From Thermoplasmatota archaeon (GTDB taxonomy: Archaea > Thermoplasmatota > Thermoplasmata > UBA10834): 64,000 nucleotides of DNA. A program made the translations under genes and the position numbers. The DNA is taken from assembly GCA_040751795.1 (NCBI GenBank), contig JBFMHR010000001.1, positions 32,001 through 96,000 of the forward strand, given 5' to 3'. Positions 1 to 64,000 of the stretch are shown one piece after another (within the stretch, counting starts at the first letter, position 1; each line of letters opens with the position of its first letter). Below the pieces are notes generated by a model. The model was not told the DNA's origin. It made no database searches and saw nothing but the letters and a program-made list of their open reading frames with translations.

Positions 1-435
1 AAGCGCCTCGACGCGGCCAGGGGCCCGAAGGTGGTGCTCGCCACCGACGGGACCGAGATAGAGCCCGGCAAGGCGTACCTCGCGCCCGGGGGATACCACC
101 TGAAGCTCGACCGGAAGGCCAAGGGGAAGGTGGTCGCAAGGCTCGACGACAGCCCCCCGGTGCAGTTCGTCAAGCCCTCCGCCAACGTCCTGTTCGAGAG
201 CGCGGCCGACTGCTACGGCGGGAAGCTCCTCGGGATAGTCCTCACGGGCATGGGCTCCGACGGCGCGCAGGGGGCCAAGGCGATCAAGAGGTCCGGCGGG
301 AGGGTCATCGCCCAGGACGAGGCGACCTCCGTGATATTCGGCATGGCCAAGGCGGTCATCGACGCCAAGACGGCCGACGCCGTGGTGCCCCTGGACAGGA
401 TACCACAGAGCATAATCGACTTCGTGGAGGGGTGA
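1..435 (+). CDS. cheB: Chemotaxis methylesterase CheB, C-terminal part (truncated by window edge)
   Basis: YLAPGGYHL, KPSANVLFES, LTGMGSDGA and QDEATSVIFGM motifs; directly upstream of cheA. Confidence 0.95.
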   Translation, partial: KRLDAARGPKVVLATDGTEIEPGKAYLAPGGYHLKLDRKAKGKVVARLDDSPPVQFVKPSANVLFESAADCYGGKLLGIVLTGMGSDGAQGAKAIKRSGGRVIAQDEATSVIFGMAKAVIDAKTADAVVPLDRIPQSIIDFVEG

Positions 436-436
436 G

Positions 437-2362
437 ATGGCCAAGGAGTTCGACCTGAACAAGTACTCGAAGCTCTTCGTCACCGAGGCCAGCGAGCACC
501 TCCGCACCCTGAACGACTCCATGGTCGAGCTCGAGAAGAGGCCGGGCGACAAGGAGCTCGTGGACCAGATGTTCCGGGCCTGCCACACCATCAAGGGCAT
601 GGCGAGCATGATGAACCTCGCCGCCGTGACGGAGACGGCCCACGCCCTGGAGGACGTCCTCGGCGCCATAAGGGACGGCAGACAGTCGCCGACGCCCGAG
701 GTGTCCGAGGGGATCTTCGAGGGCCTCGACGCCCTCGAGGCGATGGTCGCGCAGGTCGAGACCACCCTTGACATCAGGGAGGTCCCGGGCCTCGTGGACA
801 GGATCCGCGGCCTCATCTCGGCGCCGAAGGCCCCCGCGAGGAAGAAGGCCAAAGCCGAGAAGCCCCCGCCCGCGAAGGCCGAGGAGCCTGCCGAGAGGAG
901 GGCCGTGGTCTCGGTGCGCCTTGCGCGGAGGTGCGTCCTGCCCGCCGCCAGGGCGCTCGTCATACTCAAGGAGCTGGAGAAGGGAGCGGACATCCTCGAG
1001 ACCACCCCCTCCGAGGAGGACATAGAGAGGGAGCGCCCGTTCGAGGAGCTCATGATAAGGCTCGAGCCCGGGAAGGGCTTCGAGGACGCCCTCTCCAGGG
1101 TCGGCAACATGACCGACGTCGAGGAGCTGAGGTGGGGAGCGGAGTCGGACCCGCAGGAGTCATGGTCCAGGTTCGCGAAGCAGGAGAAGCGCGCCGCCCA
1201 GGCCGACGCACCCGCGGTCCAGACGGTGAAGGTCGGCATGGACAAGCTCGACGACCTCCTGGACGACGTGGGCGAACTGGTGATAGGCAGGAGCAGGCTG
1301 ACGGACAAGGCCGGCTCGGCCGACGACTACGAGCTGCAGGAGATATCCTCCCTCATAGACAACCTCACCTCCGAGATACAGTCGAAGGTGCTGAGCATAC
1401 GCATGATCCCGCTCGACATGGTCATGAGCAGGTTCCCCAGGATGGTCAGGGACATATCCAAGGGCCAGGGGAAGGAGGTCGAGTTCGTCGTCGAGGGGGG
1501 CGGGATAGAGCTCGACAGGACCGTGGCGGACAGGATAGCCGACCCGGTCATGCATATCATAAGGAACTCGATAGACCACGGCATCGAGACCCTGGAGGAG
1601 CGCGGCGCCGCGGGGAAGAACCCCAAGGGGCTCATACGCGTCGTGGCGTCGAAGCAGCAGGACCACGTCCTCATAGAGGTCACGGACGACGGGCGCGGCA
1701 TAGACTTCGAGAGGATACGCCAGGTGGCCGCCTCCAGGGGCCACATGACGAGGGAGAGGGCGGAGGCCGCGTCCGGCAGGGAGCTCCTGGACCTCCTCTT
1801 CAAGGCGGGGTTCTCGACGAAGGACGTGGTCACGGAGACCTCCGGGAGGGGCGTGGGCCTCGACGTGGTCAAGAAGGCCGTGGAGGACCTCGGCGGCTCG
1901 GTCATGATCGCCACGTCCAAGGGGTCCGGCTCGACGATATCCCTGTGGCTCCCCTTCACCCTCGCCATCATTGACGCGATGATGACCTCCATCGCCGGCC
2001 AGATGTACGCCGTACCCATGAGCGTCGTGGTGGAGTCGCACAGGTTCGAGCCCTCGGAGGTGCGCTCGATAAGGAGCAGGGAGGTCGTCCAGCTCAGGGG
2101 AGAGGTGCTTCCGATGCTCAGGATGCGCAGGTTCTTCGGGGTCGAGGAGGCCCCCGACGGCGAGGGCATCAACACCCTGATAGTGCAGAGCCGCGAGCGG
2201 AGGGCGGCCATCGCCGTCGACGAGCTCGTCGGGCACCAGCAGATAGTGGTCAAGTCCTTCGACAGGCGCCTGAGGAAGGTCAGGGGCCTGTCCGGGGGGA
2301 CGATCCTGGGCAGCGGCAGCATAGCGCAGATACTGGACATCGATTCGATACTGGGAGAGTGA
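437..2362 (+). CDS. cheA: Chemotaxis histidine kinase CheA
   Basis: Hpt FRACHTIKG, IIRNSIDHGIE, DDGRGID, GFST...SGRGVGLDVV and C-terminal CheW-like domain. Confidence 0.97.
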   Translation: MAKEFDLNKYSKLFVTEASEHLRTLNDSMVELEKRPGDKELVDQMFRACHTIKGMASMMNLAAVTETAHALEDVLGAIRDGRQSPTPEVSEGIFEGLDALEAMVAQVETTLDIREVPGLVDRIRGLISAPKAPARKKAKAEKPPPAKAEEPAERRAVVSVRLARRCVLPAARALVILKELEKGADILETTPSEEDIERERPFEELMIRLEPGKGFEDALSRVGNMTDVEELRWGAESDPQESWSRFAKQEKRAAQADAPAVQTVKVGMDKLDDLLDDVGELVIGRSRLTDKAGSADDYELQEISSLIDNLTSEIQSKVLSIRMIPLDMVMSRFPRMVRDISKGQGKEVEFVVEGGGIELDRTVADRIADPVMHIIRNSIDHGIETLEERGAAGKNPKGLIRVVASKQQDHVLIEVTDDGRGIDFERIRQVAASRGHMTRERAEAASGRELLDLLFKAGFSTKDVVTETSGRGVGLDVVKKAVEDLGGSVMIATSKGSGSTISLWLPFTLAIIDAMMTSIAGQMYAVPMSVVVESHRFEPSEVRSIRSREVVQLRGEVLPMLRMRRFFGVEEAPDGEGINTLIVQSRERRAAIAVDELVGHQQIVVKSFDRRLRKVRGLSGGTILGSGSIAQILDIDSILGE

Positions 2363-2366
2363 GCGG

Positions 2367-2975
2367 GTGAAGATGAGAGACGAGAGCAAGGTCCTTGACA
2401 TAGTGGGCGAGTTCGCCAACATAGGCGCCGGGAACGCGGCGACCGCCCTCGCGTCCCTGCTGGACATGGAGGTGGTCAACGAGGTCACCTCGTGCACCCT
2501 GCTCCCCCTGTCCAAGGTCGCGAACTGGCTCGGCGGCCCCGACCAGGTCGTCGCGGGCGTCTACACGAGGCTGTGCGGCGACCTCAAAGGCGGGGTGCTC
2601 GTCGTCCTGTCCCGCGACTCGGCGACCAACCTGATCCGCCACCTCACCAAGGAAGCCCCGGACCTCGCGAGGCTCACGGAGATGCAGGGCTCGGCCCTGA
2701 GGGAGATCGGGAACATATGCCTCTGCTGGTACCTGGTCGCGGTCTCCAAGATGATAGACAGCGACCTCATCCCCGCGCCCCCCGACGCGACGGTCGACCT
2801 CCTCGGCGCGGTCCTCGACCTGCCCCTGGCTGACGCGGGAGTGAAGGTCGACAAGGTCATCGCGGTCCACACGGTCTTCAAGAGCTTCGAGAAGGCGTTC
2901 GACGGGTACTTCCTGCTCCTCCCAGAGGAGCAGATGCTCGACGTGATACTGGAGAAGATGGGAGACGGCAGATGA
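2367..2975 (+). CDS. cheC: Chemotaxis phosphatase CheC
   Basis: Two ExxNI motifs (GEFANIGAGNAATAL, ALREIGNI); che operon context. Confidence 0.92.
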   Translation: MKMRDESKVLDIVGEFANIGAGNAATALASLLDMEVVNEVTSCTLLPLSKVANWLGGPDQVVAGVYTRLCGDLKGGVLVVLSRDSATNLIRHLTKEAPDLARLTEMQGSALREIGNICLCWYLVAVSKMIDSDLIPAPPDATVDLLGAVLDLPLADAGVKVDKVIAVHTVFKSFEKAFDGYFLLLPEEQMLDVILEKMGDGR

Positions 2976-3448
2976 ACGAGCCCGTGCTCGTTGGCATTGC
3001 GCAGATAGTCGTCGCGAGGGCGCCGGAGCGGATATGCTGCATGGGCCTCGGCTCGTGCGTGGCCGTCTTCCTGTACGACCCCATGGGACGGATAGGCGGG
3101 GTCGTCCACGCCCTCCTCCCCAGGGCCCCGCGCGACGCGAAGGTGCGCGGGAAGTACGCCGACACCGCCGTGAAGGCCCTGCTCGAAGAGATGCTCTCGA
3201 AGGGCGCCAGGAGGGACCAGCTGAGGGCCAAGCTCGTCGGCGGGGCGCAGATGTTCCCCAACCTCAACATCAGGGTGGCGGACATAGGCAAAGAGAACGT
3301 CGAGGAGGCGAAGAAGGCCCTGAAGGGCCTTGGGATCAGGCTCGCGGCCGAGGACACCCACGGGACAAGGGGCCGTTCGGCCACGTTCGACCTCGAGAAC
3401 GGCAGGGTGTCCATAAGCACCGCTTTCTCTGACAGCCACTTCATATGA
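2972..3448 (+). CDS. cheD: Chemoreceptor glutamine deamidase CheD
   Basis: GLGSCVAVFLYD, HALLP, KYAD, AKLVGGAQMF motifs. Confidence 0.95.
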   Translation: MNEPVLVGIAQIVVARAPERICCMGLGSCVAVFLYDPMGRIGGVVHALLPRAPRDAKVRGKYADTAVKALLEEMLSKGARRDQLRAKLVGGAQMFPNLNIRVADIGKENVEEAKKALKGLGIRLAAEDTHGTRGRSATFDLENGRVSISTAFSDSHFI

Positions 3449-3493
3449 GCAGGTTCAGAAGGCTTTAGTAGGAGAAGAGTCCTAGTCGCTATC

Positions 3494-3815
3494 GCCAGGA
3501 GAAGGCGGATGGCCGACGGTAGGCCCGTTCTCAGAACGGGCCGGCTGAGGAAAGTCCCCTCTCCAAGAGAAGGTGGGCCGCCAGAGCGGCAGGGCGAGAG
3601 TCCTGGCAAGGGCACAGAAACGGCACAGCCTCGGGATAACGTGATGATTCCCCTGGGGATGAAGTCTCCCGAGGACATGGTGAAACGGCGACACCCCACC
3701 GGAGCAAGCTCAAACGGCCGAACGATCTCTCATCGACGGCGGGTAGAGTGCAATAGTCGGATGCCATCACCGTCGCAAGACGGGAACAGAAAGGGGCTTA
3801 TGTCCTTCACCTGGC
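3494..3815 (+). ncRNA. rnpB: Archaeal RNase P RNA (type A)
   Basis: P1 GCCAGGAGAAGG (3494-3505) pairs with CCTTCACCTGGC (3804-3815); conserved GAGGAAAGTCC (3547-3557), ACAGAAAC, TGAAACGG, GGAGCAAG and AACAGAAAGGGGCTTA; P3 GGCCCGTTC/GAACGGGCC; P8 and P9 hairpins present. Confidence 0.95.
3790..3815 (+). repeat. attL: 26-bp direct repeat AAAGGGGCTTATGTCCTTCACCTGGC (3' end of rnpB)
   Basis: Identical to 15070-15095. Confidence 0.95.
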
Positions 3816-3822
3816 TCTTATA

Positions 3823-3834
3823 CCTTTATAAAGG
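3823..3834. promoter_or_regulatory. Palindromic TATA-like element CCTTTATAAAGG just inside attL
   Basis: Perfect 12-bp palindrome containing TTTATAAA upstream of the first cargo gene. Confidence 0.4.
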
Positions 3835-3955
3835 GTATATGACAGAATGCACTTTCTGTCTCTCCCCGCATGGTCCTCCAGGGATTGCTCCGGCAATGGG
3901 AGGTCATACCCACCACAACAAAGTTTTACATGGCTTCTGAAGCATTTCCAAGTGG

Positions 3956-4588
3956 ATGCCGGGCAATCATGGAGAGATAAAGGCGGAGTTTCCGATATTC
4001 GCAGCCATGGATAAGGAAACCACCATGCTGAACCTATTCAGATTCGAAATGCGGAAGACTCGTCTGCAGTTCAAGAGAGTGAGCGATGACCTTGATGAAA
4101 GGAAAGCGACTTCAGGTTCAGCATTGACCAGAGAGGAAAATGCCAACAGTCAGGCGAAGCTCTTCGCTGACATTCACTTTCTACTAACATGTCTGAGTCG
4201 GCTCGGATCACTCTTCTACAGGATGAAAGGCTACTTTCCTGAGAACTCCAAACTGAGCGAAGTCGAGACTCGTGTCCGAAAGCGTCTTGATTTCTTCGGT
4301 GAAATCAGGAATGACTTGGAGCATGTGGAGGACAGGCCAGGCAAAGGAGTCAACATCCTTGGTAGCACCTTTGGCTCTGTCTTTCAATTCGATGACAAGC
4401 AGATAGATGTCGGCAGTCATCTCAGAGATGAGATCGAGACTTTCTTCACTGAAGTGGAATCGATATATGACCGAATATTAGTCGAGAGACGGAAATCGTT
4501 GGGACAGAAAACCGTACTGTATAGAACAGGCATAACAATACCCGGGAGCCCAGAAAATCCTCATTCATTCGATGAGACAAAGAATTAA
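3956..4588 (+). CDS. Putative HEPN-domain ribonuclease
   Basis: Helical-looking protein with R-x4-H motif (IRNDLEHV). Confidence 0.55.
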   Translation: MPGNHGEIKAEFPIFAAMDKETTMLNLFRFEMRKTRLQFKRVSDDLDERKATSGSALTREENANSQAKLFADIHFLLTCLSRLGSLFYRMKGYFPENSKLSEVETRVRKRLDFFGEIRNDLEHVEDRPGKGVNILGSTFGSVFQFDDKQIDVGSHLRDEIETFFTEVESIYDRILVERRKSLGQKTVLYRTGITIPGSPENPHSFDETKN

Positions 4589-4631
4589 GGCGTCATCGCC
4601 CCGATGGATGAGTAGCGTCTGATTTTCAGGC

Positions 4632-5384
4632 CTATCTGCTTCTGGAGATGATGCCTCTCTTCTCTAATTCATCCAGATACTCATCCATTCCAGGCAAGTG
4701 TCCCAACGCCTCTGCCCAATCAAGGACAGACTTCGAATTGAGCTCCAATATCATGTCCCCCGGTGTGAGGAATAGGACCCTTTCAGGATCTGTCATGAAT
4801 CCCAATTCGAGAAGGTCCGCTCTCACCTCATCTTCGTACACCCAATGGAGATCATCTTCGATTCTCCGTATCTTGCCGAGCTGTTGGCCTATCTCATGAA
4901 TATCGAGACCTGCATAGTATGGGCTGTTATCGTTCAGCATTCTCACAATGAGATCTCGCAGAGGCCCATTCTGGAAGACCCGTATCTTCTGATGCTTGGG
5001 AGAACGATATGCCCGTCTCATTGCATCTCTAAGCCATCTTACTGCCGAGTCAAATTCCTTCTTTCCTGCATTAGGCGACAGTAGCGGGCATGGAGCATCC
5101 GGTGTCGAGAATATCATCAGACAGAGGTTCATGGCTTCCTCCTTTGACATTCTTCTCAGAGGTTTGTGATGATTGGGGCCTCGTACCTTCTCATAAGTGA
5201 TATGTGGTGCGAATCCTTCGTCATCACTGACAATACTCAAGTGGATGCCAATCGTGCCATCCGTTGATTCATCTCCCAGGGCCTTTACGAACGACTCCAC
5301 ATCGCTACACCACCGGAAAAGTATCCTGAATCGGATCAAGCCGTTGTCCTGAATCAGCACCTTGCGGAGTCGCTTCTTGGACAC
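4632..5384 (-). CDS. Hypothetical protein (250 aa)
   Basis: Long ORF in the low-GC island; no recognised motif. Confidence 0.7.
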   Translation of the reverse strand: MSKKRLRKVLIQDNGLIRFRILFRWCSDVESFVKALGDESTDGTIGIHLSIVSDDEGFAPHITYEKVRGPNHHKPLRRMSKEEAMNLCLMIFSTPDAPCPLLSPNAGKKEFDSAVRWLRDAMRRAYRSPKHQKIRVFQNGPLRDLIVRMLNDNSPYYAGLDIHEIGQQLGKIRRIEDDLHWVYEDEVRADLLELGFMTDPERVLFLTPGDMILELNSKSVLDWAEALGHLPGMDEYLDELEKRGIISRSR

Positions 5385-5492
5385 CGAATCTCATCTCCGA
5401 ATCATGGCATTATACCTCGGCCCATGGTTTCACTCTTCCCTCATGGCAAGCATGTGAATCCGAAACGAAACCTCAGTGACAATGGGAGCCAT

Positions 5493-5651
5493 TCAGACAT
5501 GCCGCTTCTTCTCTTTGGAATCTGGAGCGTCTTTCTCAGAGGCGCCAAGTTGTACGGTAGTTGTCCCCACCTGCACTCCAGCTTTATCCCAGTCCCCAAG
5601 GTCCGGCTTATCCCGTCTTCTGCTCTTGTCTTCTCGCTTCTTCTCTGTCAT
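5493..5651 (-). CDS. Small charged peptide 2 (52 aa, DWD...VGT motif)
   Basis: MTEKKREDKSRRRDKPDLGDWDKAGVQVGTTTVQLG...; purine-rich RBS-like GAAGGGAG upstream. Confidence 0.5.
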   Translation of the reverse strand: MTEKKREDKSRRRDKPDLGDWDKAGVQVGTTTVQLGASEKDAPDSKEKKRHV

Positions 5652-5690
5652 GCGAGCACAACTCCCTTCAGTCACCATCCGAGTTCAGAC

Positions 5691-5822
5691 TCATTTGTCT
5701 GTCTTCTCCTTCTTGTGCTCCTTCTTGATGCTCTCAAGCGTGATTGTCCCCACATCCTTGCTGTCCCAATCTCTCATGTCTCGTTTCTGGCCTCTCCTCT
5801 TATTCTGATCCTCCTCACCCAT
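5691..5822 (-). CDS. Small charged peptide 1 (43 aa, DWD...VGT motif; below ORF-track cutoff)
   Basis: Hand translation MGEEDQNKRRGQKRDMRDWDSKDVGTITLESIKKEHKKEKTDK*; starts 4 nt after the upstream stop. Confidence 0.5.
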   Translation of the reverse strand: MGEEDQNKRRGQKRDMRDWDSKDVGTITLESIKKEHKKEKTDK

Positions 5823-5826
5823 TCAA

Positions 5827-7029
5827 TCATCCCCATATCCTGTCCAGATTCCATACCACAACTAGCACTAATCCAATGAGAAAGGCAATGAACATGCCCT
5901 TGGCAAACCAAGCCTTGAAGACATTCTGACGATGATTATGCAAGAAGGAGTCATAGAGTTTCCTCGATATGATCATCTCATAATCCCTTGGTTCCCCTTT
6001 GCGATAGATGTCAATAATCTCCCCTATGTCAGCTCCACCTTTGAACTCCCTCACGAAGAATGCAATTACACCGAGAAAGGCAGCGACAAGAAGTGAGATC
6101 ACCCCGAGAATTCCGAAGTGTCCAACATAGCTACCCGAATCTAGATCCGCAACAGGTTCTGTCAGGGATACGATAAGGCCGAGGGACACAAAAACAAATC
6201 CCAGCATGACGCCTGTCTTGGAATCCAGTGACTCACAGTTCCGACTCTCCTGGTCAAACTGCCTCTGTATTTCGCCTGTGATAATCGAAAAGTCGTTCTT
6301 GCTGGCAGCACTGTTAGACTCGTCCATACCCTTGACCTCCTGATGTGATGAGCCGCAATCAGCAATGGGCATCTGCTCAACGGAACCCTCCTCCCGATTT
6401 CTAGGAGAATCTAGACCCAATGTACTGACAAGAGAGCTCTTGAATTTCCCAGATAGATTCATTTGGCGCCAGAAAAGGAAGTAGTACACCGCTAGAGTTG
6501 TGATTGCCGCAATCACTATGATTACTCCCCTTACACTCGCATCAACATCTATGGATCCGATTGCGATACCGAGCACAATCACCCACATGAAGTAGAATCC
6601 GGAGATGAGAATGTGAAGCACTATGCTGCTGGGAATTCCTTTGACTTGAGGACGAAAAGCTGAGTCCCCTTCCTGCCAGACTGCACACTCCTCCCGCATA
6701 GTGACCGCTCTCTGAAGCCACAGTGCTCTGTGAATCCACTCTATCTCATATCTCTGTGCTCTAAGGATTATCAAGAACCAGGCAGTTGAGATGAACATGC
6801 CTAGAACAGATAGCGCCATGATTATCATTGCCCACTCGGGGTGGTTTAGTGCACTCACGGCTGCCACGATCAAGACACCATTTGTAGCTGAATGGAGTGC
6901 ATTCGTGGACCAAGTCGTTGAGTCTTGACCTCTCTCCATAGCGTTCAATTGAGATAGTTGGTCCATCCCAAATCTGCCTGTGCCACTAGTCTTATCATGT
7001 ATCTTCTCCACAGCAGGAGCCCCTGGCAT
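5827..7029 (-). CDS. Multi-pass membrane protein, apparently two joined TM modules
   Basis: Several hydrophobic helices; start at 7029 with GGAGGAGG SD; internal GGAGGT SD plus ATG at 6327 (MDESN...). Confidence 0.75.
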   Translation of the reverse strand: MPGAPAVEKIHDKTSGTGRFGMDQLSQLNAMERGQDSTTWSTNALHSATNGVLIVAAVSALNHPEWAMIIMALSVLGMFISTAWFLIILRAQRYEIEWIHRALWLQRAVTMREECAVWQEGDSAFRPQVKGIPSSIVLHILISGFYFMWVIVLGIAIGSIDVDASVRGVIIVIAAITTLAVYYFLFWRQMNLSGKFKSSLVSTLGLDSPRNREEGSVEQMPIADCGSSHQEVKGMDESNSAASKNDFSIITGEIQRQFDQESRNCESLDSKTGVMLGFVFVSLGLIVSLTEPVADLDSGSYVGHFGILGVISLLVAAFLGVIAFFVREFKGGADIGEIIDIYRKGEPRDYEMIISRKLYDSFLHNHRQNVFKAWFAKGMFIAFLIGLVLVVVWNLDRIWG

Positions 7030-7033
7030 CAGG

Positions 7034-7783
7034 TCAGCCTCCTCCGGCAAATCTAACGCTAAATGCTTCACAGATCGCCTTCACGAATGAATGATAGTGC
7101 AACGGGCTCCCCAGCTGGGGGGCTGGTGGCTCACTCACCAGCTTAGCCGAATGTCCCTTCACATTGTCGTAGTCAACGACAATGACTCCGACTGCGTCGA
7201 TCTCATTAGGTTTGCTAGGCGATGGGCCAGTCTTCGAGGCTCTAGGCAAATCCTCAAACAGCTTCACTGTCTCTGTGACTAGTCGTTCAATGTTTGCATG
7301 CATTGTTGTCTCTCCAGCTCTAAGAGGCGACATGAAGCTTGCAGACATGTTCACGACAACGAGCCCACCAACAATCGTCCGTGGATTTGACATGTGGAGG
7401 ATACTTGAGAAGGAATTCAGGTCCCTCTGTCTATTCCTTCTCGCTTTTCCGTGTTCCGTCATGATTGTCTTCGCATCTACTGCCACCCACAACTCATCGG
7501 GAGGAGCACAGATTGACTCCCCCTCGCCGCCAGGCACCCTTTGCGCATCTCGGGAAGTGGGTCCGATGGCAAGGTCAATGTTCCAGCCTAATGGCACCCC
7601 CAACCCAGGCGGTTGGTTCTGGTTATAGCAGATTCTCCCCTTTGCAGCCATTTCTGCAAAAGCAGGGCATGAAGCCATCATATCCTCCAAGAGGAGCTCG
7701 CAGAGTCGGTCGCCATGCTTCGATGATCTTGGGTGATAACCGTTTGACTCCAGATACCGCACGAATTCTCTGTCCGCCTTCAA
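7034..7783 (-). CDS. Putative type II restriction endonuclease (PD-(D/E)xK)
   Basis: NIDLAIG...VAVDAK motif; directly downstream of a DNA methyltransferase. Confidence 0.6.
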   Translation of the reverse strand: MKADREFVRYLESNGYHPRSSKHGDRLCELLLEDMMASCPAFAEMAAKGRICYNQNQPPGLGVPLGWNIDLAIGPTSRDAQRVPGGEGESICAPPDELWVAVDAKTIMTEHGKARRNRQRDLNSFSSILHMSNPRTIVGGLVVVNMSASFMSPLRAGETTMHANIERLVTETVKLFEDLPRASKTGPSPSKPNEIDAVGVIVVDYDNVKGHSAKLVSEPPAPQLGSPLHYHSFVKAICEAFSVRFAGGG

Positions 7784-7847
7784 CTCCAGACCACTCTGCG
7801 GATGTAAGGCCTAGGTAGTATGTTAATTTTCGGCAGAGAAGGATGTC

Positions 7848-8816
7848 CTATTTCTTGGTGATGGATAGCCTGCGGTTCATCTGCAGGGTGCCTATTTCAT
7901 TCCTGATGCGCTTCTCGGCCAGTCGAAGATAGTCGCTGTCAATCTCGAAGCCTACGCTATTCCTGCCAGTCTTCATTGCCGCGAGATTGGTTGTCCCTGT
8001 CCCCGTGAACGGATCGAGGACGGTGTCTCCCGCGAAACTGAACATGCGTATGAGCCTCAGAGGTATCTCAAGAGGAAACGGAGCCGGGTGTTTTGCAGTG
8101 CTCTCCCCCGGAACATCCGCCCATATCTGCTGGAACCAAACTCTATGTTTGTCAGCAGGGACTATGCTCAGCAATCGAGTCTTGGTATCAGGCTTGCGAT
8201 ACGATCCCGGCTTCCTCTCCATAAGTATGAATTCAACATCATTCTTCACCACACCCCCGGGCTCGTAGGGCTTACCGAGGAAGCCTGCCCCATTCCCTTC
8301 AGCCTCGAAGGCTGCATTCGCAATCTTGTACCAGAATATCGGAGCTAGATTGTCAAAACCTAGCTTCCTGCAGTGGCCTTGAATGTCGGCATGCAGTGGG
8401 AAAACTTGGTGTCGCCCATGCTTCCTGCGGCTCAGGCAGACGTCGCCGACGACAATAATCAACCTCCCGCCTTCCACGAGGACTCTGTGGCATTCTGCCC
8501 ACACCTTGTCGAGTTCCTTCAAGAAGTCCTCGTAATCGGTAACATAGCCAAGTTGTCCCTCGGTTATGTTGTACTTCTTCAGAGTCCAGTATGGGGGGGA
8601 GGTTACTACTAGGTGTACAGACTCATCCTCTACGCCTTTCAGATTCCTAGCATCGCCTTGAATAAGCCTATGTTCGGTCGGCAGACTAGCTATCTCCTCT
8701 TCAACGGCGGACAGGAAGGCAGAATCCTTACTCGCCTTAGGTATGAACATATCTGCCTGCCTGGGAGTCATGCTAGATGGCAGATTGAAAGACTTGGACA
8801 GTTCGTCCACAGACAT
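7848..8816 (-). CDS. Beta-class N4-C/N6-A DNA methyltransferase (start uncertain, ORF open to 8912)
   Basis: VTSPPYW (motif IV) precedes HPAPFP and DPFTGTGTT (motif I). Confidence 0.92.
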   Translation of the reverse strand: MSVDELSKSFNLPSSMTPRQADMFIPKASKDSAFLSAVEEEIASLPTEHRLIQGDARNLKGVEDESVHLVVTSPPYWTLKKYNITEGQLGYVTDYEDFLKELDKVWAECHRVLVEGGRLIIVVGDVCLSRRKHGRHQVFPLHADIQGHCRKLGFDNLAPIFWYKIANAAFEAEGNGAGFLGKPYEPGGVVKNDVEFILMERKPGSYRKPDTKTRLLSIVPADKHRVWFQQIWADVPGESTAKHPAPFPLEIPLRLIRMFSFAGDTVLDPFTGTGTTNLAAMKTGRNSVGFEIDSDYLRLAEKRIRNEIGTLQMNRRLSITKK

Positions 8817-8884
8817 TTCGATGGACCAATTGCCAGAGCACGTACTTGAACTGTTCGCAGAGGTCTCCGGAAATGCTCCTTTGC

Positions 8885-10039
8885 CTAGTAATAGCCCGGA
8901 GTCATGCGCCATGACGTGCTACCCTCCTTCATAGAACGGTGTTCGACAAGGGAGACGAGCCTTTCGAGCTTCTCATCAGAAATCTCCCCATTAAGGTACT
9001 TCAGGAGGATCATATCTCTGATGCGGTCTGATCTCTCAGGCCCCTCATCTATCGACTCGGCACCGAATCCTGCGTCCTCCTCGGGCAGGGCTCTCTGAGA
9101 CACGCTTGCGGACTCACCACCAAATGCCCTGTCATACGCTTGTCTCCTGCTCTTTTCACTCAAATGCGTGTATCTCTGCACATCGTCCAGACTCTTATGC
9201 CTTGACTGAGCCTGAATGAAGGATGCAGACAGCCCGCTCTCGGCCATATGTGTGATCATGCTGTGCCTGAAGATGTGGGGATGGACGTTCTTCTCGATTC
9301 CTGCTCGAAATGCCGTCTTCTTCACCATCATCCAGAGATTCCTCCTTGTCATTGGCCTCCTGCCCTCTGTGAGGAATACATAGTCTTCGTACCCGCTCTC
9401 TGGCGCTGGCCTACCCGCTTTAAGGTATCTTGCTACGGCTTGGACGGCCTCATCTGAGAGATTGACGAAGGAGTAATCCTTCCCCTTTCCCGCATGTACT
9501 CTGAGGCGCTTCTTGTCGAGATCAAGATTGGCGACCCTCACGCCGATGGCTTCACTAGCCCTTAGCCCACCATAGTACATCAAGCAGATGAGGGCATAAT
9601 CTCTCAACGAGGTGTCTCTCTCGGCCTGGAACCCATTCTCCCCGATCTTCGACCTCTTCGCTTCGTCAAGCACCCGCCTGACTTCTTCCTCTGTCAGAGG
9701 AACCTTCTCCTTCTCAACCTGCTTCGGGAGTTTCATCCTAAGGTCATGGCGCTCGATAACCTGCGATGTATAGCAGTTTACGGCTGCAAGCATGCTACAC
9801 ATGGTATTCTCACAGTATTTCTCTGCCAGGTGAGCCTTCCATGCCTGCATGTCGGCCTTCTGAAGCTCTAGAACGGGCTTTCCGATGAATTCTAGGCACA
9901 ATCTCAGACTCCGAGTGTACGAGGTCGCAGTAGCCTCTGTACGCTTCTCTGCCCTCAGAAATGCCTCGAATCGTTCAACCTGCTCCTGAACCTGCTGCTC
10001 AGTGTTCACACACCCTAGAGACTGCTCTCTCGTACTCAA
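8885..10039 (-). CDS. Tyrosine recombinase / integrase (XerC/D-like)
   Basis: GLRASE, GKGK, HIFRHS and H...QRY catalytic residues; N-terminal SAM-like region; GGTGA SD before TTG start. Confidence 0.95.
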   Translation of the reverse strand: MSTREQSLGCVNTEQQVQEQVERFEAFLRAEKRTEATATSYTRSLRLCLEFIGKPVLELQKADMQAWKAHLAEKYCENTMCSMLAAVNCYTSQVIERHDLRMKLPKQVEKEKVPLTEEEVRRVLDEAKRSKIGENGFQAERDTSLRDYALICLMYYGGLRASEAIGVRVANLDLDKKRLRVHAGKGKDYSFVNLSDEAVQAVARYLKAGRPAPESGYEDYVFLTEGRRPMTRRNLWMMVKKTAFRAGIEKNVHPHIFRHSMITHMAESGLSASFIQAQSRHKSLDDVQRYTHLSEKSRRQAYDRAFGGESASVSQRALPEEDAGFGAESIDEGPERSDRIRDMILLKYLNGEISDEKLERLVSLVEHRSMKEGSTSWRMTPGYY

Positions 10040-10154
10040 GCTGCTTCACCGAGCCTGAGAATGCAGTCCCTGACAATAAAGGTTTTCGAGGCAGGCAGGC
10101 AAAGCTCCCAAAAGCCCTTTGGTGAAGCAGCTATTGAGTACAATACCTGCCTGC
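10032..10154 (-). promoter_or_regulatory. Structured integrase leader (anti-SD/start hairpin plus interleaved second helix)
   Basis: GTACTCAAGCTGCTTCACC (10032-10050) complementary to GGTGAAGCAGC-TA-TTGAGTAC (10121-10141); GCAGGCAGG (10091-10099) complementary to CCTGCCTGC (10146-10154). Confidence 0.65.
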
Positions 10155-10202
10155 TATCCCGACGAGGCACCAAAGAGGAACAGGGTTGATATATGTTCCG
10201 AA

Positions 10203-10466
10203 TCAGGTGTCATCGCCCCCCTTCCCCTGGAACTTGCCCTCGATAGCCATTCGGACATGCCTTGCAGACAATCGGGCTTTACGCCTCTCCCCCAATTGAG
10301 CTCTAAGGAAGTTCTCCCTATCATGGATCGAAGACGCTCTGACAGCGATGGAGATTGCCTCATTCTCGAGGTGAGATTTGAGAGTTTCAACGGCCGCGCG
10401 CTCAATCTTCCGTTCTGGAGCCTTCTGTCCCAAGAGCATCCGGACGGACCGGAGGGAGATGGTCAT
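10203..10466 (-). CDS. Divergent histone-fold protein
   Basis: ISLRSVRMLL-APERKIERAAVETLKSHLENEAISIAVRAS...RKARLSARHVRMAI follows the archaeal HMf pattern (a1-L1-a2-L2-a3) with an insertion at the end of a2. Confidence 0.7.
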   Translation of the reverse strand: MTISLRSVRMLLGQKAPERKIERAAVETLKSHLENEAISIAVRASSIHDRENFLRAQLGERRKARLSARHVRMAIEGKFQGKGGDDT

Positions 10467-10753
10467 GAGCCCTCCTGCTGTTCAGCATCCAGTTGCGACT
10501 CCCGATTCTCGATCTTTGGGAGGAACCTCTCAAACTCCTTCCCTTTGCGCCACCGCCACTGCGTCTGTTCGTTTATCAACCCTCGAACCCGGGAAAGCCT
10601 GTAGTATGAATCTGCGGTTCGCCGATCAATGCCCAACCCCGCATCAACAACCACCTCTTGCCAGTCATTTCGACCATAGTAACGACTGTCATCACAGCAG
10701 AGGTGGATTGTCTTCGCAAGGGCCTCCAGTTTCTTGGCTTCATTTTTGACCAT
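10463..10753 (-). CDS. Small putative wHTH DNA-binding protein
   Basis: GIDRRTADSYYRLSRVRGLI resembles a recognition helix plus wing; ATGA overlap with the histone gene. Confidence 0.55.
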   Translation of the reverse strand: MVKNEAKKLEALAKTIHLCCDDSRYYGRNDWQEVVVDAGLGIDRRTADSYYRLSRVRGLINEQTQWRWRKGKEFERFLPKIENRESQLDAEQQEGS

Positions 10754-10778
10754 AGGCCACCCCCGCCGCATGCTTATG

Positions 10779-10902
10779 TGTGTGTGAGTGTGCAACTAAG
10801 AGAGAAGGACCTCTCTCAAGACAATACATATTATACGACATCACAGATAGAAATCTGTTCAGAGAAGGGATTCTCTCTAGGGCGTGCACACACTCACACA
10901 CA
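10779..10902. repeat. Nested inverted-repeat array (origin/operator-like)
   Basis: TGTGTGTGAGTGTG (10779-10792) / CACACTCACACACA (10889-10902) enclosing two AGAGA..TCTCT hairpins, ACAGAT/ATCTGT and an AT-rich core. Confidence 0.8.
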
Positions 10903-10982
10903 ATCCTGATAACACCCCTAGGAGCCCTTCCATTGTCTCCGATCCTGACTTCCTTCGAGTACATCCCATCCCTCCTAGTGTA

Positions 10983-11354
10983 TCACTTCGTCGTCTTGAC
11001 CTCCCGAAACAATCTCGCTGGGAGCTGGTCAATTGGGTCAACCGTTATGCTAGGAAACTCAGAAATCACCGACTCCCTGCTTATCAATGGCTCATGTTGC
11101 TCCTTATACCAGCAACTCTCGCAGAGTCCTCGGTGGGCAAGGGCAATCAATTGGGAAGGTCCTCTTTGGCCTGATGGGAGTCTTGGGGTCTTGTCAGTAC
11201 CTGCTAATGTAAACCCCGCTCGTTCTCTCGCCAGAAGCTCAAGAACCACAAATCTGAGGAGACCTGATAGACTCTCATACCCTCGAGAGGCCTGTATTTG
11301 CCCGAGCGCTGCTGCATCTTCATCGTCTAGTCTGAAAGAGATAGACCTACTCAC
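10983..11354 (-). CDS. Ribbon-helix-helix (CopG-like) protein
   Basis: N-terminal SISFRLDDED...GYESLSGLLRFVV RHH pattern. Confidence 0.7.
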   Translation of the reverse strand: MSRSISFRLDDEDAAALGQIQASRGYESLSGLLRFVVLELLARERAGFTLAGTDKTPRLPSGQRGPSQLIALAHRGLCESCWYKEQHEPLISRESVISEFPSITVDPIDQLPARLFREVKTTK

Positions 11355-11849
11355 CTGACTCCTTCCTGCCCTCAGCTCTACCCAGAGTCCTTCAGAGCCG
11401 CAGCAGGTTCAAGGAGGTTCAACATCGGAGGAGAGAATTCCGATAGACTCTAGGTTATCTGCCAAATCGACTACCGAGATTAAGGTCTTTTCGCTACCGG
11501 GGTTCTGCCGAGGATCTTCAAGACTCTGTATTGAAGAGTCTGTATTACGCGTGCATTCAAGCACGTATACGGAAATCTGCCGACAAATGCTCTTGCCGAC
11601 AATCGAAAAGGCCAGGATTATCGGCGGCGGACAGGGGATACCTTCAAAACCCTATGAAGAGAGAGAGAAGAGAGAGACATAGTCTCTCTCCACGAGCGTG
11701 CGAGGGCTGCCGAGGATTGACTTCCGACTTTCAGCTGGCAGTCGGAAGCAATCACGGTGATTCCGCCTGTCCATGGGCGAGACCTCATTCAAGCCAAATC
11801 ACGGGAAACAGAAAGAGAGATATGCGAAGACATCTGTACTCGGCAATGG

Positions 11850-12413
11850 ATGGAATCTGGGGGACCTGCGCCGAATCAGGACGATTGGCGCGAGTATCAG
11901 GCTCTTGAGGCGAGAATCCAGAATGATTCTAGGGTAGCATATGCGATTCTGGCAGCTTCATTGACTTCATCGTTAGCCTTAGCAGGTCTGCTACTGGTCT
12001 ATATCGATCCTGGGCAAGACCTAATCAGATTTCTGATCATCGCAGCCCTTGCACTCTTCATACTTAAATTCGGCACGGTGATTCAGAATCGATTCAACGA
12101 CACAGCAAGTATCAGAATCGCCAGGGCAGTGCAGCTGGAACGGAATCTGAGAATACACAGTTTCAGATCTTTTCCGCCCTGGTACGAATTTCCCGGAGGC
12201 GACTACTTCAAGATTCTTGGAGAATACGCCAGTAATTCCCGATCCGATGGCACTCCATCCTCTGATGCGTATTTCACATATTTGGGCCAAAGAGAATACG
12301 AACGTATAATCCGCGGATTGCGAATCCGTATTTACGTCTCATGGTTCGGATATGCAGTGATCTTAGCTCTGATTGCATCCGGAATTATTCTTGCTCTGGT
12401 GAACACTCAGTAG
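11850..12413 (+). CDS. Membrane protein (about 3 TM)
   Basis: Hydrophobic segments; IARAVQLE resembles IHRALWLQ of the 5827-7029 N-terminal module; start uncertain (ORF open from 11757). Confidence 0.7.
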   Translation: MESGGPAPNQDDWREYQALEARIQNDSRVAYAILAASLTSSLALAGLLLVYIDPGQDLIRFLIIAALALFILKFGTVIQNRFNDTASIRIARAVQLERNLRIHSFRSFPPWYEFPGGDYFKILGEYASNSRSDGTPSSDAYFTYLGQREYERIIRGLRIRIYVSWFGYAVILALIASGIILALVNTQ

Positions 12414-12526
12414 CAGTGACAAGAGAACCCGGCTGCGGAAACATGATAGGGATTAGTCGATGAAGGCTATAGGGGTAGAGGAAAGCCCTTAAGCCATCGC
12501 AAATGATTTGGATATTGGGAAAGGAA

Positions 12527-13051
12527 ATGGCAGATAAGTTCTTGGTTTTCGTCAGCCACTCCGCCAAAGATAAGCATCAACTCGAATTGATAAGAGGCGC
12601 AATCAGAGGGACTGGTGCGCGACCATATGTTGCCGAGGAGAATGTGACGCCAGGTGCGAAACTGTCAACAAAGATACGCAACAAGATTGAAGAATGTGAT
12701 GTATTCCTGCTAATCCTTACGGAGAACAGTGCAGCATCTGCCTATGTAAATCAAGAGATTGGATACGCGCTCGGCCTTGAGAAATTCGTGCTGCCTATAG
12801 TGATCGGGGATACTTGTCCCCAGAACCTCTGCTCCGATATTGAGTACATACGAATCGATCCGGAACGCCCTTCTTCATCTATTCGCACTGTCCGAGCAAT
12901 CATAAAAGCCAAGAAGAACGAAACTGAACTTGAGCAACTTGTCAAGATTGGCGCCCTCACCCTAGGGACCATAGCTTGGCTCAAGTACGGCCCTCAGATT
13001 AAGGAAACCGCATCTAGGTGGTGGCAGAATTTGAACAGACCATTACCATGA
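12527..13051 (+). CDS. TIR-domain protein with C-terminal hydrophobic helix
   Basis: VFVSHSAKD, CDVFLLILTENS, SAYVNQEIGYA (catalytic Glu present). Confidence 0.9.
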   Translation: MADKFLVFVSHSAKDKHQLELIRGAIRGTGARPYVAEENVTPGAKLSTKIRNKIEECDVFLLILTENSAASAYVNQEIGYALGLEKFVLPIVIGDTCPQNLCSDIEYIRIDPERPSSSIRTVRAIIKAKKNETELEQLVKIGALTLGTIAWLKYGPQIKETASRWWQNLNRPLP

Positions 13052-13116
13052 GAAGAAGCGATAGTGGCGAAGGGAAGCTCTTAAATCGTGCCTGGGGATT
13101 TCATAGGGTGATAGAC

Positions 13117-14292
13117 ATGAATGATTCCTCGACCCAAATGCTCATTCCTCTTCTCGCTGGAGGTGAAGATACCCTAGTCGAATTCAAATCTTTCCTTCCC
13201 AAGAACGAAGAAACTAAGCACAAAGTGGCCGAGGCCGCAACCGAGCTTGCCAACGCTGCAGCTCTTTGCGGGCATCCTAAGGCATTCCTGCTTCTCGGAG
13301 TCACAGATGATGGCAAGGTCGTTGGAGTGAAATGCCAAGAACGATACAAGAAGGAATTCAGAGAACTGATATCTGCCAAGTCTAATCCCCATGTGAGGGT
13401 TCTAGAGATTCATGAGATTGGAACCACGAGTCTATCGACCGACATCAAGTCTGAACCATGCGGCGAAGCAGTGTACGTCCTGGAAATTGCGCCTGCCTTG
13501 GATGGACCGATTCGATACTATAGGTCTAAAGATTCCAACGGAGTTCTATTGACAAGGGATGGCCCTCGAAAGCGGGACATGACCAACGAGGAATTGCGGC
13601 GGCTGTCCAGCGGGCCTGCCAGAACTCCGAAACTTTCACTCAGACTTCTGAACGATGAGGAACATGAAGTTGAATGCCTGGTCTTGAGACCGAAATTCTT
13701 GGTGAAGAAGAAGACCGAAGAGCCAAAGCCATACACTCCCACTCCTCAGCAGACAGCCTGGCTTGAGCAACTGAAGCGGCAGCCAAACATGCAACAGGTG
13801 ATGATACAGCAGGCATTGAGCACAAAAAGACTACTTGAGATGACAGAAACATGGAAGCCGTTTCTGACACAGGTTGAGAGAATCCCAGCTCCGAACACAT
13901 TTCCCACTCACTTCGCATTGTCGAATACCGGATCTGCACCAGCCGAGGATGTAAGGGTCACGATGAAGTTTCCTGAATGTTTTATGATTGAGGAGAAATC
14001 GGAGTATGAGCCACAGTCATATGGCATCCTTGCACATGTTCCATCAGTCACACCACCATTCAGCGGCGTATGGAAGAAAGACAGAGATGATCGGAATTGT
14101 GTGACTGCTGGCATTCGTGTCCAGAAACTAAGTAATGATGTCACAATTACTAGATTCGACCCAATTTTCGTGACTGTACCCAATGCCGAGAGAGAATACA
14201 GCATCGAAATCCGGATCACTGCCGACTATCAAGAACCTGTGCACCAGACTCTCACAATGATTATCAAGCCAATCATCGAAGAAGTCTCATAG
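13117..14292 (+). CDS. AlbA_2/Schlafen-domain protein with C-terminal beta-sandwich (start uncertain)
   Basis: GEDTLVEFKS, ELANA, LLLGVTDDGKVVGV; NTGSAPAEDVRV Ig-like motif. Confidence 0.85.
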   Translation: MNDSSTQMLIPLLAGGEDTLVEFKSFLPKNEETKHKVAEAATELANAAALCGHPKAFLLLGVTDDGKVVGVKCQERYKKEFRELISAKSNPHVRVLEIHEIGTTSLSTDIKSEPCGEAVYVLEIAPALDGPIRYYRSKDSNGVLLTRDGPRKRDMTNEELRRLSSGPARTPKLSLRLLNDEEHEVECLVLRPKFLVKKKTEEPKPYTPTPQQTAWLEQLKRQPNMQQVMIQQALSTKRLLEMTETWKPFLTQVERIPAPNTFPTHFALSNTGSAPAEDVRVTMKFPECFMIEEKSEYEPQSYGILAHVPSVTPPFSGVWKKDRDDRNCVTAGIRVQKLSNDVTITRFDPIFVTVPNAEREYSIEIRITADYQEPVHQTLTMIIKPIIEEVS

Positions 14293-14308
14293 GGGCGGAA
14301 GGGCATCC

Positions 14309-14992
14309 ATGAAAAGGATGAATGGACTTACAAGAAGGACGACAATCAACTACATTGAGATCGAGGTCTTGAGTGAGCGGCTATTTGACGAGGATACTCT
14401 CAAATCCTTTGCCCGTATTGCAGCTCAAATTGCCTCGAATGCAGGGACTGAAGAGGGGCGGCCGAGCAGTCGGTTCTGCATCGAATCCGTCAGAGAACCC
14501 ATCGCATTGATTGATGACATCATTGGAGGAGTCGGCATCAACCAGCTACTTGTTCCAACCGCTGATACCTACACGGGCCACTACCCAGTGAACGAAAGGC
14601 AGATTCACAGACCACTCCAGTATGCCCTCGTTGACCTGCTCACGAGCATCAGGTCGAGAGATACAATCCGGTATGGTTGCCAACACATCGAGGGCATCTT
14701 GAAGACCATGTTTGAGAATGAAATCCACGGAATTCATCGCAAACCTCTAGGACAAATCGTCAAAGACCTGAAGAAAAGGAGCATCCTGGGGAATGATCTT
14801 ATTCAACAACTTGAGAACCTCGTCACTATCATGAACATTGCCAAGCATGAACATGGCAATGATGCCATTAGAATACCAGACCCATTGCGCACAGTAGAAT
14901 CTCAAGTCTTCAACACCCACGAAGCAATCTCAATGTACTTCATATGCAGGAAGCTCGGAGTACTACTCCTAGCTGAATCTAGCACACCGTAA
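14309..14992 (+). CDS. Hypothetical protein, HEPN/Abi-like C-terminus
   Basis: HIEGILK...PLGQIV...MNIAKH pattern (canonical Arg absent). Confidence 0.5.
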   Translation: MKRMNGLTRRTTINYIEIEVLSERLFDEDTLKSFARIAAQIASNAGTEEGRPSSRFCIESVREPIALIDDIIGGVGINQLLVPTADTYTGHYPVNERQIHRPLQYALVDLLTSIRSRDTIRYGCQHIEGILKTMFENEIHGIHRKPLGQIVKDLKKRSILGNDLIQQLENLVTIMNIAKHEHGNDAIRIPDPLRTVESQVFNTHEAISMYFICRKLGVLLLAESSTP

Positions 14993-15069
14993 CGCTGATT
15001 TGCATCATTGAACGCAGAATATCAGCGTCTGCATGTATGTGCTCGATATGATCCAGACTGCAGGGTTTC

Positions 15070-15095
15070 AAAGGGGCTTATGTCCTTCACCTGGC
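15070..15095 (+). repeat. attR: duplicated rnpB 3' end
   Basis: Identical 26-mer to 3790-3815. Confidence 0.95.
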
Positions 15096-15241
15096 ACTTG
15101 CGCCCAGTGGAACCGGGGCAACACATACAGCTCTACGTTCCCAGCCCGTTACTCCGCGTTCCTCGTCATTCTTGACGGAGTATCACCCTGTCCGCCGAAA
15201 GGCTATTGAAGGACGCACTCATCCTAACATCGGTGTCTGCA

Positions 15242-15595
15242 ATGGGTGAAGATGTGCTTATCGTGCTGAACGATGCGCCTTACGGAACGGAGAAGGCCTA
15301 CAACGGACTGCGACTGGCCATAGCCTTGCAGGCGAGACAAAGCAACGTCCGGCTGTTCCTCATGGCGGACGCCGTCTCCGCAGGCATCCCGAACCAGGAG
15401 ACCCCGCCGGGGTACTACAACGTCAGCGAGATGCTCGGAAGGGTCCTCGCGAAGGGCGGGAAGGTGGCGGCCTGCGGGAGCTGCATGAAGGCGAGGGGGC
15501 TCAGGGTGGAAGGGCTCATCAAGGGCATCGAGCAGGGCTCGATGGCCCTGCTCTGCGAATGGACGCAGGAGTGCGGTAAGATCCACTCCTTCTGA
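15242..15595 (+). CDS. DsrE/YchN-family protein
   Basis: NDAPYGTEKAYNGLRLA, FLMADAV, CGSCMKARG. Confidence 0.88.
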   Translation: MGEDVLIVLNDAPYGTEKAYNGLRLAIALQARQSNVRLFLMADAVSAGIPNQETPPGYYNVSEMLGRVLAKGGKVAACGSCMKARGLRVEGLIKGIEQGSMALLCEWTQECGKIHSF

Positions 15596-15862
15596 CAGGC
15601 GGATACAGACTCGTTCCGGATCCATGTCGCCCGCGAGGTCCCTGCGATTCCGGAAGCATGGTGACACTCCCTCTGCTCATGGTCGAACCACGGAAAAGGC
15701 TTAATGAGGCCCCGCCTTTACAAGAGCAGGTGGTAGGAAATGGGTCGGATGACTGAGCTGGCTGCGCCACGGGAAGTCAGGGGCTCTGAGGCGATCATGG
15801 TAGCCCGCAATTACGACCGGAGGACCAGGGAATCACTCTCGCGGGCATCGACACTGCGCCGG

Positions 15863-18800
15863 ATGCCGCCGCCCCGACTCGCTGCGGCCGTCGCCGCGGC
15901 CTTTGTATCCGTTGCCCTCGCGACCATGGGCCTCTTGGCCTGCGTTGTCCCTTCGAGCCCGGATGCCCCCGCTGGAATAGCGGCCATATCGAACGAGACG
16001 CTGGACGGCGAGAACGATGCGGGGCAGTTCACATCCATTGCCATCGGCGATGATGATGACGTGCACATCAGCTACATCTATGAGACCACGGCCGATCTCA
16101 GATACGCGACCAACGACGGAGGTGCGTGGAGCACTGAGACGGTCGATTCGGTCACCGACGCTTCCGGCTACACTTCGATGGCGATCGACTCTGAAGGCAA
16201 GGTCCACATCGCCTACTTCGACTTCACCAACATGCTGTTGATGTACGCAACGGACACGGGGGGCTCCTGGACAACCGACATGGTCGACGGCAGCGGCGAC
16301 GTCTCCGGATTCATCTCCCTAGCTGTCGACCTCAACGACAAGGTGCACATCAGCTACTACGACTCCGCCGATGACGACCTCATGTACGCCACGAACGCAG
16401 GCGGCTCCTGGGACATCAGTGCGATTGACAGCGGCGACAACGTCGGAGGCCACAGCTCGATAACCGTCGACTCCCATGGCGGCATACACATAAGCTACTG
16501 TGACTACACGGACACCGCCCTCAAGTATGCCACCAATGCGACCGGGTCGTGGACCACAAGCACGATTGACAGCGAAGGGACCGTCGGGTACTTCACATCC
16601 ATCGCTGTCGATTCGTCCGATCACGTCCACATAAGCTACCATGACGACACGAACGGTGCCGTCAAGTATGCCACGAACTCGGGGGGTTCATGGGCATGCG
16701 AGGCGGTCGACGGCGAATCGGGGATTGGCGACATCACATCCATCTCGATCGACGCTGAAGACCATGTGCACATCAGCTACTGCGACCGGATCGACGTGGA
16801 CCTCATGTACGCCACCAACGCATACGGCACCTGGTCCATTCAGACGGTCGACAGCACAGGTGATGTCGGAAGCTACTCATCCATAGCGGTCAACTCCACG
16901 GGCGTGGCCCACATCAGCTATTACGATTCGACGAACCACGACCTCAAGTACGCCACGGTCGCCCCATGCGTCATCCATGGCTGGGTGAACGACTCGGAGA
17001 CGATGCAGGGGATCGAGGGCGCCCAGGTCATGGCGTTCCTGACAGACTTCGAGTTCTCTCCATATCTCGACCCCATAATGGCGCAGACCACGGCAAACGA
17101 GACCGGATACTACGAACTGACCCTGCCCGGCGGCGCCACTGCGCTCATGTGCGGAGCCTCCGGACACTATAGTTACACCGTTGAGTTCAACACGACGGAG
17201 CTGACCGAATACCGGCTCGACATCATTCTGGACCCCGAGCCCACTGTGCCGACCGCGGACATGAGCCTGGACCCGGTCTCTGACGTGTCGTCCCACAACC
17301 CGCTCACGGTCAGTGTGGAGTGCGAGGACTTCAACATCTATATGGTCTTCATCTACATCGGCAGGATCCAAGAGCTGTCTGGTGACTACGTCGACTTCCA
17401 TCCCGTCGCTGGCGCTGCGGCGGTGCCCATGTGGGATACTGGCACGGACGACTTCCTCTATACCTACGAGAACGACGTCTTCGAGGGGACATACACGTGG
17501 ACGGCGAGCGCGGAGGCAGGCTATCTGACGAACGACACCGCATCGGAGTATATCGACATATGGTCGCACAGGTCCATCGATGGCGTCGAATCCTACGGTA
17601 TCGCGGGATACTACTCGAACGAGACGCTCGAGGGGGAGGTCGGCAGGGCATGGTTCGACCTCCTGACGGGGGAGTACCTCGGCTTCGAGTTCGGGGAGTC
17701 ACTGCTCCACGAGCCCTCCACCCTGCCACCCGCCCCCGCCGACGACCACACGGGCATGCTCACCCCGTTCTCATTGACCTACAGGATAGCCACGGACTGG
17801 ATGGGGACGGGAAACCCCCCGCCGGCGGACTTCCTCAGCTACGAAGAACAGCTCTTCGAGGAGAGACCCACCATGGGGCTCACGCTCCGGATGACCTACA
17901 TCGCCCCGAGCGGGGACTACGTCGCGCTCATGATAGTCATGGACGAGGCCGCCAACTACAACGGCTCCGTGGAGCTCTTCTCCGTCGACACGGATGCGCC
18001 CTCGGCGGACTGCGGGTCCGACCGGACGGTCTCATGCGGGGACGAGGTCACCCTGGACGGGAGCGCGTCATCCGATAATGTCGGCATAGCGTCCTATCAG
18101 TGGGACCTGGTCGATGGCGAGGCCGTGACGCTGACCGGCGCCGAGGCTGCGCACACCTTCGAGCTTCCGGGGACGTATGCGGTCACGCTCACCGTCTACG
18201 ACGGTGCGGGCAACAGCGGCACCGACACGATGACCGTGACCGTCGTTGACGATGAGGCCCCGGTCGCCGACGCGGGCGAGGCCCCGACGGACGTGGAGGC
18301 GGGCGAGACCGTCACATTCAACGCCTCGGGCTCCTCCGACAATGTCGGGATAGTCAACTTCACATGGGAGCTCACGGACGCCGCGGACGTCGTCCTGTAC
18401 GGGGAATCGGCGGACTACGCGTTCAGCGACGCCGGGGAGTTCCTCGTGACCCTCACGGTCAGGGACGCGGCGGGGAACAGCGACACCGACACGCTCACCG
18501 TCTCGGTGAGCGAGGCGCCTGTCAACGACCCGCCGGTGGCAGATGCCGGGGACGACGAGACCATCGGCCCCGGCTCCGTGTACACGTTCGACGGGACAGG
18601 CTCTTCGGCCGATGTCGTGAACCACACCTGGACATTCGCCTACGATGGGGAGGAGAGGGAGCTCTACGGGGAGACGCCGTCATGGACGTTCGACATCGCC
18701 GGAGAGTACACGGTGACGCTCACCGTGACGGACGACCTCGGGGCCACCGATGCCGACACCGTCCTGATCACGGTCGAGGAGGAAGGGTCCCAACTGGCCC

Positions 18801-18904
18801 TGCTCGTCGCTGCGGGGGCGGTCGCGGCCGTGGCGGCCGTCGGGGCGGCCCTCCTGCTCCTCAGGAAGCGCAAGGGTTCGGGCGGACCTCCGCCCCAGGG
18901 TTGA
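15863..18904 (+). CDS. Surface protein: seven ~49-aa repeats (likely beta-propeller), carboxypeptidase-regulatory-like domain, 3 PKD domains, C-terminal TM anchor (start uncertain)
   Basis: Repeats SIAxDSxxxVHISYxDxxxxxLxYATNxxGxW x7; PxADAG/YxVTLTVxD PKD motifs; hydrophobic tail followed by RKRK. Confidence 0.88.
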   Translation: MPPPRLAAAVAAAFVSVALATMGLLACVVPSSPDAPAGIAAISNETLDGENDAGQFTSIAIGDDDDVHISYIYETTADLRYATNDGGAWSTETVDSVTDASGYTSMAIDSEGKVHIAYFDFTNMLLMYATDTGGSWTTDMVDGSGDVSGFISLAVDLNDKVHISYYDSADDDLMYATNAGGSWDISAIDSGDNVGGHSSITVDSHGGIHISYCDYTDTALKYATNATGSWTTSTIDSEGTVGYFTSIAVDSSDHVHISYHDDTNGAVKYATNSGGSWACEAVDGESGIGDITSISIDAEDHVHISYCDRIDVDLMYATNAYGTWSIQTVDSTGDVGSYSSIAVNSTGVAHISYYDSTNHDLKYATVAPCVIHGWVNDSETMQGIEGAQVMAFLTDFEFSPYLDPIMAQTTANETGYYELTLPGGATALMCGASGHYSYTVEFNTTELTEYRLDIILDPEPTVPTADMSLDPVSDVSSHNPLTVSVECEDFNIYMVFIYIGRIQELSGDYVDFHPVAGAAAVPMWDTGTDDFLYTYENDVFEGTYTWTASAEAGYLTNDTASEYIDIWSHRSIDGVESYGIAGYYSNETLEGEVGRAWFDLLTGEYLGFEFGESLLHEPSTLPPAPADDHTGMLTPFSLTYRIATDWMGTGNPPPADFLSYEEQLFEERPTMGLTLRMTYIAPSGDYVALMIVMDEAANYNGSVELFSVDTDAPSADCGSDRTVSCGDEVTLDGSASSDNVGIASYQWDLVDGEAVTLTGAEAAHTFELPGTYAVTLTVYDGAGNSGTDTMTVTVVDDEAPVADAGEAPTDVEAGETVTFNASGSSDNVGIVNFTWELTDAADVVLYGESADYAFSDAGEFLVTLTVRDAAGNSDTDTLTVSVSEAPVNDPPVADAGDDETIGPGSVYTFDGTGSSADVVNHTWTFAYDGEERELYGETPSWTFDIAGEYTVTLTVTDDLGATDADTVLITVEEEGSQLALLVAAGAVAAVAAVGAALLLLRKRKGSGGPPPQG

Positions 18905-18955
18905 CCCGGACTCACCCGCGGATGACGGGAGCGGTGCATACATTGAACCGCCCGC

Positions 18956-19372
18956 ATGGCATCCCAGTCGCCAGACATGAAGCGCAGGGAACGACCCCGC
19001 GAGGCTGAAGGGGCCGAGTTCGTAGGATGCTGCGGCGCATACTGCAGGACCTGCCGGTCCTTCGTCCTGGGCGACTGCAAGGGCTGCAGGCTCGGCTACG
19101 ATGAGGGAGAGAGGGACATATCGAGGGCCAGGTGCAGGGTCAAGGTCTGCTGCATCAGGGACAAGGGGCTGGGGACCTGCGCCGACTGCCCGGAGTTCGA
19201 CCGGTGCGGCACCCTCGCGGCCTTCCACGGCAAGAAGTGGAAGGAGTACGGCAGGTACAGGGAATCGCTGGAGTTCATCCGCAGGGAGGGGTACCCTGCA
19301 TTCATCGAGACGAGCAAGGGGTGGGAGCGCGGCTACGGGGACCTCGGCCCTCCCCGTCGAAAGAGGGCGTAG
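18956..19372 (+). CDS. Cys-rich DUF3795-like protein
   Basis: CCGAYCRTC...CKGC...CRVKVCC...CADCPEF. Confidence 0.75.
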   Translation: MASQSPDMKRRERPREAEGAEFVGCCGAYCRTCRSFVLGDCKGCRLGYDEGERDISRARCRVKVCCIRDKGLGTCADCPEFDRCGTLAAFHGKKWKEYGRYRESLEFIRREGYPAFIETSKGWERGYGDLGPPRRKRA

Positions 19373-19457
19373 ACATCGAGGGCGGGAGCGCGCGCGAACC
19401 CATCCCCCATCCCGGTCTGAGATACGAGAATGGCGCGTCGGGCGTCCTTGGAATGGG

Positions 19458-19967
19458 TCATCGCAGGAAGGTGCGGTCCAGCTCGTCCAGGCCGACGGTG
19501 TCGCAGATGTCCTCGGCGAACCCCACGTGCTCCTCCTTGTGCGAGGCGATCCCGCCCTTGAGCACGAACGGCCGGATCTCCCAGTCGAAGGCGCTCCAGT
19601 AGGTGCCGAGGACGCACCCGCTGGCGCTCAGGCCCACTATCACGAGGGAATCGCATCCGAGCTTCTTCAGGAGCGCCCCGAACTCCGGGTTCCCGAAGGC
19701 GCTCGCATGGCGCTTGGTGGCCTTCAGGTCCTCCTTGAGGACGTGGACCGACTCCGGGACCTCGTAGCGCCAGGTGCCGGGGACGAGGCCCTCGCCCGGG
19801 TCCTCCGTGTAGCCGACGACCACCGGCAGCCGGTTCTTCCTGAACCACGCGATCGCCGCGTTGACCACGTCCAGGCGGCTCTCGACCGAGCGCCTCAGGT
19901 CCGGGTTGCTGTCAGCCTCATATAGCCAGATGTTCTGGATGTCCTGGACGAGGAGTGCGGGCTTCAT
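19458..19967 (-). CDS. Isochorismatase-family cysteine hydrolase
   Basis: ALLVQDIQN, KRHASAF, GLSASGCV. Confidence 0.88.
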   Translation of the reverse strand: MKPALLVQDIQNIWLYEADSNPDLRRSVESRLDVVNAAIAWFRKNRLPVVVGYTEDPGEGLVPGTWRYEVPESVHVLKEDLKATKRHASAFGNPEFGALLKKLGCDSLVIVGLSASGCVLGTYWSAFDWEIRPFVLKGGIASHKEEHVGFAEDICDTVGLDELDRTFLR

Positions 19968-20097
19968 GGTGAACGTCCCGGGCAATCGCACGACTCTTTA
20001 ATAGCAGTTCCCCTCTCGCGTCCCGCGTCTTGCCGCAGGGCAACAGCCTTAAGTCGATGCATGCCCCTGACACATACCCGGTACAAGAAGAGAGGAG

Positions 20098-20544
20098 ATG
20101 ACGATGGGTGTAGTTGTAGCGTACGACTCGGTCTTCGGGAACACTGAGAAGATCGCAATGGCCATCGGCGGTGCGCTCCCTCCAGACACGAGGGTCGCCA
20201 AGGCGGACCTTGTGGACGCGTCCGCGCTCGCGCAGGCCACGGTCCTCGTGATCGGCTCGCCGACACACGGGGGCAGGCCGACGGAGTCGGTCAAGGGCCT
20301 CCTCGGGAGGATCACCGAGGGCAGGGCCAAGGGCCTGAAGGTCGCGGCCTTCGACACTAGGATACCCGGCAAGTTCCCCAAGATATTCGGCTACGCGGCC
20401 GACAGGATCGCCGCGGACCTGACGGCGAAGGGCGCCGTGCTGCTGGTCCCTCCTGAGCCGTTCTACGTGAAGGGGAGGAACGGCCCCCTGAAGGACGGGG
20501 AGCTGGAGCACGCCGCACAGTGGGCGAAGAAGCTCAGCCAGTAG
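20098..20544 (+). CDS. Flavodoxin-like protein
   Basis: YDSVFGNTEKIA, GSPTHGG, AAFDTR. Confidence 0.9.
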   Translation: MTMGVVVAYDSVFGNTEKIAMAIGGALPPDTRVAKADLVDASALAQATVLVIGSPTHGGRPTESVKGLLGRITEGRAKGLKVAAFDTRIPGKFPKIFGYAADRIAADLTAKGAVLLVPPEPFYVKGRNGPLKDGELEHAAQWAKKLSQ

Positions 20545-20553
20545 ACGCTGGGG

Positions 20554-20928
20554 CTAAGGACGGCGCGCCTCTGACCTGATGGTCTCGATGAGCATGTGCA
20601 GACGCCTACCCTTGTCCTCGAGCTCCGAGCGGGTGACCGTCGCAGCCTCGGGGCAGGCCTCGTCGACCACCACCGTCCCGTCCTCCGACAGGTTGACGGG
20701 GTAGATCACGCATCCCAGCGGCCTGCGCGCGTATTCACTGCAGCGGCCTCTGTCCGCGTCGAAGAAGAAGCAGTGCCCGTCCCTGTTCCTCAGCCGCCTG
20801 ACCCCGTCCTGGCCCCTCTCAGCGAATTCGTCCGATTGGTGGCCCGCCCTCTCGAGCCTCCGGACGTCCGCGTCGCAGAGCTCCATGTGCGTGTCCCTAC
20901 AACACTCGCCGCAGCGGCCGCACCGCAT
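20554..20928 (-). CDS. YkgJ-family Cys-cluster protein
   Basis: CGRCGECC...CFFF...CSEYARRPLGCVIYP. Confidence 0.85.
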   Translation of the reverse strand: MRCGRCGECCRDTHMELCDADVRRLERAGHQSDEFAERGQDGVRRLRNRDGHCFFFDADRGRCSEYARRPLGCVIYPVNLSEDGTVVVDEACPEAATVTRSELEDKGRRLHMLIETIRSEARRP

Positions 20929-21100
20929 GGGAGGGCTGAGGAGGGGGCATGTAGTTAAAGCTTGGGCGCTGCAGCGTCCGACGACGCTGTCAGACAGTGG
21001 ACCTCGCGCACGCGCGCCCGGACGCCATATGGGCGGTCATCGAGGTGCCCTCGGCCTGGGAAGTGAAATCAACGTGGCGGCCCATGTCGATGTCGAGCCC

Positions 21101-21304
21101 ATGACCCGGATAGGAGAGACCCTGTCGACGGCCATAGCCCTGTCCGCGGGGACTGCGGACCTGGTCATAGTCACTCTGCTCGTGGCGTGGGCTCTAGAGG
21201 AGACGATATACTTCTCGCTCTTCGTGGGCATCCCCGTCGGGATGGCGTCCGGGGCGCTAACATTCGTCCTTCTGAGGAGGTTCCTGAGGGAGTGGTCGGA
21301 CTAG
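21101..21304 (+). CDS. Small 2-TM membrane protein
   Basis: Two hydrophobic segments, FSLFVGIPVG. Confidence 0.6.
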   Translation: MTRIGETLSTAIALSAGTADLVIVTLLVAWALEETIYFSLFVGIPVGMASGALTFVLLRRFLREWSD

Positions 21305-21306
21305 GC

Positions 21307-22260
21307 TCAGCGGAGCCTCTTCTCGAACCACATGCTCTCCCTGTCCTTCACGAAGCCCGTGGAGAGGTACATGTCCAGTGCATTCTCGTTCTTGGCGTAG
21401 ACGCCGATGAACGTGGTGTCCATGCCCCGCTCGAGGACCCACTTCATCCCGTCCAGGAGCAGGAACCTGCCTATGCCCCTCCTCCTGTGGGGAGGCCTGA
21501 CGCCGAGGATGTTGATCCAGCCCCACTTCGTCCCGTTCTCCTGGTTGTACAGCCTGTCCTCGTGGGAGAGGCAAAGCCCGACTATCTCCTCGCCGTCCAT
21601 CGCCAGCGAGAAGCACTCCGGGTCCTCGCTGGAGTCCCTGTACTTTATGAACATCTCGGGCCTCTCAGGGGCGAAGTTGTAGTGGTCCTGGAAGGTGTCG
21701 TTGAACGCCTCTACTATTCGGGTCATCTCCTCGTCGCCGCACTCCTTGTACGGCCTCCTGACGAGCCTGATGCCGTCCGGGACGGCAGCCTCTGGGAGTC
21801 CGATGCGACCTTTGCGGACCAGGAAGAAGACCCGGTACGACTCGGCGAAGCCCTCGCGTGAGAGGAGGTCGAGCCGCCACTTCTCGGGTTCGACCACCCT
21901 CGTTCTGAGCTTGCCCACCCCCCTCGCCCTGACGTAGTCTGACGCGAGCGAAGCGAGGGTCTCCCCTATCCCTACACCCCTTGCATCGGGCACGATGTCC
22001 AATTCGAAGTAGGCGTCGTCCAGCCCCGCAGTGAGCCGGTTCTGCTCGACCAGGGCCCTGGCCCAGGCGACCGGCCTCCCATCGCTCCTGACGAGCCAGC
22101 TCCCCTCCGGGCGGAACTCCGAGTCGCCGAAGGTGAAAGCCGTCATCTCCTCCACCGTGGGAGCCCTCTCGAAAGGCAGCTCCGCCTTGGAGAGCCTGAC
22201 GACCTCCACGACATCGCGGATGCTGCCCTTGGTCAGCGGCTCCATGGTGAGCTCAGGCAT
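21307..22260 (-). CDS. Tandem GNAT acetyltransferase (MshD-like architecture)
   Basis: Two RGxGIG-type motifs (ARGVGIG, RRRGIG); NENALDMY. Confidence 0.88.
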   Translation of the reverse strand: MPELTMEPLTKGSIRDVVEVVRLSKAELPFERAPTVEEMTAFTFGDSEFRPEGSWLVRSDGRPVAWARALVEQNRLTAGLDDAYFELDIVPDARGVGIGETLASLASDYVRARGVGKLRTRVVEPEKWRLDLLSREGFAESYRVFFLVRKGRIGLPEAAVPDGIRLVRRPYKECGDEEMTRIVEAFNDTFQDHYNFAPERPEMFIKYRDSSEDPECFSLAMDGEEIVGLCLSHEDRLYNQENGTKWGWINILGVRPPHRRRGIGRFLLLDGMKWVLERGMDTTFIGVYAKNENALDMYLSTGFVKDRESMWFEKRLR

Positions 22261-22350
22261 GGGACGGTCGTATGGACGACGGCGACATAACCCTTTCTGC
22301 CCGCCGTCCCTTCGCAACTTTTATCACGGACCTCATTCGTGCTGGACAGC

Positions 22351-22692
22351 ATGAAGAAGGTCAGCCGCAAGGACGTAAAGGGAATATCGATGGAGGGCAC
22401 CAAGGGGGTCGACTTCAGGCCGCTGCTGGCCGAGAACGTGGACCCGCCCAACTACTACCTGAGGGTGTTCGACATCTCCCCGGGCGGCTACACCCCCCTG
22501 CACAGGCACCCGTGGGAGCACGAGGTCTTCGTCGTCAGCGGCAAGGGCAAGATCGTCCTCGACGGGCGCGAGGAACCCCTGGCGGAGGCGGACGCCGTCT
22601 TCGTGGAGCCGGACGAGCTGCACCAGTTCGCCAACGACGGCCCGGCGATGATGAGGATGATCTGCGTCATCCCCAAGCCGAGGAAGCCTTAG
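22351..22692 (+). CDS. Cupin-domain protein
   Basis: PGGYTPLHRHPWEHEVFVVSG...HQFAN. Confidence 0.9.
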   Translation: MKKVSRKDVKGISMEGTKGVDFRPLLAENVDPPNYYLRVFDISPGGYTPLHRHPWEHEVFVVSGKGKIVLDGREEPLAEADAVFVEPDELHQFANDGPAMMRMICVIPKPRKP

Positions 22693-22698
22693 ACCCCC

Positions 22699-24051
22699 TC
22701 AGCCGACGAGCGCGTCCACGCACTCGCCGAAGGCCTCCGTGTGCCTGTCGACGTCCTTCCTGGTGGTCGACGGAGCTATCAGCGCCATGTTGTGGAATGG
22801 CGTCATGAGTATGCCCCTGTTGAGCAGCATCAGGTGGAGGAGCTTCTCGAGCTCCGAGTCCCTCGCCTCCTCCGCCTCGGTCCCGTTCCTCGGGGCCGTG
22901 GGGCAGAAGTGGTACTCTATGCGCACGCCGAGCCTCGCGACGTGCCACGGGACCCCGCTATCGTCTATGACGTCCTGGACCCCCTTCTCGAAACGCTCCG
23001 CGAGGGGCATCATCTTCTTGAACGCCTGCTTCGTGATGACCTTCTCCAGGGTGGCCCTCATCGCCGCGAGCGCAAGGGCGTTGCCCGTCAGCGTCCCCCC
23101 GAGGCCGCTCTCGTCGGTGCCCTCGTCGAGTATCCTCTTCATGACCCTGTCCGAGACGTACTGGCTCATGCCGAACGCGGCGACCGGGACCCCGCTCGCG
23201 AGGGGCTTGCCCATGGTGACCATGTCGGGCTTGAGCCCGTGCGCGCCCGTGTAGCCTCCGACCCCGCTGCTTATCGTGTGCGTCTCGTCGATGATGAGGA
23301 GCGTGTCCGTGTCCCTGGTCATCTCCCTGACAGCCTCGTGGTAGCCAGGGTCGGGGAGGACTATGCCCCGGTTGGTCATCGCAGGCTCGATCAGGACGCA
23401 TGCCACGTCCTTCGGAGCGAGAGCGCGCTTCATCGCTGGCAGGTCATTGAACTCCACGACCTTCGTCGTCAGGGTCGGGTCGACCGGCGGCCCTATGTTC
23501 CCCTCCCTGGGGAGCACCTTCCCGCCCTCGAGCCTTATCAGCGTCTCGTCGACGGTGCCGTGGTAGCACCCGTGGACGACCAGGACGTACTGCCTCTTGG
23601 TGACCTCCCTCGCCAGCCTTATCGAGAACCTGTTGGCGTCGGTGGCGGTCATCGCGACCTGCCAGTAGGGGAGCCCGAACCGCCTCGACATCTCCTCGCC
23701 GACCCACACGGAGTCCTCGTTCGGGAGCATCATGGTGATGCCCCTGGAGACCTGCCTCCTCACCGCGTCGACGACCGGCTGGGGGGAGTGCCCGAACATG
23801 GAGCCGGTGTCCCCCAGGCACAGGTCCAGGTACCTGTTCCCGTCCACATCGTTGATGTACGAGCCCTTGGCGTCGGTGACGAAGACGGGGTACGGCCCCG
23901 CCCACCTGACCATCCAGTTCATGGGGACGCCCGCCAGGAGCGAGCGCTTGGCCCTCTCGAAGAGCCTCTTCGACTTCCTGTGCTCCCTGAGGAACCGGGC
24001 GGTCTCCTCCTCCTTCAGCGCCTTGACCCGACTGCGTTCGATCCTTGCCAT
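22699..24051 (-). CDS. Class III PLP aminotransferase (GSA-aminomutase-like)
   Basis: DVDGNRYLD, YHG, IIDETHT, DMVTMGKP; plausible start MARIER at 24051. Confidence 0.9.
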   Translation of the reverse strand: MARIERSRVKALKEEETARFLREHRKSKRLFERAKRSLLAGVPMNWMVRWAGPYPVFVTDAKGSYINDVDGNRYLDLCLGDTGSMFGHSPQPVVDAVRRQVSRGITMMLPNEDSVWVGEEMSRRFGLPYWQVAMTATDANRFSIRLAREVTKRQYVLVVHGCYHGTVDETLIRLEGGKVLPREGNIGPPVDPTLTTKVVEFNDLPAMKRALAPKDVACVLIEPAMTNRGIVLPDPGYHEAVREMTRDTDTLLIIDETHTISSGVGGYTGAHGLKPDMVTMGKPLASGVPVAAFGMSQYVSDRVMKRILDEGTDESGLGGTLTGNALALAAMRATLEKVITKQAFKKMMPLAERFEKGVQDVIDDSGVPWHVARLGVRIEYHFCPTAPRNGTEAEEARDSELEKLLHLMLLNRGILMTPFHNMALIAPSTTRKDVDRHTEAFGECVDALVG

Positions 24052-24161
24052 GGCGTGCACCTCTCCTTCCAAGCAGCCCCGGAATCGCGCAGGCCGGTTA
24101 TAACACCTGTCCCGACCGGCTCCTGGCGCCCATCGGAGGGCCCGCGTGCACGGCCCGCCGC

Positions 24162-25229
24162 CTAGCGGTCCTGGTCCGCGAGCCCCAGGAGCTTCCTGAG
24201 GAGCGGCCCGTAGTGCCCGTCCCTCAGCTCCTTGGCCGCCGCCGTGGAGACGAGGGATATCTGGGGGTCTCCGCGGAGGACGTCCGCGTCGACCAGGGGC
24301 TTCATCATCCGCTGCATCTCCGAGAGGTAGTCCTTGTAGTCCCTGAACATGTAGGTGGCGTGGGCCTCCGACTCCCTCTCGAGCGTGTACCAGGACTGCC
24401 TGATCCAGTCCCCCTCGGAGAGCTCGCGCCTCACCTCGGGGTCCCCATCTGGCCTGAACCTCAGGTGCACGTAGGCGATCAGGTCGATGTTCCAGAGCAC
24501 CAGGGGGATTATGCAGACGCGCCTGAACATCCCCTTCCTCACGAGCCTCTTGCGGACGTTGGTCACGGTCTGCCTCGAACGGCCCATGAGCTGGGCGATC
24601 TGGGCGTCCGTCGCGTGCGGGTACTCGACGAGGTTCACGAGCGTGCGCTTCTCCACGAGCGAGAGCTCCGCCTGCTCGACCTCGAAGGCCTCGGGCATGC
24701 TGGGCTCTGGAGGGGGCACGTCGATCCCGAATATCCTGTGCAGCGGGGGCGCGAAGTTGTAGGTGTAGCACATCCTCGATACGCCGAGCGGGAAGAACGC
24801 GGGCCTGAGGTCGGCCCTCTCCGCGTGCCTCACGCCCGAGAAGAGCCGCTCGTACCTGTCGAGGGCCAGCAGGTAGTCCGAGAACCTCCTGAACACCCCG
24901 CTCATCATTATGAACCCCTCCCCGGAGGCGCTGTCGAAGAACTCGGGGGTCTGGTCGAGGAACCGGAGGTGGGCCGAGTCCTTGACGTCCTTCGGGACGG
25001 CGGGGTTGGTCGAACCGTACAGCTGCACGAAGAGCGTGCACCCCAGCTTGTGGAAGCTCGGCACGTTCGAGAAGTAGATGTGCCTGGAGTCCATCAGCCT
25101 CCTCCTGATGGAGGAGACGGTGCTCTCCTTCATCCCGGACCGGCGGGCGAGCGCCGCGTCCGTGAGGGTCGCGTCCCTCATGAGGTGGTATATGACGAGC
25201 ATCTCCGACTCGCGCAGCGGTCGTTCCAT
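24162..25229 (-). CDS. Tandem Lrp/AsnC-like wHTH regulator
   Basis: Two HTHs (TDAALARRSGMKESTVSSIRRRL; TDAQIAQLMGRSRQTVTNVRKRL); divergent from the permease. Confidence 0.8.
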   Translation of the reverse strand: MERPLRESEMLVIYHLMRDATLTDAALARRSGMKESTVSSIRRRLMDSRHIYFSNVPSFHKLGCTLFVQLYGSTNPAVPKDVKDSAHLRFLDQTPEFFDSASGEGFIMMSGVFRRFSDYLLALDRYERLFSGVRHAERADLRPAFFPLGVSRMCYTYNFAPPLHRIFGIDVPPPEPSMPEAFEVEQAELSLVEKRTLVNLVEYPHATDAQIAQLMGRSRQTVTNVRKRLVRKGMFRRVCIIPLVLWNIDLIAYVHLRFRPDGDPEVRRELSEGDWIRQSWYTLERESEAHATYMFRDYKDYLSEMQRMMKPLVDADVLRGDPQISLVSTAAAKELRDGHYGPLLRKLLGLADQDR

Positions 25230-25532
25230 CGGAGCGGTAATGTGTCACCCGCATTGAGAACGTTGCGGAGGAGGGCGGCCCCGCCCCCGGGGGATGGCGC
25301 ATCCGCCGGCACGACGACCACGGGCGCGTTCTGGGGCAAACGACCGGGGGGAGGGCGCTTGCCTATTCGCACGACGTTCGGACTGACCTTGAGAATAGGC
25401 CCCTTAACACACCTATGTTTCCACTGGATTCCGCATGCTGGGCCGTGCGTCCTGCTTAATATACGAACTAATGCGATACACCTCTAGGATTCCGAGAGCG
25501 CTCCTCTCGGCATGTAAGGGGGTACGGAGAGC

Positions 25533-27146
25533 TTGGGAGAAGTATTTGCGAGAAAAGCGAGCGGGTTGGTCCGTGAGGCCTCGCTTCTTGATACCTTCGG
25601 TATCGGCTTCATGAACAACACGCTCGGTGTGGGCATTTGGACCATGGCGAGCTGGGGGCTGTTCATCTCGCCGCAGGGGAACATGATGCTCGGGTCGATA
25701 CTGGCGTCCCTGATGTGCATATTCGGCATCGCCTTCGTCTGGGGGTTCCTGGGCGGATCGATGCCGAGGAGCGGCGGGGACTACATCGCGAACTCGAGGA
25801 TCCTGCACCCTGCGGTCGGGATCGCCATGTCCATGACGAACGCAGGTTTCGTGATGACGTTCTGGATAGCCACCCTGGCTCCGTTCTGCGCGGACCCGGG
25901 CATGACATCCCTCCTGTCCTCGATAGGCGCGGACCAGAGCCTCATAGACTGGTTCGCGACGGCCGAGGGCATAGTCGTCACCGCGTCCCTGGTGAACATC
26001 TGGGGCTTCTTCATCGTGATAACCGGGCTCAGGGTGTACAACCTGAACCAGCGGGTGATAATGCTCCTGGCGTTCTTCACGCTGATCGTGACGGGCATCG
26101 TTCTCACGACGAGCAGCCAGGCCGACTTCATCACGGCGTACGACGCCCAGGCGGCGCTCGACGGCTCGATGACGTACGACCAGACGATCCAGTCCGTCCG
26201 TGGCGAGGGCGTGGACATCGCCGACGGCTCCGAGCCGGGATGGGACCTCGGGGCAGCGCTGGCCCTCTTCCCCGCGATAGCGTGGGCCACGGCGTACGGC
26301 TATCAGATCACCTTCATCTGCGGCGAGGTCAAACGGCCCCAGAGGAACATCATCCTGGGGCAGGTCCTCGCGGCGGTGATCCCCGCGGTCTTCCTGGTGT
26401 GGTTCTCGTGGGGCCTGGTCAACGTCATGGGCCAGGACTTCCTGGGCGCCATAGCGTACATCGACAACGCGGGCGAGGGGCCATCCTACGACGCCTTCAC
26501 CCTATCGGTGGGCAGCAACACCTACAGCATGATATCCCTGCTGACCGACAACGGCATCGCGGAGTTCTGCATCGGCTCGGTGTTCATCTTCTTCAACCTG
26601 TTATGCATGCCCATATCGTACATCGCCTTCAGCCGTGCGGCGTTCGCGTGGGGCATGGACAGGCTGGGCCCGATGTGGTTCACCGACGTGAGCCCGAGGT
26701 GGCACTCCCCTGTCAAGAACAACATCGTGATGCTGTTCATGAGCGAGATAGGGATATTCATCTACGCGTACTGGGCTGAGGCGATCGACGCCATAGCCAT
26801 CGTGGCCCTCGAGGCGATGTCCGCGTGGGGCGTCATGGCGGTGTCGGGCCTCCTCTTCCCCTACGTGAAGAAGGCGAGGACCATCTGGGAGGCGTCTCCC
26901 TACAAGTTCCATGTGGGGCCGCTCTACGTCATGACCATCACGTCGATAGTCAACCTGGCCTTCGTGGGGATACTGCTGTACTACTTCTTTACGGAGCCGG
27001 AGCTCGGCGCGATATCGACCTGGGGGTCGGTGGTCTATATCTCCATATGGGTGATCGGAGTGCTCTGGTACTTCCTCTGGGTGAGGCACTGGAAGAAGCA
27101 GGGCATAGACCTCGCCCTGGCCTGGAAGGAGCTGCCTCCGGCCTAG
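25533..27146 (+). CDS. APC-family amino acid/polyamine permease
   Basis: FARKASGLVRE, MPRSGGDY, GEVKRP, about 12 TM segments. Confidence 0.9.
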   Translation: MGEVFARKASGLVREASLLDTFGIGFMNNTLGVGIWTMASWGLFISPQGNMMLGSILASLMCIFGIAFVWGFLGGSMPRSGGDYIANSRILHPAVGIAMSMTNAGFVMTFWIATLAPFCADPGMTSLLSSIGADQSLIDWFATAEGIVVTASLVNIWGFFIVITGLRVYNLNQRVIMLLAFFTLIVTGIVLTTSSQADFITAYDAQAALDGSMTYDQTIQSVRGEGVDIADGSEPGWDLGAALALFPAIAWATAYGYQITFICGEVKRPQRNIILGQVLAAVIPAVFLVWFSWGLVNVMGQDFLGAIAYIDNAGEGPSYDAFTLSVGSNTYSMISLLTDNGIAEFCIGSVFIFFNLLCMPISYIAFSRAAFAWGMDRLGPMWFTDVSPRWHSPVKNNIVMLFMSEIGIFIYAYWAEAIDAIAIVALEAMSAWGVMAVSGLLFPYVKKARTIWEASPYKFHVGPLYVMTITSIVNLAFVGILLYYFFTEPELGAISTWGSVVYISIWVIGVLWYFLWVRHWKKQGIDLALAWKELPPA

Positions 27147-27223
27147 GCACGCAGGGTGGGCACGCCCCAAACCCTTTCTCAAAACCCTTCCCCCGTTTCT
27201 CACCGCGCACGACAGGCCGCCCT

Positions 27224-27964
27224 TCACGGCTTGGGGACGACGTGGTAGTGGTTGTACGACTTCTTGAAGAGCCCCAGGCTCCTCGGGCGCCACTTGTCGA
27301 CGACCTCGATGTTCTCGTAGTCGTCGAAGTACAGGACCAGCGCGAAGTAGTTCGGGTCCCTGCCGCTCCTCTTGGACTCCCTGGCGAGGGACTTCATCAT
27401 CCTGCTGACGCCCTCCTTCATCTTCTCCCTCGAGGGGGCGTACCTTTCTATGGTCTCCTCCTCGTAGGCGATGATCCTCTTCCTGGTCCTGTAGTCCAGG
27501 AGCGAGACGACGTTCAGGGACGCCACCATGACCAGGATGGTCCCGATCAGGGCGTACAGCCCGACGCCGTTCACGAAGTCCGCGCCCAGGCTTGACCGCC
27601 ATATTGGCACTATCTGGAACGATATGAAGAGGACGACGAGTATCAGGAGTATCTTGTTCAGCAGCTTGAGCCAGCTGATGGCGCGGATGAGCCTGGGTAC
27701 GCCCTCCACCTTCGCGGGCATGTCGACGATCTTCTCAGCGTGGGGCCGCGTCTTGACCCACATGTCGTAGAACTCAGAGAACCGGGTCTTCTTCAGTGCG
27801 GTGAACTGGGCCTCTATCTGCTCCACGTCCTTCCGCCTGTAGGCCCTGATGTCGTCGAGCAGGACTATGCACCTCGCCAGTGATGTCTCCGGGTCGTCCT
27901 CGACGCGTTTTCCACCGAACAGTCGCCCTCGCCCCCTAGACAGGCAGGTGCCTGCAATCGCCAA
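27224..27964 (-). CDS. Hypothetical 2-TM membrane protein
   Basis: Host-like codon usage, two hydrophobic segments; start uncertain. Confidence 0.7.
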   Translation of the reverse strand: MAIAGTCLSRGRGRLFGGKRVEDDPETSLARCIVLLDDIRAYRRKDVEQIEAQFTALKKTRFSEFYDMWVKTRPHAEKIVDMPAKVEGVPRLIRAISWLKLLNKILLILVVLFISFQIVPIWRSSLGADFVNGVGLYALIGTILVMVASLNVVSLLDYRTRKRIIAYEEETIERYAPSREKMKEGVSRMMKSLARESKRSGRDPNYFALVLYFDDYENIEVVDKWRPRSLGLFKKSYNHYHVVPKP

Positions 27965-28001
27965 CGGTGACTATTAAGATATCCGCGACCTGCGCCCCGG
28001 G

Positions 28002-29378
28002 TCACCGCATGCCGTGCTCCGTCTCCTTGATCGCCTGCTCGAAGATGTCGATGCCGATGTCCAGCTGCTCCTGGGAGATGACCAGAGGAGGGGCGATCCG
28101 GAAGACGTTCCCGTACATGCCCGCCGTGATCATCATCAGGCCCTTCTTCCAGGCCAGGCCCTGTATCTGCGGGACATAGAGCGGCTCCTTCGTCTTCTTG
28201 CTCTTGACGATCTCCACCCCGATCATGAGGCCCTTGCCCCTAACGTCGCCTATGATCTCGTACCGGTTCTTGAGCTCGGAGAGCCTCTTCATGGCATGGG
28301 CCCCGAGCACCTTCGACCGCTCGACCAGGTTCTGCTCGAGTATCTCCTTCACATGCGCCAGTCCGGCTGCCATGCTTATGCCGTTGCCCCCGAAGGTCGA
28401 CGAGTGCGACCCGGGCCTCCAGACCTCCATGACGCTCTTCCTCGCGACAATCGCCCCGAGGGGGACCCCGCCCCCGAGGGCCTTCCCCATGATTAAGATG
28501 TCCGGGACCGTGCCGGTCGAATTGCACTCCCAGACCTCGCCCGTCCTCGCGAGGCCGCTCTGGACCTCGTCCGCTACCAGCAGCATCTTCCTCTGGTCGC
28601 AGAGACGCCTCAGCCGCGGCATGAACTCCTTCGGCGGGACGATGTAGCCGCCCTCGCCCTGCACCGGCTCCACGAACACCGAGGCCAGGTCGTTGCTCGG
28701 GCCCCCGAACTCCAGGATCCCCTTCTCGAGGTAGTCCACGCAGAGGAGTCCGCAGGAGGGGTACTCCTGGTTGAACCAGCACCTGTAGCAGTAGGGGTAC
28801 GGCGCGAAGTAGATCCCCGGGGCGTACGGCCCGTGGCCGTACTTGTACTTGATACGGCTCGCCATCGCCAGCGCGTTGCCTATGCGCCCGTGGTACGAAC
28901 CCATGAAGGCTATGTGCTCGCTCCCCTTCGTGTAGTACCGCGAGAGCTTGATGGCGGCCTCGACGCCCTCCGCGCCGCTGTTCCCGAAGAACGTCGACTC
29001 TAGGGCCCCACCAGGGGAGATCTTCGCCAGCAGCTCCGCGAACTCCGCCTCCTTGTCGAAGTAGGCGTCGTTCGCCAGCGAGTGGGTGAGGAGCTCCGCC
29101 TGGTCCTTGATGGCCTGGACGACCTTGGGGTTGGACCATCCTGCGTTGAGCACCGAGATGCCGGACGAGAAGTCGAGGTAGACGTTCCCGTCCTCGTCCA
29201 TTATGGCCGCACCTGAGGACCGCTTCATCGTGAACTGGAAGAGCCTGTCGTATGCGTGGGAGACGTACTTCCTGTCCTTCTCTATGATCGCCTTGCTCTT
29301 CGGCCCCGGCGGCGGGACCTTCAGGTCCGGCGCCTTCCTGGCCCAGTCCGCTACCCATTCAGGCAGGCCTAGATCCAT
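28002..29378 (-). CDS. Class III aminotransferase (GabT/4-aminobutyrate-like)
   Basis: NSGAEGVEAAIK, YHGR, EPVQGEGGY, DEVQSGLARTG, MGKALGGG. Confidence 0.92.
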   Translation of the reverse strand: MDLGLPEWVADWARKAPDLKVPPPGPKSKAIIEKDRKYVSHAYDRLFQFTMKRSSGAAIMDEDGNVYLDFSSGISVLNAGWSNPKVVQAIKDQAELLTHSLANDAYFDKEAEFAELLAKISPGGALESTFFGNSGAEGVEAAIKLSRYYTKGSEHIAFMGSYHGRIGNALAMASRIKYKYGHGPYAPGIYFAPYPYCYRCWFNQEYPSCGLLCVDYLEKGILEFGGPSNDLASVFVEPVQGEGGYIVPPKEFMPRLRRLCDQRKMLLVADEVQSGLARTGEVWECNSTGTVPDILIMGKALGGGVPLGAIVARKSVMEVWRPGSHSSTFGGNGISMAAGLAHVKEILEQNLVERSKVLGAHAMKRLSELKNRYEIIGDVRGKGLMIGVEIVKSKKTKEPLYVPQIQGLAWKKGLMMITAGMYGNVFRIAPPLVISQEQLDIGIDIFEQAIKETEHGMR

Positions 29379-29734
29379 TGGAACATCCTCCGAGCCCACC
29401 GCGCGCTGAAATCGTGGGCGGCTACCGTTACCTACTGCAATCGTTATCAAGTTGCCGGAGATAGAGCGGACTGGCTGGGCATTCCGAGTGTGTCTTCAAA
29501 CGCGGTTCCACGCCCCGCCATTTGCGTTTATGCAAGGACGACGACCGGCAGGTGATGCCCATCCTCCATGCCGGCGGCGTGGCAATGGCGTTACGCCCGC
29601 CTGCGGGGTAATCTGCACGCTAGCCTACGACGCGGAGCGGACTTCGAAAGGTGTTCACGGGTTCGTCACTACGGTTAAATACGGTCCACCACGTTGACTG
29701 GACAAGTGCGTAGGAGGGGAGCGTTCTGAGCAGC

Positions 29735-30661
29735 ATGAGACTTTTCTTCGTCACCGACCTGCACGGCTCTGAATTGTGTTTCAGGAAGTTCATAAGCGCG
29801 ATATCGATCTACAAGGCCGACGCGGCGATAGCGCTCGGGGACCTCGCCGGGAAGATGGTCGTGCCCATAATGAGGAACGACAACGGGACCTACGATGTCA
29901 ACTTCCTGAGCCAGGCCATACACCTCAACAACGAGTCGGAGCTCCAGAAGCAGCTCGAGAAGATCAACGCCATCGGCTTCTACCCGTACATGACGGACCG
30001 GAAGGAGGCAGAGGAGCTCCAGAGGAAGCCGGACGAGGTCACCAAGATCTTCCACAGGCTGATCAGCGAGAGGGTCCAGCACTGGGTGGACCTCGCCGAC
30101 GAGAAGCTCAGGGGCACCCGAGCGAGGGTCTACATGGCCCCCGGCAACGACGACCCGTTCGAGATGGACCCGATACTCGAGTCCTCCAGGACCATGATAT
30201 CCGCCGCGATGAGGAACCTGGACGTCCTGGGCTACGAGATGATCACGCTGGCCCACACCTCCCCGACCCCATGGGACACGCCCAGGGAGTGGTCGGAGGA
30301 GGAGATGGGGAGGAACATCGACAAGCTCGCGTCCACGATCAAGGAGATGGACAAGGCGATATTCAACTTCCACGACCCGCCCCATGGGACGATGCTGGAC
30401 TACGCGCCCAAGCTCAAGGACAACAGGCAGTCGGCGGGAGAGGTTGAGCACGTCGGGAGCACCGCCGTCCTCGAGAGCATCAAGAAGTACCAGCCCTTCC
30501 TCGGGCTCCATGGCCACATACACGAGTCGCGGGCCGCGCAGAAGATAGGCAGGACGTTCTGCGTCAACCCCGGGAGCGAGTACGGGGAGGGCATCCTGAG
30601 GGGGGTCATACTCACGCTCTCCGACACCAAGATGAAGAGCTACGTCTTCACTCAGGGATAG
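29735..30661 (+). CDS. Calcineurin-like metallophosphoesterase
   Basis: DLHG, GD, GNDD, HDPP, GHIHE motifs. Confidence 0.9.
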   Translation: MRLFFVTDLHGSELCFRKFISAISIYKADAAIALGDLAGKMVVPIMRNDNGTYDVNFLSQAIHLNNESELQKQLEKINAIGFYPYMTDRKEAEELQRKPDEVTKIFHRLISERVQHWVDLADEKLRGTRARVYMAPGNDDPFEMDPILESSRTMISAAMRNLDVLGYEMITLAHTSPTPWDTPREWSEEEMGRNIDKLASTIKEMDKAIFNFHDPPHGTMLDYAPKLKDNRQSAGEVEHVGSTAVLESIKKYQPFLGLHGHIHESRAAQKIGRTFCVNPGSEYGEGILRGVILTLSDTKMKSYVFTQG

Positions 30662-30697
30662 GGTGCGGCCTGCATGACCATGGAGGACTGATCTCGG

Positions 30698-31501
30698 ATG
30701 ACCGTGCGACTTCCCGCTGACATACCGGCAGAAGAGTACCCTGCGCCCGAGGTCTTCCTCGACGAGGCGCTCGCCCTCGTGGAGGAGGCCGGGAGGAAGG
30801 GCCTGGTCCTGCGCGTGATGGGAGGGATGGCCATATACATGCACAGCAGGGACTACGAGGCCCTCTGGAAGGGCCTCGCCCGCCTGGGCACCAAGGCCTT
30901 CACCGACATCGACTTCGTCGCGTACGGCAGGCAGAGGAACCAGCTCATGGAGTTCGTGACCTCGAAGGGGTACAAGACGGACCCGCGCTTCCTCTACCAG
31001 TTCGGCAAGTCGCGGCACATATTCTTCGGGGGGCGCGTGCCCATGGTGGAGATCTTCTACGACGAGCTCGCGATGAACCACACCATCCCGTACGCCGGCC
31101 GCCTCGAGAAGGACTCGCCGACCGTCCCCCTGGGCGAGCTCATGATGCAGAAGCTCCAGATCGTCAAGATAAACGAGAAGGACATCAAGGACCTGATAGT
31201 CCTCCTGCGCGCGCACGACGTCGGCGAGGGGGACGACCAGAAGGTCAACCTCTCCGTCCTCGACTCGGTCGACCTGTTCAACGACTGGGGATGGTACCAC
31301 ACAGCCACTACCAACCTGGCCAAGCTCAAGGCGAAGCTCGCGGAGTACCCTCAGCTGTCAGACGAGGACCGGGCGGTCGTCTCCCAGAGGATCGACAGGA
31401 TACTGGCCCACGCGGAGTCGAGGCCGAAGTCCTTCAAGTGGAAGATGCGCGCCAAGGTCGGCACCAAGACGATGTGGTACAACCCGGTGGACGACTGGTG
31501 A
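30698..31501 (+). CDS. Nucleotidyltransferase-fold protein
   Basis: VMGGMAI...TDIDF (GG/DxD) and KLQIV...KDIKD. Confidence 0.7.
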   Translation: MTVRLPADIPAEEYPAPEVFLDEALALVEEAGRKGLVLRVMGGMAIYMHSRDYEALWKGLARLGTKAFTDIDFVAYGRQRNQLMEFVTSKGYKTDPRFLYQFGKSRHIFFGGRVPMVEIFYDELAMNHTIPYAGRLEKDSPTVPLGELMMQKLQIVKINEKDIKDLIVLLRAHDVGEGDDQKVNLSVLDSVDLFNDWGWYHTATTNLAKLKAKLAEYPQLSDEDRAVVSQRIDRILAHAESRPKSFKWKMRAKVGTKTMWYNPVDDW

Positions 31502-31516
31502 GAGGCGCGCGCGGGC

Positions 31517-32605
31517 TCAGAGCCTTATGCGGCCCTTCTTCTCGAGGCGCTCCATCACCGCCCGCATTATCAGCGGCCAGGCGATGGTCGCGTCGCTGTA
31601 CACCTCGACGTACATCCCGCCCTCGGAGCGGGGCTTGATCTTCCCCCAGGAGACCCCTTCCGAGTAGGTGCACCCCGAGAGCCCTCCCCAATGGACCGGC
31701 TCGGGGCATATCCTTACGGCGTAGTCGAAGCGCTTGAACCCTCCGCCGGAGCCCACCCTCTTGTTGATTATGTCCAGGTAAGGACCGACCTGCTGCGCCC
31801 AATTCCTCGGGACCCCCCCTCCGATCGTCAATATGCCGAGCTTCTTGGAGGCGAGCACGCGGGACGTGTAGTCCTCGAGGTCGCCGAAGGCGTCGAACCT
31901 CACGGCCTTCTTCTTCTGTAGCTTCATCCGGCGCAGGTAGACCCCGAAGTCCAGGCCCAGCTCCGAGTCGGTGAAGGACGGGACGTAGACCGGGACCTTG
32001 CGCAGGTACGCGGACTTGAGGATGCCCCTCTGGTCGTCGGAGGTGTTCCGCGCGAGGTATTCCCCGATCAGCCAGTTGAGCTCGAAGCTCGTCAGCGACT
32101 CGAACCGGTCTGAGACGTCCTCGACCACCTTCCTGAAGATGACCTCCATGTCGTCGAGGCTCTTCTCCAGCTCTATGGTGTCGTAGATCCTGTTGTACCC
32201 CTTGTGGTAGAGCTCGGTGTCGCTCATCGACTCCTTGTACTTGAAGTGGGTGAGGCCGGTCGACTCCACCATCCCATGGGCCATGATGGCCCCGGTCGAG
32301 ATGACGGCGTCGGCCATCCCGAGGTCGATCATGTCGCAGATGACGAGGCCCATCTTCGCGGGGGTCATCGCGCCGGAGAGGGTCAGGACCTTGAAGCAGT
32401 CCTTGTCCTCCACCATCGCCTCCATGACCTGGGCGGCCTCGCCCACGCTCCTCGCGCCGAAGCTGCACCGGCCCATCGCCTCGACCAGCTCCGACACCGA
32501 TGAGCAGGACCTCAGGTCCAGGGACGACAGCGACTCGAGCCTGTCGCTCGCCCCGTCGCTCATCTCGCCCGCCTTCCTGGAGCCCTTCTTGCCCGTCCGT
32601 GACAT
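31517..32605 (-). CDS. dys: Deoxyhypusine synthase
   Basis: SGAMTPA, STGA, TDSELG, GGGVPRN, GGLSGCTYSEGVSWGK. Confidence 0.9.
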   Translation of the reverse strand: MSRTGKKGSRKAGEMSDGASDRLESLSSLDLRSCSSVSELVEAMGRCSFGARSVGEAAQVMEAMVEDKDCFKVLTLSGAMTPAKMGLVICDMIDLGMADAVISTGAIMAHGMVESTGLTHFKYKESMSDTELYHKGYNRIYDTIELEKSLDDMEVIFRKVVEDVSDRFESLTSFELNWLIGEYLARNTSDDQRGILKSAYLRKVPVYVPSFTDSELGLDFGVYLRRMKLQKKKAVRFDAFGDLEDYTSRVLASKKLGILTIGGGVPRNWAQQVGPYLDIINKRVGSGGGFKRFDYAVRICPEPVHWGGLSGCTYSEGVSWGKIKPRSEGGMYVEVYSDATIAWPLIMRAVMERLEKKGRIRL

Positions 32606-32646
32606 GCGCAACACCTCTCGAACTCAACGCCCGCCTGCCGCGGGGA

Positions 32647-33234
32647 TCACTGTCCCTGCTGCTGGCACGGGGCCGGCTCGCCGACCTCGTCGCATATGAA
32701 CACCGCGGCCGCGAGGACCGTCGTGTAGCCGTTCTTGTCCCCCTCCGCGGTCTTGGTCACGTTGAACGACTTGACGATCTTCCCGCTCATCTTGTACTGG
32801 TCCTCCCTCTCGTCCCAGTCCTTCTCAGGGTCGAAGGGGATGCCGAGCGTCGTGGCCAGCATGGTCGCTGCCAGGTCCTCGGCCATGTGCCCCGCGGACT
32901 CCGCGTTGGTACCGAACCCGTGGTACTCGGAGATGTAGCCGTACTGCGAACCCTCGGCGGGGACGGCGACGCCTATGGACGACGCGACCATCCTGTTCGG
33001 CTCGTTGGTCGAGTTCCTCGACATAACGAGGAACACGACCTGCCCGGGCTTGAGGTGCTTGAGGCCCTCCTCCCGGCTCACCAGCCTGCATCCGGGCGGC
33101 AAAATGCTGGAGACGGACACGAGGTTGAACTTCTCTATCCCTGCGTCCCTCAGAGCCATCTCGAAGGACTGGAGCTCGTACTTGTGCCTGCCAACACCCT
33201 TGGTGTTGAACATCATTCTCGGAACTATGGCCAT
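32647..33234 (-). CDS. pdaD: Pyruvoyl-dependent arginine decarboxylase
   Basis: [25 protein letters not shown] self-cleavage motif, YGYISEYH. Confidence 0.93.
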
Positions 33235-33360
33235 GGGTTGAACGAATTGTGATGCTATGTTCTTAAAACTATTCTTTAGACCAGATTCTCGTTCCGTCGC
33301 GGTGTCGCGATGCGACACGGCGCTCCGATACTGTCATCCTTCGGAGGATTTTCACCGTGC

Positions 33361-34268
33361 TCAGTGGCATGCGACCGCCGTCACGACCTCCATGGTCTGG
33401 ACGTCGAGCGACTCGAGCTCCGGCTCGTCGACGAAATAGGCCGGTGTCACGTAGAACAGGACGATGGATTCGAAGTCGACGTTGCAGAACCACGCGATGG
33501 CGCCAATCTCGGCGACCCTCGCGTCCAGCGTCGTCTCGAAGGGCGGGTATCCGACCATGATCGGCTTCACCACGGCATATGTGTGCCGCACCGCGTCGTG
33601 TCCAGAGAACTCGTAGCCGGTCTCGTTCGACTCCGGGACGACGTCGATCTCGATGCCGTACTGCTCCCTGGCGTAGTCCTCGGCGTATCCGTCCAGCCGC
33701 TCGAAGGCTGCGCTGAATGCGGCACTGGGCGCGCTGATGGTGCGGATGGTCGCCACGCCGACGAACGCCTTGCCGTTGGTGTAGATGGTCTCGTGGATCC
33801 TTGGGAAGTAGCTGTACACCCCGTCCTCGATGGAGAACGATAGGGCATCGAGCGGTTCGGCCGGGGTCACGGGCATGGCGAAGAACGTGCAGTAGCACAG
33901 CAGGGCGCAGCCGTAGGCGGACGCGACGACGGCCGACCTTCGCCGCCCGGTGAGAGGTCTCAGAGCATCACCAACCCGATGGTGACCAAGGCGAGCACTG
34001 CGGCCAGCGCCGAGGGCCTCGCATATTGGAGGACCCCGCCTCCGCGCCGGACCCGCGATAGGGACGAGACTATCATGATGAGGAGGAGCCCTGGGAAGAA
34101 GATCAGGCCGGGCACGCCGAGATACACCAGGAGGACGCCTGAGAGGGACCACGCGGCCGAGGCTGCGCCGAACGCGCCCTTCCGTGCCTCTCCTGAGGCG
34201 ATGTCATGGAGGGCGATCAGGCCGAAAGGCACCGAGGCAGATGCGAGGACAATTATCGAGACGTCCAA
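33361..34268 (-). pseudogene. Membrane protein with extracellular domain, split by an apparent 1-nt frameshift near 33960
   Basis: TM ORF 33960-34268 stops at ATGCTCTGA while the adjacent frame continues into another TM segment and a domain ending at 33361. Confidence 0.4.
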
Positions 34269-34544
34269 GGTTTGCCCCGGTCATGGAACGACGAACAGGT
34301 ATTCAATCATCGTTGACGCCGGAGGCTCCGCTGAGGGTCGAAATAGAAAAAAGAAGAGGGGGGAGGAAGTTCTGTAACGACTTTGTCCTCTGAGCATATA
34401 AAGCCCTGACATCGGAGGTCGAAAAAGGCCTGCCCGTCGATGGAACCATTGAAATACATCCTATCTACCACATGGACATTAAGAATCATTGATGGACCAT
34501 TGGATTCGTCAACAGGCCGGTCCGCGCATCCGCCCTGCGCGCGC

Positions 34545-36347
34545 TCACCGCTCGGCCATGGCGCCCTGGGACACCATTCTGAGCACCCTGTACAGGACGC
34601 GCGGGATCTCGTCGAACGAAGAGACGGTGAACATCTGGCCCCCGCCCTTCGCCGCCATCGCCTCGCACTCGCCGGGCTTGCAGTCGTGGCTCTCTGTCAT
34701 CACCACGAAGAGCCGCCTGTAGGCGGACGCCGCGTCCCTCGGGTCCGGACCGACGGTGTAGTTGCCGTCGGTTATCAGGATCCCTATCCTGTTGCGCGTG
34801 CGCGCGCGGTGCAGCTCCTCGCTGCCCCTCCTGAGGGCGGAATCTATGTCGGTGTAGCCCGAGGCGTTCGATGAGAGGAGGTCCGAGACGAGGTCGTCGA
34901 GGTTCTTGGGCTCGCCCATCCTCTTGACCGTGCTCGGCCTGTCGTTGAACGTGATGAGGAGGTAGTCCACCGTCTTCAACCTGTAGGCGAGGACGGCGAT
35001 GGCCGCGCTCGCCATCGCCAGCTTGTCGCCTGTCATGGACAGGCTCGCGTCCAGTATCAGGGCGACCGCCAGCTCCCTCGGGGCGCGGTCCTCGACGACT
35101 ATGTCCCCTGGCTCGATCCTATCGTGCCCCATGATGCGCTCGAGGGTTTCATCGATGTCTATCTCGCCCTCGCCCCCCTGTCCGAAGGTCGTCCTCTGGA
35201 CCCTCGTCGGGAGCGACACGGGCCCCAGGAGCCGCAGCACGCGCCTTATCGTCGCCCTGATGGCGATCCTGCGCGCCAGCTCCGCGAGGGCCGGGGATCC
35301 CAGTGAGAACCTCAGGCTGGAGTAGTTCCTGGCGATGTCCCAGCCGATGTCGTCGTAGTCGACCTTCCCCCCGCCTCCGATCTCCTCCAGCGCCGGGACG
35401 AGGTCGGCCATGCCCGCGACCTTCGCCTTGGGAACGCCCGCGCGCCCTCCGCCCTCCGGCCCCTTTTCGGGGGCCGGCGGCGGGACGCCCCTCGGCGGGA
35501 CAGGCACGGAGAAGCACTCGTTGACGATCTCGTCAACGACCTCCTCGACCGTCGCGTTCGACTCCTCCCTGATCTCGATGCGCGTCGGCACGGCCATCTG
35601 GGCCGCCCTCCTCACGCCCTCGACCGCGTCCCCGGGGAAGGCCCCTGCGAGCTCCGCCATGCTCATCGCGGCCCTCATGCTCGCACCCCTCCTGACGTCG
35701 GGATGCGTCCGAGTCCTGCGCGCAATCCACACGCATCGGTAGACGAGCTCGCCCGGGACCCCGGGGAGCCTGCGGGAGACTATCTCCACCTCCTCCGCCT
35801 CGGGCTGGTAGTCGATGAGAAGGAGCTCGAACCTGTCCGAGAGGGCCTCCGACAGGGCCGTGGTCGCGACGAACTCGCGGGGGTTCTGGGTGGCCACGAC
35901 GACGAAGCCGGGCTCCGCCCTGACGGTCCCGATCTTCGGGACCTCGATCATCCCCTCGTCCATGGCGGGGAGGAGGATGTTCTGCACCCCCTCGGGCATC
36001 CGGTTCAGCTCGTTGATGAAGAGCACCCCGCCCTCGCGCATAGCCTCCGTCAGCGGGCCCGGGACGAAGGCCTCCTTGACGTACCCCTTCTGCAGGACCA
36101 CGGGGGGGTCGAACCATCCGGACAGCTTCTGCTCGGTGTACCTCTCGTCGCCGTCGACGCGGAACACCTTGGCGCCCAGGTGCCTGGCCACGGCGCTGGC
36201 GATCACCGTCTTGCCGACGCCCACGGGCCCCTCGATCATCAGGTGCTTCCTGGCGCGGAGGGAGGCCATGGCCTTCTCGAGCTCCCTCTCCCTGCCCACG
36301 ACCCCGTACTCCCTCTGGACGGCGGCGACCTCATCGGAAAGCGCCAT
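34545..36347 (-). CDS. MoxR-type AAA+ ATPase fused to a vWA domain
   Basis: GPVGVGKT, LFINELNR, ATQNP, ALSDRF; MIDAS DASLSM and ITDG. Confidence 0.9.
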   Translation of the reverse strand: MALSDEVAAVQREYGVVGRERELEKAMASLRARKHLMIEGPVGVGKTVIASAVARHLGAKVFRVDGDERYTEQKLSGWFDPPVVLQKGYVKEAFVPGPLTEAMREGGVLFINELNRMPEGVQNILLPAMDEGMIEVPKIGTVRAEPGFVVVATQNPREFVATTALSEALSDRFELLLIDYQPEAEEVEIVSRRLPGVPGELVYRCVWIARRTRTHPDVRRGASMRAAMSMAELAGAFPGDAVEGVRRAAQMAVPTRIEIREESNATVEEVVDEIVNECFSVPVPPRGVPPPAPEKGPEGGGRAGVPKAKVAGMADLVPALEEIGGGGKVDYDDIGWDIARNYSSLRFSLGSPALAELARRIAIRATIRRVLRLLGPVSLPTRVQRTTFGQGGEGEIDIDETLERIMGHDRIEPGDIVVEDRAPRELAVALILDASLSMTGDKLAMASAAIAVLAYRLKTVDYLLITFNDRPSTVKRMGEPKNLDDLVSDLLSSNASGYTDIDSALRRGSEELHRARTRNRIGILITDGNYTVGPDPRDAASAYRRLFVVMTESHDCKPGECEAMAAKGGGQMFTVSSFDEIPRVLYRVLRMVSQGAMAER

Positions 36348-36463
36348 GGTATGCGTATGCCAGATGATGCTGGGAACGATTAATGTTGCTGTCCGACCCG
36401 TCGGCCGGGCGGCGCCCGAGGGGTATGGATTTATCCCAGGTCCGCGTTGACGGTGCGGAGAAC

Positions 36464-36919
36464 ATGGCAGGAGGCAGGCCGAAGCGCGACTTCACCGTCA
36501 GGGTGCTCAGCGAGAAGGACCTGGAGCAGGTCCCACGGGTGTGGGTCGATTCGGGGCTCCCCTACAGGCCCAATGGCAGGGACTCGCCCGAGGGGCTCAG
36601 GGCCCAGCTCAGGAGGGACCCCGACCTGTTCATAGGGGCGTTCGTCGGGCCCGAGATGATCGGCGTGGCCATAGCGACCGACGACGGCAGGAAGGGGTGG
36701 ATCAACCGCCTCGCCGTCCTCCCCTCACACAGGAGGAAGGGCGTAGCGAGGGCCCTGGTCGAGATGTGCGAGGAGGCGCTCAGGAGGAGGGGCCGGGGCG
36801 TCTTCAGCATACTCATCGAGGGGGAGAACGAGGCCTCCGAGAGGCTGTTCTTGACTTCCGGATACAGGGACGAGAGCGACATCAGGTACTACGCGAAGAG
36901 GGACAGCGAGGAGACCTGA
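36464..36919 (+). CDS. GNAT acetyltransferase
   Basis: DGRKGWINRLAV...RRKGVA. Confidence 0.9.
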   Translation: MAGGRPKRDFTVRVLSEKDLEQVPRVWVDSGLPYRPNGRDSPEGLRAQLRRDPDLFIGAFVGPEMIGVAIATDDGRKGWINRLAVLPSHRRKGVARALVEMCEEALRRRGRGVFSILIEGENEASERLFLTSGYRDESDIRYYAKRDSEET

Positions 36920-36924
36920 GGGAG

Positions 36925-37761
36925 CTAGCCTAGCTCGAAGCCCGCAATGCCCAGGGCGCCCGACTCTGCCGCGCTGTAGCGGTCCTCGCCCCTGACCATC
37001 ATCCTGACGGGTATCCTCTTGACGCTCGCGCACGACCCCATGAACGACCTGAGGTACGGCACGTCGTCGAAGAAGCCCAGGTCGACCCTCCGGCCGGCGA
37101 AGCCGCCGAGGAAGGTGTCGACCAGGGCGAGCGCGTCCTCGGGGGAGGGGGACAGCGAGGCGAGCGGGCCGAGGTCCCCGCCGAGGGGGTTCCGCCGCCC
37201 GAGGCAGTAGCCCGTGATGCGGCCTCCCCTCCGGACCTTGTAGCAAAGGTCCGGGTACTCCCTGAACAGACCCTCGATGAACTGCGACCTGTCGTCCCCG
37301 AAGACCCTCGCGTCGATCCCGCAGACCTCGCGGAGGTCCTCCGGGAGGAGCCTCTCGCACGGCGAGGATGTGCCGCGCCCCTCCACGATGAAGCCGTATG
37401 ACACCAGCTGGCGCGTCCGCTCGAACCCGCACGAATGGTAGAGCCTCTCCGCGGCCGGGGTCGAGAACACGACGACCGAGCCGAACCCGGCCCTGTCGAA
37501 GTCGGCAAGGGACGCCTCCAGGAGCTTCCTCCCGACCTTCCTGCCCCGGGACACCTCCGACACGACCAGGTGCCCTATCACGGCGGTCCTCCCGTAGTGA
37601 AGGCTGGCCACGAACCCTGACGGGCCGCCCTCGTCCCAGAGGTAGGAGCCCATGCTGGACATCCGCAGGACCCTCTCCAGCTCGGGCCTGCTGTAGCCCC
37701 AGCCCTCGCGGTCGGTGAGCTCCAGGGCGAAGTCCAGGTCCTCCTCGGTCAGCCTCCTCAT
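36925..37761 (-). CDS. GNAT acetyltransferase (YitH-like)
   Basis: SRGRKVG motif, FGDDR, GPL, C-terminal ELG. Confidence 0.85.
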   Translation of the reverse strand: MRRLTEEDLDFALELTDREGWGYSRPELERVLRMSSMGSYLWDEGGPSGFVASLHYGRTAVIGHLVVSEVSRGRKVGRKLLEASLADFDRAGFGSVVVFSTPAAERLYHSCGFERTRQLVSYGFIVEGRGTSSPCERLLPEDLREVCGIDARVFGDDRSQFIEGLFREYPDLCYKVRRGGRITGYCLGRRNPLGGDLGPLASLSPSPEDALALVDTFLGGFAGRRVDLGFFDDVPYLRSFMGSCASVKRIPVRMMVRGEDRYSAAESGALGIAGFELG

Positions 37762-37913
37762 GTGCGCGCCTCCTCAGGGCGGGGGATGGAATGACGTAGC
37801 CGCCCCATAACCCTTGCCCAAAGGTGAGCCAGCTCCCCCGTGCGCCTTTCTCGACAGGTTTTTATAAGATGTAAAGAATCCAGAACCGCGGGACCTCGTC
37901 CCGAGGGATTGGG

Positions 37914-39293
37914 ATGCATAGCGGAGAGCGTGCCGACGAGAGCGATGCCCCAGAGGCGTCCACGCCCGGGCCCATCCCGATCTCCGACATGCTGGACATA
38001 CTCAAGCTCATCTCGAGGGCGGAGCCGGTCGACCTCCTCATCGACAAGACCGCGGCCACGATAATGTCGACCTTCGGGGTAAGGTCCCTCGTCGTCTGCG
38101 TCCTGGACGAGCAGACGGGGACCTTCGCCCCCAGGTGCGTGAAGGGGTTCCCGCAGGGCAACGCCGCGGCGATCCGGAAGCACACCTACGCCGTCGACGC
38201 GAGGACCAGGGACTTCCTCACCAGGCACAGGACCGACCAGCGCACGTGCCATGTGAGGGCCGAGGACTCGCCCCCGATGACCAACGACGACATGGACTAC
38301 ATCGTCGACACGGCGGCCGTCTCCGAGCCGCGCGGGTCCCCCGACCGTTGGCACCCGCTCGACTTCATGCTCTTCCTCATGGTGGACAGGCTGGGCAACT
38401 GGATCGGGTGGATAGAGGTGGACTCCACCGCGGACGGCCGGGTGCTCCCGCAAGACTCCGTGCACAGGATCCAGCTCCTGGCGGACCTGATAGGCATCGC
38501 CGTGGAGAACGCCAGGATATACGAGGACGCGATCTCGGCGATGAACGAGTCGCAGGGGTACCTGGACCTCATATCCCACGACATCGGGAACATGATCAAC
38601 CCCCTGACATACTACCTCGAGAGGATGGAGAGGAGCGGGACCCTGGACTCCGAGAACAGCGAGTCCCTCTCCAAGGCGCTCGCGGTCTCCAGGGCGGCGA
38701 AGGGCCTCGTCGACAACGTCCGCAAGATGTCGGAGGCGAGGTGCTCGCACAGCCAGGAGAGGGCGCCGTACGACCTGAGGGACGTCCTGGTCAAGTGCAT
38801 CTCCGCGCTCAAGAGGGAGTTCCCCTCCCGGGACATCGTGGTGAGCTTCGACTGCCCCGAGGGTGAGTGCCTCATCCAGGCCGACGAGCTCGTGCACGAC
38901 CTCTTCATGAACCTCCTCAGCAACGCGGTGAAGTACAACCCGAAGCCGATGGCCGAGGTCGAGGTCTCCATACAGCACGGCGCGGGCGTCTGGACCGTCA
39001 CCGTGGAGGACCACGGGATGGGCATCCCCGACGACCGCAAGGGGGCCGTGTTCTCCCGGTTCGCCAAGAGGCCCGACGGCGCGAGCGGGACCGGGATGGG
39101 CCTCTCGATCGTGAGCCTCCTCGTCGACAGATACTCCGGAGTCATAGGAGTCACCGACAGGGTGCCAGGGAACCCCTCCGAGGGGGCCTGCTTCGAGGTC
39201 GCGTTCCCCAAGACGAACGGAAACGAAGCCGCCCGGGCGCAGGGGGCCGCCGGGGCCTTCGGCGCGGGCTACTCGTCCGCGAACCCCCTCTGA
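37914..39293 (+). CDS. GAF sensor histidine kinase
   Basis: SHDIGN, NLLSNAVKY, DHGMGIP, GTGMGL. Confidence 0.92.
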   Translation: MHSGERADESDAPEASTPGPIPISDMLDILKLISRAEPVDLLIDKTAATIMSTFGVRSLVVCVLDEQTGTFAPRCVKGFPQGNAAAIRKHTYAVDARTRDFLTRHRTDQRTCHVRAEDSPPMTNDDMDYIVDTAAVSEPRGSPDRWHPLDFMLFLMVDRLGNWIGWIEVDSTADGRVLPQDSVHRIQLLADLIGIAVENARIYEDAISAMNESQGYLDLISHDIGNMINPLTYYLERMERSGTLDSENSESLSKALAVSRAAKGLVDNVRKMSEARCSHSQERAPYDLRDVLVKCISALKREFPSRDIVVSFDCPEGECLIQADELVHDLFMNLLSNAVKYNPKPMAEVEVSIQHGAGVWTVTVEDHGMGIPDDRKGAVFSRFAKRPDGASGTGMGLSIVSLLVDRYSGVIGVTDRVPGNPSEGACFEVAFPKTNGNEAARAQGAAGAFGAGYSSANPL

Positions 39294-39340
39294 GGCGCAG
39301 GCGAGGGGTTATCTAGGACCGCGCGCCTCAGCGGCTGGCG

Positions 39341-39823
39341 ATGGCGGTTGAAACGAGGGCCGGAGCGCCCTCCCTCAGGAAGACGGACGACTACGAGGCG
39401 GTGAGGGCGCTCGCCACCAGGTCCGGCCTGGAGGACGGTACCTTCGACGACGTCGTCATGGCATGGGGCTACTTCATAGGCGACGGGCTGGTGGGGTGCG
39501 CTGCGCTGAAGCAGGAGGACGGCAGGCACGCGGTCGAGTGGCTGGCGGTCTCCGAGGGGCTCAGGGGCAAGGGGCTCGGGAGGATGCTCGTCGGGATGGT
39601 CGAGGCCGAGGCGAGGATGAGGGGCGCCGACAGGGTCTGGGCCTTGGCGAGGGCGCCCAGGTTCTTCGAGAGGATAGGCTACCGCGTCTCGCCGCCCGGC
39701 GAGTCCGGGGGGCCGATGATGTCCAACTGCCTCCTCTGCTCGCAGTACCAGCGGTCATGCTTCCCCGCGGTTATGGTCAAGAATCTCTCGGCCCAAGAAA
39801 ATGCGCACCAGCGACACGTATAA
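39341..39823 (+). CDS. GNAT acetyltransferase (ArgA-like)
   Basis: GCAAL, LRGKGLG, FFERIGY. Confidence 0.85.
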   Translation: MAVETRAGAPSLRKTDDYEAVRALATRSGLEDGTFDDVVMAWGYFIGDGLVGCAALKQEDGRHAVEWLAVSEGLRGKGLGRMLVGMVEAEARMRGADRVWALARAPRFFERIGYRVSPPGESGGPMMSNCLLCSQYQRSCFPAVMVKNLSAQENAHQRHV

Positions 39824-39861
39824 GTACCGAATCCGCGTGGCATTGCATAGAGGGCATCACA

Positions 39862-41022
39862 ATGGCGGTCACCGAGAGGAAGGTCACCGAGTGCGCCAAG
39901 CGCATGGTCGAGACGTGCAACGTCAAGAAGGGAGAGGGCGTCGTCGTGAGGGGCGGGGCCCACACACAGCAGCTGCTCGAGGACATAGCGCTCGAATGCT
40001 ACCGGCGCGGGGCGACGCCGTCCATCGTCGTCACGTCCGACAGGTACGCGAAGGCGGTATACGACCAGATCCCCGCGAAGACCCTCGAGACCGTGCCGAA
40101 GCAGTACGTCGGGATGGTGAAGGCCGCCGACCTGCTGATCACGGTCGAGGACCTCGACGACCCGAAGGTGGCGGAGGGCTTTCCCCGCGAGAAGGTCGCG
40201 GCGAGGCAGAAGGGCTCGCTCCCGCTCTACGACATCATCTACCACAAGACCCGCGGCAAGAAGTGGCTATATGCGGGGTGGCCGACCAAGGCCGCCGCCA
40301 AGAGCTTCGGCGTGCCCTATGCGCTCCTGGAGGACATAGTCATCGGGGGCATATCCGTCCCGAGCTCCCAGCTGATGAAGACGGGCAAGAGGATGGCGAA
40401 GGCGTTCGAGGACGCCGACTGGGCGCACGTCTGGGACGACAAGGGCACCGACTTCAGGGTCAACGTGCGCGGGCGGAGGCTCAACATCGACGACGGCTTC
40501 ACGAGCGACGAGGACTTCGAGGCCGGGGACAGGGGCGCGAACCTGCCCGCGGGGGAGCTCTTCATCGCGCCGAAGGAGACAGTCGGCGAGGGGACCATAT
40601 TCTGCCCCGTGACGAGGGACCGGATGTCCGAGAAGATCGTCACGGACGTGCATCTCGAATTCAAGGACGGGAAGCTGCTGCTCGACAGGGTCACCGCCAA
40701 GAAGAACCTCCCCGCGCTCGTGGCGAGCTTCGAGGAGTGCGAGGCCATAGACCGGAAGCGGTACAGGACCGTCAGGACCAGGCACGTCGGCGAGCTCGGG
40801 ATAGGCTACAACCCGCGCATCAAGAAGGCGATAGGCTACATCCTGACCGACGAGAAGGTCAGCGGCACAGTCCACGTCGCGTTCGGCTCCAACAACACCT
40901 ACGGCGGCACCTCCGAGTCCACGATGCACTGGGACTTCGTGTCGGCCCCGGGCGTGAACATCGAGGTCGAGCGGACGGATGGCAAGACCGTCCGGATGAT
41001 GACCAAGGGCAGGCTCGTCTGA
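39862..41022 (+). CDS. M29-family aminopeptidase
   Basis: NLPAGELF, GELGIG, DEKVSGTVHVAFG, HWD. Confidence 0.9.
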   Translation: MAVTERKVTECAKRMVETCNVKKGEGVVVRGGAHTQQLLEDIALECYRRGATPSIVVTSDRYAKAVYDQIPAKTLETVPKQYVGMVKAADLLITVEDLDDPKVAEGFPREKVAARQKGSLPLYDIIYHKTRGKKWLYAGWPTKAAAKSFGVPYALLEDIVIGGISVPSSQLMKTGKRMAKAFEDADWAHVWDDKGTDFRVNVRGRRLNIDDGFTSDEDFEAGDRGANLPAGELFIAPKETVGEGTIFCPVTRDRMSEKIVTDVHLEFKDGKLLLDRVTAKKNLPALVASFEECEAIDRKRYRTVRTRHVGELGIGYNPRIKKAIGYILTDEKVSGTVHVAFGSNNTYGGTSESTMHWDFVSAPGVNIEVERTDGKTVRMMTKGRLV

Positions 41023-41031
41023 ACGCGGCGT

Positions 41032-41616
41032 TCAGACCAGGCGCCTGCCCGCCTCGAGGGCCCGGGCCAGCGCGGCCTCTTTCCTCGGCGCGAGCTCAGG
41101 GTCGTCCGTGTGCCCCAGCAGCACCTCTCCCGTGTACTCGTAGTCGATGGCTGCGAAGAACGCCTTTGCGATGTGCAGCGACGGCTCGAAGATGGTCGGC
41201 TTGGGGGAGCCCGCGCACGACAGGAACAGCCCCTTCGGGCGTTCCCTGCCCTCGTAGACCCGCCTCTTCATCTGGTACTTCTCCACCCAGAAGCACTGGC
41301 ACCGGTCGATCATCGCCTTGGTCTGCGCGGTCAGGCCCATGAAGAACACGGGCGAGGAGAGGGCTATCGCGTCCACCTGCCTCACGCGCGCGTAGATGAG
41401 CCCCATGTCGTCCCTGGTCTGGGAGCAGGAGGCGGACTCCTCGCATCGCCTGCACTCCATGCAGGGGGATATCCTCATGGCCGCGAGGTCCATCCTCTCG
41501 GTCTCCGCCCCCGCGGAGCGCGCGCCCTCCAGGGCGGACTCGAGCAGCTGCGCCGCGTTCCCGTCCCTCCGGGGGCTCCCGAGGATGCCTAGGACCTTCT
41601 TCGCCGTGGGGCTCAC
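41032..41616 (-). CDS. Iron-sulfur flavoprotein / flavodoxin family
   Basis: GSPRRDGN, PCMECRRC, SPVFF, KAMIDR. Confidence 0.88.
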   Translation of the reverse strand: MSPTAKKVLGILGSPRRDGNAAQLLESALEGARSAGAETERMDLAAMRISPCMECRRCEESASCSQTRDDMGLIYARVRQVDAIALSSPVFFMGLTAQTKAMIDRCQCFWVEKYQMKRRVYEGRERPKGLFLSCAGSPKPTIFEPSLHIAKAFFAAIDYEYTGEVLLGHTDDPELAPRKEAALARALEAGRRLV

Positions 41617-41722
41617 CGCCTCTCCAGCCTTGGATGAGTTACCAGCAGTTATTTGTATCTGCTGCGGCCGGACGGAGGACATTCTTAAGGCGGCGGCCGC
41701 AGTTACACCCTGGCGGATACAC

Positions 41723-42496
41723 ATGGCGGGACGGAGGTTCGAGGGCAGGAGGGTCCTGGTCACCGGCGGGGCCTCGGGCATCGGGAAGGCGACCGCGGAG
41801 AGGTTCCTGGAGGAGGGGGCGCGCGTCGCAGTCGTGGACATCTCGGAGGCGGCGTGCAGGTCCGCGGAGGAGGAGCTGAGGGGCAGGGGCCACGAAGTCC
41901 TGATGGTCCGCGGCGACGTCAGCAGCTCCGAGGAGGTCAGGAGGACGGTCGGGAAGGTCGCCGACGCCTTCGGCGGGATAGACATACTGTTCAACAACGC
42001 GGGGATACTGGTCGAGGGGACGGTCGAGCAGGTGTCCGAGGAGGACTGGGACAGGATCATGTCCATCAACGTCAAGGGGGCGTTCCTCATGTGCAAGGAG
42101 GTGGTCCCCCTGATGCTCAGGCAGGGCAAGGGAGCCATAGTCAACAACGCGTCGTGCAGCGGCCTCGTCGGCGACAGGAACGCAATAGCATACAACACGT
42201 CAAAGGGCGCCGTCGTGCTCATGACGAAGTGCCTCGCGCTCGACTATGCCCAGAAGGGGATAAGGGCGAACTGCGTCTGCCCGGGGGAGATAGACACGCC
42301 CATGTTCAGGCAGGAGGCCAGGTCCCGCAACAAGCCGGTCGAGGAGTACAGGAAGGAGCTCTGCGAGGTCCACCCCATAGGGAGGCTCGGGGTCCCCAAG
42401 GAGGTCGCGGACGCGGTGCTGTTCCTCGCCTCCGACGACGCCAGCTTCATCACCGGCGCGGCGTTCTCCGTCGACGGCGGATACACGTGCCAATGA
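41723..42496 (+). CDS. SDR oxidoreductase
   Basis: TGGASGIG, NNAG, YNTSK, VDGG. Confidence 0.93.
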   Translation: MAGRRFEGRRVLVTGGASGIGKATAERFLEEGARVAVVDISEAACRSAEEELRGRGHEVLMVRGDVSSSEEVRRTVGKVADAFGGIDILFNNAGILVEGTVEQVSEEDWDRIMSINVKGAFLMCKEVVPLMLRQGKGAIVNNASCSGLVGDRNAIAYNTSKGAVVLMTKCLALDYAQKGIRANCVCPGEIDTPMFRQEARSRNKPVEEYRKELCEVHPIGRLGVPKEVADAVLFLASDDASFITGAAFSVDGGYTCQ

Positions 42497-42609
42497 GACA
42501 TGTGACCGCCAAAGGGTTTATGACCGATGGTGGCAGTCCTTAACAGCGTCAAGGGCCTGCGCCCGTGCGCGCGTGTGGGAGAGGGGGCCCTGACGGAGGG
42601 AGGAATGCC

Positions 42610-43038
42610 ATGACATCGGAGAAGCTGAAGGACCTGCTCAACAAGGCAATCGCAAGGGAGATCCAGGTGTCCGTCCAGTACATGTGGCAGCACGTGCAGT
42701 GGATGGGCGTGGAGCACTTCGCCATAAGCGGGAAGCTGAAGGAGATCGCCATCACCGAGATGAAGCACGCCGAGAAGATCGCCGAGAGGCTGTGGTACCT
42801 CGGCGGCGTCCCGACCACGAAGCCCGCGCCGATCAGCGTGGGCGACGAGATGTGGCAGATGGTGGACTTCGACATCAAGGCCGAGGTCGAGGCGATCGAG
42901 CTCTACAAGCAGATCGAGGAGGTCGCGGACGCGGAGGGCGACCCCACGACGAGGTTCATCTTCGAGAGCATCCTGGAGGACGAGGAGGACCACCACGACT
43001 TCTTCACGTCCCTCAAGGAGAGGCCGAAGAAGAAGTAG
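42610..43038 (+). CDS. Ferritin-like (bacterioferritin/DPSL) protein
   Basis: AIARE...QYMWQH, EMKHAE, DEEDH. Confidence 0.9.
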   Translation: MTSEKLKDLLNKAIAREIQVSVQYMWQHVQWMGVEHFAISGKLKEIAITEMKHAEKIAERLWYLGGVPTTKPAPISVGDEMWQMVDFDIKAEVEAIELYKQIEEVADAEGDPTTRFIFESILEDEEDHHDFFTSLKERPKKK

Positions 43039-43116
43039 CCCCGCCCATACGGGTGAGAAATAGCAGAAGGAGGGACGAGGCCGCGGCCTCTCCCTCCGTT
43101 TCAGGGGTTTGCCAGC

Positions 43117-43854
43117 TCACTTCTTGGCCCTGCGCCTGCCGAGCAGCTTCCTCTTGAAGGCCTTCATCTTCATCTTCTGGATGGCCTCCGTCGGATTCAG
43201 CTTCTTCGGGCAGACCTCGACGCAGTTGAACTGCGTGTGGCAGCGCCAGACGCCGCTCTCGCCCTCGACGATGTCGAGGCGGTCGTCGTAGATCGTGTCC
43301 CTCGTATCGGCGAGGAACCTGTACGACTTCAGCAGCGCGGCCGGGCCGAGGTAGTCGCTGTTGGTCCAGGCCATGGTGCAGGAGCTGGTGCAAGAGCCGC
43401 AGAGGATGCAGTCGATCGGCTCGTTGATCGGCTGGCGCTCCTTCGGCGACTGGATGTACTCCTTCTCCGGGTACGGCTCCTTGCCGACCATGTAGGGCCT
43501 GACCCTCTTCAGCCGGTCGAAGAAGTGCGTGTAGTCCACGGCGAGGTCCTTCACGACCTTCTGGTGCGGCAGGGGGCTCAGCATCAGCTCGCCCTTCCCC
43601 ATGAACTGGGCGACCTGGGTCTCGCACGCGAGCCTCACCTTCCCGCCTATGACCATCGCGCATGAGCCGCACACGCCGGCCCTGCAGCAGAACCTGAACG
43701 CGAGGGTGCCGTCCTGGTGGTTCAGCACCTCGAAGAGCGCGTCGAGCACGGTCATCCCCGGGCGGGTCTTCACCGTGAAGCTCTGCCAGTAGGGCAGTCT
43801 GTCGGCCGTGGGGTCCTGCCTCTGCACCTTCAGGGTTATCTCGTCAGCGGCCAT
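43117..43854 (-). CDS. sdhB: Succinate dehydrogenase/fumarate reductase Fe-S subunit
   Basis: CRAGVCGSC, CILCGSCTSSC, CHTQFNCVEVCP. Confidence 0.95.
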   Translation of the reverse strand: MAADEITLKVQRQDPTADRLPYWQSFTVKTRPGMTVLDALFEVLNHQDGTLAFRFCCRAGVCGSCAMVIGGKVRLACETQVAQFMGKGELMLSPLPHQKVVKDLAVDYTHFFDRLKRVRPYMVGKEPYPEKEYIQSPKERQPINEPIDCILCGSCTSSCTMAWTNSDYLGPAALLKSYRFLADTRDTIYDDRLDIVEGESGVWRCHTQFNCVEVCPKKLNPTEAIQKMKMKAFKRKLLGRRRAKK

Positions 43855-43855
43855 C

Positions 43856-45556
43856 TCAGTACCTCCTCGCCTCGGGCTTGAACCTGGTGATCTTCACCGG
43901 CGAGTAGGTGATCACCGGCCCCTTGGGCGAATAGGTCGCTATTGTGTGCTGCAGGAACTTCGTGTCGTCCCTCTCCTTGAAGTCGAGCCTGGAGTGCGCC
44001 CCCCTGCTCTCTTCCCTCTTGAGGGCGCCCACCACTATGGCCTCGGCCACGTCCAGCATCCCCTCGATCTCTATGGCCCTCACCAGGTCGATGTTGTAGC
44101 CCTTGCCCTTGTTCTGGACAGTTATGTTGGCGTAGCGGGCCTTGAGCTCCCTGATCTTCGCCAGGGCCTCCTCCATGGGCGCCTTGTCCCTGTATATGCC
44201 GACCTTGGTGATCATCGTCTCCTTCATCTCGGCCCTTATGTCGGCGTGGTTCTCGGTGCCCTTCCTGGCCAGCATGGCGTCGAGGCGGTCCCTGGTCTCC
44301 CTGAGGCACTTGTTCATCGCGGCCTCGCCCTCCTTGAAGGCCTTCTTGGAGAGCACGTACTCGGCCGCGACCTGCCCGCACCTCTTCCCGAACACGACCG
44401 TGTCGAGGAGGGAGTTGCCTCCTAGCCTGTTGGCGCCGTGGACGCTCACGCAGCCGCACTCGCCCGCCGCGTAGAGCCCGTTGAACTTGGTCGCGCCGTC
44501 AATGTCCGTGTCGATGCCGCCCATGGTGTAGTGCTGCCCGGGCTGTATCGGCACCGGCTTCTCGATTGGGTCGACGCCGACGAAGTTGATGGCGAGGTCC
44601 CTGATGCCCGGGAGCCTCTCGAGTATCTTCTGGCGACCGAGGTGCCTGAGGTCCAGGTGCACGTAGTCCTTGCCGTCGATGCCCCTGCCCTCGTTGATCT
44701 CGGTCTGGATGGACCTGGAGACTATGTCCCTGGGCGCGAGCTCCATCGCCTTCGCGGCGTACTTGGACATGAACCTCTCGCCCTGACTGTTCACGAGGTA
44801 CCCGCCCTCGCCCCTCGCGCCCTCGGTCATCAGTATGTTGGTGCCGAAGAGCGACGTCGGGTGGAACTGGACGAACTCCATGTCCTTCAGGGGGACGCCC
44901 CTCCTGTAGCAGGCGGACTGCGCGGATCCCGTCGAAATGAGGGCGTTCGTGGACCGGCCGTATATCTGGCCGCTCCCGCCGCTCGCGATTATGACCGCCT
45001 CGGCCATGAACTGCTCGAGCTCGCCGGTCCTGAGGTTGAAGCATATGACGCCCCTGACGGCGCCCGCCTCGAGCACGAGGTCCACCATCACGCGGTCCTC
45101 GTAGAGGGGTATGTCCAGCTTCACCGAGCGCTCCCAGAGCGTGTGGAGCATGTACATGCCGGTCTTGTCGGTCGCGAAGCACGTCCTCGGGTAGCCTGCG
45201 CCGCCGAACGGCCTCTGGGCGATCTTGCCATCGTCGGTCCTGGAGAAGGGGCAGCCCCAGTGCTCGATCTCGTATATGCACGGGCCCGCCTCCTTGGTCA
45301 TGAACTCGACGGCGTCCTGGTCGGCCAGGTAGTCGCTGCCCTTTGTCGTGTCGAAGGCGTGCTTCTCCCAGTTGTCGTCCTTGGCCGCCGGGTTGTTGGC
45401 CAGGGACGCGTTCACGCCCCCCTGGGCCGCGCCCGAGTGCGACCTGACCGGGTGCACCTGCGATATTATCGCCGTGTCGGCCTTGGGGGCGCACTCTATG
45501 GCTGCCCTGAGGCCCGCGAGGCCGCCGCCGATCACCAGTATCTTGTGGTAGTACAT
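43856..45556 (-). CDS. sdhA: Succinate dehydrogenase/fumarate reductase flavoprotein
   Basis: GGGLAG, RSHSGAAQGG, QFHPT, HYTMGG, HGANRLGGNSL. Confidence 0.96.
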   Translation of the reverse strand: MYYHKILVIGGGLAGLRAAIECAPKADTAIISQVHPVRSHSGAAQGGVNASLANNPAAKDDNWEKHAFDTTKGSDYLADQDAVEFMTKEAGPCIYEIEHWGCPFSRTDDGKIAQRPFGGAGYPRTCFATDKTGMYMLHTLWERSVKLDIPLYEDRVMVDLVLEAGAVRGVICFNLRTGELEQFMAEAVIIASGGSGQIYGRSTNALISTGSAQSACYRRGVPLKDMEFVQFHPTSLFGTNILMTEGARGEGGYLVNSQGERFMSKYAAKAMELAPRDIVSRSIQTEINEGRGIDGKDYVHLDLRHLGRQKILERLPGIRDLAINFVGVDPIEKPVPIQPGQHYTMGGIDTDIDGATKFNGLYAAGECGCVSVHGANRLGGNSLLDTVVFGKRCGQVAAEYVLSKKAFKEGEAAMNKCLRETRDRLDAMLARKGTENHADIRAEMKETMITKVGIYRDKAPMEEALAKIRELKARYANITVQNKGKGYNIDLVRAIEIEGMLDVAEAIVVGALKREESRGAHSRLDFKERDDTKFLQHTIATYSPKGPVITYSPVKITRFKPEARRY

Positions 45557-45561
45557 CTCGC

Positions 45562-45963
45562 TCAGCCTCCGTTGGTGATGAAGGGAAGCAGGATGACCAT
45601 GCCCCAGATGAGCGTCGCTATCCCGACGACCCACAGGGTCACGTCGATCAGCTTCCTCCTCTTCACGAACATGTCGAAGTCGAACAGAACCGTCCTGAAG
45701 CCGTTGAGGCCGTGCAGGAGCACCATCGACAGCATGCCGTAGTCGACGACGATGTACAGGAGCTGGTCAAGCCTGACGCTGACCTCGTCGAACGTTATCA
45801 GCGGCTCCTCGCCCGTCTCGGACCCCACGTCCATGAAGTGGGATGCGTACAGGTGCACCGCCAGGAAGACTATCAGCAGCACCGCGGAGAGCCTCTGGAG
45901 GGCCCATGCCCATGTGCCCGCGACCTTGGAGGTCGCGACCCTCTGCTCGGCCACCTCAGGCAC
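45562..45963 (-). CDS. sdhD: Succinate dehydrogenase membrane anchor
   Basis: WALQRLSA, HGLNG, three TM segments. Confidence 0.85.
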   Translation of the reverse strand: MPEVAEQRVATSKVAGTWAWALQRLSAVLLIVFLAVHLYASHFMDVGSETGEEPLITFDEVSVRLDQLLYIVVDYGMLSMVLLHGLNGFRTVLFDFDMFVKRRKLIDVTLWVVGIATLIWGMVILLPFITNGG

Positions 45964-46372
45964 CCCCCTCAGGGAACACCAGGTGCCATATCGCGATGAG
46001 CCCGCCGACGATCAGCACGGCCGCGACGGCCATGGTGATCCAGAAGACGAGCTTCTGGCGCCTTATGCCGATGCCGAGGTCGAATAGGACGACCCTGAAC
46101 CCGTTCATCGCGTGGTATATCACCACGATCACGAGCAGGAAGTCCATGGCGACGAACAGGGGCTGCGAGGTCGTCTCCATCAGCGCATCGAAGTCCGCGC
46201 CCCCCTCAGCCATCGAAGCGGTCGATATGAACGAGAGGTGCAGGAACACGTAGGCCACGAGGACCAGCCCCGTCAGCCTGTGCCCGACCCATGCCCACAT
46301 CCCGGTCTTCATGTTCGTCGGCCAGAACTCCGAGTTCTTGCCGAACAACCACTTGAAGCTGCTTATCTTCAT
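45956..46372 (-). CDS. sdhC: Succinate dehydrogenase cytochrome b subunit
   Basis: WAWVGHRLTG, YHAMNGFR. Confidence 0.88.
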   Translation of the reverse strand: MKISSFKWLFGKNSEFWPTNMKTGMWAWVGHRLTGLVLVAYVFLHLSFISTASMAEGGADFDALMETTSQPLFVAMDFLLVIVVIYHAMNGFRVVLFDLGIGIRRQKLVFWITMAVAAVLIVGGLIAIWHLVFPEGGA

Positions 46373-46723
46373 TCGAACACCTTTGCCGGAAATCCCGTTC
46401 CGCTCTCGCGGGGACCCTGGGAACTCAGCACTGGCGGATAGACGCCCGGAGCCCCCGGGCGCCTAGACAAGCGAGATTGTACTTAAGAGTATCTAATCGA
46501 ACATATTGTTAGCGGGTTTCACCACCGAGGGTTCAATTCTCGACGGATAGCCGTCACACAACATTCGAAATTCGTTCCTCGGGCTCGACCGCCGTTCAAA
46601 TCGCGCAAAGCGGCCCCGGACCGCGGGGCTGCGGACGGTCCATCGCACTCCCTCCCTCCTGGGAGACGGCGCCTCGGGACAGAATAAAAGTACGTGCAGG
46701 AAGATACAAGCCGCATGGCCGAC

Positions 46724-46882
46724 ATGGCGAAGTACCAGTGCAATGTGTGCGGCTGGGTGTACGACCCGGAGAAGGGCGATCCGAGCCAGAACATACCGCC
46801 AGGCACCGCCTTCGAGGACCTGCCCGACGACTGGACGTGCCCCGAGTGCGGCGCAGGCAAGGACGAGTTCAGCAAGACGTGA
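46724..46882 (+). CDS. Rubredoxin
   Basis: CNVCGWVYD...[14 protein letters not shown]. Confidence 0.95.
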
Positions 46883-46929
46883 GCCCTCCGGCACACACCC
46901 CTGCCCGGGGCCTCCGAAAGGTGAGCTAG

Positions 46930-47973
46930 ATGATACTCCGCCTCGCGATGATCGGTTTCGGCAACGTCGGCCAGGAGTTCGCCAGGCTCCTCCTGTCCAA
47001 GCGGCAGTGGCTCCTCAGGTCCAAGGGCCTCGATGTCGAGGTCGTCGCCATCTCAACGAAGACCAGGGGGACCTTGGTCTCAGACAGGGCTCTGGACCTC
47101 GAGGCGGTCCTCAAGGAGCTCGATGCGGTCGGCAGCCTCAAGGGCTTCCCCGGGGCGAGGGAGGACCTCTCTCCCCTTGAAGTGATTGACCGGACCGTCG
47201 CCGACATGGTCATCGAGCTGACCACACTGGACATAGGGTCGGGCAGGCCCGCGATCGACCACATCACCCGGGCCATCGAGTGCGGCATGGACGTCGTGAC
47301 GGCCAACAAGGGGCCCGTGGCATTCGCGTACCACGAGCTCAGGGCGCTCGCGCGCTCCCGCGGCGTCAGGTTCAGGTTCGAGGGCACCGTCATGGACGGG
47401 ACCCCGGTGTTCAGCCTGGTGGAGAGGACGCTGCCAGGGTGCCAGGTCCTCGGGATCAGGGGCATCCTGAACAGCACTTCGAACTACGTCCTCACCGAGA
47501 TATCCAAGGGCAGGACCGCGCAGGACGCGATCAGGGAGGCGCAGGCCCGCGGCATAGCGGAGGCGGACCCGTCCCTCGACATGGACGGGTGGGACGCGGC
47601 GGCCAAGATAACCGCCCTTGCGAACGTGTTGATGGAGGCGAGGAAGACGCCGAAGGACGTGGACAGGACGGGCGTCGGGGACGTCTCCGCCCGGACCCTG
47701 GAGGACGCGAGGGCTGCCGGCGCCAGGCTGAAGCTCGTCGCGAGCGCGTCCATGGAGGACGGGGACGTGAGGCTCGTCGTCAGGCCGGAGAGGATCGGCC
47801 CCGATAGCCCGTTCTGGTCGGTCGAGGGCACCTCCAGCGCGGTGACGATAAGGACGGACCTCATGGGGGACCTGACGATACTCGAGGAGGGCCCGGCCCT
47901 CACCCAGACCGCCTACGCGGTCTTCTCCGACATGCTCCTGGCCGTCGAATCGATCCGCAGCGGGACCCTCTGA
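46930..47973 (+). CDS. hom: Homoserine dehydrogenase
   Basis: GFGNVG, VVTANKGP, FEGTVMDGTP, GILNSTSN, AEADPSLD. Confidence 0.92.
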   Translation: MILRLAMIGFGNVGQEFARLLLSKRQWLLRSKGLDVEVVAISTKTRGTLVSDRALDLEAVLKELDAVGSLKGFPGAREDLSPLEVIDRTVADMVIELTTLDIGSGRPAIDHITRAIECGMDVVTANKGPVAFAYHELRALARSRGVRFRFEGTVMDGTPVFSLVERTLPGCQVLGIRGILNSTSNYVLTEISKGRTAQDAIREAQARGIAEADPSLDMDGWDAAAKITALANVLMEARKTPKDVDRTGVGDVSARTLEDARAAGARLKLVASASMEDGDVRLVVRPERIGPDSPFWSVEGTSSAVTIRTDLMGDLTILEEGPALTQTAYAVFSDMLLAVESIRSGTL

Positions 47974-47976
47974 CCC

Positions 47977-48504
47977 TCAGTCCTTCTCGAGGCTGAACTC
48001 CATGTTGTCGTAGTAGAAACCCGCCCCGGACCTGCTGTCGCGCTCGGCGCGCAGGATGGTAAGGTGGCCCGTCTCCTCGCCGACCAGCCAGTTGAACACC
48101 TGCCTGGCGTTCGGGTCGTCGGACCTCTCCCCGGCGGTCCTGTAGTACCGTATCGACCTCTCTTCGACATCTATCCCCACGTCGATGACCTCGAGCTCTC
48201 CTGCGCCCGGGTCGAGCTCGATGTGCCTGACGTCGCCCTCCGAGAAGACCGAGTGTCCTGCCCTGGCCGAGGGCCGCCTGGCGTCCTCGAGCGTGTCCCA
48301 GCCCTTGCCACCCTCGATCCGGGCGAGCTCGTGGCTCAGCACCTCGATGTGCCTCTCCTCCTGTGTGACCAGGCTCAGGAACATGTCCTTGGACCTCTTG
48401 CGGGCGACCAATCCCGAGGCGCGCTCGAAGAACTCCCTGCCCTCGACCTCCATGGCTATCGCGCCCCTGAGCACCTCTGAAGCAGACCTATCCGTCCCGG
48501 ACAT
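47977..48504 (-). CDS. Ferritin/rubrerythrin-like protein
   Basis: AIAME...EERH...EETGH di-iron motifs. Confidence 0.88.
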   Translation of the reverse strand: MSGTDRSASEVLRGAIAMEVEGREFFERASGLVARKRSKDMFLSLVTQEERHIEVLSHELARIEGGKGWDTLEDARRPSARAGHSVFSEGDVRHIELDPGAGELEVIDVGIDVEERSIRYYRTAGERSDDPNARQVFNWLVGEETGHLTILRAERDSRSGAGFYYDNMEFSLEKD

Positions 48505-48573
48505 GCTGGACCTCCCTCCCCTGATCCACCGCCATCCCGTGATATATGGTTATCCACGAATGCGCGGGCCGCA

Positions 48574-49332
48574 TCACTGGGCGGTGGTCCCGCCGTCCAC
48601 GGAGAGGCAGGCCCCCGTGACGAACGAGGACTCCCCGCTGGCCAGGAACAGGACAGCCTTCGCGACCTCCTCGGGCCTTCCGATCCTGCCCATGGGGCTC
48701 TCGGCCTGGGACCTGGCCATGTAGGCCTCGGGGTCCTCCGCCGCGCGCACCTCGCGAGCGAGCATGGGCGTGTCTATTATGCCGGGGTTGACGCAGTTGA
48801 CCCTTATTCCGTGCTGGGCGTAGTCGAGGGCCATGGCCTTGGTCATCAGCGCCACGGCGCCCTTGGAGGCGCAGTATGCCGGGCAGCTCCTGTTGCCTAT
48901 GAGCCCCGCGTCGGAGGAGTTGTTCACTATGACGCCCCCGCCCTGGCGCTTCATGTGCGGGACTGCGAACTTGGCCACCATGAACGGGCCCTTGACGTTG
49001 ACGTCCATGAGCCGGTCGTACTCCTCCTCGGACATGTCCTCGACGGTCTTCTCGATATACACGCCGGCGTTGTTGAAGAGGATGTCGAGCCGTCCGAACC
49101 TGGCGACCGTCTCCTCCACCATCCTCCGCGCGTCCTCCGGCCTGGAGACGTCGCCCTGGACGAAAATGACCTCGCCCAGCCCTGACAGCGACTCGACGGC
49201 CCGGCGCCCCTTGTCCTCGGACCTCCCCGCCACGGCGACACTGGCGCCCTCTTCAAGGAACAGTCTAGCGCACGCGTACCCTATGCCCTCGGTGCCCCCC
49301 GTGACGAGGGCCGCCTTGCCCTTCAGACGCAA
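48574..49332 (-). CDS. SDR oxidoreductase (start uncertain)
   Basis: TGGTEGIG, NNAG, YCASK. Confidence 0.92.
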   Translation of the reverse strand: MRLKGKAALVTGGTEGIGYACARLFLEEGASVAVAGRSEDKGRRAVESLSGLGEVIFVQGDVSRPEDARRMVEETVARFGRLDILFNNAGVYIEKTVEDMSEEEYDRLMDVNVKGPFMVAKFAVPHMKRQGGGVIVNNSSDAGLIGNRSCPAYCASKGAVALMTKAMALDYAQHGIRVNCVNPGIIDTPMLAREVRAAEDPEAYMARSQAESPMGRIGRPEEVAKAVLFLASGESSFVTGACLSVDGGTTAQ

Positions 49333-49385
49333 TCCAACACCAGGCACCGAATCTGCCTGCTCCGAGAAATACCTTCCAGGTGGTC

Positions 49386-50711
49386 CTACCCGGACGAGGC
49401 CATCGGCAGGGCGACCTTGAACACGCTCCCCTTCGAGTGGTCCCCCGGCACGCGGTCCTCCACCCATGCCATGCCCTTGTACGCGTCCACGATGGCGCGC
49501 ACCGTGGAGAGTCCGAGCCCCGAGGCGGGCATCTTCCCCTCCTCCCCGTTGAACCTGCCGAACACGACATGCTTCTTTGAGTCAGGGATGCCTATGCCGT
49601 TGTCCGCCACGGATACGCACCAGTAGCGCATGTAGTCCACGAAGAACTCGCCTATGGACACGTCCACGACCACGGAGCCGTGCGGGTCGTAGTCGACCGC
49701 GTTCCTGAGGATGTTGGTGAATATCTCGTCCACAAGCTCGTTGCCCGTGGCGAAGTACCTGCTGTTGCCGAGCCTGAGGTTGATCTTGACGTCGCGGCCG
49801 GAGTTCTCGCGGAGGACCGAGGACACGCTCTCCTTCAGGGCCTCGCCCAGCTCCACCGGGCCCATGTTCTCGGCCCCCTCCTCCTCTATCTTCGCCAGCT
49901 TGCTGGCCCTCTGGATCAGCTCGCTGATCGACCACGCCGAGGAGGACGCCCTCTCCAGGAACTTCCTGGTGCTCTTCGCGTCCTGCCCCTCGTCCTGGGC
50001 CATCGCGAGGTAGCTCGTGACCGCCTGGTTGTAGTTGTTTATGTCGTGCGCGATTATGTCGCCGAGGAACTTGGACCTCTGGGCGACCTCCAGCTGCCGC
50101 TGGTACATCTTCGCGTTCTCGATCGCGACGCCGGCGAGCTGGGAGAACAGCTGCATCGCCTCTATGGTGTCGCGCTCGAACGTCCTCCCGCTGACCGGCT
50201 CGATTATCTCGATGTACCCGCTGACGGAGCCGTCCCTGCCGTGGAACAGCAGCTTGAGGTAGTCCATCTCGTGCCAGTCCTTGGGGTCCCCCCGCGGCTT
50301 GGTGATGTCCTGCAGGTTGAAGTAGAACAGCTCGTCGGCCTTGACGTACTCCTCCGGTCCCGGGCGGACGAAGTAGACGTTGTCTATGACCTTGTACCTC
50401 TCGTCGAGGTCCTTCTTCATCCGCTCCTGGCTGTACGTGAACTTCTTCAGCTTGTCCGCCACCGCGGGCGGGTAGCCGTGGGTCGCCCGCACCCGGAAGA
50501 CCTGCTCGTTCTCGTCGAGCACGGATATGATCAGGCCCCTGACGGAGAAGAGCTCTGCCACGGTCGAGGCGATGTCCTGGAGCACGGGGTCGAGGCGCTC
50601 GACGGACATGATGTCGGAGAGGACGCTGAGCATCTCCCCGGCGAACCTCGGAGGTGTCGGGCACCTCCTGACCGCGGGTTTGCGCCTGGACTTCTGAGCC
50701 TCCGCCATCAT
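49386..50711 (-). CDS. GAF sensor histidine kinase
   Basis: AHDINN, NILRNA, DNGIGIP, GLGL; paralogous to 37914-39293. Confidence 0.9.
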   Translation of the reverse strand: MMAEAQKSRRKPAVRRCPTPPRFAGEMLSVLSDIMSVERLDPVLQDIASTVAELFSVRGLIISVLDENEQVFRVRATHGYPPAVADKLKKFTYSQERMKKDLDERYKVIDNVYFVRPGPEEYVKADELFYFNLQDITKPRGDPKDWHEMDYLKLLFHGRDGSVSGYIEIIEPVSGRTFERDTIEAMQLFSQLAGVAIENAKMYQRQLEVAQRSKFLGDIIAHDINNYNQAVTSYLAMAQDEGQDAKSTRKFLERASSSAWSISELIQRASKLAKIEEEGAENMGPVELGEALKESVSSVLRENSGRDVKINLRLGNSRYFATGNELVDEIFTNILRNAVDYDPHGSVVVDVSIGEFFVDYMRYWCVSVADNGIGIPDSKKHVVFGRFNGEEGKMPASGLGLSTVRAIVDAYKGMAWVEDRVPGDHSKGSVFKVALPMASSG

Positions 50712-50890
50712 GCATCCCCTGGCCTGTGTCGGCTGAGTTGAGTGAACCACTACTGCCTATTATAACTTTCGCGGAACATCCGCGCGGAGCCAGCGCAGTT
50801 TCGGCGGACGGGCGCAGCGGTGCCAGCTGGGGGCACCACCTGCAAAATTCCTAATAGACGTAAGCGGATTTGGAGGCACAGAGGGGGACC

Positions 50891-51148
50891 ATGGCCGAGG
50901 AGCTTGTAGGGAACGTGATGCTGTTCTTTGCCAAACCGTGCGTCGCAGCCATCGAGATAACATCTGGGACCCTGTCCGTGGGCGACACCGTCAGGATAAA
51001 GGGTGCCACGACCGACTTCGAGCAGAGGATCGAGTCCATGGAGATCGACCGGAAGCCTGTCACGAGCGCAGGGGCGGGCCAGTCCGTCGGCGTGAAGGTC
51101 AAGGACAGGGTAAGGCAGCACGACAAGGTCTTTAAGCTGGTCGTGTAG
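50891..51148 (+). CDS. EF-Tu domain II-like small beta-barrel protein
   Basis: VAAIE..GTLSVGDTVRIKGATTDFEQRIESME. Confidence 0.8.
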   Translation: MAEELVGNVMLFFAKPCVAAIEITSGTLSVGDTVRIKGATTDFEQRIESMEIDRKPVTSAGAGQSVGVKVKDRVRQHDKVFKLVV

Positions 51149-51182
51149 ATATTATAGCCAGCCACGCCATTCCCTCAGCTGC

Positions 51183-52166
51183 ATGAAGCCGAGCATGATC
51201 GTCCACGGCGGGGCGTGGGACATACCTGACGACCAGGTCGACGCCCACGTGAAGGGATGTGCTGCGGCGATGTGTGCCGGAAGGGACCTCCTCCTGGGCG
51301 GGGCCTCGGCGCTCGATGCGGTCGAGGCGGCGGTCTCCACGATGGAGGACGACCCCATATTCGACGCCGGGAGGGGCTCCGTGCTCAACCAGTCGGGGCA
51401 GGTCGAGATGGACGCGATTATAATGGACGGCTCGACTCTGAGGTCCGGGGCCGTCGCTGCGATTAAGCGCATGCGGAACCCCGTGAAGGTGGCGCGGCGC
51501 CTTATGGACGGGACCCAGTTCTCGATGCTCGCCGGCGACGGCGCCCTGAGGTTCGCCCTCTCGAACGGGTTCGAGGAGTGCACGGAGGAGGACCTCCTGG
51601 TCGGGAGGGAGCTCGAGGACTACAGGGAGTACCTCAGGACGGGGGTGCTCCATACAAGGGAGGAGTTCTCCGGGAGGCCTCAGGACACGGTGGGCGCCTG
51701 CGCGATGGACGTGGAAGGGCACCTCGCGTGCGCGACCTCCACCGGCGGCACCAGGAGGAAGATCGCCGGCCGCGTGGGGGACTCGCCCATAGTGGGCGCG
51801 GGCGCGTACGCGGACGACCTCCTCGGGGCGGCGTCTTCGACGGGCTGGGGCGAGAAGATCATGGCCGTGGTGCTGGCCAAGACGGCGCTTGAACTCCTCA
51901 GGGACGGGAGGGGTGCCTACATGGCCTGCGAGGGGGGACTGGAGGTGCTGGCGAGGCGCGTGGACGGCCTCGGCGGGATCATAATGGTCGACAGGAACGG
52001 GGCTGTGGGCCTGCACCACAACACGCCGCGCATGGCATACGCGTTCTTCGAGGGCGCATCTGGCCGAGAGGAGGACGGGGTCAGGAGGAAGGCTGGGCCG
52101 GCCGTGCGACGGCATCCCGGTCCTTGCAGCCAGGCGGTCCGCACATGTACGACTCGACCTCCGTGA
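51183..52166 (+). CDS. Isoaspartyl peptidase / type 2 L-asparaginase (Ntn hydrolase)
   Basis: HGGA, EMDA, DTVGA nucleophile, TSTGG, GRVGDSP. Confidence 0.92.
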   Translation: MKPSMIVHGGAWDIPDDQVDAHVKGCAAAMCAGRDLLLGGASALDAVEAAVSTMEDDPIFDAGRGSVLNQSGQVEMDAIIMDGSTLRSGAVAAIKRMRNPVKVARRLMDGTQFSMLAGDGALRFALSNGFEECTEEDLLVGRELEDYREYLRTGVLHTREEFSGRPQDTVGACAMDVEGHLACATSTGGTRRKIAGRVGDSPIVGAGAYADDLLGAASSTGWGEKIMAVVLAKTALELLRDGRGAYMACEGGLEVLARRVDGLGGIIMVDRNGAVGLHHNTPRMAYAFFEGASGREEDGVRRKAGPAVRRHPGPCSQAVRTCTTRPP

Positions 52167-52956
52167 GCAGCTCCTCGTGCTCCTCGCGCGAGATCATGAA
52201 CGTCTTCCTGAGCATCTTCAGTATGTCGTCCTCCGGTCCAGAGATCTTCCCGTCGGTCAGGGCCACCTCGAGCACGCCGCGGTAGATCCTGAGGAACTCC
52301 ATGTGGTCCTGCGCCACCTTCTTCAGTATCTCGCCCTCGAGCAGCTGGTGCTGCGACTCCGATATCTGGAGGTGCTTCCTGAGCTCCTCGATCAGGAACC
52401 GCTCCGTGGCCGTGACCTGGCCGTCCCTCCAGGCGGTCTGGAGGGCACGCTTGTAGATGTCCGAGGAGCGCTCCTTCGCCTCGAGGGCCTCGCGCTTCTT
52501 CGCGTCGACGCTCAGCAGGTCGGGGAGGGTCAGCTCGCCCTTCGCGATGGCCTCCCTGACGATGTCGCAGTAGGTGATCCTCACAGGGGTCGCGTCGTCG
52601 ACCTCGCTGACCTTCATCCTCCGGGTGCGTCCATTGTCCCTTACCTCCACCTCGGTGTCGCCCACCCGGTCGCGTATGTCGCAGGCCTTCGAGTAACCCG
52701 CAGAGGAGAGGTAGTAGCCGTTCATCCGCTGCTTCATGCCCTGTATGTGGGCCTTCCTCTCGACGATCAGGTTCTCCTTCATCAGATCGTCCAGGTACTT
52801 CGACAGGTGCTTCCTCTGCACCCCGGTGCAGTAGGAGATCGTCTCCTGTATGAGGTCGGAGGGGAGCTCGAACCTGTCCTCCATGTGGCGGAAGTCCACG
52901 AGGTACAGAAGGATCCGCTCCTTGCTGGTCAGAGAAATGATGTCATCTATTGGCAT
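52081..52956 (-). CDS. N-terminal wHTH plus two TerB-like repeats
   Basis: QETISYCTGVQRKHLSKYL; AWRDGQVTATE and ALTDGKISGPE repeats. Confidence 0.7.
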   Translation of the reverse strand: MPIDDIISLTSKERILLYLVDFRHMEDRFELPSDLIQETISYCTGVQRKHLSKYLDDLMKENLIVERKAHIQGMKQRMNGYYLSSAGYSKACDIRDRVGDTEVEVRDNGRTRRMKVSEVDDATPVRITYCDIVREAIAKGELTLPDLLSVDAKKREALEAKERSSDIYKRALQTAWRDGQVTATERFLIEELRKHLQISESQHQLLEGEILKKVAQDHMEFLRIYRGVLEVALTDGKISGPEDDILKMLRKTFMISREEHEELLTEVESYMCGPPGCKDRDAVARPAQPSS

Positions 52957-53064
52957 GGATGCCGTAATCTCACTATCTTATATATGCGCCTTGCTGAGGT
53001 TCCTGCAGCCATCCTCGGAAAGAGTTAAGGCGCAGGGGCTGGATAACCGGAACGGGATGATGGG

Positions 53065-53157
53065 TTGATAGACAAGAGGGCGTTGCTCTTCCTGTTCATT
53101 GTTCTCATGGCCGCCTTCGGGGCGATCGCGCTCATCATATTGATCTCAGGGAGCTGA
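53065..53157 (+). CDS. 30-aa single-TM peptide
   Basis: Hand translation (TTG start) MIDKRALLFLFIVLMAAFGAIALIILISGS*. Confidence 0.45.
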   Translation: MIDKRALLFLFIVLMAAFGAIALIILISGS

Positions 53158-53454
53158 GGCGGCGGCAAGGGCTCCTCCCTTAGGTTGGGGCGAAGGGCCC
53201 GCGCACCTCCGAAATCGGCGCGCCGGCTTCGATTCTCGTCGCTGAGACCATTTAAATAAGACACATTATATACCTACTTTGAATATTTCATATTGTATAT
53301 ATTCCGACATATGCCCTAGGGCGTCCAGATTCGAATGGAAGCCGTCCGAACACCGACATGACGCGCCGATTCTGTCACAATATCGATGTTAATATAATTA
53401 CATGGATATCTCCAAGTTGGTAACGGGGAAACCATATAATACGCCGTGGGCTTA

Positions 53455-53582
53455 GGACAGTCCGACGAGCATGGAAGCGCACAAATCCGGCCCATCGGAT
53501 TCTTCCGCCAAGGAAGGGCTACCGCGCAGACCATGCTAGGTTCCGCCGAAGTCCGATGGGATGCCGGGCCGGTGGAACTGTC
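53455..53582 (+). ncRNA. Candidate structured 5' leader RNA (riboswitch-like, pseudoknotted)
   Basis: TATA-like box at 53434-53441; GACAGT/ACTGTC, AGCATGG/CCATGCT, CTTCC/GGAAG, TCCGCCG/CGGTGGA, and loop-loop CCCATCGGATT/AGTCCGATGGG. Confidence 0.55.
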
Positions 53583-53600
53583 GCAACAGGAGGTGCAGAT

Positions 53601-53729
53601 GTGATGAGACAGGCAGGCGTTTGGAGCACGATCAAGCAGGTCCAGCTTGAGAGGCAGCTCCTCTGGGTCCCCAGGACGCAGAGGGCGAAGCTCAGAGCCT
53701 ACGTCGCTGGCAGCAAGTTCAACGAGTGA
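53601..53729 (+). CDS. Small basic protein (41-42 aa)
   Basis: AGGAGGTG SD; (M)MRQAGVWSTIKQVQLERQLLWVPRTQRAKLRAYVAGSKFNE*; followed by CAAACCCCTT and a T tract. Confidence 0.6.
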   Translation: MMRQAGVWSTIKQVQLERQLLWVPRTQRAKLRAYVAGSKFNE

Positions 53730-53783
53730 GCTTCAAACCCCTTCACACCTGTTTTTCCGGTTCGTTGGATGGACAGGGGCGGG

Positions 53784-55118
53784 TCACACCCCGACCCTGT
53801 TCCTCTGGCGCCTGAACCAGTCCTTCATGAGCCCGCGGAGCGTGGCCGGGTATTTGACCGGGTCCTCCAGCTTGAAGAACCATAGCGCGCAGGCGGCCCT
53901 ACCGAAGGCGGATATCGCGTAGACCGCCCCGAGGGCCAGGACGAGGTCCTGGGCGTAGAAGTCGAGGAAGAAGACCGCGAGGTACCCCCCGAGCACCGAC
54001 CCGACGAAGGTCGCTATCCCGATGAGGGTGTTGTAGACGGCGAAGTACTCCCCCTTCTTCTCCGCCGGGGCGACGTCCAGGACGTACGCGAAGAAGGCGA
54101 CGTTGGCCATCGCGGTGGCGAACCCGAGCGCCGCGTTGAGGACGTAGATGTGCCACACCTCGGTCGCGAGCGCGTACACGATGGGCACGGAGATGAAGGC
54201 GAACCTGGAGATAAGGATCTGGGGCATCGGCCCTATGACGTCCAGGAGCCTGCCGACCTTGGTCTGGAAGAAGAGCGCGGCCCCGGTCGATATGACGGTC
54301 ATCACGGCGATCTCGAAAAGGGTCGCCTCCAGGACGTCGATGTATGTCAGGTACAGCAGCGGCCATATCAGCGACATGATGAAGTTGAACACGGACTGCA
54401 GGACCACCAGGTTCCTGAAGTACAGGTTCTCGGTCAGGTCTGATATGAATATGAACGACCTCAGGCCGAAGGCGAATATGGTCTTGGGCGAGGCGTAGAC
54501 CCTCCTCTTCTCCTCCCTGACCCTGAGCAGGAGGATGGAGCCGGCTATCCCGCTGGCGCCCGCTATGAAGAAGGGAATCGAGTAGATGGCGAAGGCGCTC
54601 CCACCCTCGGGCATGATGTAGCCCGCGAGCATCGTGGCGATGAGGCTGGCCACCGAGGAGACGGCGAAGAACCTCCCCATGATCGCCCCCCTGTTCTTGG
54701 GGGTCGTGACGTCCCCGACGAGGGCGGACCAGGTGGGGATCATCATGGAGCCGATGAACATCTGCAGGGCGACCATGAGGATGAGCTGGCCGGCGCTCAT
54801 GGCCCCCAACATGAAGAAGTACATCGCGAAGGAGAGGACGCCGCCGACCATCAGGAACGGGATCCTCCTGCCTAGGAAGTCGCTCAGCTTCCCCCAGGGG
54901 ACCTGCATGACGGTGGGGAAGAGGTTGACGAACGCCTGGAGCCAGCCCAGCTGCGCTGGGGTGGCCGCGAGGTGTATGGCGAGGGCCGGGACGAACGGGT
55001 CCGCCATGCCCTTGCCGAAGTTGACCGCCGCCTGGTTGGCGTACATGGACGAGAAGGGGTCAGCGCTGCCGCTCTCCCTCACGTCTGGCCTGCGCGGCGG
55101 CTCTCTAGGCAAGGGCAC
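53784..55118 (-). CDS. MFS transporter
   Basis: WGKLSDFLGRR motif A, about 12 TM segments. Confidence 0.92.
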   Translation of the reverse strand: MPLPREPPRRPDVRESGSADPFSSMYANQAAVNFGKGMADPFVPALAIHLAATPAQLGWLQAFVNLFPTVMQVPWGKLSDFLGRRIPFLMVGGVLSFAMYFFMLGAMSAGQLILMVALQMFIGSMMIPTWSALVGDVTTPKNRGAIMGRFFAVSSVASLIATMLAGYIMPEGGSAFAIYSIPFFIAGASGIAGSILLLRVREEKRRVYASPKTIFAFGLRSFIFISDLTENLYFRNLVVLQSVFNFIMSLIWPLLYLTYIDVLEATLFEIAVMTVISTGAALFFQTKVGRLLDVIGPMPQILISRFAFISVPIVYALATEVWHIYVLNAALGFATAMANVAFFAYVLDVAPAEKKGEYFAVYNTLIGIATFVGSVLGGYLAVFFLDFYAQDLVLALGAVYAISAFGRAACALWFFKLEDPVKYPATLRGLMKDWFRRQRNRVGV

Positions 55119-55264
55119 CCCATCCGATGACCGGAATCAGTCCCACCATGTATATCATACTTGGCAATGGGAGGGGCTCCAGGCCTCCCTGGAGGGGGGC
55201 GAGGGGGGTGGGCCGCTCGGCGCCAATCAATAAGGCTTTATATCAACACGAGGCGATACAGGGA

Positions 55265-55417
55265 ATGGTGGGATACTTGGTCAAGGCCTACTGTGTCAAG
55301 TGCAAGAAGTCTATTGAGATGAAGGACGCGAAGAAGGTCAAGCTGAAGAACGGGAAGCCAGCGACGAAGGGCGTCTGCCCGAAGTGCGGCACGAAGGTCT
55401 TCAGGATCGGCGAGTGA
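55265..55417 (+). CDS. Small Zn-ribbon protein (DUF5679-like)
   Basis: AYCVKCKK...KGVCPKCGTKVFRIG. Confidence 0.85.
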   Translation: MVGYLVKAYCVKCKKSIEMKDAKKVKLKNGKPATKGVCPKCGTKVFRIGE

Positions 55418-55464
55418 CCTCAAACCTTTCCCTCTTCCGGGGATGACGCCTCTCGGCTCTGGCC

Positions 55465-56898
55465 TCAGCGGCCATCGGCCGGGGTCGGGGCCCCAAGCCT
55501 GTTTATTTTATGCTTCTCCAGGTAGCGTCCCCTCTCGACCAGCGCCGCGACCGCCCTGACGGCCCTGAAGATCGTCGGGTATGAAGGGACCCTGCTCCCC
55601 TCCAGCGCGGCGAGCGCCTGGCGCATGTCCTCCCCGCCGAACGCGCTGACAACGATCGGCACAGGGCTGGCCTCCCGCCTCCTCACGGCGACGTCGACGA
55701 GCCCGCGGGTGACATTCGGGGGCTGCAGCTCGAGGGACATCATTATGCAGTCCACCCCGGGGTCGGACTGGAGGACCTCCAGGACCGACTCGTACATCCC
55801 GTCCGTGACGCCCGCGGTCAGGTCGACCGGGTTCCTCACGGACGAGAACGCCGGCACTATGGACGAGAGCCTCTCCATGGTCGACGGGGAGAGTTCCGCC
55901 ATGCGGAGCCCGAAGCCGTGGTCCGTGGACTCGATGTAGTCCGTGGCTATCACGCCGAACCCGCCCGCGCTCGCGACGACGCACACCCTGTCGCCCTTGG
56001 CGTGCCCCAGGTAGGCCAAGGCCCTCGAGAGGTCGACCATCTCCTCCTCGTCGTACGCCCTCACGGCCCCCGACTGCCTCAGGGCGCCGTCGACGAGGCC
56101 GTCCGAGGACGACGCCAGCGCGCCCGTGTGGGAGCTGGCCGCCCTGGCCCCGGCCGCCGACCTCCCCGATTTCAGGACCACGACCGGCTTGCCGAGGGAA
56201 GCGCGCGCCGCGGACTCCATGAACCTCCTGCCGTCCGAGAAGGACTCGAGGTACATGGATATGCAGCCGGTCGCGGGGTCCGCGGCGAAGTGCTCCAGGA
56301 GCTCGCACTCCTCTATGTCGGCCTTGTTGCCTATGCACACGCACGCGGAGACGCCCATGCCGGACCTCTCCGCCTTCTCGAGGAAGGCGATTGCGACGGC
56401 GCCGCTCTGGGACACCATGGCCACGTCCCCCTCAGGGGGACGGGGGCTCCTCTCCGCCGGGATGAGGAGGGTGTCGAGCCCGCGCCCTGGTGCGAACACG
56501 CCCATGGTGTTGGGCCCCAGCAGTCGGGTCGCGGTCCCCCGGAAGACCGACACGAGCCTGTCCTGTAGCTCCTTCCCCGCAGGCCCGCTCTCCGCGAAGC
56601 CGGAGGAGGTGACAATCACGGCCCCGACCCCCTTGCGGACGCACTCCTCGGCCGCCCCCAGGGCGGCCTCGGCCGGCAGCGCCACCAGTGCGAGGTCCAC
56701 GTCACCGTCGATCGCTGACACGGACGGGAAGCACCGATGGCCGAGGATCTGCTCCTCCTTCGGGTTGACCGGGATGACCCTGATCCCGCCCCTGGAGAGA
56801 TTCCGCAGGACGACGTTGCTGATCTTGGCTGGGTTCGCGGAGGCGCCCACAACAGCGACCGACCTCGGCCTGAGCAGCGCGTCGAGTCCCCGGCTCAT
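55465..56898 (-). CDS. acdA: ADP-forming acetate/acyl-CoA ligase alpha subunit
   Basis: PRSVAVVGAS, GPNTMG, SQSGA, ASSHTGALA, NPVD. Confidence 0.9.
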   Translation of the reverse strand: MSRGLDALLRPRSVAVVGASANPAKISNVVLRNLSRGGIRVIPVNPKEEQILGHRCFPSVSAIDGDVDLALVALPAEAALGAAEECVRKGVGAVIVTSSGFAESGPAGKELQDRLVSVFRGTATRLLGPNTMGVFAPGRGLDTLLIPAERSPRPPEGDVAMVSQSGAVAIAFLEKAERSGMGVSACVCIGNKADIEECELLEHFAADPATGCISMYLESFSDGRRFMESAARASLGKPVVVLKSGRSAAGARAASSHTGALASSSDGLVDGALRQSGAVRAYDEEEMVDLSRALAYLGHAKGDRVCVVASAGGFGVIATDYIESTDHGFGLRMAELSPSTMERLSSIVPAFSSVRNPVDLTAGVTDGMYESVLEVLQSDPGVDCIMMSLELQPPNVTRGLVDVAVRRREASPVPIVVSAFGGEDMRQALAALEGSRVPSYPTIFRAVRAVAALVERGRYLEKHKINRLGAPTPADGR

Positions 56899-57038
56899 GC
56901 GGCTCGGATTGACTTCTCCCTCTATTAGCTTATCACACGTGCCAGGGGACGGGTAGCTGGCAGCTGACAAACGGGGCGAAGAACTTACTTATACGGTCAA
57001 GGACATAACGGAGCTATTCGACCTCTGGTGGGGAAGCG

Positions 57039-57455
57039 GTGGAGGCCATGGAACTAAGGGACATCATCAGCGGATCGGTGCCAGTGAAGGTCAGATCGGA
57101 CGCGACGGTCGCAGACGCCCTCGTGGCCATGATGGAGAACAAGACGGACTATGTCCTCGTCGACAGGACGGGGCCGGACGACGCGTACGGCATCATCACC
57201 AGGTGGGACATAGTCGAGAAGGCCATCGCCGAGGGCGAGGACATCAAGAAGATGCCCGCGGCCGACGTCGCCAGGAGGCCGCTCGTCACCACGAACAACA
57301 TGGACCTCGACATCAGGTGGGTCGCCAAGAAGATGGCGGACGAGGGCGTCTCGAAGCTGGCGGTCTTCGACAGGGAGAACTTCCTCGGGTTCGTATCCGA
57401 CATGGACATACTGAAGGCGGTCGTCGGCAGGCACAAGAAGGGGGCGGGGCAATGA
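57039..57455 (+). CDS. CBS-domain protein
   Basis: DAYGIITRWDI, GFVSDMDI. Confidence 0.88.
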   Translation: MEAMELRDIISGSVPVKVRSDATVADALVAMMENKTDYVLVDRTGPDDAYGIITRWDIVEKAIAEGEDIKKMPAADVARRPLVTTNNMDLDIRWVAKKMADEGVSKLAVFDRENFLGFVSDMDILKAVVGRHKKGAGQ

Positions 57456-57898
57456 CGCCGACCAAGCTCACCCTCAGGGACGTCGTCAAGACCTTCGAGC
57501 TCCCGACCATCGACAGGGCGGAGAGCGCGGAGAAGGCGGTCCTGAAGATGGTCGACGAGAACTGCGGCGCCCTCCTGGTGCCCAGGAAGAACAAGAACGA
57601 CGCGTACGGCATAGTGACCAAGAAGGACATCCTCGCCAAGGTCGTCGCGCAGGGGAAGGACGTCTCCAAGGTCAAGGTGGAGGACATCATGTCCCGGCCC
57701 CTGGTCATCCTGACCAACCTCTCGCTGGACATAAGGTGGGTTGCCAAGTCCATGGCCAACTCTGGCGTCTCCACTATAGCCGTGTTCGACAGGGGCGACT
57801 TCTACGGCTACGCGACGGAGTCCTGCATCATCGAGGGCGTGTACAACGCCATGCGCAGGGCGAGGCTCGAAGAGGGAGTGGACTTCGTGTCCTGCTGA
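57452..57898 (+). CDS. CBS-domain protein (paralog)
   Basis: DAYGIVTKKDI, LDIRWVAK shared with the upstream gene; ATGA overlap. Confidence 0.88.
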   Translation: MTPTKLTLRDVVKTFELPTIDRAESAEKAVLKMVDENCGALLVPRKNKNDAYGIVTKKDILAKVVAQGKDVSKVKVEDIMSRPLVILTNLSLDIRWVAKSMANSGVSTIAVFDRGDFYGYATESCIIEGVYNAMRRARLEEGVDFVSC

Positions 57899-57927
57899 GC
57901 GCGGGACGGTTCTCGGAGGGGTCTCAC

Positions 57928-59700
57928 ATGGGCGACGGGGCAGGGGTTCAGGGCCAGCGGAAGGGCGTGGCGGTCTACCTGTGCGGGTGCAGGGGGGAGA
58001 TCTCCAAGAAGGTCGACCTCGACGCGCTCGCCGAGGAGCTCGCGAAGGTACCCGGGGTGGCCTCCGTCGGGGTCCACGAGGCGCTCTGCTCCAGGGAGGG
58101 GCAGGAGCACCTGAAGAGGGAGTACGGGCAGAAGGGCTTCGAGAGGGTGGCGGTGGGCGCCTGCTCCCCCAACATACAGGGCCTGATCATCAGCAAGTCC
58201 CTCGAGGAGGAGGGGATGAACAAGTACCTGTTCGACCAGGTCAACATACGCGAGCAGTGCGCGTGGGTCCACGCGGACAGGGCGGCCGCCACCGAAAAGG
58301 CTCTCAGCCTCGTCAGGGGCGCGGTCGCGAAGGCCGAGATGCTCGTCCCCCTGGAGGACATAGAGGTCCCCATCCTCGGTTCCGCGCTCGTCATCGGCGG
58401 GGGCGTCACGGGCATGGCCGCGGCGCTGGACATAGCGGCCCAGGGATACAAGGTGCACCTGGTGGAGAGGACGGGGGAGCTCGGGGGGAGGGCGTACAAG
58501 CTCAGCATGACCTTCCCCACCCACAACTGCGGCATATGCTGCATGCAGTACTGCAAGGAGTGCGTGTTCACCCCGAAGGTCGAGGACGTCATCCAGAACC
58601 GCAACATCGAGGTCCTCCTCGACACCGAGGTGGAGGACATCACCGGGGGCTTCGGCAACAGGCACGTCAAGGTCAAGGGGAAGGACGGCCCCGTCAAGGA
58701 GTTCGACGTCGGGACGATCATAGTCGCGACCGGGACCAAGACCTTCGACCCGAAGCGGATTTCCGAGCTGAGGTACGAGCACCCGGACGTCATAACCACG
58801 GTCGAGCTCGAGCAGCTCCTTGTGGAACAGCGGGAGACGGGCGCAGGCCTGAGGAGGCCCTCCGACGGCAAGAGGCCCAAGACCGTCAACTTCATCCAGT
58901 GCGTCGGCTCGAGGGACAAGCAGAAGGGCAACCTGCACTGCTCCCTCGTCTGCTGCACCTACGCCATAGGCCAGGCGAGGGAGATCGTGAAGCTCGACCC
59001 GGACGCGCACGTCTACATCCACTACATCGACCTCAGGGGGCCCTACAGGGGCTTCGAGGAGTTCTACGACGCCGCCAAGGAGGAGGGCATCAACTTCGTG
59101 AGGGGGAGGATCTCGGAGATCGTCCTCGACAAGGGCAAGATGTACGTGAGGGCCCTGGACACGGACTCCGACACCCTGCTCAACATCGACTCGGACCTCG
59201 TCGTGCTCTCCGTGGGGCAGGAGCCCTCGGACGGGAGCGACCGGATAGCCAAGATGCTCCACATCCAGACGGACATAGACCGCTTCATGAAGGACATCAA
59301 CCCGATGTTCCCCTCGGAGTTCAGGAGGGGCATATACGTGGCGGGGACCGCCCAGGGGCCGAAGGGGATCAGGTACTCCATCGAGGACGCGAGGGCCGCC
59401 GCCGCCAGCGCGGTCGAGGTGATGAAGCGCGGGAAGGTCAGGTTCCCCAGGATCGTCGCGAACGTCGACGAGGCCAGGTGCAGGGGGTGCGGCCGCTGCG
59501 AGGAGATATGCGAGTACGGCGCCATCGCCGTCGTCGAGGACAGGCAGCGCGGGGTGCTGGTCTCCAAGGTGGACGAGATACGCTGCGAGGGGTGCGGCAC
59601 CTGCGCGGTCGTGTGCTGCAACAAGGCCATCTCGGTGTACAACTTCCTCAGGGGGCAGGTCGAGGCGCAGGTCAGGGCCATAGTGCAGGAGGAGGCCTGA
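57928..59700 (+). CDS. hdrA: Heterodisulfide reductase subunit A-like flavoprotein
   Basis: GACSP, NIREQCAWVH, GGGVTG, QCVGSRD, CSLVCC, C-terminal 2x[4Fe-4S]. Confidence 0.93.
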   Translation: MGDGAGVQGQRKGVAVYLCGCRGEISKKVDLDALAEELAKVPGVASVGVHEALCSREGQEHLKREYGQKGFERVAVGACSPNIQGLIISKSLEEEGMNKYLFDQVNIREQCAWVHADRAAATEKALSLVRGAVAKAEMLVPLEDIEVPILGSALVIGGGVTGMAAALDIAAQGYKVHLVERTGELGGRAYKLSMTFPTHNCGICCMQYCKECVFTPKVEDVIQNRNIEVLLDTEVEDITGGFGNRHVKVKGKDGPVKEFDVGTIIVATGTKTFDPKRISELRYEHPDVITTVELEQLLVEQRETGAGLRRPSDGKRPKTVNFIQCVGSRDKQKGNLHCSLVCCTYAIGQAREIVKLDPDAHVYIHYIDLRGPYRGFEEFYDAAKEEGINFVRGRISEIVLDKGKMYVRALDTDSDTLLNIDSDLVVLSVGQEPSDGSDRIAKMLHIQTDIDRFMKDINPMFPSEFRRGIYVAGTAQGPKGIRYSIEDARAAAASAVEVMKRGKVRFPRIVANVDEARCRGCGRCEEICEYGAIAVVEDRQRGVLVSKVDEIRCEGCGTCAVVCCNKAISVYNFLRGQVEAQVRAIVQEEA

Positions 59701-59701
59701 C

Positions 59702-61351
59702 ATGCCCGAGGACAGGTTCGAGCCCAAGATAGTCGCATTCACATGCACGTGGTGCGGCTACCCGTCGGCCAACCTCGCGGGGGTGAACAAGATACAGTAT
59801 CCGCCCAACGTGAGGATCGTGAGGGTGATGTGCAGCGGCAGCGTCGAACCGTCCGTCATCATGGACGCCTTCGAGCACGGCGCGGACGGGGTCGCGGTCA
59901 TAGGCTGCCTGATGGACAACTGCCACTACGTGTCGGGGAACAAGAAGGCCCAGGAGAGGGTCGACGCCCTGAAGGAGCTCTTCGACATCATGGGCCTGGA
60001 CTCCAGGCGGCTCAGGACTGAGTGGATCAACGCCTCGGAGAGGACGAGGTTCGCGAAATCCGTGACCGATTTCGTCGAGGAGGTCCGGGCGCTCGGGCCC
60101 CTGCCCATCCCGAAGAGGGAGGGGCCCAGGGCGCCGAAGTCGAAGGAGCAGACCGTGGCTTCGGTCAAGAGGATCATCGAGGACACGGGCGCGTTCGACT
60201 GCGTGGAGTGCGGGAAGTGCACCACCGTGTGCCCCGTCGCCAAGTTCGACACCGAGTTCGCGCCGAGGGCGATAGTCCTCAGGGCCATGGAGGGGATAGT
60301 CGAGAACATCTCCACGGACAGGGACATATGGACCTGCGTCACCTGCGAGCAGTGCAACGCCATGTGCCCTTACAAGGTCGACTACTCCGGGTTCATCAGG
60401 GGGATGAGGGAGGAGGCGGCCGCCTCCGGGGCCGCCCCGATATGTTCGAAGGGGGGCATCATACACGCCGCCCAGCGCATGATGGCCAACGCGGACCTCA
60501 AGCAGGACCGGCTCCGCTGGGTCTCCGGGGACATGAAGGTGGCCGACAAGGGCGACGTGTTCTACTTCGTTGGCTGCCTCCCGCACTACGACGCCATCTT
60601 CAGGGACCGGGAGGGCCTGAGCATGACCTCCATCTGCGGGAGCGCGGTGAGGCTCATGAACAAGGCGGGCGTCGTGCCGGTCGTGAGCAACGACGAGAAG
60701 TGCTGCGGCCACGACCTCAACTGGACGGGCGACGAGGAGGACTTCGAGAAGCTCATGGAGCACAACATCGACCTCATAAGGAGGTCGGGCGCGAAGAAGG
60801 TGGTCTTCACCTGCCCTGAGTGCTACAGGACCTTCAACATGGACTACGCGGACCTGACGGGGGAGCTCGGCTTCGAGGTCCAGCACATAGCCGACTACCT
60901 GAAGGAGCTCATCGACTCCGGGCAGCTGAAGGCGGACGCCTGCAAGGCCGGGGCATTCAAGTTCACCTACCACGACTCGTGCAGGCTCGGGAGGCACTCG
61001 GGCGTGTACGACAGCCCCAGGGCCCTCGCCGCCTCGATGGAGGGCTGCGAGTTCGTCGAGATGCCCAACACGAGGGACAAGGCAGTGTGCTGCGGGGTCG
61101 CGGCCTGGGCGAACTGCAACGCGAACGCGAAGAGGATGCAGGTCGACAGGGTCGTCGAGGCCAAGAAGGCCGGCGCCGACAGGATGCTCCTGTTCTGCCC
61201 CAAGTGCCAGATACACCTCAGGTGCGCCGTCCAGGACAAGGTCCACGTGGACAAGGCGATGGTCGACGTGGTGGTCGAGGACTTCACCGTGGCGATGGCC
61301 AGGATGATGGGCCTGCTGCCCGCCGACGAGAAGGCCGGGCAGAAATCGTGA
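59702..61351 (+). CDS. MvhD-HdrD(HdrC/B) fusion Fe-S oxidoreductase
   Basis: FTCTWCGY/RVMCSG/CHY MvhD domain; two CxxCxxCxxxCP; two CCG domains. Confidence 0.88.
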   Translation: MPEDRFEPKIVAFTCTWCGYPSANLAGVNKIQYPPNVRIVRVMCSGSVEPSVIMDAFEHGADGVAVIGCLMDNCHYVSGNKKAQERVDALKELFDIMGLDSRRLRTEWINASERTRFAKSVTDFVEEVRALGPLPIPKREGPRAPKSKEQTVASVKRIIEDTGAFDCVECGKCTTVCPVAKFDTEFAPRAIVLRAMEGIVENISTDRDIWTCVTCEQCNAMCPYKVDYSGFIRGMREEAAASGAAPICSKGGIIHAAQRMMANADLKQDRLRWVSGDMKVADKGDVFYFVGCLPHYDAIFRDREGLSMTSICGSAVRLMNKAGVVPVVSNDEKCCGHDLNWTGDEEDFEKLMEHNIDLIRRSGAKKVVFTCPECYRTFNMDYADLTGELGFEVQHIADYLKELIDSGQLKADACKAGAFKFTYHDSCRLGRHSGVYDSPRALAASMEGCEFVEMPNTRDKAVCCGVAAWANCNANAKRMQVDRVVEAKKAGADRMLLFCPKCQIHLRCAVQDKVHVDKAMVDVVVEDFTVAMARMMGLLPADEKAGQKS

Positions 61352-61390
61352 ATGAGAAACGGCGGAAGGGGTTTGGATCCTCCTGGCGGC

Positions 61391-62578
61391 TCAGTAGAAC
61401 TTCTGCGCCGTCGTGACGACCTCGTCGACCTTGATCTTCCTCTTGCCCAGCTCCTCGAAGAAGGGCTCCGGGTCGACCGTCGCCTCCGCGGGGTACACAC
61501 CTGGATCCTTGATCCTCTTGGTCATCTGCCAGTGGGCGACGATCGCGGGCGGGACGGCCGTGTCCCTGGCCGAGGAGACGCCCCTCGCGGGGTCGTTCCA
61601 GGTGACTATGTAGTAGGTCACCGTCATGGGCATGCCGGCCTTCTTCCCGGCGCAGTCGATCCTGAACATGTCGTACTCGAACTCCTCCTTCGGGGGGGCG
61701 GCCCTGCCCTCGGACACGCCCCTCTGGTACATCGACGTGAGGTAGTCCAGCGGCGACACCTTGCACCCGCCGGCCTCCAGGGGCTTCTCGTCCGCGAAGC
61801 CGAGCGCCCTGAGTGTCAGGAAGGTCGTCATGTCGTGGGTCGGGAAGCCGATCCTGAATGTCACGTTCTTCGCCTTCAGGTACTTGCCCATGGTCGCGGG
61901 CTCGGAGTGCTTGATGAAGTAGGACTTGATCTTGCCGATGGGCTCCGGCATCACGACCTCCTTCTCGCCGCCGAGTATCCTCTGCTTCTCGTACTTGCCG
62001 TTGACCCACTGCACGGACTCCTGCGTGAACTCGTCCAGGACCGTCCTGATGGAGTAGCCTGGCCATCCGGCCTCCTTGACCGGGAGGGTGTTGCCCCACG
62101 AGCAGACGATGTCGATAGCTTCGACCGAGTCGAGCTTCTTCGCCCCGGCGGCACCTGCGATGTTGGTCATGCCCGGGGTGCTGCCCAGGCCTATGGTCGC
62201 GTTGATGCCCGCGTCCTTCCACTTCTTGTGGAGGTCGATCTGCTTGAGGCACGTGTCGAAGAACCCGCCGAGGTCCGTGTACGTCGCCCCGCCCTTGAGG
62301 CAGGCGTCCATGACGCCCAGGTTCGTCTGGTACCACGCGCAGTTGACCACCGCGTCCACCTTCTCGGACTTGATGGTCCTGAGCACCTTGTCGGTGTCGT
62401 GCGCGTCCAGCTCCATCAACTTGACCTTCTTCTCGAGCTTCAGGTCCGTCATGGCCTTCTTCACGTTGCCCATCTTCCTGCTCGATGCGACGATGTCCTT
62501 CACGCCGCACATCTCGACCAGGTCCTGGACCGTGTACGCACCAATCTGCCCCGAAGCTCCTAGCACCAATGCCTTCAC
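61391..62578 (-). CDS. Saccharopine dehydrogenase-family oxidoreductase
   Basis: GASGQIG, YTDLGG, GLGSTPGMTN, HSE. Confidence 0.85.
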   Translation of the reverse strand: MKALVLGASGQIGAYTVQDLVEMCGVKDIVASSRKMGNVKKAMTDLKLEKKVKLMELDAHDTDKVLRTIKSEKVDAVVNCAWYQTNLGVMDACLKGGATYTDLGGFFDTCLKQIDLHKKWKDAGINATIGLGSTPGMTNIAGAAGAKKLDSVEAIDIVCSWGNTLPVKEAGWPGYSIRTVLDEFTQESVQWVNGKYEKQRILGGEKEVVMPEPIGKIKSYFIKHSEPATMGKYLKAKNVTFRIGFPTHDMTTFLTLRALGFADEKPLEAGGCKVSPLDYLTSMYQRGVSEGRAAPPKEEFEYDMFRIDCAGKKAGMPMTVTYYIVTWNDPARGVSSARDTAVPPAIVAHWQMTKRIKDPGVYPAEATVDPEPFFEELGKRKIKVDEVVTTAQKFY

Positions 62579-62797
62579 GTTTGCACCTCCTTCTTCCCTA
62601 CCTGACTCAACCGAAAAAGGCCTTCGCAGGCCCGTTGGTGACCGTACTCCTCCAATCTACTTAAACCTTGCCGGATGCTCATCGTCCGCGTTCTGAAAAA
62701 CGACGACGAATCCTCGTCAAATCATGCCTTTGCACAGTTATACAAGCGCAATCGTTCAACAAATTGCGAAAAACCGCCGCAGGAGGAGAAGTCGGCA

Positions 62798-63187
62798 TCA
62801 GGGGATCCTCGCCACGGCGTCTATCTCGACGAGGGCGCCCTTTGGCAGATGCAGGCCGCCGACGGTGGTCCTTGCGGGCTTCCACGAAAAGAAGAACCGC
62901 GCATAGACCTCGTTCACGGCCGGGAAGTCGCCCATGTCCCTGAGGTAGACCGAGACCTTCACCACGTCCTCGGGCCCCGCGCCCGCGGCCCTGAGGATTG
63001 CCCCTACGTTCCGGAGCGCCGCGTCAGCCTGGGCGGCCGCGCCGCCCTCCACCACCGATCCCGACCGCGGGTCCATCCCCAGCTGGCCCGATATGAAGAG
63101 CAGGCCATCGCACACGACCGCCTGGGAGTAGGGGCCCACCGGTCTCGGGGCCTCCTCCGATGAGACGGCCGAAGGACCTCCGGGCAT
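62798..63187 (-). CDS. ridA: RidA-family imine deaminase
   Basis: GPYSQAV, SGQLG, PARTTV, LVEIDA. Confidence 0.9.
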   Translation of the reverse strand: MPGGPSAVSSEEAPRPVGPYSQAVVCDGLLFISGQLGMDPRSGSVVEGGAAAQADAALRNVGAILRAAGAGPEDVVKVSVYLRDMGDFPAVNEVYARFFFSWKPARTTVGGLHLPKGALVEIDAVARIP

Positions 63188-63190
63188 CCG

Positions 63191-64000
63191 TCACCCCCGT
63201 GCCCTGGGGCGCTCGTACACGATCTCCCCGCCGACCACGGTCTTCAGCACCACCGTGCCCGCGAGCGAGCCCGGGTCCGCGAACGGGTCCGACGACAGCA
63301 CGGCCATGTCGGCATGCTTCCCGACCGAGATGGTCCCCTTCGACGCCTCCTCGAAGGAGGCGTAGGCAGCCTCCCTGGTGTATGCCGCCACCGCCTCGTC
63401 CACCGTGACGCGCTGCGCCTCGTGAGGCGCATTCACCGCGGAGACCAGGCCGTACAGCGGCGAGAACGGCATGCAATCGGACCCGAAGACCATCCTCACC
63501 CCCGAGGCCAGGACCTCCTTGAATGGGTTGTTCCTCCTCGCGCGCGCCTCGCCCAGGCGGGCATAGTACATGCCGTTCGTGCCCCCCCATTCGCCGACGA
63601 AGTTGGGCTGCATCGAAGCGATGATCCTCGACCTGCGCATCCTGCGGAGGTGCTGGGGGGACGGGAGCTCGAGGTGCTCGATACGGTGCCTGTGGTCCCT
63701 CCTCTGGGATTCTGCCAGGGCCCCCTCAATCGACGATATCACTGCCTCGATGCCCATGTCCCCGATCGCGTGGACGACGAGCTGGATGTCGGCCTTGTTG
63801 GCCCTCGAGATGACCTCGTCCATCTCGTCCCCGTCCTGCATGAACATCCCGCTGTTCCCTGGGTCGTCGGCATATGGCTCCGACAGCGCCGCGGTCCTCG
63901 CGCCCAGCGCACCGTCGCAGAACAGTTTGACCCCTCCGATCCTGAGGAGGTCCGAGCCGAGCCCCGAGGACAAGGACAAGCGCACCATGGAGTCGAGCTC
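63191..64000 (-). CDS. YtcJ-like amidohydrolase (N-terminus beyond the window)
   Basis: KLFCDGALGARTA, HAIGD, RIEH, FGSD. Confidence 0.9.
   Translation of the reverse strand, partial: ELDSMVRLSLSSGLGSDLLRIGGVKLFCDGALGARTAALSEPYADDPGNSGMFMQDGDEMDEVISRANKADIQLVVHAIGDMGIEAVISSIEGALAESQRRDHRHRIEHLELPSPQHLRRMRRSRIIASMQPNFVGEWGGTNGMYYARLGEARARRNNPFKEVLASGVRMVFGSDCMPFSPLYGLVSAVNAPHEAQRVTVDEAVAAYTREAAYASFEEASKGTISVGKHADMAVLSSDPFADPGSLAGTVVLKTVVGGEIVYERPRARG

Follow-up and report, generated by a model that had tools for sequence, protein, structure and literature searches.

The RNase P RNA gene and the block that follows it

The window, the whole stretch of 64,000 nucleotides analysed here, contains an RNase P RNA gene whose final 26 nt recur further downstream, at the far side of a block of foreign-looking composition. 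The features of this region are listed below.

3494–3815, + strand: RNase P RNA gene (rnpB), intact, type A archaeal (RF00373 plus P1 pairing)
3790–3815, + strand: attL core, the final 26 nt of rnpB (P4 3' strand and P1 3' strand), an exact copy of 15070–15095
3816–3955, no strand: non-coding left arm, with a 12-bp TATA-like palindrome (3823–3834) and a hairpin (3841–3860)
3956–4588, + strand: ORF of 210 aa, without match in Pfam, PHROGs, PADLOC or NCBIfam
4632–5384, − strand: ORF of 250 aa, without match in the same four libraries
5827–7071, − strand: ORF of 414 aa, probable membrane protein (weak, sub-threshold match to 8xMP, E 1.3e-4)
7034–7783, − strand: ORF of 249 aa, candidate Type II restriction endonuclease (atlas and fold; no HMM match)
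7848–8912, − strand: N6/N4 DNA methyltransferase, Type II (PF01555, E 2.1e-39; PADLOC MTase_II, E 9.3e-65)
8885–10039, − strand: Xer-like tyrosine integrase, ORF of 384 aa (PF00589, E 3.9e-38; SAM-like domain at the N-terminus)
10463–11354, − strand: three small ORFs of 110, 74 and 123 aa (from the ORF list; no family match)
11531–12413, + strand: two overlapping ORFs of 125 and 218 aa, uncharacterised
12503–13051, + strand: TIR-domain protein, ThsB-like (PF13676, E 1.1e-17; PADLOC ThsB, E 2.4e-12)
13018–14292, + strand: Schlafen/AlbA_2-domain protein, overlapping the TIR gene (PF04326, E 1.6e-11)
14309–14992, + strand: ORF of 227 aa, without match in Pfam, PHROGs, PADLOC or NCBIfam
14993–15069, no strand: non-coding right arm, its last ~45 nt conserved in other insertions
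15070–15095, + strand: attR core, a displaced repeat of the end of rnpB, followed by dsrE (15206–15595), as in genome G007

An earlier note, made from the DNA letters, had proposed an unannotated but intact rnpB at 3494–3815, and the covariance model bears this out. The archaeal RNase P family of Rfam (RF00373) matches 3497–3812 on the forward strand with 182.4 bits against a gathering score of 84 (E 1.5e-52). The match spans model positions 1–288 of 288 and is thus not truncated, and pairing of 3494–3505 with 3804–3815 extends helix P1 to the full bounds of the gene. RF00373 is the only Rfam family that reaches threshold in the 64-kb window.

The recurrence of the rnpB end was likewise found as described. 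The copies at 3790–3815 and 15070–15095 differ by 0 mismatches and are spaced 11,280 bp apart. They are the only two in the whole 2.05-Mb assembly of 53 contigs. A third copy was not found in the window at up to three mismatches, and 0 of 100 shuffles gave any match. The 26-mer holds two 3' strands of the ribozyme, those of P4 (3793–3799, complementary to 3552–3559) and P1. Within the order the core is ~99% identical, and invariant in the full-length rnpB genes read, against ~89% for the remainder of rnpB; this extreme conservation follows from its being P4 and P1 of an essential ribozyme.

Between the copies lies a block of 11,254 bp (3816–15069) with a GC content of 0.500, compared with 0.658 in the left flank and 0.642 in the window minus the element. 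The lower GC that the earlier note had pointed out begins and ends sharply at the repeats. A tandem array was considered and rejected, since no core-like remnant lies in the block at up to eight mismatches, and the block is accordingly a single unit. The arms of the hairpin in the left arm resemble sequence at the left edge of the core. Repeats of at least 8 nt common to the two arms of the window element, which would be candidate binding sites, were not found.

The integrase

The tyrosine integrase reported in the block is clearly recognizable, with a PF00589 match of 131.4 bits (cut-off 27.1), and it is the sole PF00589 match there. A 374-aa form of the protein is present in a public collection. 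Among 60 members of the integrase clade, R150, K175, H245, R248 and Y280 do not vary, and the conservation of H271 is 90% or more. We take these residues to be the catalytic arginine, lysine, H-x-x-R pair, H/W position and tyrosine nucleophile, and judged by this conservation the enzyme is apparently active. The ORF is intact and sits ~5 kb from both junctions, whereas the usual place is beside the att site. An SSV-type integrase, the gene of which is split by integration, was therefore rejected.

The integrase was also rejected as the chromosomal XerA. It scores 163.6 bits against the XerA equivalog (NCBIfam NF040815), for which the cut-off is 220, and its clade is present in only 5 of the 49 genomes of the order. 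A separate and better XerA candidate was found on another contig (G000, C12). In each of 11 genomes checked there is a PF00589 hit of ~135–144 bits separate from the clade, which is likely to be XerA.

Cargo genes

Pfam names only the integrase, the methylase, the TIR protein and the Schlafen/AlbA_2 protein in the block, plus the one weak 8xMP match. The start of the methylase gene overlaps the stop of the integrase gene, which suggests that the two form an operon. For the 249-aa ORF, the closest clusters in the atlas carry the name 'putative Restriction endonuclease' (0.94), and the fold resembles a PaeR7I/XhoI cluster (TM 0.63); as a lead from these predictions, it may be the restriction partner of the methylase. 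For the 414-aa ORF there are atlas leads only, to 8xMP and PycTM-like clusters. The three small ORFs at 10463–11354 are possible regulators.

None of the ten unexplained ORFs of the block matches PHROGs, and no virion or packaging genes were found in the block with Pfam and PHROGs, libraries that novel archaeal virus proteins could escape. A clade alignment scan of IMG/VR returned only generic Xer-like integrases of at most 33% identity and no member of the clade. A provirus was rejected on these grounds, and the block is a defence-type island with no recognizable virus.

Recurrence at the rnpB end of related genomes

At least two copies of the 26-mer occur in 11 of the 49 genomes of the order, with a range of 1–4 copies per genome, and a reversed-pattern control gave 0 in all 49. 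Every copy is either an rnpB end or an island junction. The 26-mer was therefore rejected as a dispersed repeat, a reading that would have undone the proposal of the earlier note.

Empty sites were found in the same genus. In G004, rnpB and its flank are uninterrupted and can be aligned with the sequence on either side of the insertions found in G005 and G006; the aligned blocks overlap in the core, and the inserts measured against this site are 4,741 bp (G005) and 3,674 bp (G006). G004 is also empty relative to the insertion in G010. The junction expected for the window itself, rnpB joined directly to dsrE, occurs in no relative; in G018 dsrE sits elsewhere, and in G001 and G002 it is found on a different contig. 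The empty-site prediction thus holds for the insertions of relatives, though not for the window's own junction.

The occupants of the site are diverse. Unrelated tyrosine recombinases lie 36 nt after rnpB in G012 and near an isolated core in G020. Inserts without a recombinase occur in G006, in G021 (the C56 insert) and in G002, where a mini-element measures 0.88 kb, and arrays with three to four cores are found in G012, G021 and G048. Across the elements, arms of ~50 nt are shared and the cargo is unrelated. The first 33 nt of the window's left arm match the stretch that follows the isolated core of G020 at 97% identity, and the stretch that follows rnpB of G002 at 88%. The last ~45 nt of its right arm, ending CTGCAGGGTTTC at 15058–15069, are kept at the right ends of the insertions in G005, G017, G024 and G014. 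The rnpB end is a hotspot for several unrelated integrase lineages and for integrase-less remnants.

A recombinase 7.7 kb from the isolated core of G014 was rejected as an element integrase; its PF00589 score of 135 bits places it in the one-per-genome XerA class. In G017, a 36-kb case, the rnpB 3' end reads N. Beyond the order, a second copy of the rnpB 3' end was found in none of G033, G031, G040 and G038; the scan is uninformative for G028, G030, G035 and G036, the own rnpB of which mismatches the window's 26-mer. G039 contains dispersed copies of other parts of rnpB, a different phenomenon.

Link between the integrase clade and the rnpB end

The earlier note had asked whether homologues of the integrase also adjoin rnpB 3' duplications, and they do at 5 of the 10 loci of the clade, in three different architectures. 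Besides the window, the core is present at L053, L056, L059 and L060. L053 encodes a homologue of full length and 51% identity; it lies 0.9 kb from the 3' end of rnpB and is convergent with it, as in the window. L056, which is the insertion in G005, has a C-terminal integrase fragment within the insert. At L059 the rnpB end, the integrase and a second core follow each other within 2.8 kb, and at L060 a 25-mer lies 78 nt past the integrase stop. The core is absent from the available DNA of the other five loci, two of which (L055 and L057) could be read for 10 kb downstream of the gene.

The clade integrase is missing from 9 of the 11 genomes with duplicated cores, being present only in G000 and G005. 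The site is consequently not exclusive to this enzyme, and some inserts lack a recombinase altogether. The proposal that the integrase uses a conserved segment of rnpB as attB is thus supported as regards use of the site, though not for this integrase alone, and its own catalysis of this insertion is probable.

Search for free or circular forms

A single sequencing run, which contains 7% of the sampled words, yielded only short contigs. They fall on rnpB, on dsrE and on parts of the methylase/integrase region and show no joint spanning the element; one unitig ends exactly at 3815. Four true members of the integrase clade were found among the 80 loci kept from metagenome contigs. Terminal overlap, the mark of a circle, was seen in 0 of 5 small contigs, four from metagenomes and one from a genome collection. 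An exact-match scan of viral contigs did not find the 26-mer, and deposited phages and plasmids gave only distant Xer-type matches of <30% identity.

Origin of the insertion

The block at 3816–15069 is very probably an integrative element inserted at the 3' end of rnpB, most probably by its own integrase. The element would carry a copy of the rnpB 3' segment, and recombination would leave rnpB ending in the same sequence (attL, 3790–3815), with the second copy at the far junction (attR, 15070–15095). The recombinase would most probably be the element's own Xer-derived tyrosine integrase (8885–10039). The rnpB end lends itself to landing because the 3' strands of P4 and P1 are encoded there and the ribozyme is essential, so the target is unchanged across the whole order and present in every potential host. 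We infer that the resident integrase carried out this insertion, that strands were exchanged within the core and that the element is still able to excise.

As an alternative, integration at the rnpB end might be site-specific yet catalysed in trans by a recombinase of another element or lineage, the resident integrase being cargo or serving another site. The mid-element position of the integrase, the unrelated recombinases at the site in G012 and G020, the recombinase-free inserts of G006, G021 and G002 and the five clade loci without a core would all fit such a course of events. It is nevertheless unlikely, given that the core is present, in three architectures, at half of the clade loci for which there is any context, that the integrase is the only recombinase of the block, and that the window has its right arm in common with G005, where the insert includes a fragment of a clade integrase.

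That the insert is a composite of at least two tandem elements, with the middle junction lost and the integrase derived from one half only, is a good deal less probable still. Gene orientation and GC skew do switch near 11.4 kb, the left arm resembles G020 and G002 while the right arm resembles G005, G017, G024 and G014, and arrays of three to four cores exist in G012, G021 and G048. Against this, the block contains neither arm motifs nor a core-like sequence at the tolerance given above (chance expectation 0.05), and mosaic arms are general among rnpB-end elements. Least credible of all is an artefact of the metagenome-assembled genome, in which a foreign contig was joined to the chromosome via the shared 26-mer. 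The assembly does comprise 53 contigs, the contigs of many relatives break at or in the core, and the unitig ending at 3815 could be read in the same way; yet both junctions lie inside one long contig, the arrangement is seen again in G005, G006 and G020, which were assembled independently into 1 to 10 contigs, and the arms are conserved across genomes. Insertion of a single element by its own integrase therefore stands as the preferred account.

Significance

RNase P RNA is a new target for a known mechanism. A wider claim, for which we see about even chances, is that the rnpB end is a landing site of a kind hitherto undescribed in any domain of life, to which tyrosine integrases of at least three unrelated lineages have converged. 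Its occupants would be autonomous islands, remnants in decay, tandem arrays and mini-elements of under a kilobase that lack an integrase and retain just the two arms. If that is true, a mobile element provides the 3' end of the essential ribozyme in every occupied host. With the present case, RNase P RNA joins the very few structural RNA genes other than tRNA genes that serve as integration sites. The finding also bears on why integrases prefer RNA genes. The core is extremely conserved and has no tRNA-like hairpin symmetry, which favours an explanation by conserved targets over one by symmetric stem-loops.

Islands at rnpB would be invisible to finders anchored on tRNA and tmRNA genes, and finders that compare references would file them as intergenic. 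In the available excerpts of one resource paper, the only bins for islands are tRNA/tmRNA, protein-coding and intergenic (PMC12424338). The rnpB locus of uncultured Thermoplasmata is a handy spot for harvesting mobile elements and defence cargo, and the integrase together with its 26-bp site could serve as a genetic tool, of which this group has none.

Comparison with known systems

A full-text literature search, covering the main text of articles, turned up no mention of rnpB serving as an attachment site, in agreement with the earlier note, whose author knew of no such target in archaea. Integrases of the pNOB8 type in archaea remain intact on integration, whereas the SSV type has attP inside the gene, which is split; known pNOB8-type integrases target tRNA genes. 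Compared by description, the window integrase resembles the pNOB8 type, as its gene is uninterrupted after integration, with the att core located outside the gene. Its closest sequence relative is archaeal XerA, with the same two-domain layout (best PDB match 5hxy, E 1.4e-27; best NCBIfam model E 6.4e-48). It differs from XerA in a tail of ~90 aa after the catalytic tyrosine, in its score below the equivalog cut-off and in the restricted distribution of its clade.

Among non-tRNA targets, the closest parallel is phage phiEf11, whose integration site in Enterococcus faecalis is ffs, the gene for 4.5S/SRP RNA; this site was described as of a novel kind as recently as 2025 (PMC12540744). Both systems use as attB a structural RNA gene, other than a tRNA gene, that belongs to an essential ribonucleoprotein, and the identity segments are of similar length (27 nt in phiEf11). 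The phiEf11 system differs in being bacterial, in being a phage and in using another RNA. The integration of phiEf11 lies in the gene body, with at most 61 nt on the 5' side and at most 44 nt on the 3' side, and was confirmed by PCR (PMC12540744), whereas the rnpB element is known from comparison.

[quoted passage not shown] As in that class, the 3' part of an RNA gene forms the flanking direct repeat, the gene is kept whole by a segment supplied by the element, the integrase is encoded by the element, and the site is reused by many elements so that remnants and arrays gather there (PMC12424338). The window element differs from these islands in that its integrase lies mid-element, that its target is the RNase P RNA gene (RF00373) and no tRNA or tmRNA gene, and that its core, in place of a tRNA-like stem-loop, consists of one strand each from two long-range helices, P4 and P1.

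RNase P RNA gene and its repeated 3' end

[quoted passage not shown] With the archaeal RNase P RNA covariance model of Rfam, window 3497–3812 (+) scored 182.4 bits (E 1.5e-52; gathering score 84 bits), covering 288 of 288 model positions without truncation, and this was the sole Rfam family detected within the 64-kb window. Three extra bases on each side pair mutually and extend the gene to 3494–3815, where the earlier note had placed it from the sequence. The last 26 nt of the gene (3790–3815, attL), here called the core, match 15070–15095 (attR) exactly, so the downstream recurrence claimed in that note also holds. No third copy was present in the window at up to three mismatches, matches occurred in 0 of 100 shuffles, and the entire 2.05-Mb assembly contains these two copies only. 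Inside the core, the strand 3793–3799 is complementary to 3552–3559, a pairing that forms helix P4 with its usual bulged U; the core also includes the 3' strand of P1.

Composition of the element

The 11,254 bp between the two core copies have a GC content of 0.500, against 0.658 in the left flank and 0.642 in the window minus the element. They contain just one of the eight PF00589 matches of the genome, in agreement with the lower-GC block carrying a tyrosine integrase that had been described there.

Features of the element (window coordinates, strand)
5827–7071, −: 414-aa probable membrane protein
7034–7783, −: 249-aa putative restriction endonuclease; nearest atlas clusters so named, fold similar to a PaeR7I/XhoI cluster (TM 0.63)
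7848–8912, −: N6/N4 DNA methyltransferase; PF01555 (E 2.1e-39), PADLOC Type II methyltransferase (E 9.3e-65)
8885–10039, −: tyrosine integrase; PF00589 (E 3.9e-38) and an N-terminal SAM-like domain
12503–13051, +: ThsB-like TIR protein
13018–14292, +: Schlafen/AlbA_2 protein, overlapping the TIR gene
after 13018–14292, within 12503–14992, +: 227-aa ORF without assigned function

The four minus-strand genes (5827–10039) apparently form one operon, in which the methylase gene begins before the integrase stop, so that the two overlap. The assignment of the 249-aa protein as a restriction endonuclease is a lead only; a restriction-modification module linked to the integrase (7034–10039) could stabilise the island. 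On the plus strand, the TIR and Schlafen/AlbA_2 genes overlap by 34 nt, and PADLOC recognises the TIR protein alone in 12503–14992; this archaeal island thus carries a candidate defence module there. PHROGs gave no match for 10 element ORFs without a Pfam family, and when the integrase and nine ORFs lacking a Pfam family were compared with NCBIfam, the integrase alone was matched. No virion, packaging or replication genes were recognised in the element, and by content it is a defence island. Inside the block there is neither a core-like sequence, with up to eight mismatches allowed (0.05 expected by chance), nor a copy of the motifs in its non-coding ends (arms); the element is therefore one unit.

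The left flank of the repeats carries cheC and cheD, which are syntenic with rnpB across the family, and the right flank carries dsrE and a gene for a PKD-repeat protein. The first 2.4 kb right of attR (15096–17500), comprising dsrE and the start of the 1054-aa PKD-repeat protein, has an intermediate GC content, 0.60 versus 0.64. In related genomes dsrE is 220 kb from rnpB (G018) or on separate contigs from it (G001, G002). Since the right flank lies away from rnpB in other genera, it may be rearranged or old island material.

Recurrence and precise insertion in the order

The core was present, at up to two mismatches, in 33 of 49 genomes of the order; the reversed pattern, used as a control, gave 0 matches in all 49. 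It is identical in every readable full-length rnpB of the order, even where the gene is only 77–79% identical to that of the window; across the rnpB alignment, identity is about 99% in the terminal segment versus about 89% in the remainder. At least two core copies were found in 11 genomes: two in the window's own genome (G000) and in G003, G005, G006, G010, G014, G020 and G058, three in G021 and G048, and four in G012. A second core follows rnpB on the same contig at 4.7 kb in G005, 3.7 kb in G006 and 5.3 kb in G021. Outside the order, no duplicated rnpB 3' end occurred in four informative genomes (G033, G031, G040 and G038). Repeats in the complete genome of a member of a different family (G039:C1, rnpB at 401643–402023) were rejected as a 3'-end duplication: an internal rnpB segment of about 50 nt recurs at four further places and the first 39 nt of the query (three upstream nt and the first 36 nt of rnpB) at two, and these are a dispersed small repeat on both strands that overlaps rnpB.

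Direct comparison with an empty site was possible for sister elements. G004, of the same genus as G005 and G006, has one core copy. Its locus aligned with that of G005 in two blocks (1–2447 with 831–3277, and 2414–3562 with 8011–9152) and likewise with that of G006 (1–2442 with 499–2940, and 2415–3570 with 6613–7767). In both cases the left and right blocks overlap exactly in the core, as expected of precise insertions; the inserts measure 4,741 bp (G005) and 3,674 bp (G006). The G004 locus also aligns with the flank beyond the isolated core (a copy apart from rnpB) of G010. The empty-site relatives called for in the earlier note were accordingly found for the sister insertions, but not in the form in which rnpB is joined to dsrE: no empty allele of the window's own rnpB–dsrE junction was found among the relatives. 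The right junction of G007 is the same as that of the window, a 25-mer followed by dsrE (82% identity), with a different element arm before the 25-mer; therefore, different elements have occupied one chromosomal junction.

Many assemblies (rnpB loci of G001, G003, G011, G013, G012 and G002) break at or inside the core, and some are entirely without it. Therefore, rnpB may often be missing or truncated in metagenome-assembled genomes of this group through these elements. In G017 (contig C1, locus L037) the rnpB 3' end is a run of N, and a core with two mismatches lies 36 kb downstream of rnpB, preceded by a window-type right arm. The one-contig genome G020 (G020:C1, 1153652–1172131 and 1640925–1641246) carries rnpB and an isolated core in inverted orientation and 469 kb apart. 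Left-arm sequence follows both, and the isolated core is preceded, at a distance of 18.4 kb, by an rnpB-like piece (positions 222–298), a layout that hints at rearrangement between att sites.

Element arms and core boundaries

The last ~45 nt of the right arm, before the isolated core, are conserved in the window, G005, G017, G024 and G014, the latter four sharing their final 12 nt with window 15058–15069; a different right arm is common to G006 and G007. The left arm, ~50 nt after the core, is of two types, one in G005, G060, G003 and G024 and the other in the window, G020 and G002. Both contain a TATA-like palindrome and then a stretch similar to the core's left edge. Besides arms and integrase pieces, the elements have almost nothing in common in their cargo. 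Position 1 of the 26-mer is C, G or T in eight isolated cores and position 2 is changed in two; therefore, the identity that matters begins at about position 2–3.

The integrase clade and its association with rnpB

The closest solved relative of the window integrase is the archaeal XerA (5hxy, E 1.4e-27), and among NCBIfam models it scores best with the XerA equivalog, at 163.6 bits, below the cut-off of 220. A separate PF00589 match on contig 12 of the same genome (143.5 bits) is a better XerA candidate, and ten checked relatives each have one XerA-like match of ~135–141 bits. In a 5.8-billion-protein collection, 87 proteins (35–100% identity) fall at E 1e-57 or better, and generic Xer-like proteins begin beyond them at ~1e-23, which delimits a tight clade. 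R150, K175, H245, R248 and Y280 are invariant in a 60-member clade alignment, and H271 is conserved in at least 90%. A tail of ~90 residues beyond the catalytic tyrosine (window 8885–9150) is conserved in the clade; no Pfam family covers this tail, and XerA and XerD lack it. The clade was not found in IMG/VR (best match 33% identity), nor among deposited phages and plasmids, where all matches were below 30% identity.

The expectation that homologues would also adjoin rnpB 3' duplications was examined at ten clade loci from the window, relatives and metagenome contigs (window, L053–L057 and L058–L061), and the core was present at five. Besides the window, these are L053, where a full-length homologue (51% identity) ends 0.9 kb away from the end of an RF00373 gene (3' end to 3' end), convergent as in the window, on a contig that stops before any second core could appear; L056, the G005 place, with a C-terminal integrase fragment (48% identity) within the 4.7-kb insert; L059, a 3-kb contig bearing the rnpB 3' part, core, integrase frame and a second core (one mismatch) 70 nt past the stop; and L060, with the 25-mer 78 nt past the integrase stop. 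The available DNA of the other five has no core. The contig of L054 stops within the integrase gene, L055 and L057 have none in 10 kb downstream on contigs that begin within the gene, and L058 and L061 have none in downstream DNA of just 0.47 and 0.2 kb. Five of 49 genomes of the order carry the clade, three of them at rnpB (G000, G060 and G005); in G001 and G022 both clade integrase and rnpB are at contig ends.

Other recombinases at the site

More than one integrase uses the rnpB 3' end. In G012 (L015 1859–3136, G012:C92), a 426-aa frame (PF00589, 50.3 bits), ~20% identical to the window integrase, begins 36 nt past the rnpB 3' end; the four cores of this genome are spread over three contigs and are probably an array. 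A third type, a 468-aa recombinase, lies ~5 kb from the isolated core of G020. No recombinase was found in the inserts of G006 and G021 (contig C56) or near the known cores of G003, G010, G017, G048 and G058. In G002 (G002:C31, L005) an insert of ~0.88 kb within the 891 nt downstream of rnpB (GC 0.495 versus 0.616) is without an integrase and consists of little more than two arms, the left one of the window type and the right one of the G006/G007 type; at the edge of the contig it continues into a second core. This mini-element may be a non-autonomous derivative.

Proposed mechanism and comparison with known systems

A circular form of the element would carry right arm, core and left arm. The window integrase presumably catalyses the reaction, pairing the element site with the identical rnpB end, and strand exchange would take place within the 25–26 bp. 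The rnpB sequence would thereby be kept and the displaced core would go to the far junction, where it could decay, as mismatches in the isolated copies indicate; the element may still be mobile at present. Because the P4 and P1 strands are conserved, any host in the order offers the site. The element's anatomy, its recurrence, the precise empty sites of sister elements, the link between integrase and site and the common arms are all shown; the catalytic role of this integrase, the place of crossover and mobility today are inferred.

Searches of full texts, mostly from non-subscription journals, gave no report of integration at rnpB, although it may be listed in a table elsewhere. The ffs gene was reported as a novel integration site in 2025, in an article that gives tRNA/tmRNA and csRNA as the known non-coding RNA targets (PMC12540744). 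The site bins of the TIGER/Islander resource are tRNA/tmRNA, protein-coding and intergenic only (PMC12424338). [quoted passage not shown] The kind of system, an island in an RNA gene, is known, and rnpB as its target is new with respect to the literature searched.

Follow-up and report, generated by a model that had tools for sequence, protein, structure and literature searches.

The question raised by this locus is what a protein resembling a histone could do directly upstream of a tyrosine integrase gene in a Thermoplasmatota archaeon. The window, i.e., the whole stretch of DNA analysed, comprises 64,000 nucleotides (contig JBFMHR010000001.1, positions 32,001 to 96,000). The genes concerned lie on one strand:

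10203..10466, (-), 87-aa basic histone-fold protein (alpha1 5–15, alpha2 23–57, L2 58–67, alpha3 68–75, disordered tail)
8885..10039, (-), tyrosine integrase, 384 aa (PF00589, 3.9e-38; PF02899, 1.4e-5; phrog_1 integrase, 2.3e-42)
10463..10795, (-), upstream ORF, 96 aa from the second ATG; its stop overlaps the histone start (ATGA)

The 87-aa ORF starts with ATG and encodes a protein with a pI of 10.8 (18 Lys and Arg residues versus 11 Asp and Glu). An earlier note, made from the sequence alone, had described a basic ORF overlapping an upstream gene and preceding int; sequence and coordinates agree with it in all three respects, the integrase gene lying 163 nt downstream. A high pI (9.3–11.1) is common to 17 of 17 members of the family. 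Purifying selection is indicated by dN/dS values of 0.05–0.16 in eight computable pairs (a ninth pair is saturated); together with the conservation of the gene, these values rule out a chance ORF. No RNA sequencing runs containing the gene region are listed, and three DNA runs contain 0.05–0.12 of its words.

Assignment to the histones is based on the family profile, since the 87-aa protein alone matches no histone family. Its search against Pfam returns MIT_C at 0.077 only, with no PF00808 row at E up to 1, and the PF00808 search of its own genome likewise misses it. No matches are obtained in the PDB (phmmer, E up to 10), PHROGs or PADLOC. The family profile, in turn, matches H2B chains of the PDB (E 8.8e-6 to 1e-3) as well as archaeal HPhA (E 9.5e-4). 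H2B alone scores no better than HPhA (23.2 versus 22.1 bits), and HmvA is matched at E 0.0076 only, over profile positions 5–61. PF00808 is matched by 11 of 20 family members (best 1.2e-5). Likeness to archaeal histones, previously traced by eye through alpha1-L1-alpha2, extends over the whole fold in hhalign: the family alignment (A5, 45 rows) and 17 canonical archaeal histones align with a probability of 97.4% (residues 1–76 against 1–65), whereas all 21 negative controls (twenty column shuffles and one reversal) give 1.2% or less.

The AlphaFold2 (AF2) model has the histone-type order of helix, loop, long helix, loop and helix (5–15, 23–57 and 68–75) with a mean pLDDT of 83, and the ESM Atlas model reaches TM 0.68–0.74 against archaeal histone clusters. 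Structure searches are less decisive. The weak rows of Foldseek, proposed earlier as a check on the fold, are mostly histone-fold chains, including NF-Y, but none reaches E 0.001 and the best stands at 2.1. In VIA-align the best Z is 6.0 (rmsd 1.7 over 45 residues), a range (Z below 8) in which, according to the tool, only a common helical arrangement may be meant; TAF chains head this list (Z 5.9–6.0), also below the level treated as telling. Profile and predicted model thus support the reading of this ORF as a divergent basic histone-fold protein.

The divergence is seen at several positions. Relative to archaeal histones, 10 residues (F53–R62) are inserted at the end of alpha2 (hhalign); the extension seen earlier is therefore present, at a length of 10 and not about 12 residues, and alpha2 spans 35 residues (23–57) in the AF2 model. 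Replacement of the alpha3 Asp by His, also noticed before, holds for the family: H70 is aligned with this Asp, and of 45 rows 38 have His and one has Asp at the position. The R-D clamp, described in a passage of PMC13260811 as the Arg of the L2 RKT motif plus the Asp seven residues later in alpha3, is absent, the aligned positions being K63 and H70. The position of the minor-groove Arg in L1 (position 20) is not conserved (K 19, P 13, S 5 and R 3 of 45 rows). With the clamp Asp replaced and the L1 Arg variable, the canonical DNA-binding signature is lost, so DNA binding, if any, may not be histone-like. Conservation peaks within or close to the insertion peculiar to the family and L2-alpha3 (N52 in 45 of 45 rows, E51 and G59 in 44 each, R55 in 43, R61 in 41); the conserved basic residues K63, R65 and K/R69 belong to L2-alpha3. 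Residues 76–87 are non-helical, and 85–87 have pLDDT below 50 (AF2).

The protein shares fold order, similar size, basic character and the profile similarity given above with archaeal nucleosomal histones (HMf/HPhA, PF00808); unlike them, it has the insertion at the alpha2/L2 junction, lacks the clamp and a conserved L1 Arg, and belongs to a family carried by mobile elements with an adjoining integrase. Eukaryotic H2B provides the best PDB sequence matches of the profile, over alpha1-L1-alpha2, including the Pro in L1. The suggestion that L2-alpha3 is closer to eukaryotic H2A than to archaeal histones is not supported. The likeness is by eye only (family K-x-R-L-S-P-K-H-I-K-M-A-I against H2A stretches of H2B-H2A fusion chains): a search of the PDB (E up to 10) with a profile of L2-alpha3 (A6, 23 rows, 26 columns) returns a single match, a glycosyltransferase, and no histone, and HMMER comparison with the H2A halves of fusion chains yields weak extra stretches only (4.8–5.7 bits, i-E-value 130–250). 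In contrast to H2A and H2B, the protein has neither tails nor a docking domain, and there is no sign of a heterodimer partner gene.

Among prokaryotic histones, the alpha3-truncated group has an alpha3 of 3–4 residues and an alpha2 shorter by 4–5 according to the main text of Schwab et al. (2024, PMC11390915), whereas alpha3 has 8 residues here (68–75) and alpha2 is longer. By the main-text descriptions of that survey (its 17-category table is in the supplement), the protein resembles a minor divergent prokaryotic histone-fold family, without the long C-terminal helix. The survey, as its main text states, began from the InterPro histone-fold superfamily and may miss the present family. A coiled-coil or Methanococcales bridging histone is rejected, because the AF2 model has no C-terminal helix or tetramerisation domain after the fold. 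Fused forms were found in no protein of 196–2000 aa, which the tool itself rates as weak evidence.

The gene is not a core chromosomal gene of the lineage: it lies inside an island, 11.3 kb long and low in GC, that has a 30-nt repeat on either side and adjoins the archaeal RNase P RNA gene at its 3' end.

3497..3812, (+), archaeal RNase P RNA gene, integration target (RF00373, 182.4 bits, E 3.1e-53)
3790..3819, (+), attL, left 30-nt direct repeat copy inside the RNase P RNA gene 3' end; 26-nt core exact
15070..15099, (+), attR, right direct repeat copy

The 26-nt exact core, with 0 occurrences expected by chance, is found in 8 loci, mostly 74–142 nt after int. In L006 and L008, whose elements are 5.6–7.4 kb long, this core again lies at the 3' end of the RNase P RNA gene. 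The element-side arm left of attR resembles the arm following int in L005, L006 and L008. No tRNA integration targets are found in the window or in 23 loci. The histone-fold family was found in 2 of 41 related genomes, the window's own counted, and in none of 24 genomes from the host's family. The gene is mobile and is part of small archaeal integrative elements targeting the RNase P RNA gene 3' end. The description of the protein in the earlier note, as an element-encoded divergent histone, is supported.

Viral origin finds no echo in two scans of viral contigs (no relative of the protein), in tblastn against 50,697 phage records (no match) or in the BFVD fold search (no row at E 0.001 or better). 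In the ESM Atlas, some members of the nearest cluster are labelled viruses. The host genome encodes HU (55.8 bits) and Alba (71.4 bits) and gives no PF00808 match; of 101 genomes sampled from the phylum, 17 contain histones.

The integrase consists of a SAM-like core-binding domain, a catalytic domain, a Pro-rich linker and a conserved C-terminal helix; an extra N-terminal arm-binding domain is not found by Pfam. In an alignment of 21 relatives, R160, K185, H255, R258, H281 and Y290 are invariant, which we take to be the catalytic Arg/Lys/His/Arg/His/Tyr set of tyrosine recombinases, and the C-terminal block is conserved. Co-occurrence of the two genes was proposed earlier as a check: in every one of the 28 related loci the histone gene is followed on its own strand by a homologous tyrosine integrase gene (L001, L003 and 26 metagenome loci, the latter retrieved via the histone alone and not via the integrase). 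Clustering of the histones of these loci at 90% identity gives 20 groups, and at 70% it gives 10. The histone and integrase genes overlap by 4 nt in L003, the most distant locus.

The gene upstream of the histone varies among loci (D5-type helicase, MCM-like, Prim-Pol, 96-aa ORF), and the histone-integrase pair is constant. The 96-aa ORF of the window belongs to a family of only 3 proteins including itself, and among the loci it is kept in L001 only. Its description as wHTH-like finds no backing: no Pfam family is matched at E 0.001 or better (DUF1492 at 0.065), and its AF2 model is poor (pLDDT 65.5), contains helices only and is unsuitable for a fold search. The position of the histone gene just upstream of the integrase in all 28 loci suggests that this histone relative helps or controls DNA integration, for which histones have not been described. 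The elements being small, the conserved gene order may partly reflect common descent. At E 1e-30 or better, integrase relatives occur in 6 of the 151 genomes from the host's class, the window's own counted; the others are 28–36% identical, and of their genomes only G034 also has the histone-fold gene, which is no measure of histone-less integrases.

The spacer between the two genes contains a further conserved structure:

10121..10132, (-), 5' arm of a fold-back stem (anti-ribosome-site arm), a 12-nt perfect inverted repeat with covariation (fold z -4.23)
10039..10050, (-), 3' arm of the stem, a GGTGA ribosome-site-like motif plus spacer into the first base of the start codon (inverted repeat, fold, covariation)
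10074..10086, (-), conserved A-rich/TTTAT box in the stem loop, about 24 nt before GGTGAA (conserved alignment columns)

The integrase start codon is TTG (10037–10039, (-)). Its ribosome site and start codon are paired with the upstream arm by a covarying stem in 27 of 27 close loci examined. In transcripts reading through from the histone gene, the stem covers the ribosome site and start of int; histone and integrase are therefore probably not produced from one mRNA. The A-rich/TTTAT box could serve as the archaeal promoter of int. Translation of the IS10 transposase is inhibited by fold-back of an upstream arm, and there, as here, an arm contained in read-through transcripts only pairs with the ribosome site and start of a recombinase gene; the present case differs in its archaeal setting, in concerning an integrase instead of a transposase, and in having a putative promoter in the loop. 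The arrangement also differs from that of phage lambda, where xis and int are made from one pL mRNA.

Direct contact between the two proteins receives weak support from complex prediction. Two histone chains plus the integrase score 0.57, 0.57 and 0.56 at the integrase interface (controls 0.00, 0.00 and 0.28), in a band where, according to the tool, wrong calls outnumber right ones for any guess not already likely. Of 80 solved complexes 58 reach the mark used, as do 2 of 110 mismatched pairs; scores of 0.60 or under include 7 of the 80 solved complexes and both passing mismatches. The runs share at least 49% of contacts, with a partner pLDDT of at least 71.

In these RNase P RNA-targeting elements the protein could be a partner dedicated to the integrase, with a DNA-architectural or directionality role, a reading put forward tentatively and just short of an even chance. 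It would form a histone-type dimer, which would bind and bend element DNA at the att arms or in the spacer before int, and would act together with the tyrosine integrase, possibly by direct contact. It would thus be the element's own architectural or directionality factor, as IHF and Xis are for lambda. A more specific version, in which a dimer or tetramer wraps att-arm DNA, docks via the insertion on the C-terminal helix of the integrase and sets the efficiency or direction of integration, is doubtful. Of the roles suggested by the earlier note (intasome architecture or directionality, packaging of the excised circle, modulation of host chromatin), the integrase-linked one fits best, given the 28 loci and the complex score of 0.57 against a best control of 0.28, which is weak.

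With its small size, basic character and place beside the integrase in every one of the 28 loci, the protein has a trait of directionality and architectural factors. Those of tyrosine integrases are represented by lambda Xis and IHF, described in a review (PMC8371274). The present protein would be comparable to them as a small basic product of a gene directly upstream of int on the same strand, with arm-DNA bending expected by analogy; it differs in having a histone fold instead of a winged helix or the HU/IHF fold, and Pfam finds no extra N-terminal arm-binding domain in its integrase. Against this reading stand the statement of the same review that characterised archaeal integrases all work without a directionality factor, and the position of the int-histone pair of the window, which is inverted and lies 5 kb from either att copy, unlike in L006 and L008. 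A precedent is provided by the archaeal virus SNJ2, whose small proteins Orf2 and Orf3 form one unit with a tyrosine integrase, are co-transcribed with it and are required for efficient integration, as described in PMC5861418. These are a prefoldin-like coiled coil and a MarR-type wHTH protein, absent from some SNJ2-type systems in the same account, whereas the protein considered here has a histone fold and is present in every locus.

Other explanations place the action of the protein on DNA outside recombination. As a dimer or tetramer on the spacer of about 70 bp carrying the candidate promoter, it could switch int on or off and take no part in recombination. The histone gene ends 36–75 nt before this conserved spacer with its A-rich/TTTAT box and inner conserved sequence; the stem appears to insulate int from read-through, so int needs a controlled promoter of its own; and histone-fold factors such as NF-Y, which is among the weak fold matches, act at promoters. 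A regulator of this kind is nonetheless unlikely: no operator is identified, DNA binding by the histone fold usually shows little preference for sequence, the weak complex support favours protein contact, and L003 has no spacer because its histone and int genes overlap. Alternatively, the protein could be a chromatin or replication accessory of the free element, compacting or organising the excised circle or the origin as the product of the last gene of a replication operon, and adjoining int only through the compact backbone. Its start overlaps the upstream stop by 4 nt in the window, L001, L004 and L006 (the upstream genes of L004 and L006 match no family), and replication-type genes lie upstream on the same strand elsewhere (D5_N/DUF5906 in L017, L018, L020 and L024, an MCM-like gene in L016, Prim-Pol further upstream in L023). 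Shielding of the int start from the replication-operon transcript and the lack of a PF00808 histone in the host genome are consistent with such an accessory. Against it, the histone-int pair is kept where no replication gene is present (window, L001, L003) and the upstream gene varies; packaging is hardly needed for a circle of 5–11 kb, and no capsid genes are seen. It is therefore considered quite unlikely.

A role without DNA is improbable, though it shares the integrase as a target: a TAF-like histone-fold pair would dock on the C-terminal helix of the integrase and stabilise or inhibit the enzyme. TAF chains give the best fold matches by Z, conservation is lacking at the canonical DNA-contact residues, the conserved helix follows a Pro-rich linker, and complex prediction lends weak support; the high pI of all 17 members and the conserved K63, R65 and K/R69, however, fit nucleic-acid binding, and a Z below 8 may reflect a common helical arrangement only. 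Modulation of host chromatin, whereby the element would bring a histone into a host relying on HU and Alba, is highly improbable. It agrees with the host inventory and with the presence of histones in only part of the phylum, but it explains neither why the gene is so strictly coupled to int nor why the DNA-contact residues diverge, and divergent host histones could be missed since PF00808 misses the 87-aa protein itself.

Histones are chromatin organisers and, in eukaryotes, also parts of transcription factors; with a histone-fold family strictly tied to an integrase, the known uses of the fold would extend to site-specific recombination, and archaeal integrative elements would gain a counterpart of IHF and Xis. 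Should the more specific version given above hold, a histone-based recombination accessory factor would be seen for the first time, and so would an element-encoded directionality system of this kind in archaea. In the main texts of recent surveys of prokaryotic, archaeal, Asgard and viral histones (supplements apart), no relevant passage on integrases or recombinases occurs, and a full-text literature search on histone fold, integrase and archaeal mobile genetic elements returned no related paper. The idea is directly testable with purified proteins and att substrates, because the family is small, the att site is defined and the host lineage seemingly lacks ordinary histones. The module is also of interest for its recurrent RNase P RNA gene integration site and for the well-supported stem shielding the integrase start. 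A candidate control region lies at its upstream end:

10777..10902, (.), 18-nt TG/CA-rich inverted repeat around 90 nt with a pair of 20-nt direct repeats, lying before the 96-aa gene

The protein encoded beside the integrase is a member of a genuine and conserved histone-fold family that is borne by the element, carries an unusual insertion and lacks the canonical DNA-clamp residues. An earlier note had read its gene as a basic ORF overlapping the preceding gene and followed by int, and this reading was confirmed, position included:

10203–10466, minus strand: histone-fold ORF, ATG start, 87 aa

The ORF is a real gene. Its ATG shares bases with the TGA of the ORF at 10463–10795 (minus strand; ATGA overlap), the tyrosine integrase gene int (8885–10039, minus strand) starts 163 nt downstream, and the product has a pI of 10.8 (K+R 18 versus D+E 11). 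Among 5.8 billion proteins, a word-indexed search returned 7 homologues including the query at E ≤0.01 (identity 55–83%); among 1.84 billion cluster representatives, searched exhaustively, 14 including the query reached E ≤0.001; and a scan of metagenome contigs with the histone yielded 26 loci. Clustered at 90% identity, the 27 full-length histones fall into 20 groups, and at 70% into 10. The possibility that the ORF is not conserved was contradicted by these relatives and by dN/dS values of 0.05–0.16 in eight histone pairs (Nei–Gojobori, 79 codons; a ninth pair was saturated).

The histone fold, which the earlier note had proposed, can be recognized at the family level. The single 87-aa protein matched no histone family in Pfam (MIT_C at 0.077 was the sole match) and no PDB chain at E up to 10. 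A profile of 20 family sequences matched H2B-containing chains of the PDB from E 8.8e-6, always over profile positions 8–48 (alpha1-L1-alpha2), and archaeal HPhA at E 0.019; with a 45-row profile, single H2B chains reached 4.4e-4 (23.2 bits), HPhA 9.5e-4 (22.1 bits) and HmvA, an archaeal histone of non-canonical type, 0.0076. With E up to 10 allowed, 11/20 members matched PF00808, the best of them at 1.2e-5. Profile–profile alignment by hhalign with 17 canonical histones encoded at loci in the phylum of the host gave a probability of 97.4% and, for one template, E 1.3e-11, pairing family residues 1–76 with histone residues 1–65; the real alignment scored 58–60 versus 6–15 for 20 column-shuffled and one reversed control, whose probability was ≤1.2%.

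Predicted structures agree with a histone fold, more weakly than the profiles do. The AlphaFold check proposed in the earlier note gave helices in the histone order (AF2 on seven close sequences: 5–15, 23–57 and 68–75; mean pLDDT 83, pTM 0.61). Foldseek against the PDB had a best E of 2.1 and no row at E ≤0.001, its weak rows being mostly histone-fold chains. VIA-align gave a best Z of 6.0 with a TAF chain (rmsd 1.7, 45 residues) and 19 chains at Z ≥5, many of them histone-fold proteins, where Z below 8 may reflect a common arrangement. The ESM Atlas model aligns with archaeal histone clusters at TM 0.68–0.74, and the nearest Atlas cluster by features (score 0.96) has 99 members, 29% of them with PF00808. 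The histone fold of the family is taken as established, above all by the sequence profile.

Relative to the 17 histones, hhalign places a 10-residue insertion (F53–R62) at the end of alpha2, where about 12 residues had been estimated by eye; in the AF2 model alpha2 comprises 35 residues and L2 spans 58–67. In the R-D clamp, as described in PMC13260811, the alpha3 Asp invariably lies seven residues past the L2 Arg. These positions align with H70 and K63, so that the replacement of the Asp by His, noticed earlier, stands: His occupies position 70 in 38/45 rows and Asp in 1/45 (rows not de-duplicated). The position of the L1 minor-groove Arg holds K in 19, P in 13, S in 5 and R in 3 of the same 45 rows, likewise not de-duplicated. 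The best-conserved residues (N52 45/45, E51 44, G59 44, R55 43, P17 43, R61 41, K63 40) lie within or near the insertion and L2-alpha3. The AF2 model has no C-terminal helix after the histone fold, because of which the protein lies outside both the alpha3-truncated and the coiled-coil or Methanococcales bridging histones, as these classes are described by Schwab et al. (PMC11390915).

The proposed likeness of L2-alpha3 to eukaryotic H2A was not upheld. By eye the family resembles the H2A stretches of H2B-H2A fusion chains; HMMER prints these stretches at 4.8–5.7 bits (i-E-values 130–250), and a PDB search with a profile built from the 26 C-terminal columns (23 rows) turned up no histone, even with E up to 10 allowed. 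Nothing points to a special eukaryotic affinity: H2B and HPhA score alike with the 45-row profile, and the C-terminal profile has no H2A match.

The family is strictly coupled to an integrase targeting the RNase P RNA gene. The window's int matches PF00589 (3.9e-38) and a SAM-like N-terminal domain (1.4e-5). The 26 metagenome loci were found by a histone peptide pattern only, not by the integrase, and the suggested co-occurrence check found a homologous integrase downstream on the same strand in 28/28 loci, namely 26/26 metagenome loci (38–64% identical to int), L001 (a MAG labelled Thorarchaeota, 79%) and L003 (from a genome in the class of the host, 27%). The histone–int gap ranges from −4 to 373 nt at 26 loci; the other two have gaps of 662 and 1079 nt. 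Near the host the family occurs in 2/41 genomes, the window's own included, with 0/11 in the host genus and 0/24 in the host family; 150 further genomes of the class yielded no close integrase (best 36% identical).

The gene is mobile, which agrees with the claim that it is element-encoded: it lies inside a low-GC island (0.48–0.54 across 4001–16000 versus 0.60–0.67 around) between att repeats at the RNase P RNA gene.

3497–3812: archaeal RNase P RNA gene, 182 bits, with the left repeat copy inside its 3' end
3790–3819 and 15070–15099: direct repeat, 30 nt, 29/30 identical
within the island: type II DNA methylase (PADLOC MTase_II, 9.3e-65), adjoining an unassigned 249-aa ORF
within the island: ThsB-like TIR protein (2.4e-12)
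within the island: Schlafen/AlbA_2 protein (1.6e-11), its gene overlapping the TIR gene
within the island: weak ribbon-helix-helix ORF (0.027)

The 26-nt core of the repeats has exactly two copies in the window (0 expected by chance). The 11.3-kb island also holds several ORFs without family matches; it showed neither a capsid nor a terminase family. The cargo at 7034–8912 (methylase) and 12503–14292 (TIR and Schlafen/AlbA_2) resembles defence genes.

Elements of this family integrate recurrently at the 3' end of the archaeal RNase P RNA gene. The metagenome loci L006 and L008 share the window's layout, CheA-CheC(-CheD), RNase P RNA gene, element; the CheB, CheA, CheC and CheD-like ORFs upstream of the window's RNase P RNA gene were named by likeness to them. 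The core copies of L006 are 5,561 nt apart (within the regions 3741–4060 and 9596–9621), and L008 has three copies (within the regions 2146–2467, 9796–9826 and 15871–15901), therefore two tandem elements. The exact core occurs in eight loci, mostly 74–142 nt past the integrase stop. The related elements are small, integrative and plasmid-like, with these genes upstream of the histone gene:

L017, L018, L020 and L024: D5_N/DUF5906 helicase
L016: MCM-like ATPase
L023: Prim-Pol protein

A Topo VI-A/Spo11 Toprim protein is encoded upstream of the histone gene in L014 (6415–7497, 4.2e-6) and L019 (4267–5409, 3.6e-5). The window's histone–int pair has the reverse orientation with respect to the att core and is 5 kb away from both copies, in which L006 and L008 differ. 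The arm to the left of attR retains a likeness to the arm after int in L005, L006 and L008; the island looks like a rearranged family member with gained cargo.

In the histone–int spacer (191 nt, folding z-score −4.23) the window has a perfect inverted repeat:

10121–10132 pairing with 10039–10050, minus strand: 12-nt stem, in the region 10033–10138

Its 3' arm comprises the GGTGA ribosome-site motif and the spacer following it, extending to the int start codon. Each of the close loci examined has this arrangement (27/27, made up of the window, L001 and 25 metagenome loci; L008, whose module identity and gap values are those of L007, stands outside this count), with arms of about 10 to 16 bp, mostly 12–16, and anchor motifs 69–88 nt apart. 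It is absent from L003, where the two genes overlap. Among 25 aligned sequences, six variable pairs with up to four pair types and 0–4 unpaired cells adjoin an invariant core. The covariation score is 0.427 versus 0.125 in 500 shuffles, none reaching 0.427, and 0.057–0.123 with the partner slid by 1–3 columns; RNAalifold independently predicts the same 12-bp stem. Covariation argues for base pairing over protein recognition; the pairing could in principle take place in DNA. The stem probably shields int from translation on transcripts reading through from the histone gene, in which int would be untranslatable. A conserved box, A-rich/TTTAT, lies in the loop some 24 nt ahead of GGTGAA, and a promoter in the loop would yield int mRNA lacking the 5' arm. 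Fold-back inhibition is known for IS10, and the putative logic of the int stem would be similar.

As to function, which we infer, we lean tentatively towards a DNA-architectural or directionality partner of int, the element's own counterpart of IHF/Xis: the protein would form a dimer, bend DNA, contact the integrase and alter recombination. Complex prediction with two histone chains (45-row alignment) and the integrase (21-row alignment) as scored partner weakly suggests the contact. Scores were 0.57, 0.57 and 0.56 versus 0.00, 0.00 and 0.28 for controls. Of 80 solved complexes 58 reached the mark, only 7 of them with a score in this range (≤0.60), and of 110 mismatched pairs 2 reached it, both in this range; the prediction runs share at least 49% of contacts, with partner pLDDT at least 71. 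A candidate docking site is the helix conserved across the integrase family behind a Pro-rich linker, beyond the catalytic Tyr:

8885–9130, minus strand: int C-terminal 80 residues, L-x-KYLDGEI-x-D-x-KLE-x-LL helix, terminal GY motif

The stem makes a lambda-like xis-int operon logic somewhat less likely and favours separate control of the two genes. Regulation of the int promoter by the protein seems rather unlikely, an accessory role in the chromatin or replication of the free circle a little less probable still, and a protein-only adaptor doubtful. Modulation of host chromatin appears very improbable. No PF00808 match was found in the host genome (2.05 Mb, 92.8% complete), which encodes an HU-type protein (55.8 bits) and Alba (71.4 bits), with genes at C2:604–864 and C34:220522–220704 of G000; PF00808 was found in 17/101 sampled genomes of the phylum, and since it misses the element's own protein, divergent host histones may escape it too.

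For the favoured partner of int, the accessible text of a review on archaeal tyrosine recombinases (PMC8371274) reports that every archaeal integrase so far characterised works with no directionality factor, names SNJ2 Orf2 and Orf3 as modulators and mentions neither "histone" nor "RNase P". Orf2 is described as prefoldin-like and Orf3 as a MarR-type wHTH protein (PMC5861418). The word "integrase" is absent from the main texts of the histone surveys PMC11390915, PMC13260811, PMC13681535 and a 2026 Asgard preprint, and "recombinase" in two of them refers only to a yeast Cre reporter. A full-text literature search for a histone fold with an integrase of archaeal mobile elements gave one paper, unrelated by its title and abstract, and the titles and abstracts listed for RNase P RNA as an integration site and for archaeal directionality factors show nothing of this module. 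Supplementary tables of histone categories and sequences, outside this search, might hold family members.

The module of 96-aa ORF, histone and integrase on the 4.9-kb contig L001 is 79% identical to that of the window, and L001 is the only one of the loci that shares the window's 96-aa gene. The window's host seems to belong to a different, histone-poor lineage, and the likeness reflects either cross-phylum transfer or a binning error. Upstream of the 96-aa gene, at 10777–10902, the window has an 18-nt TG/CA-rich inverted repeat (89% complementary, inner 14 nt perfect) enclosing 90 nt with two 20-nt direct repeats; L001 also has a TG-rich stretch at the matching place.
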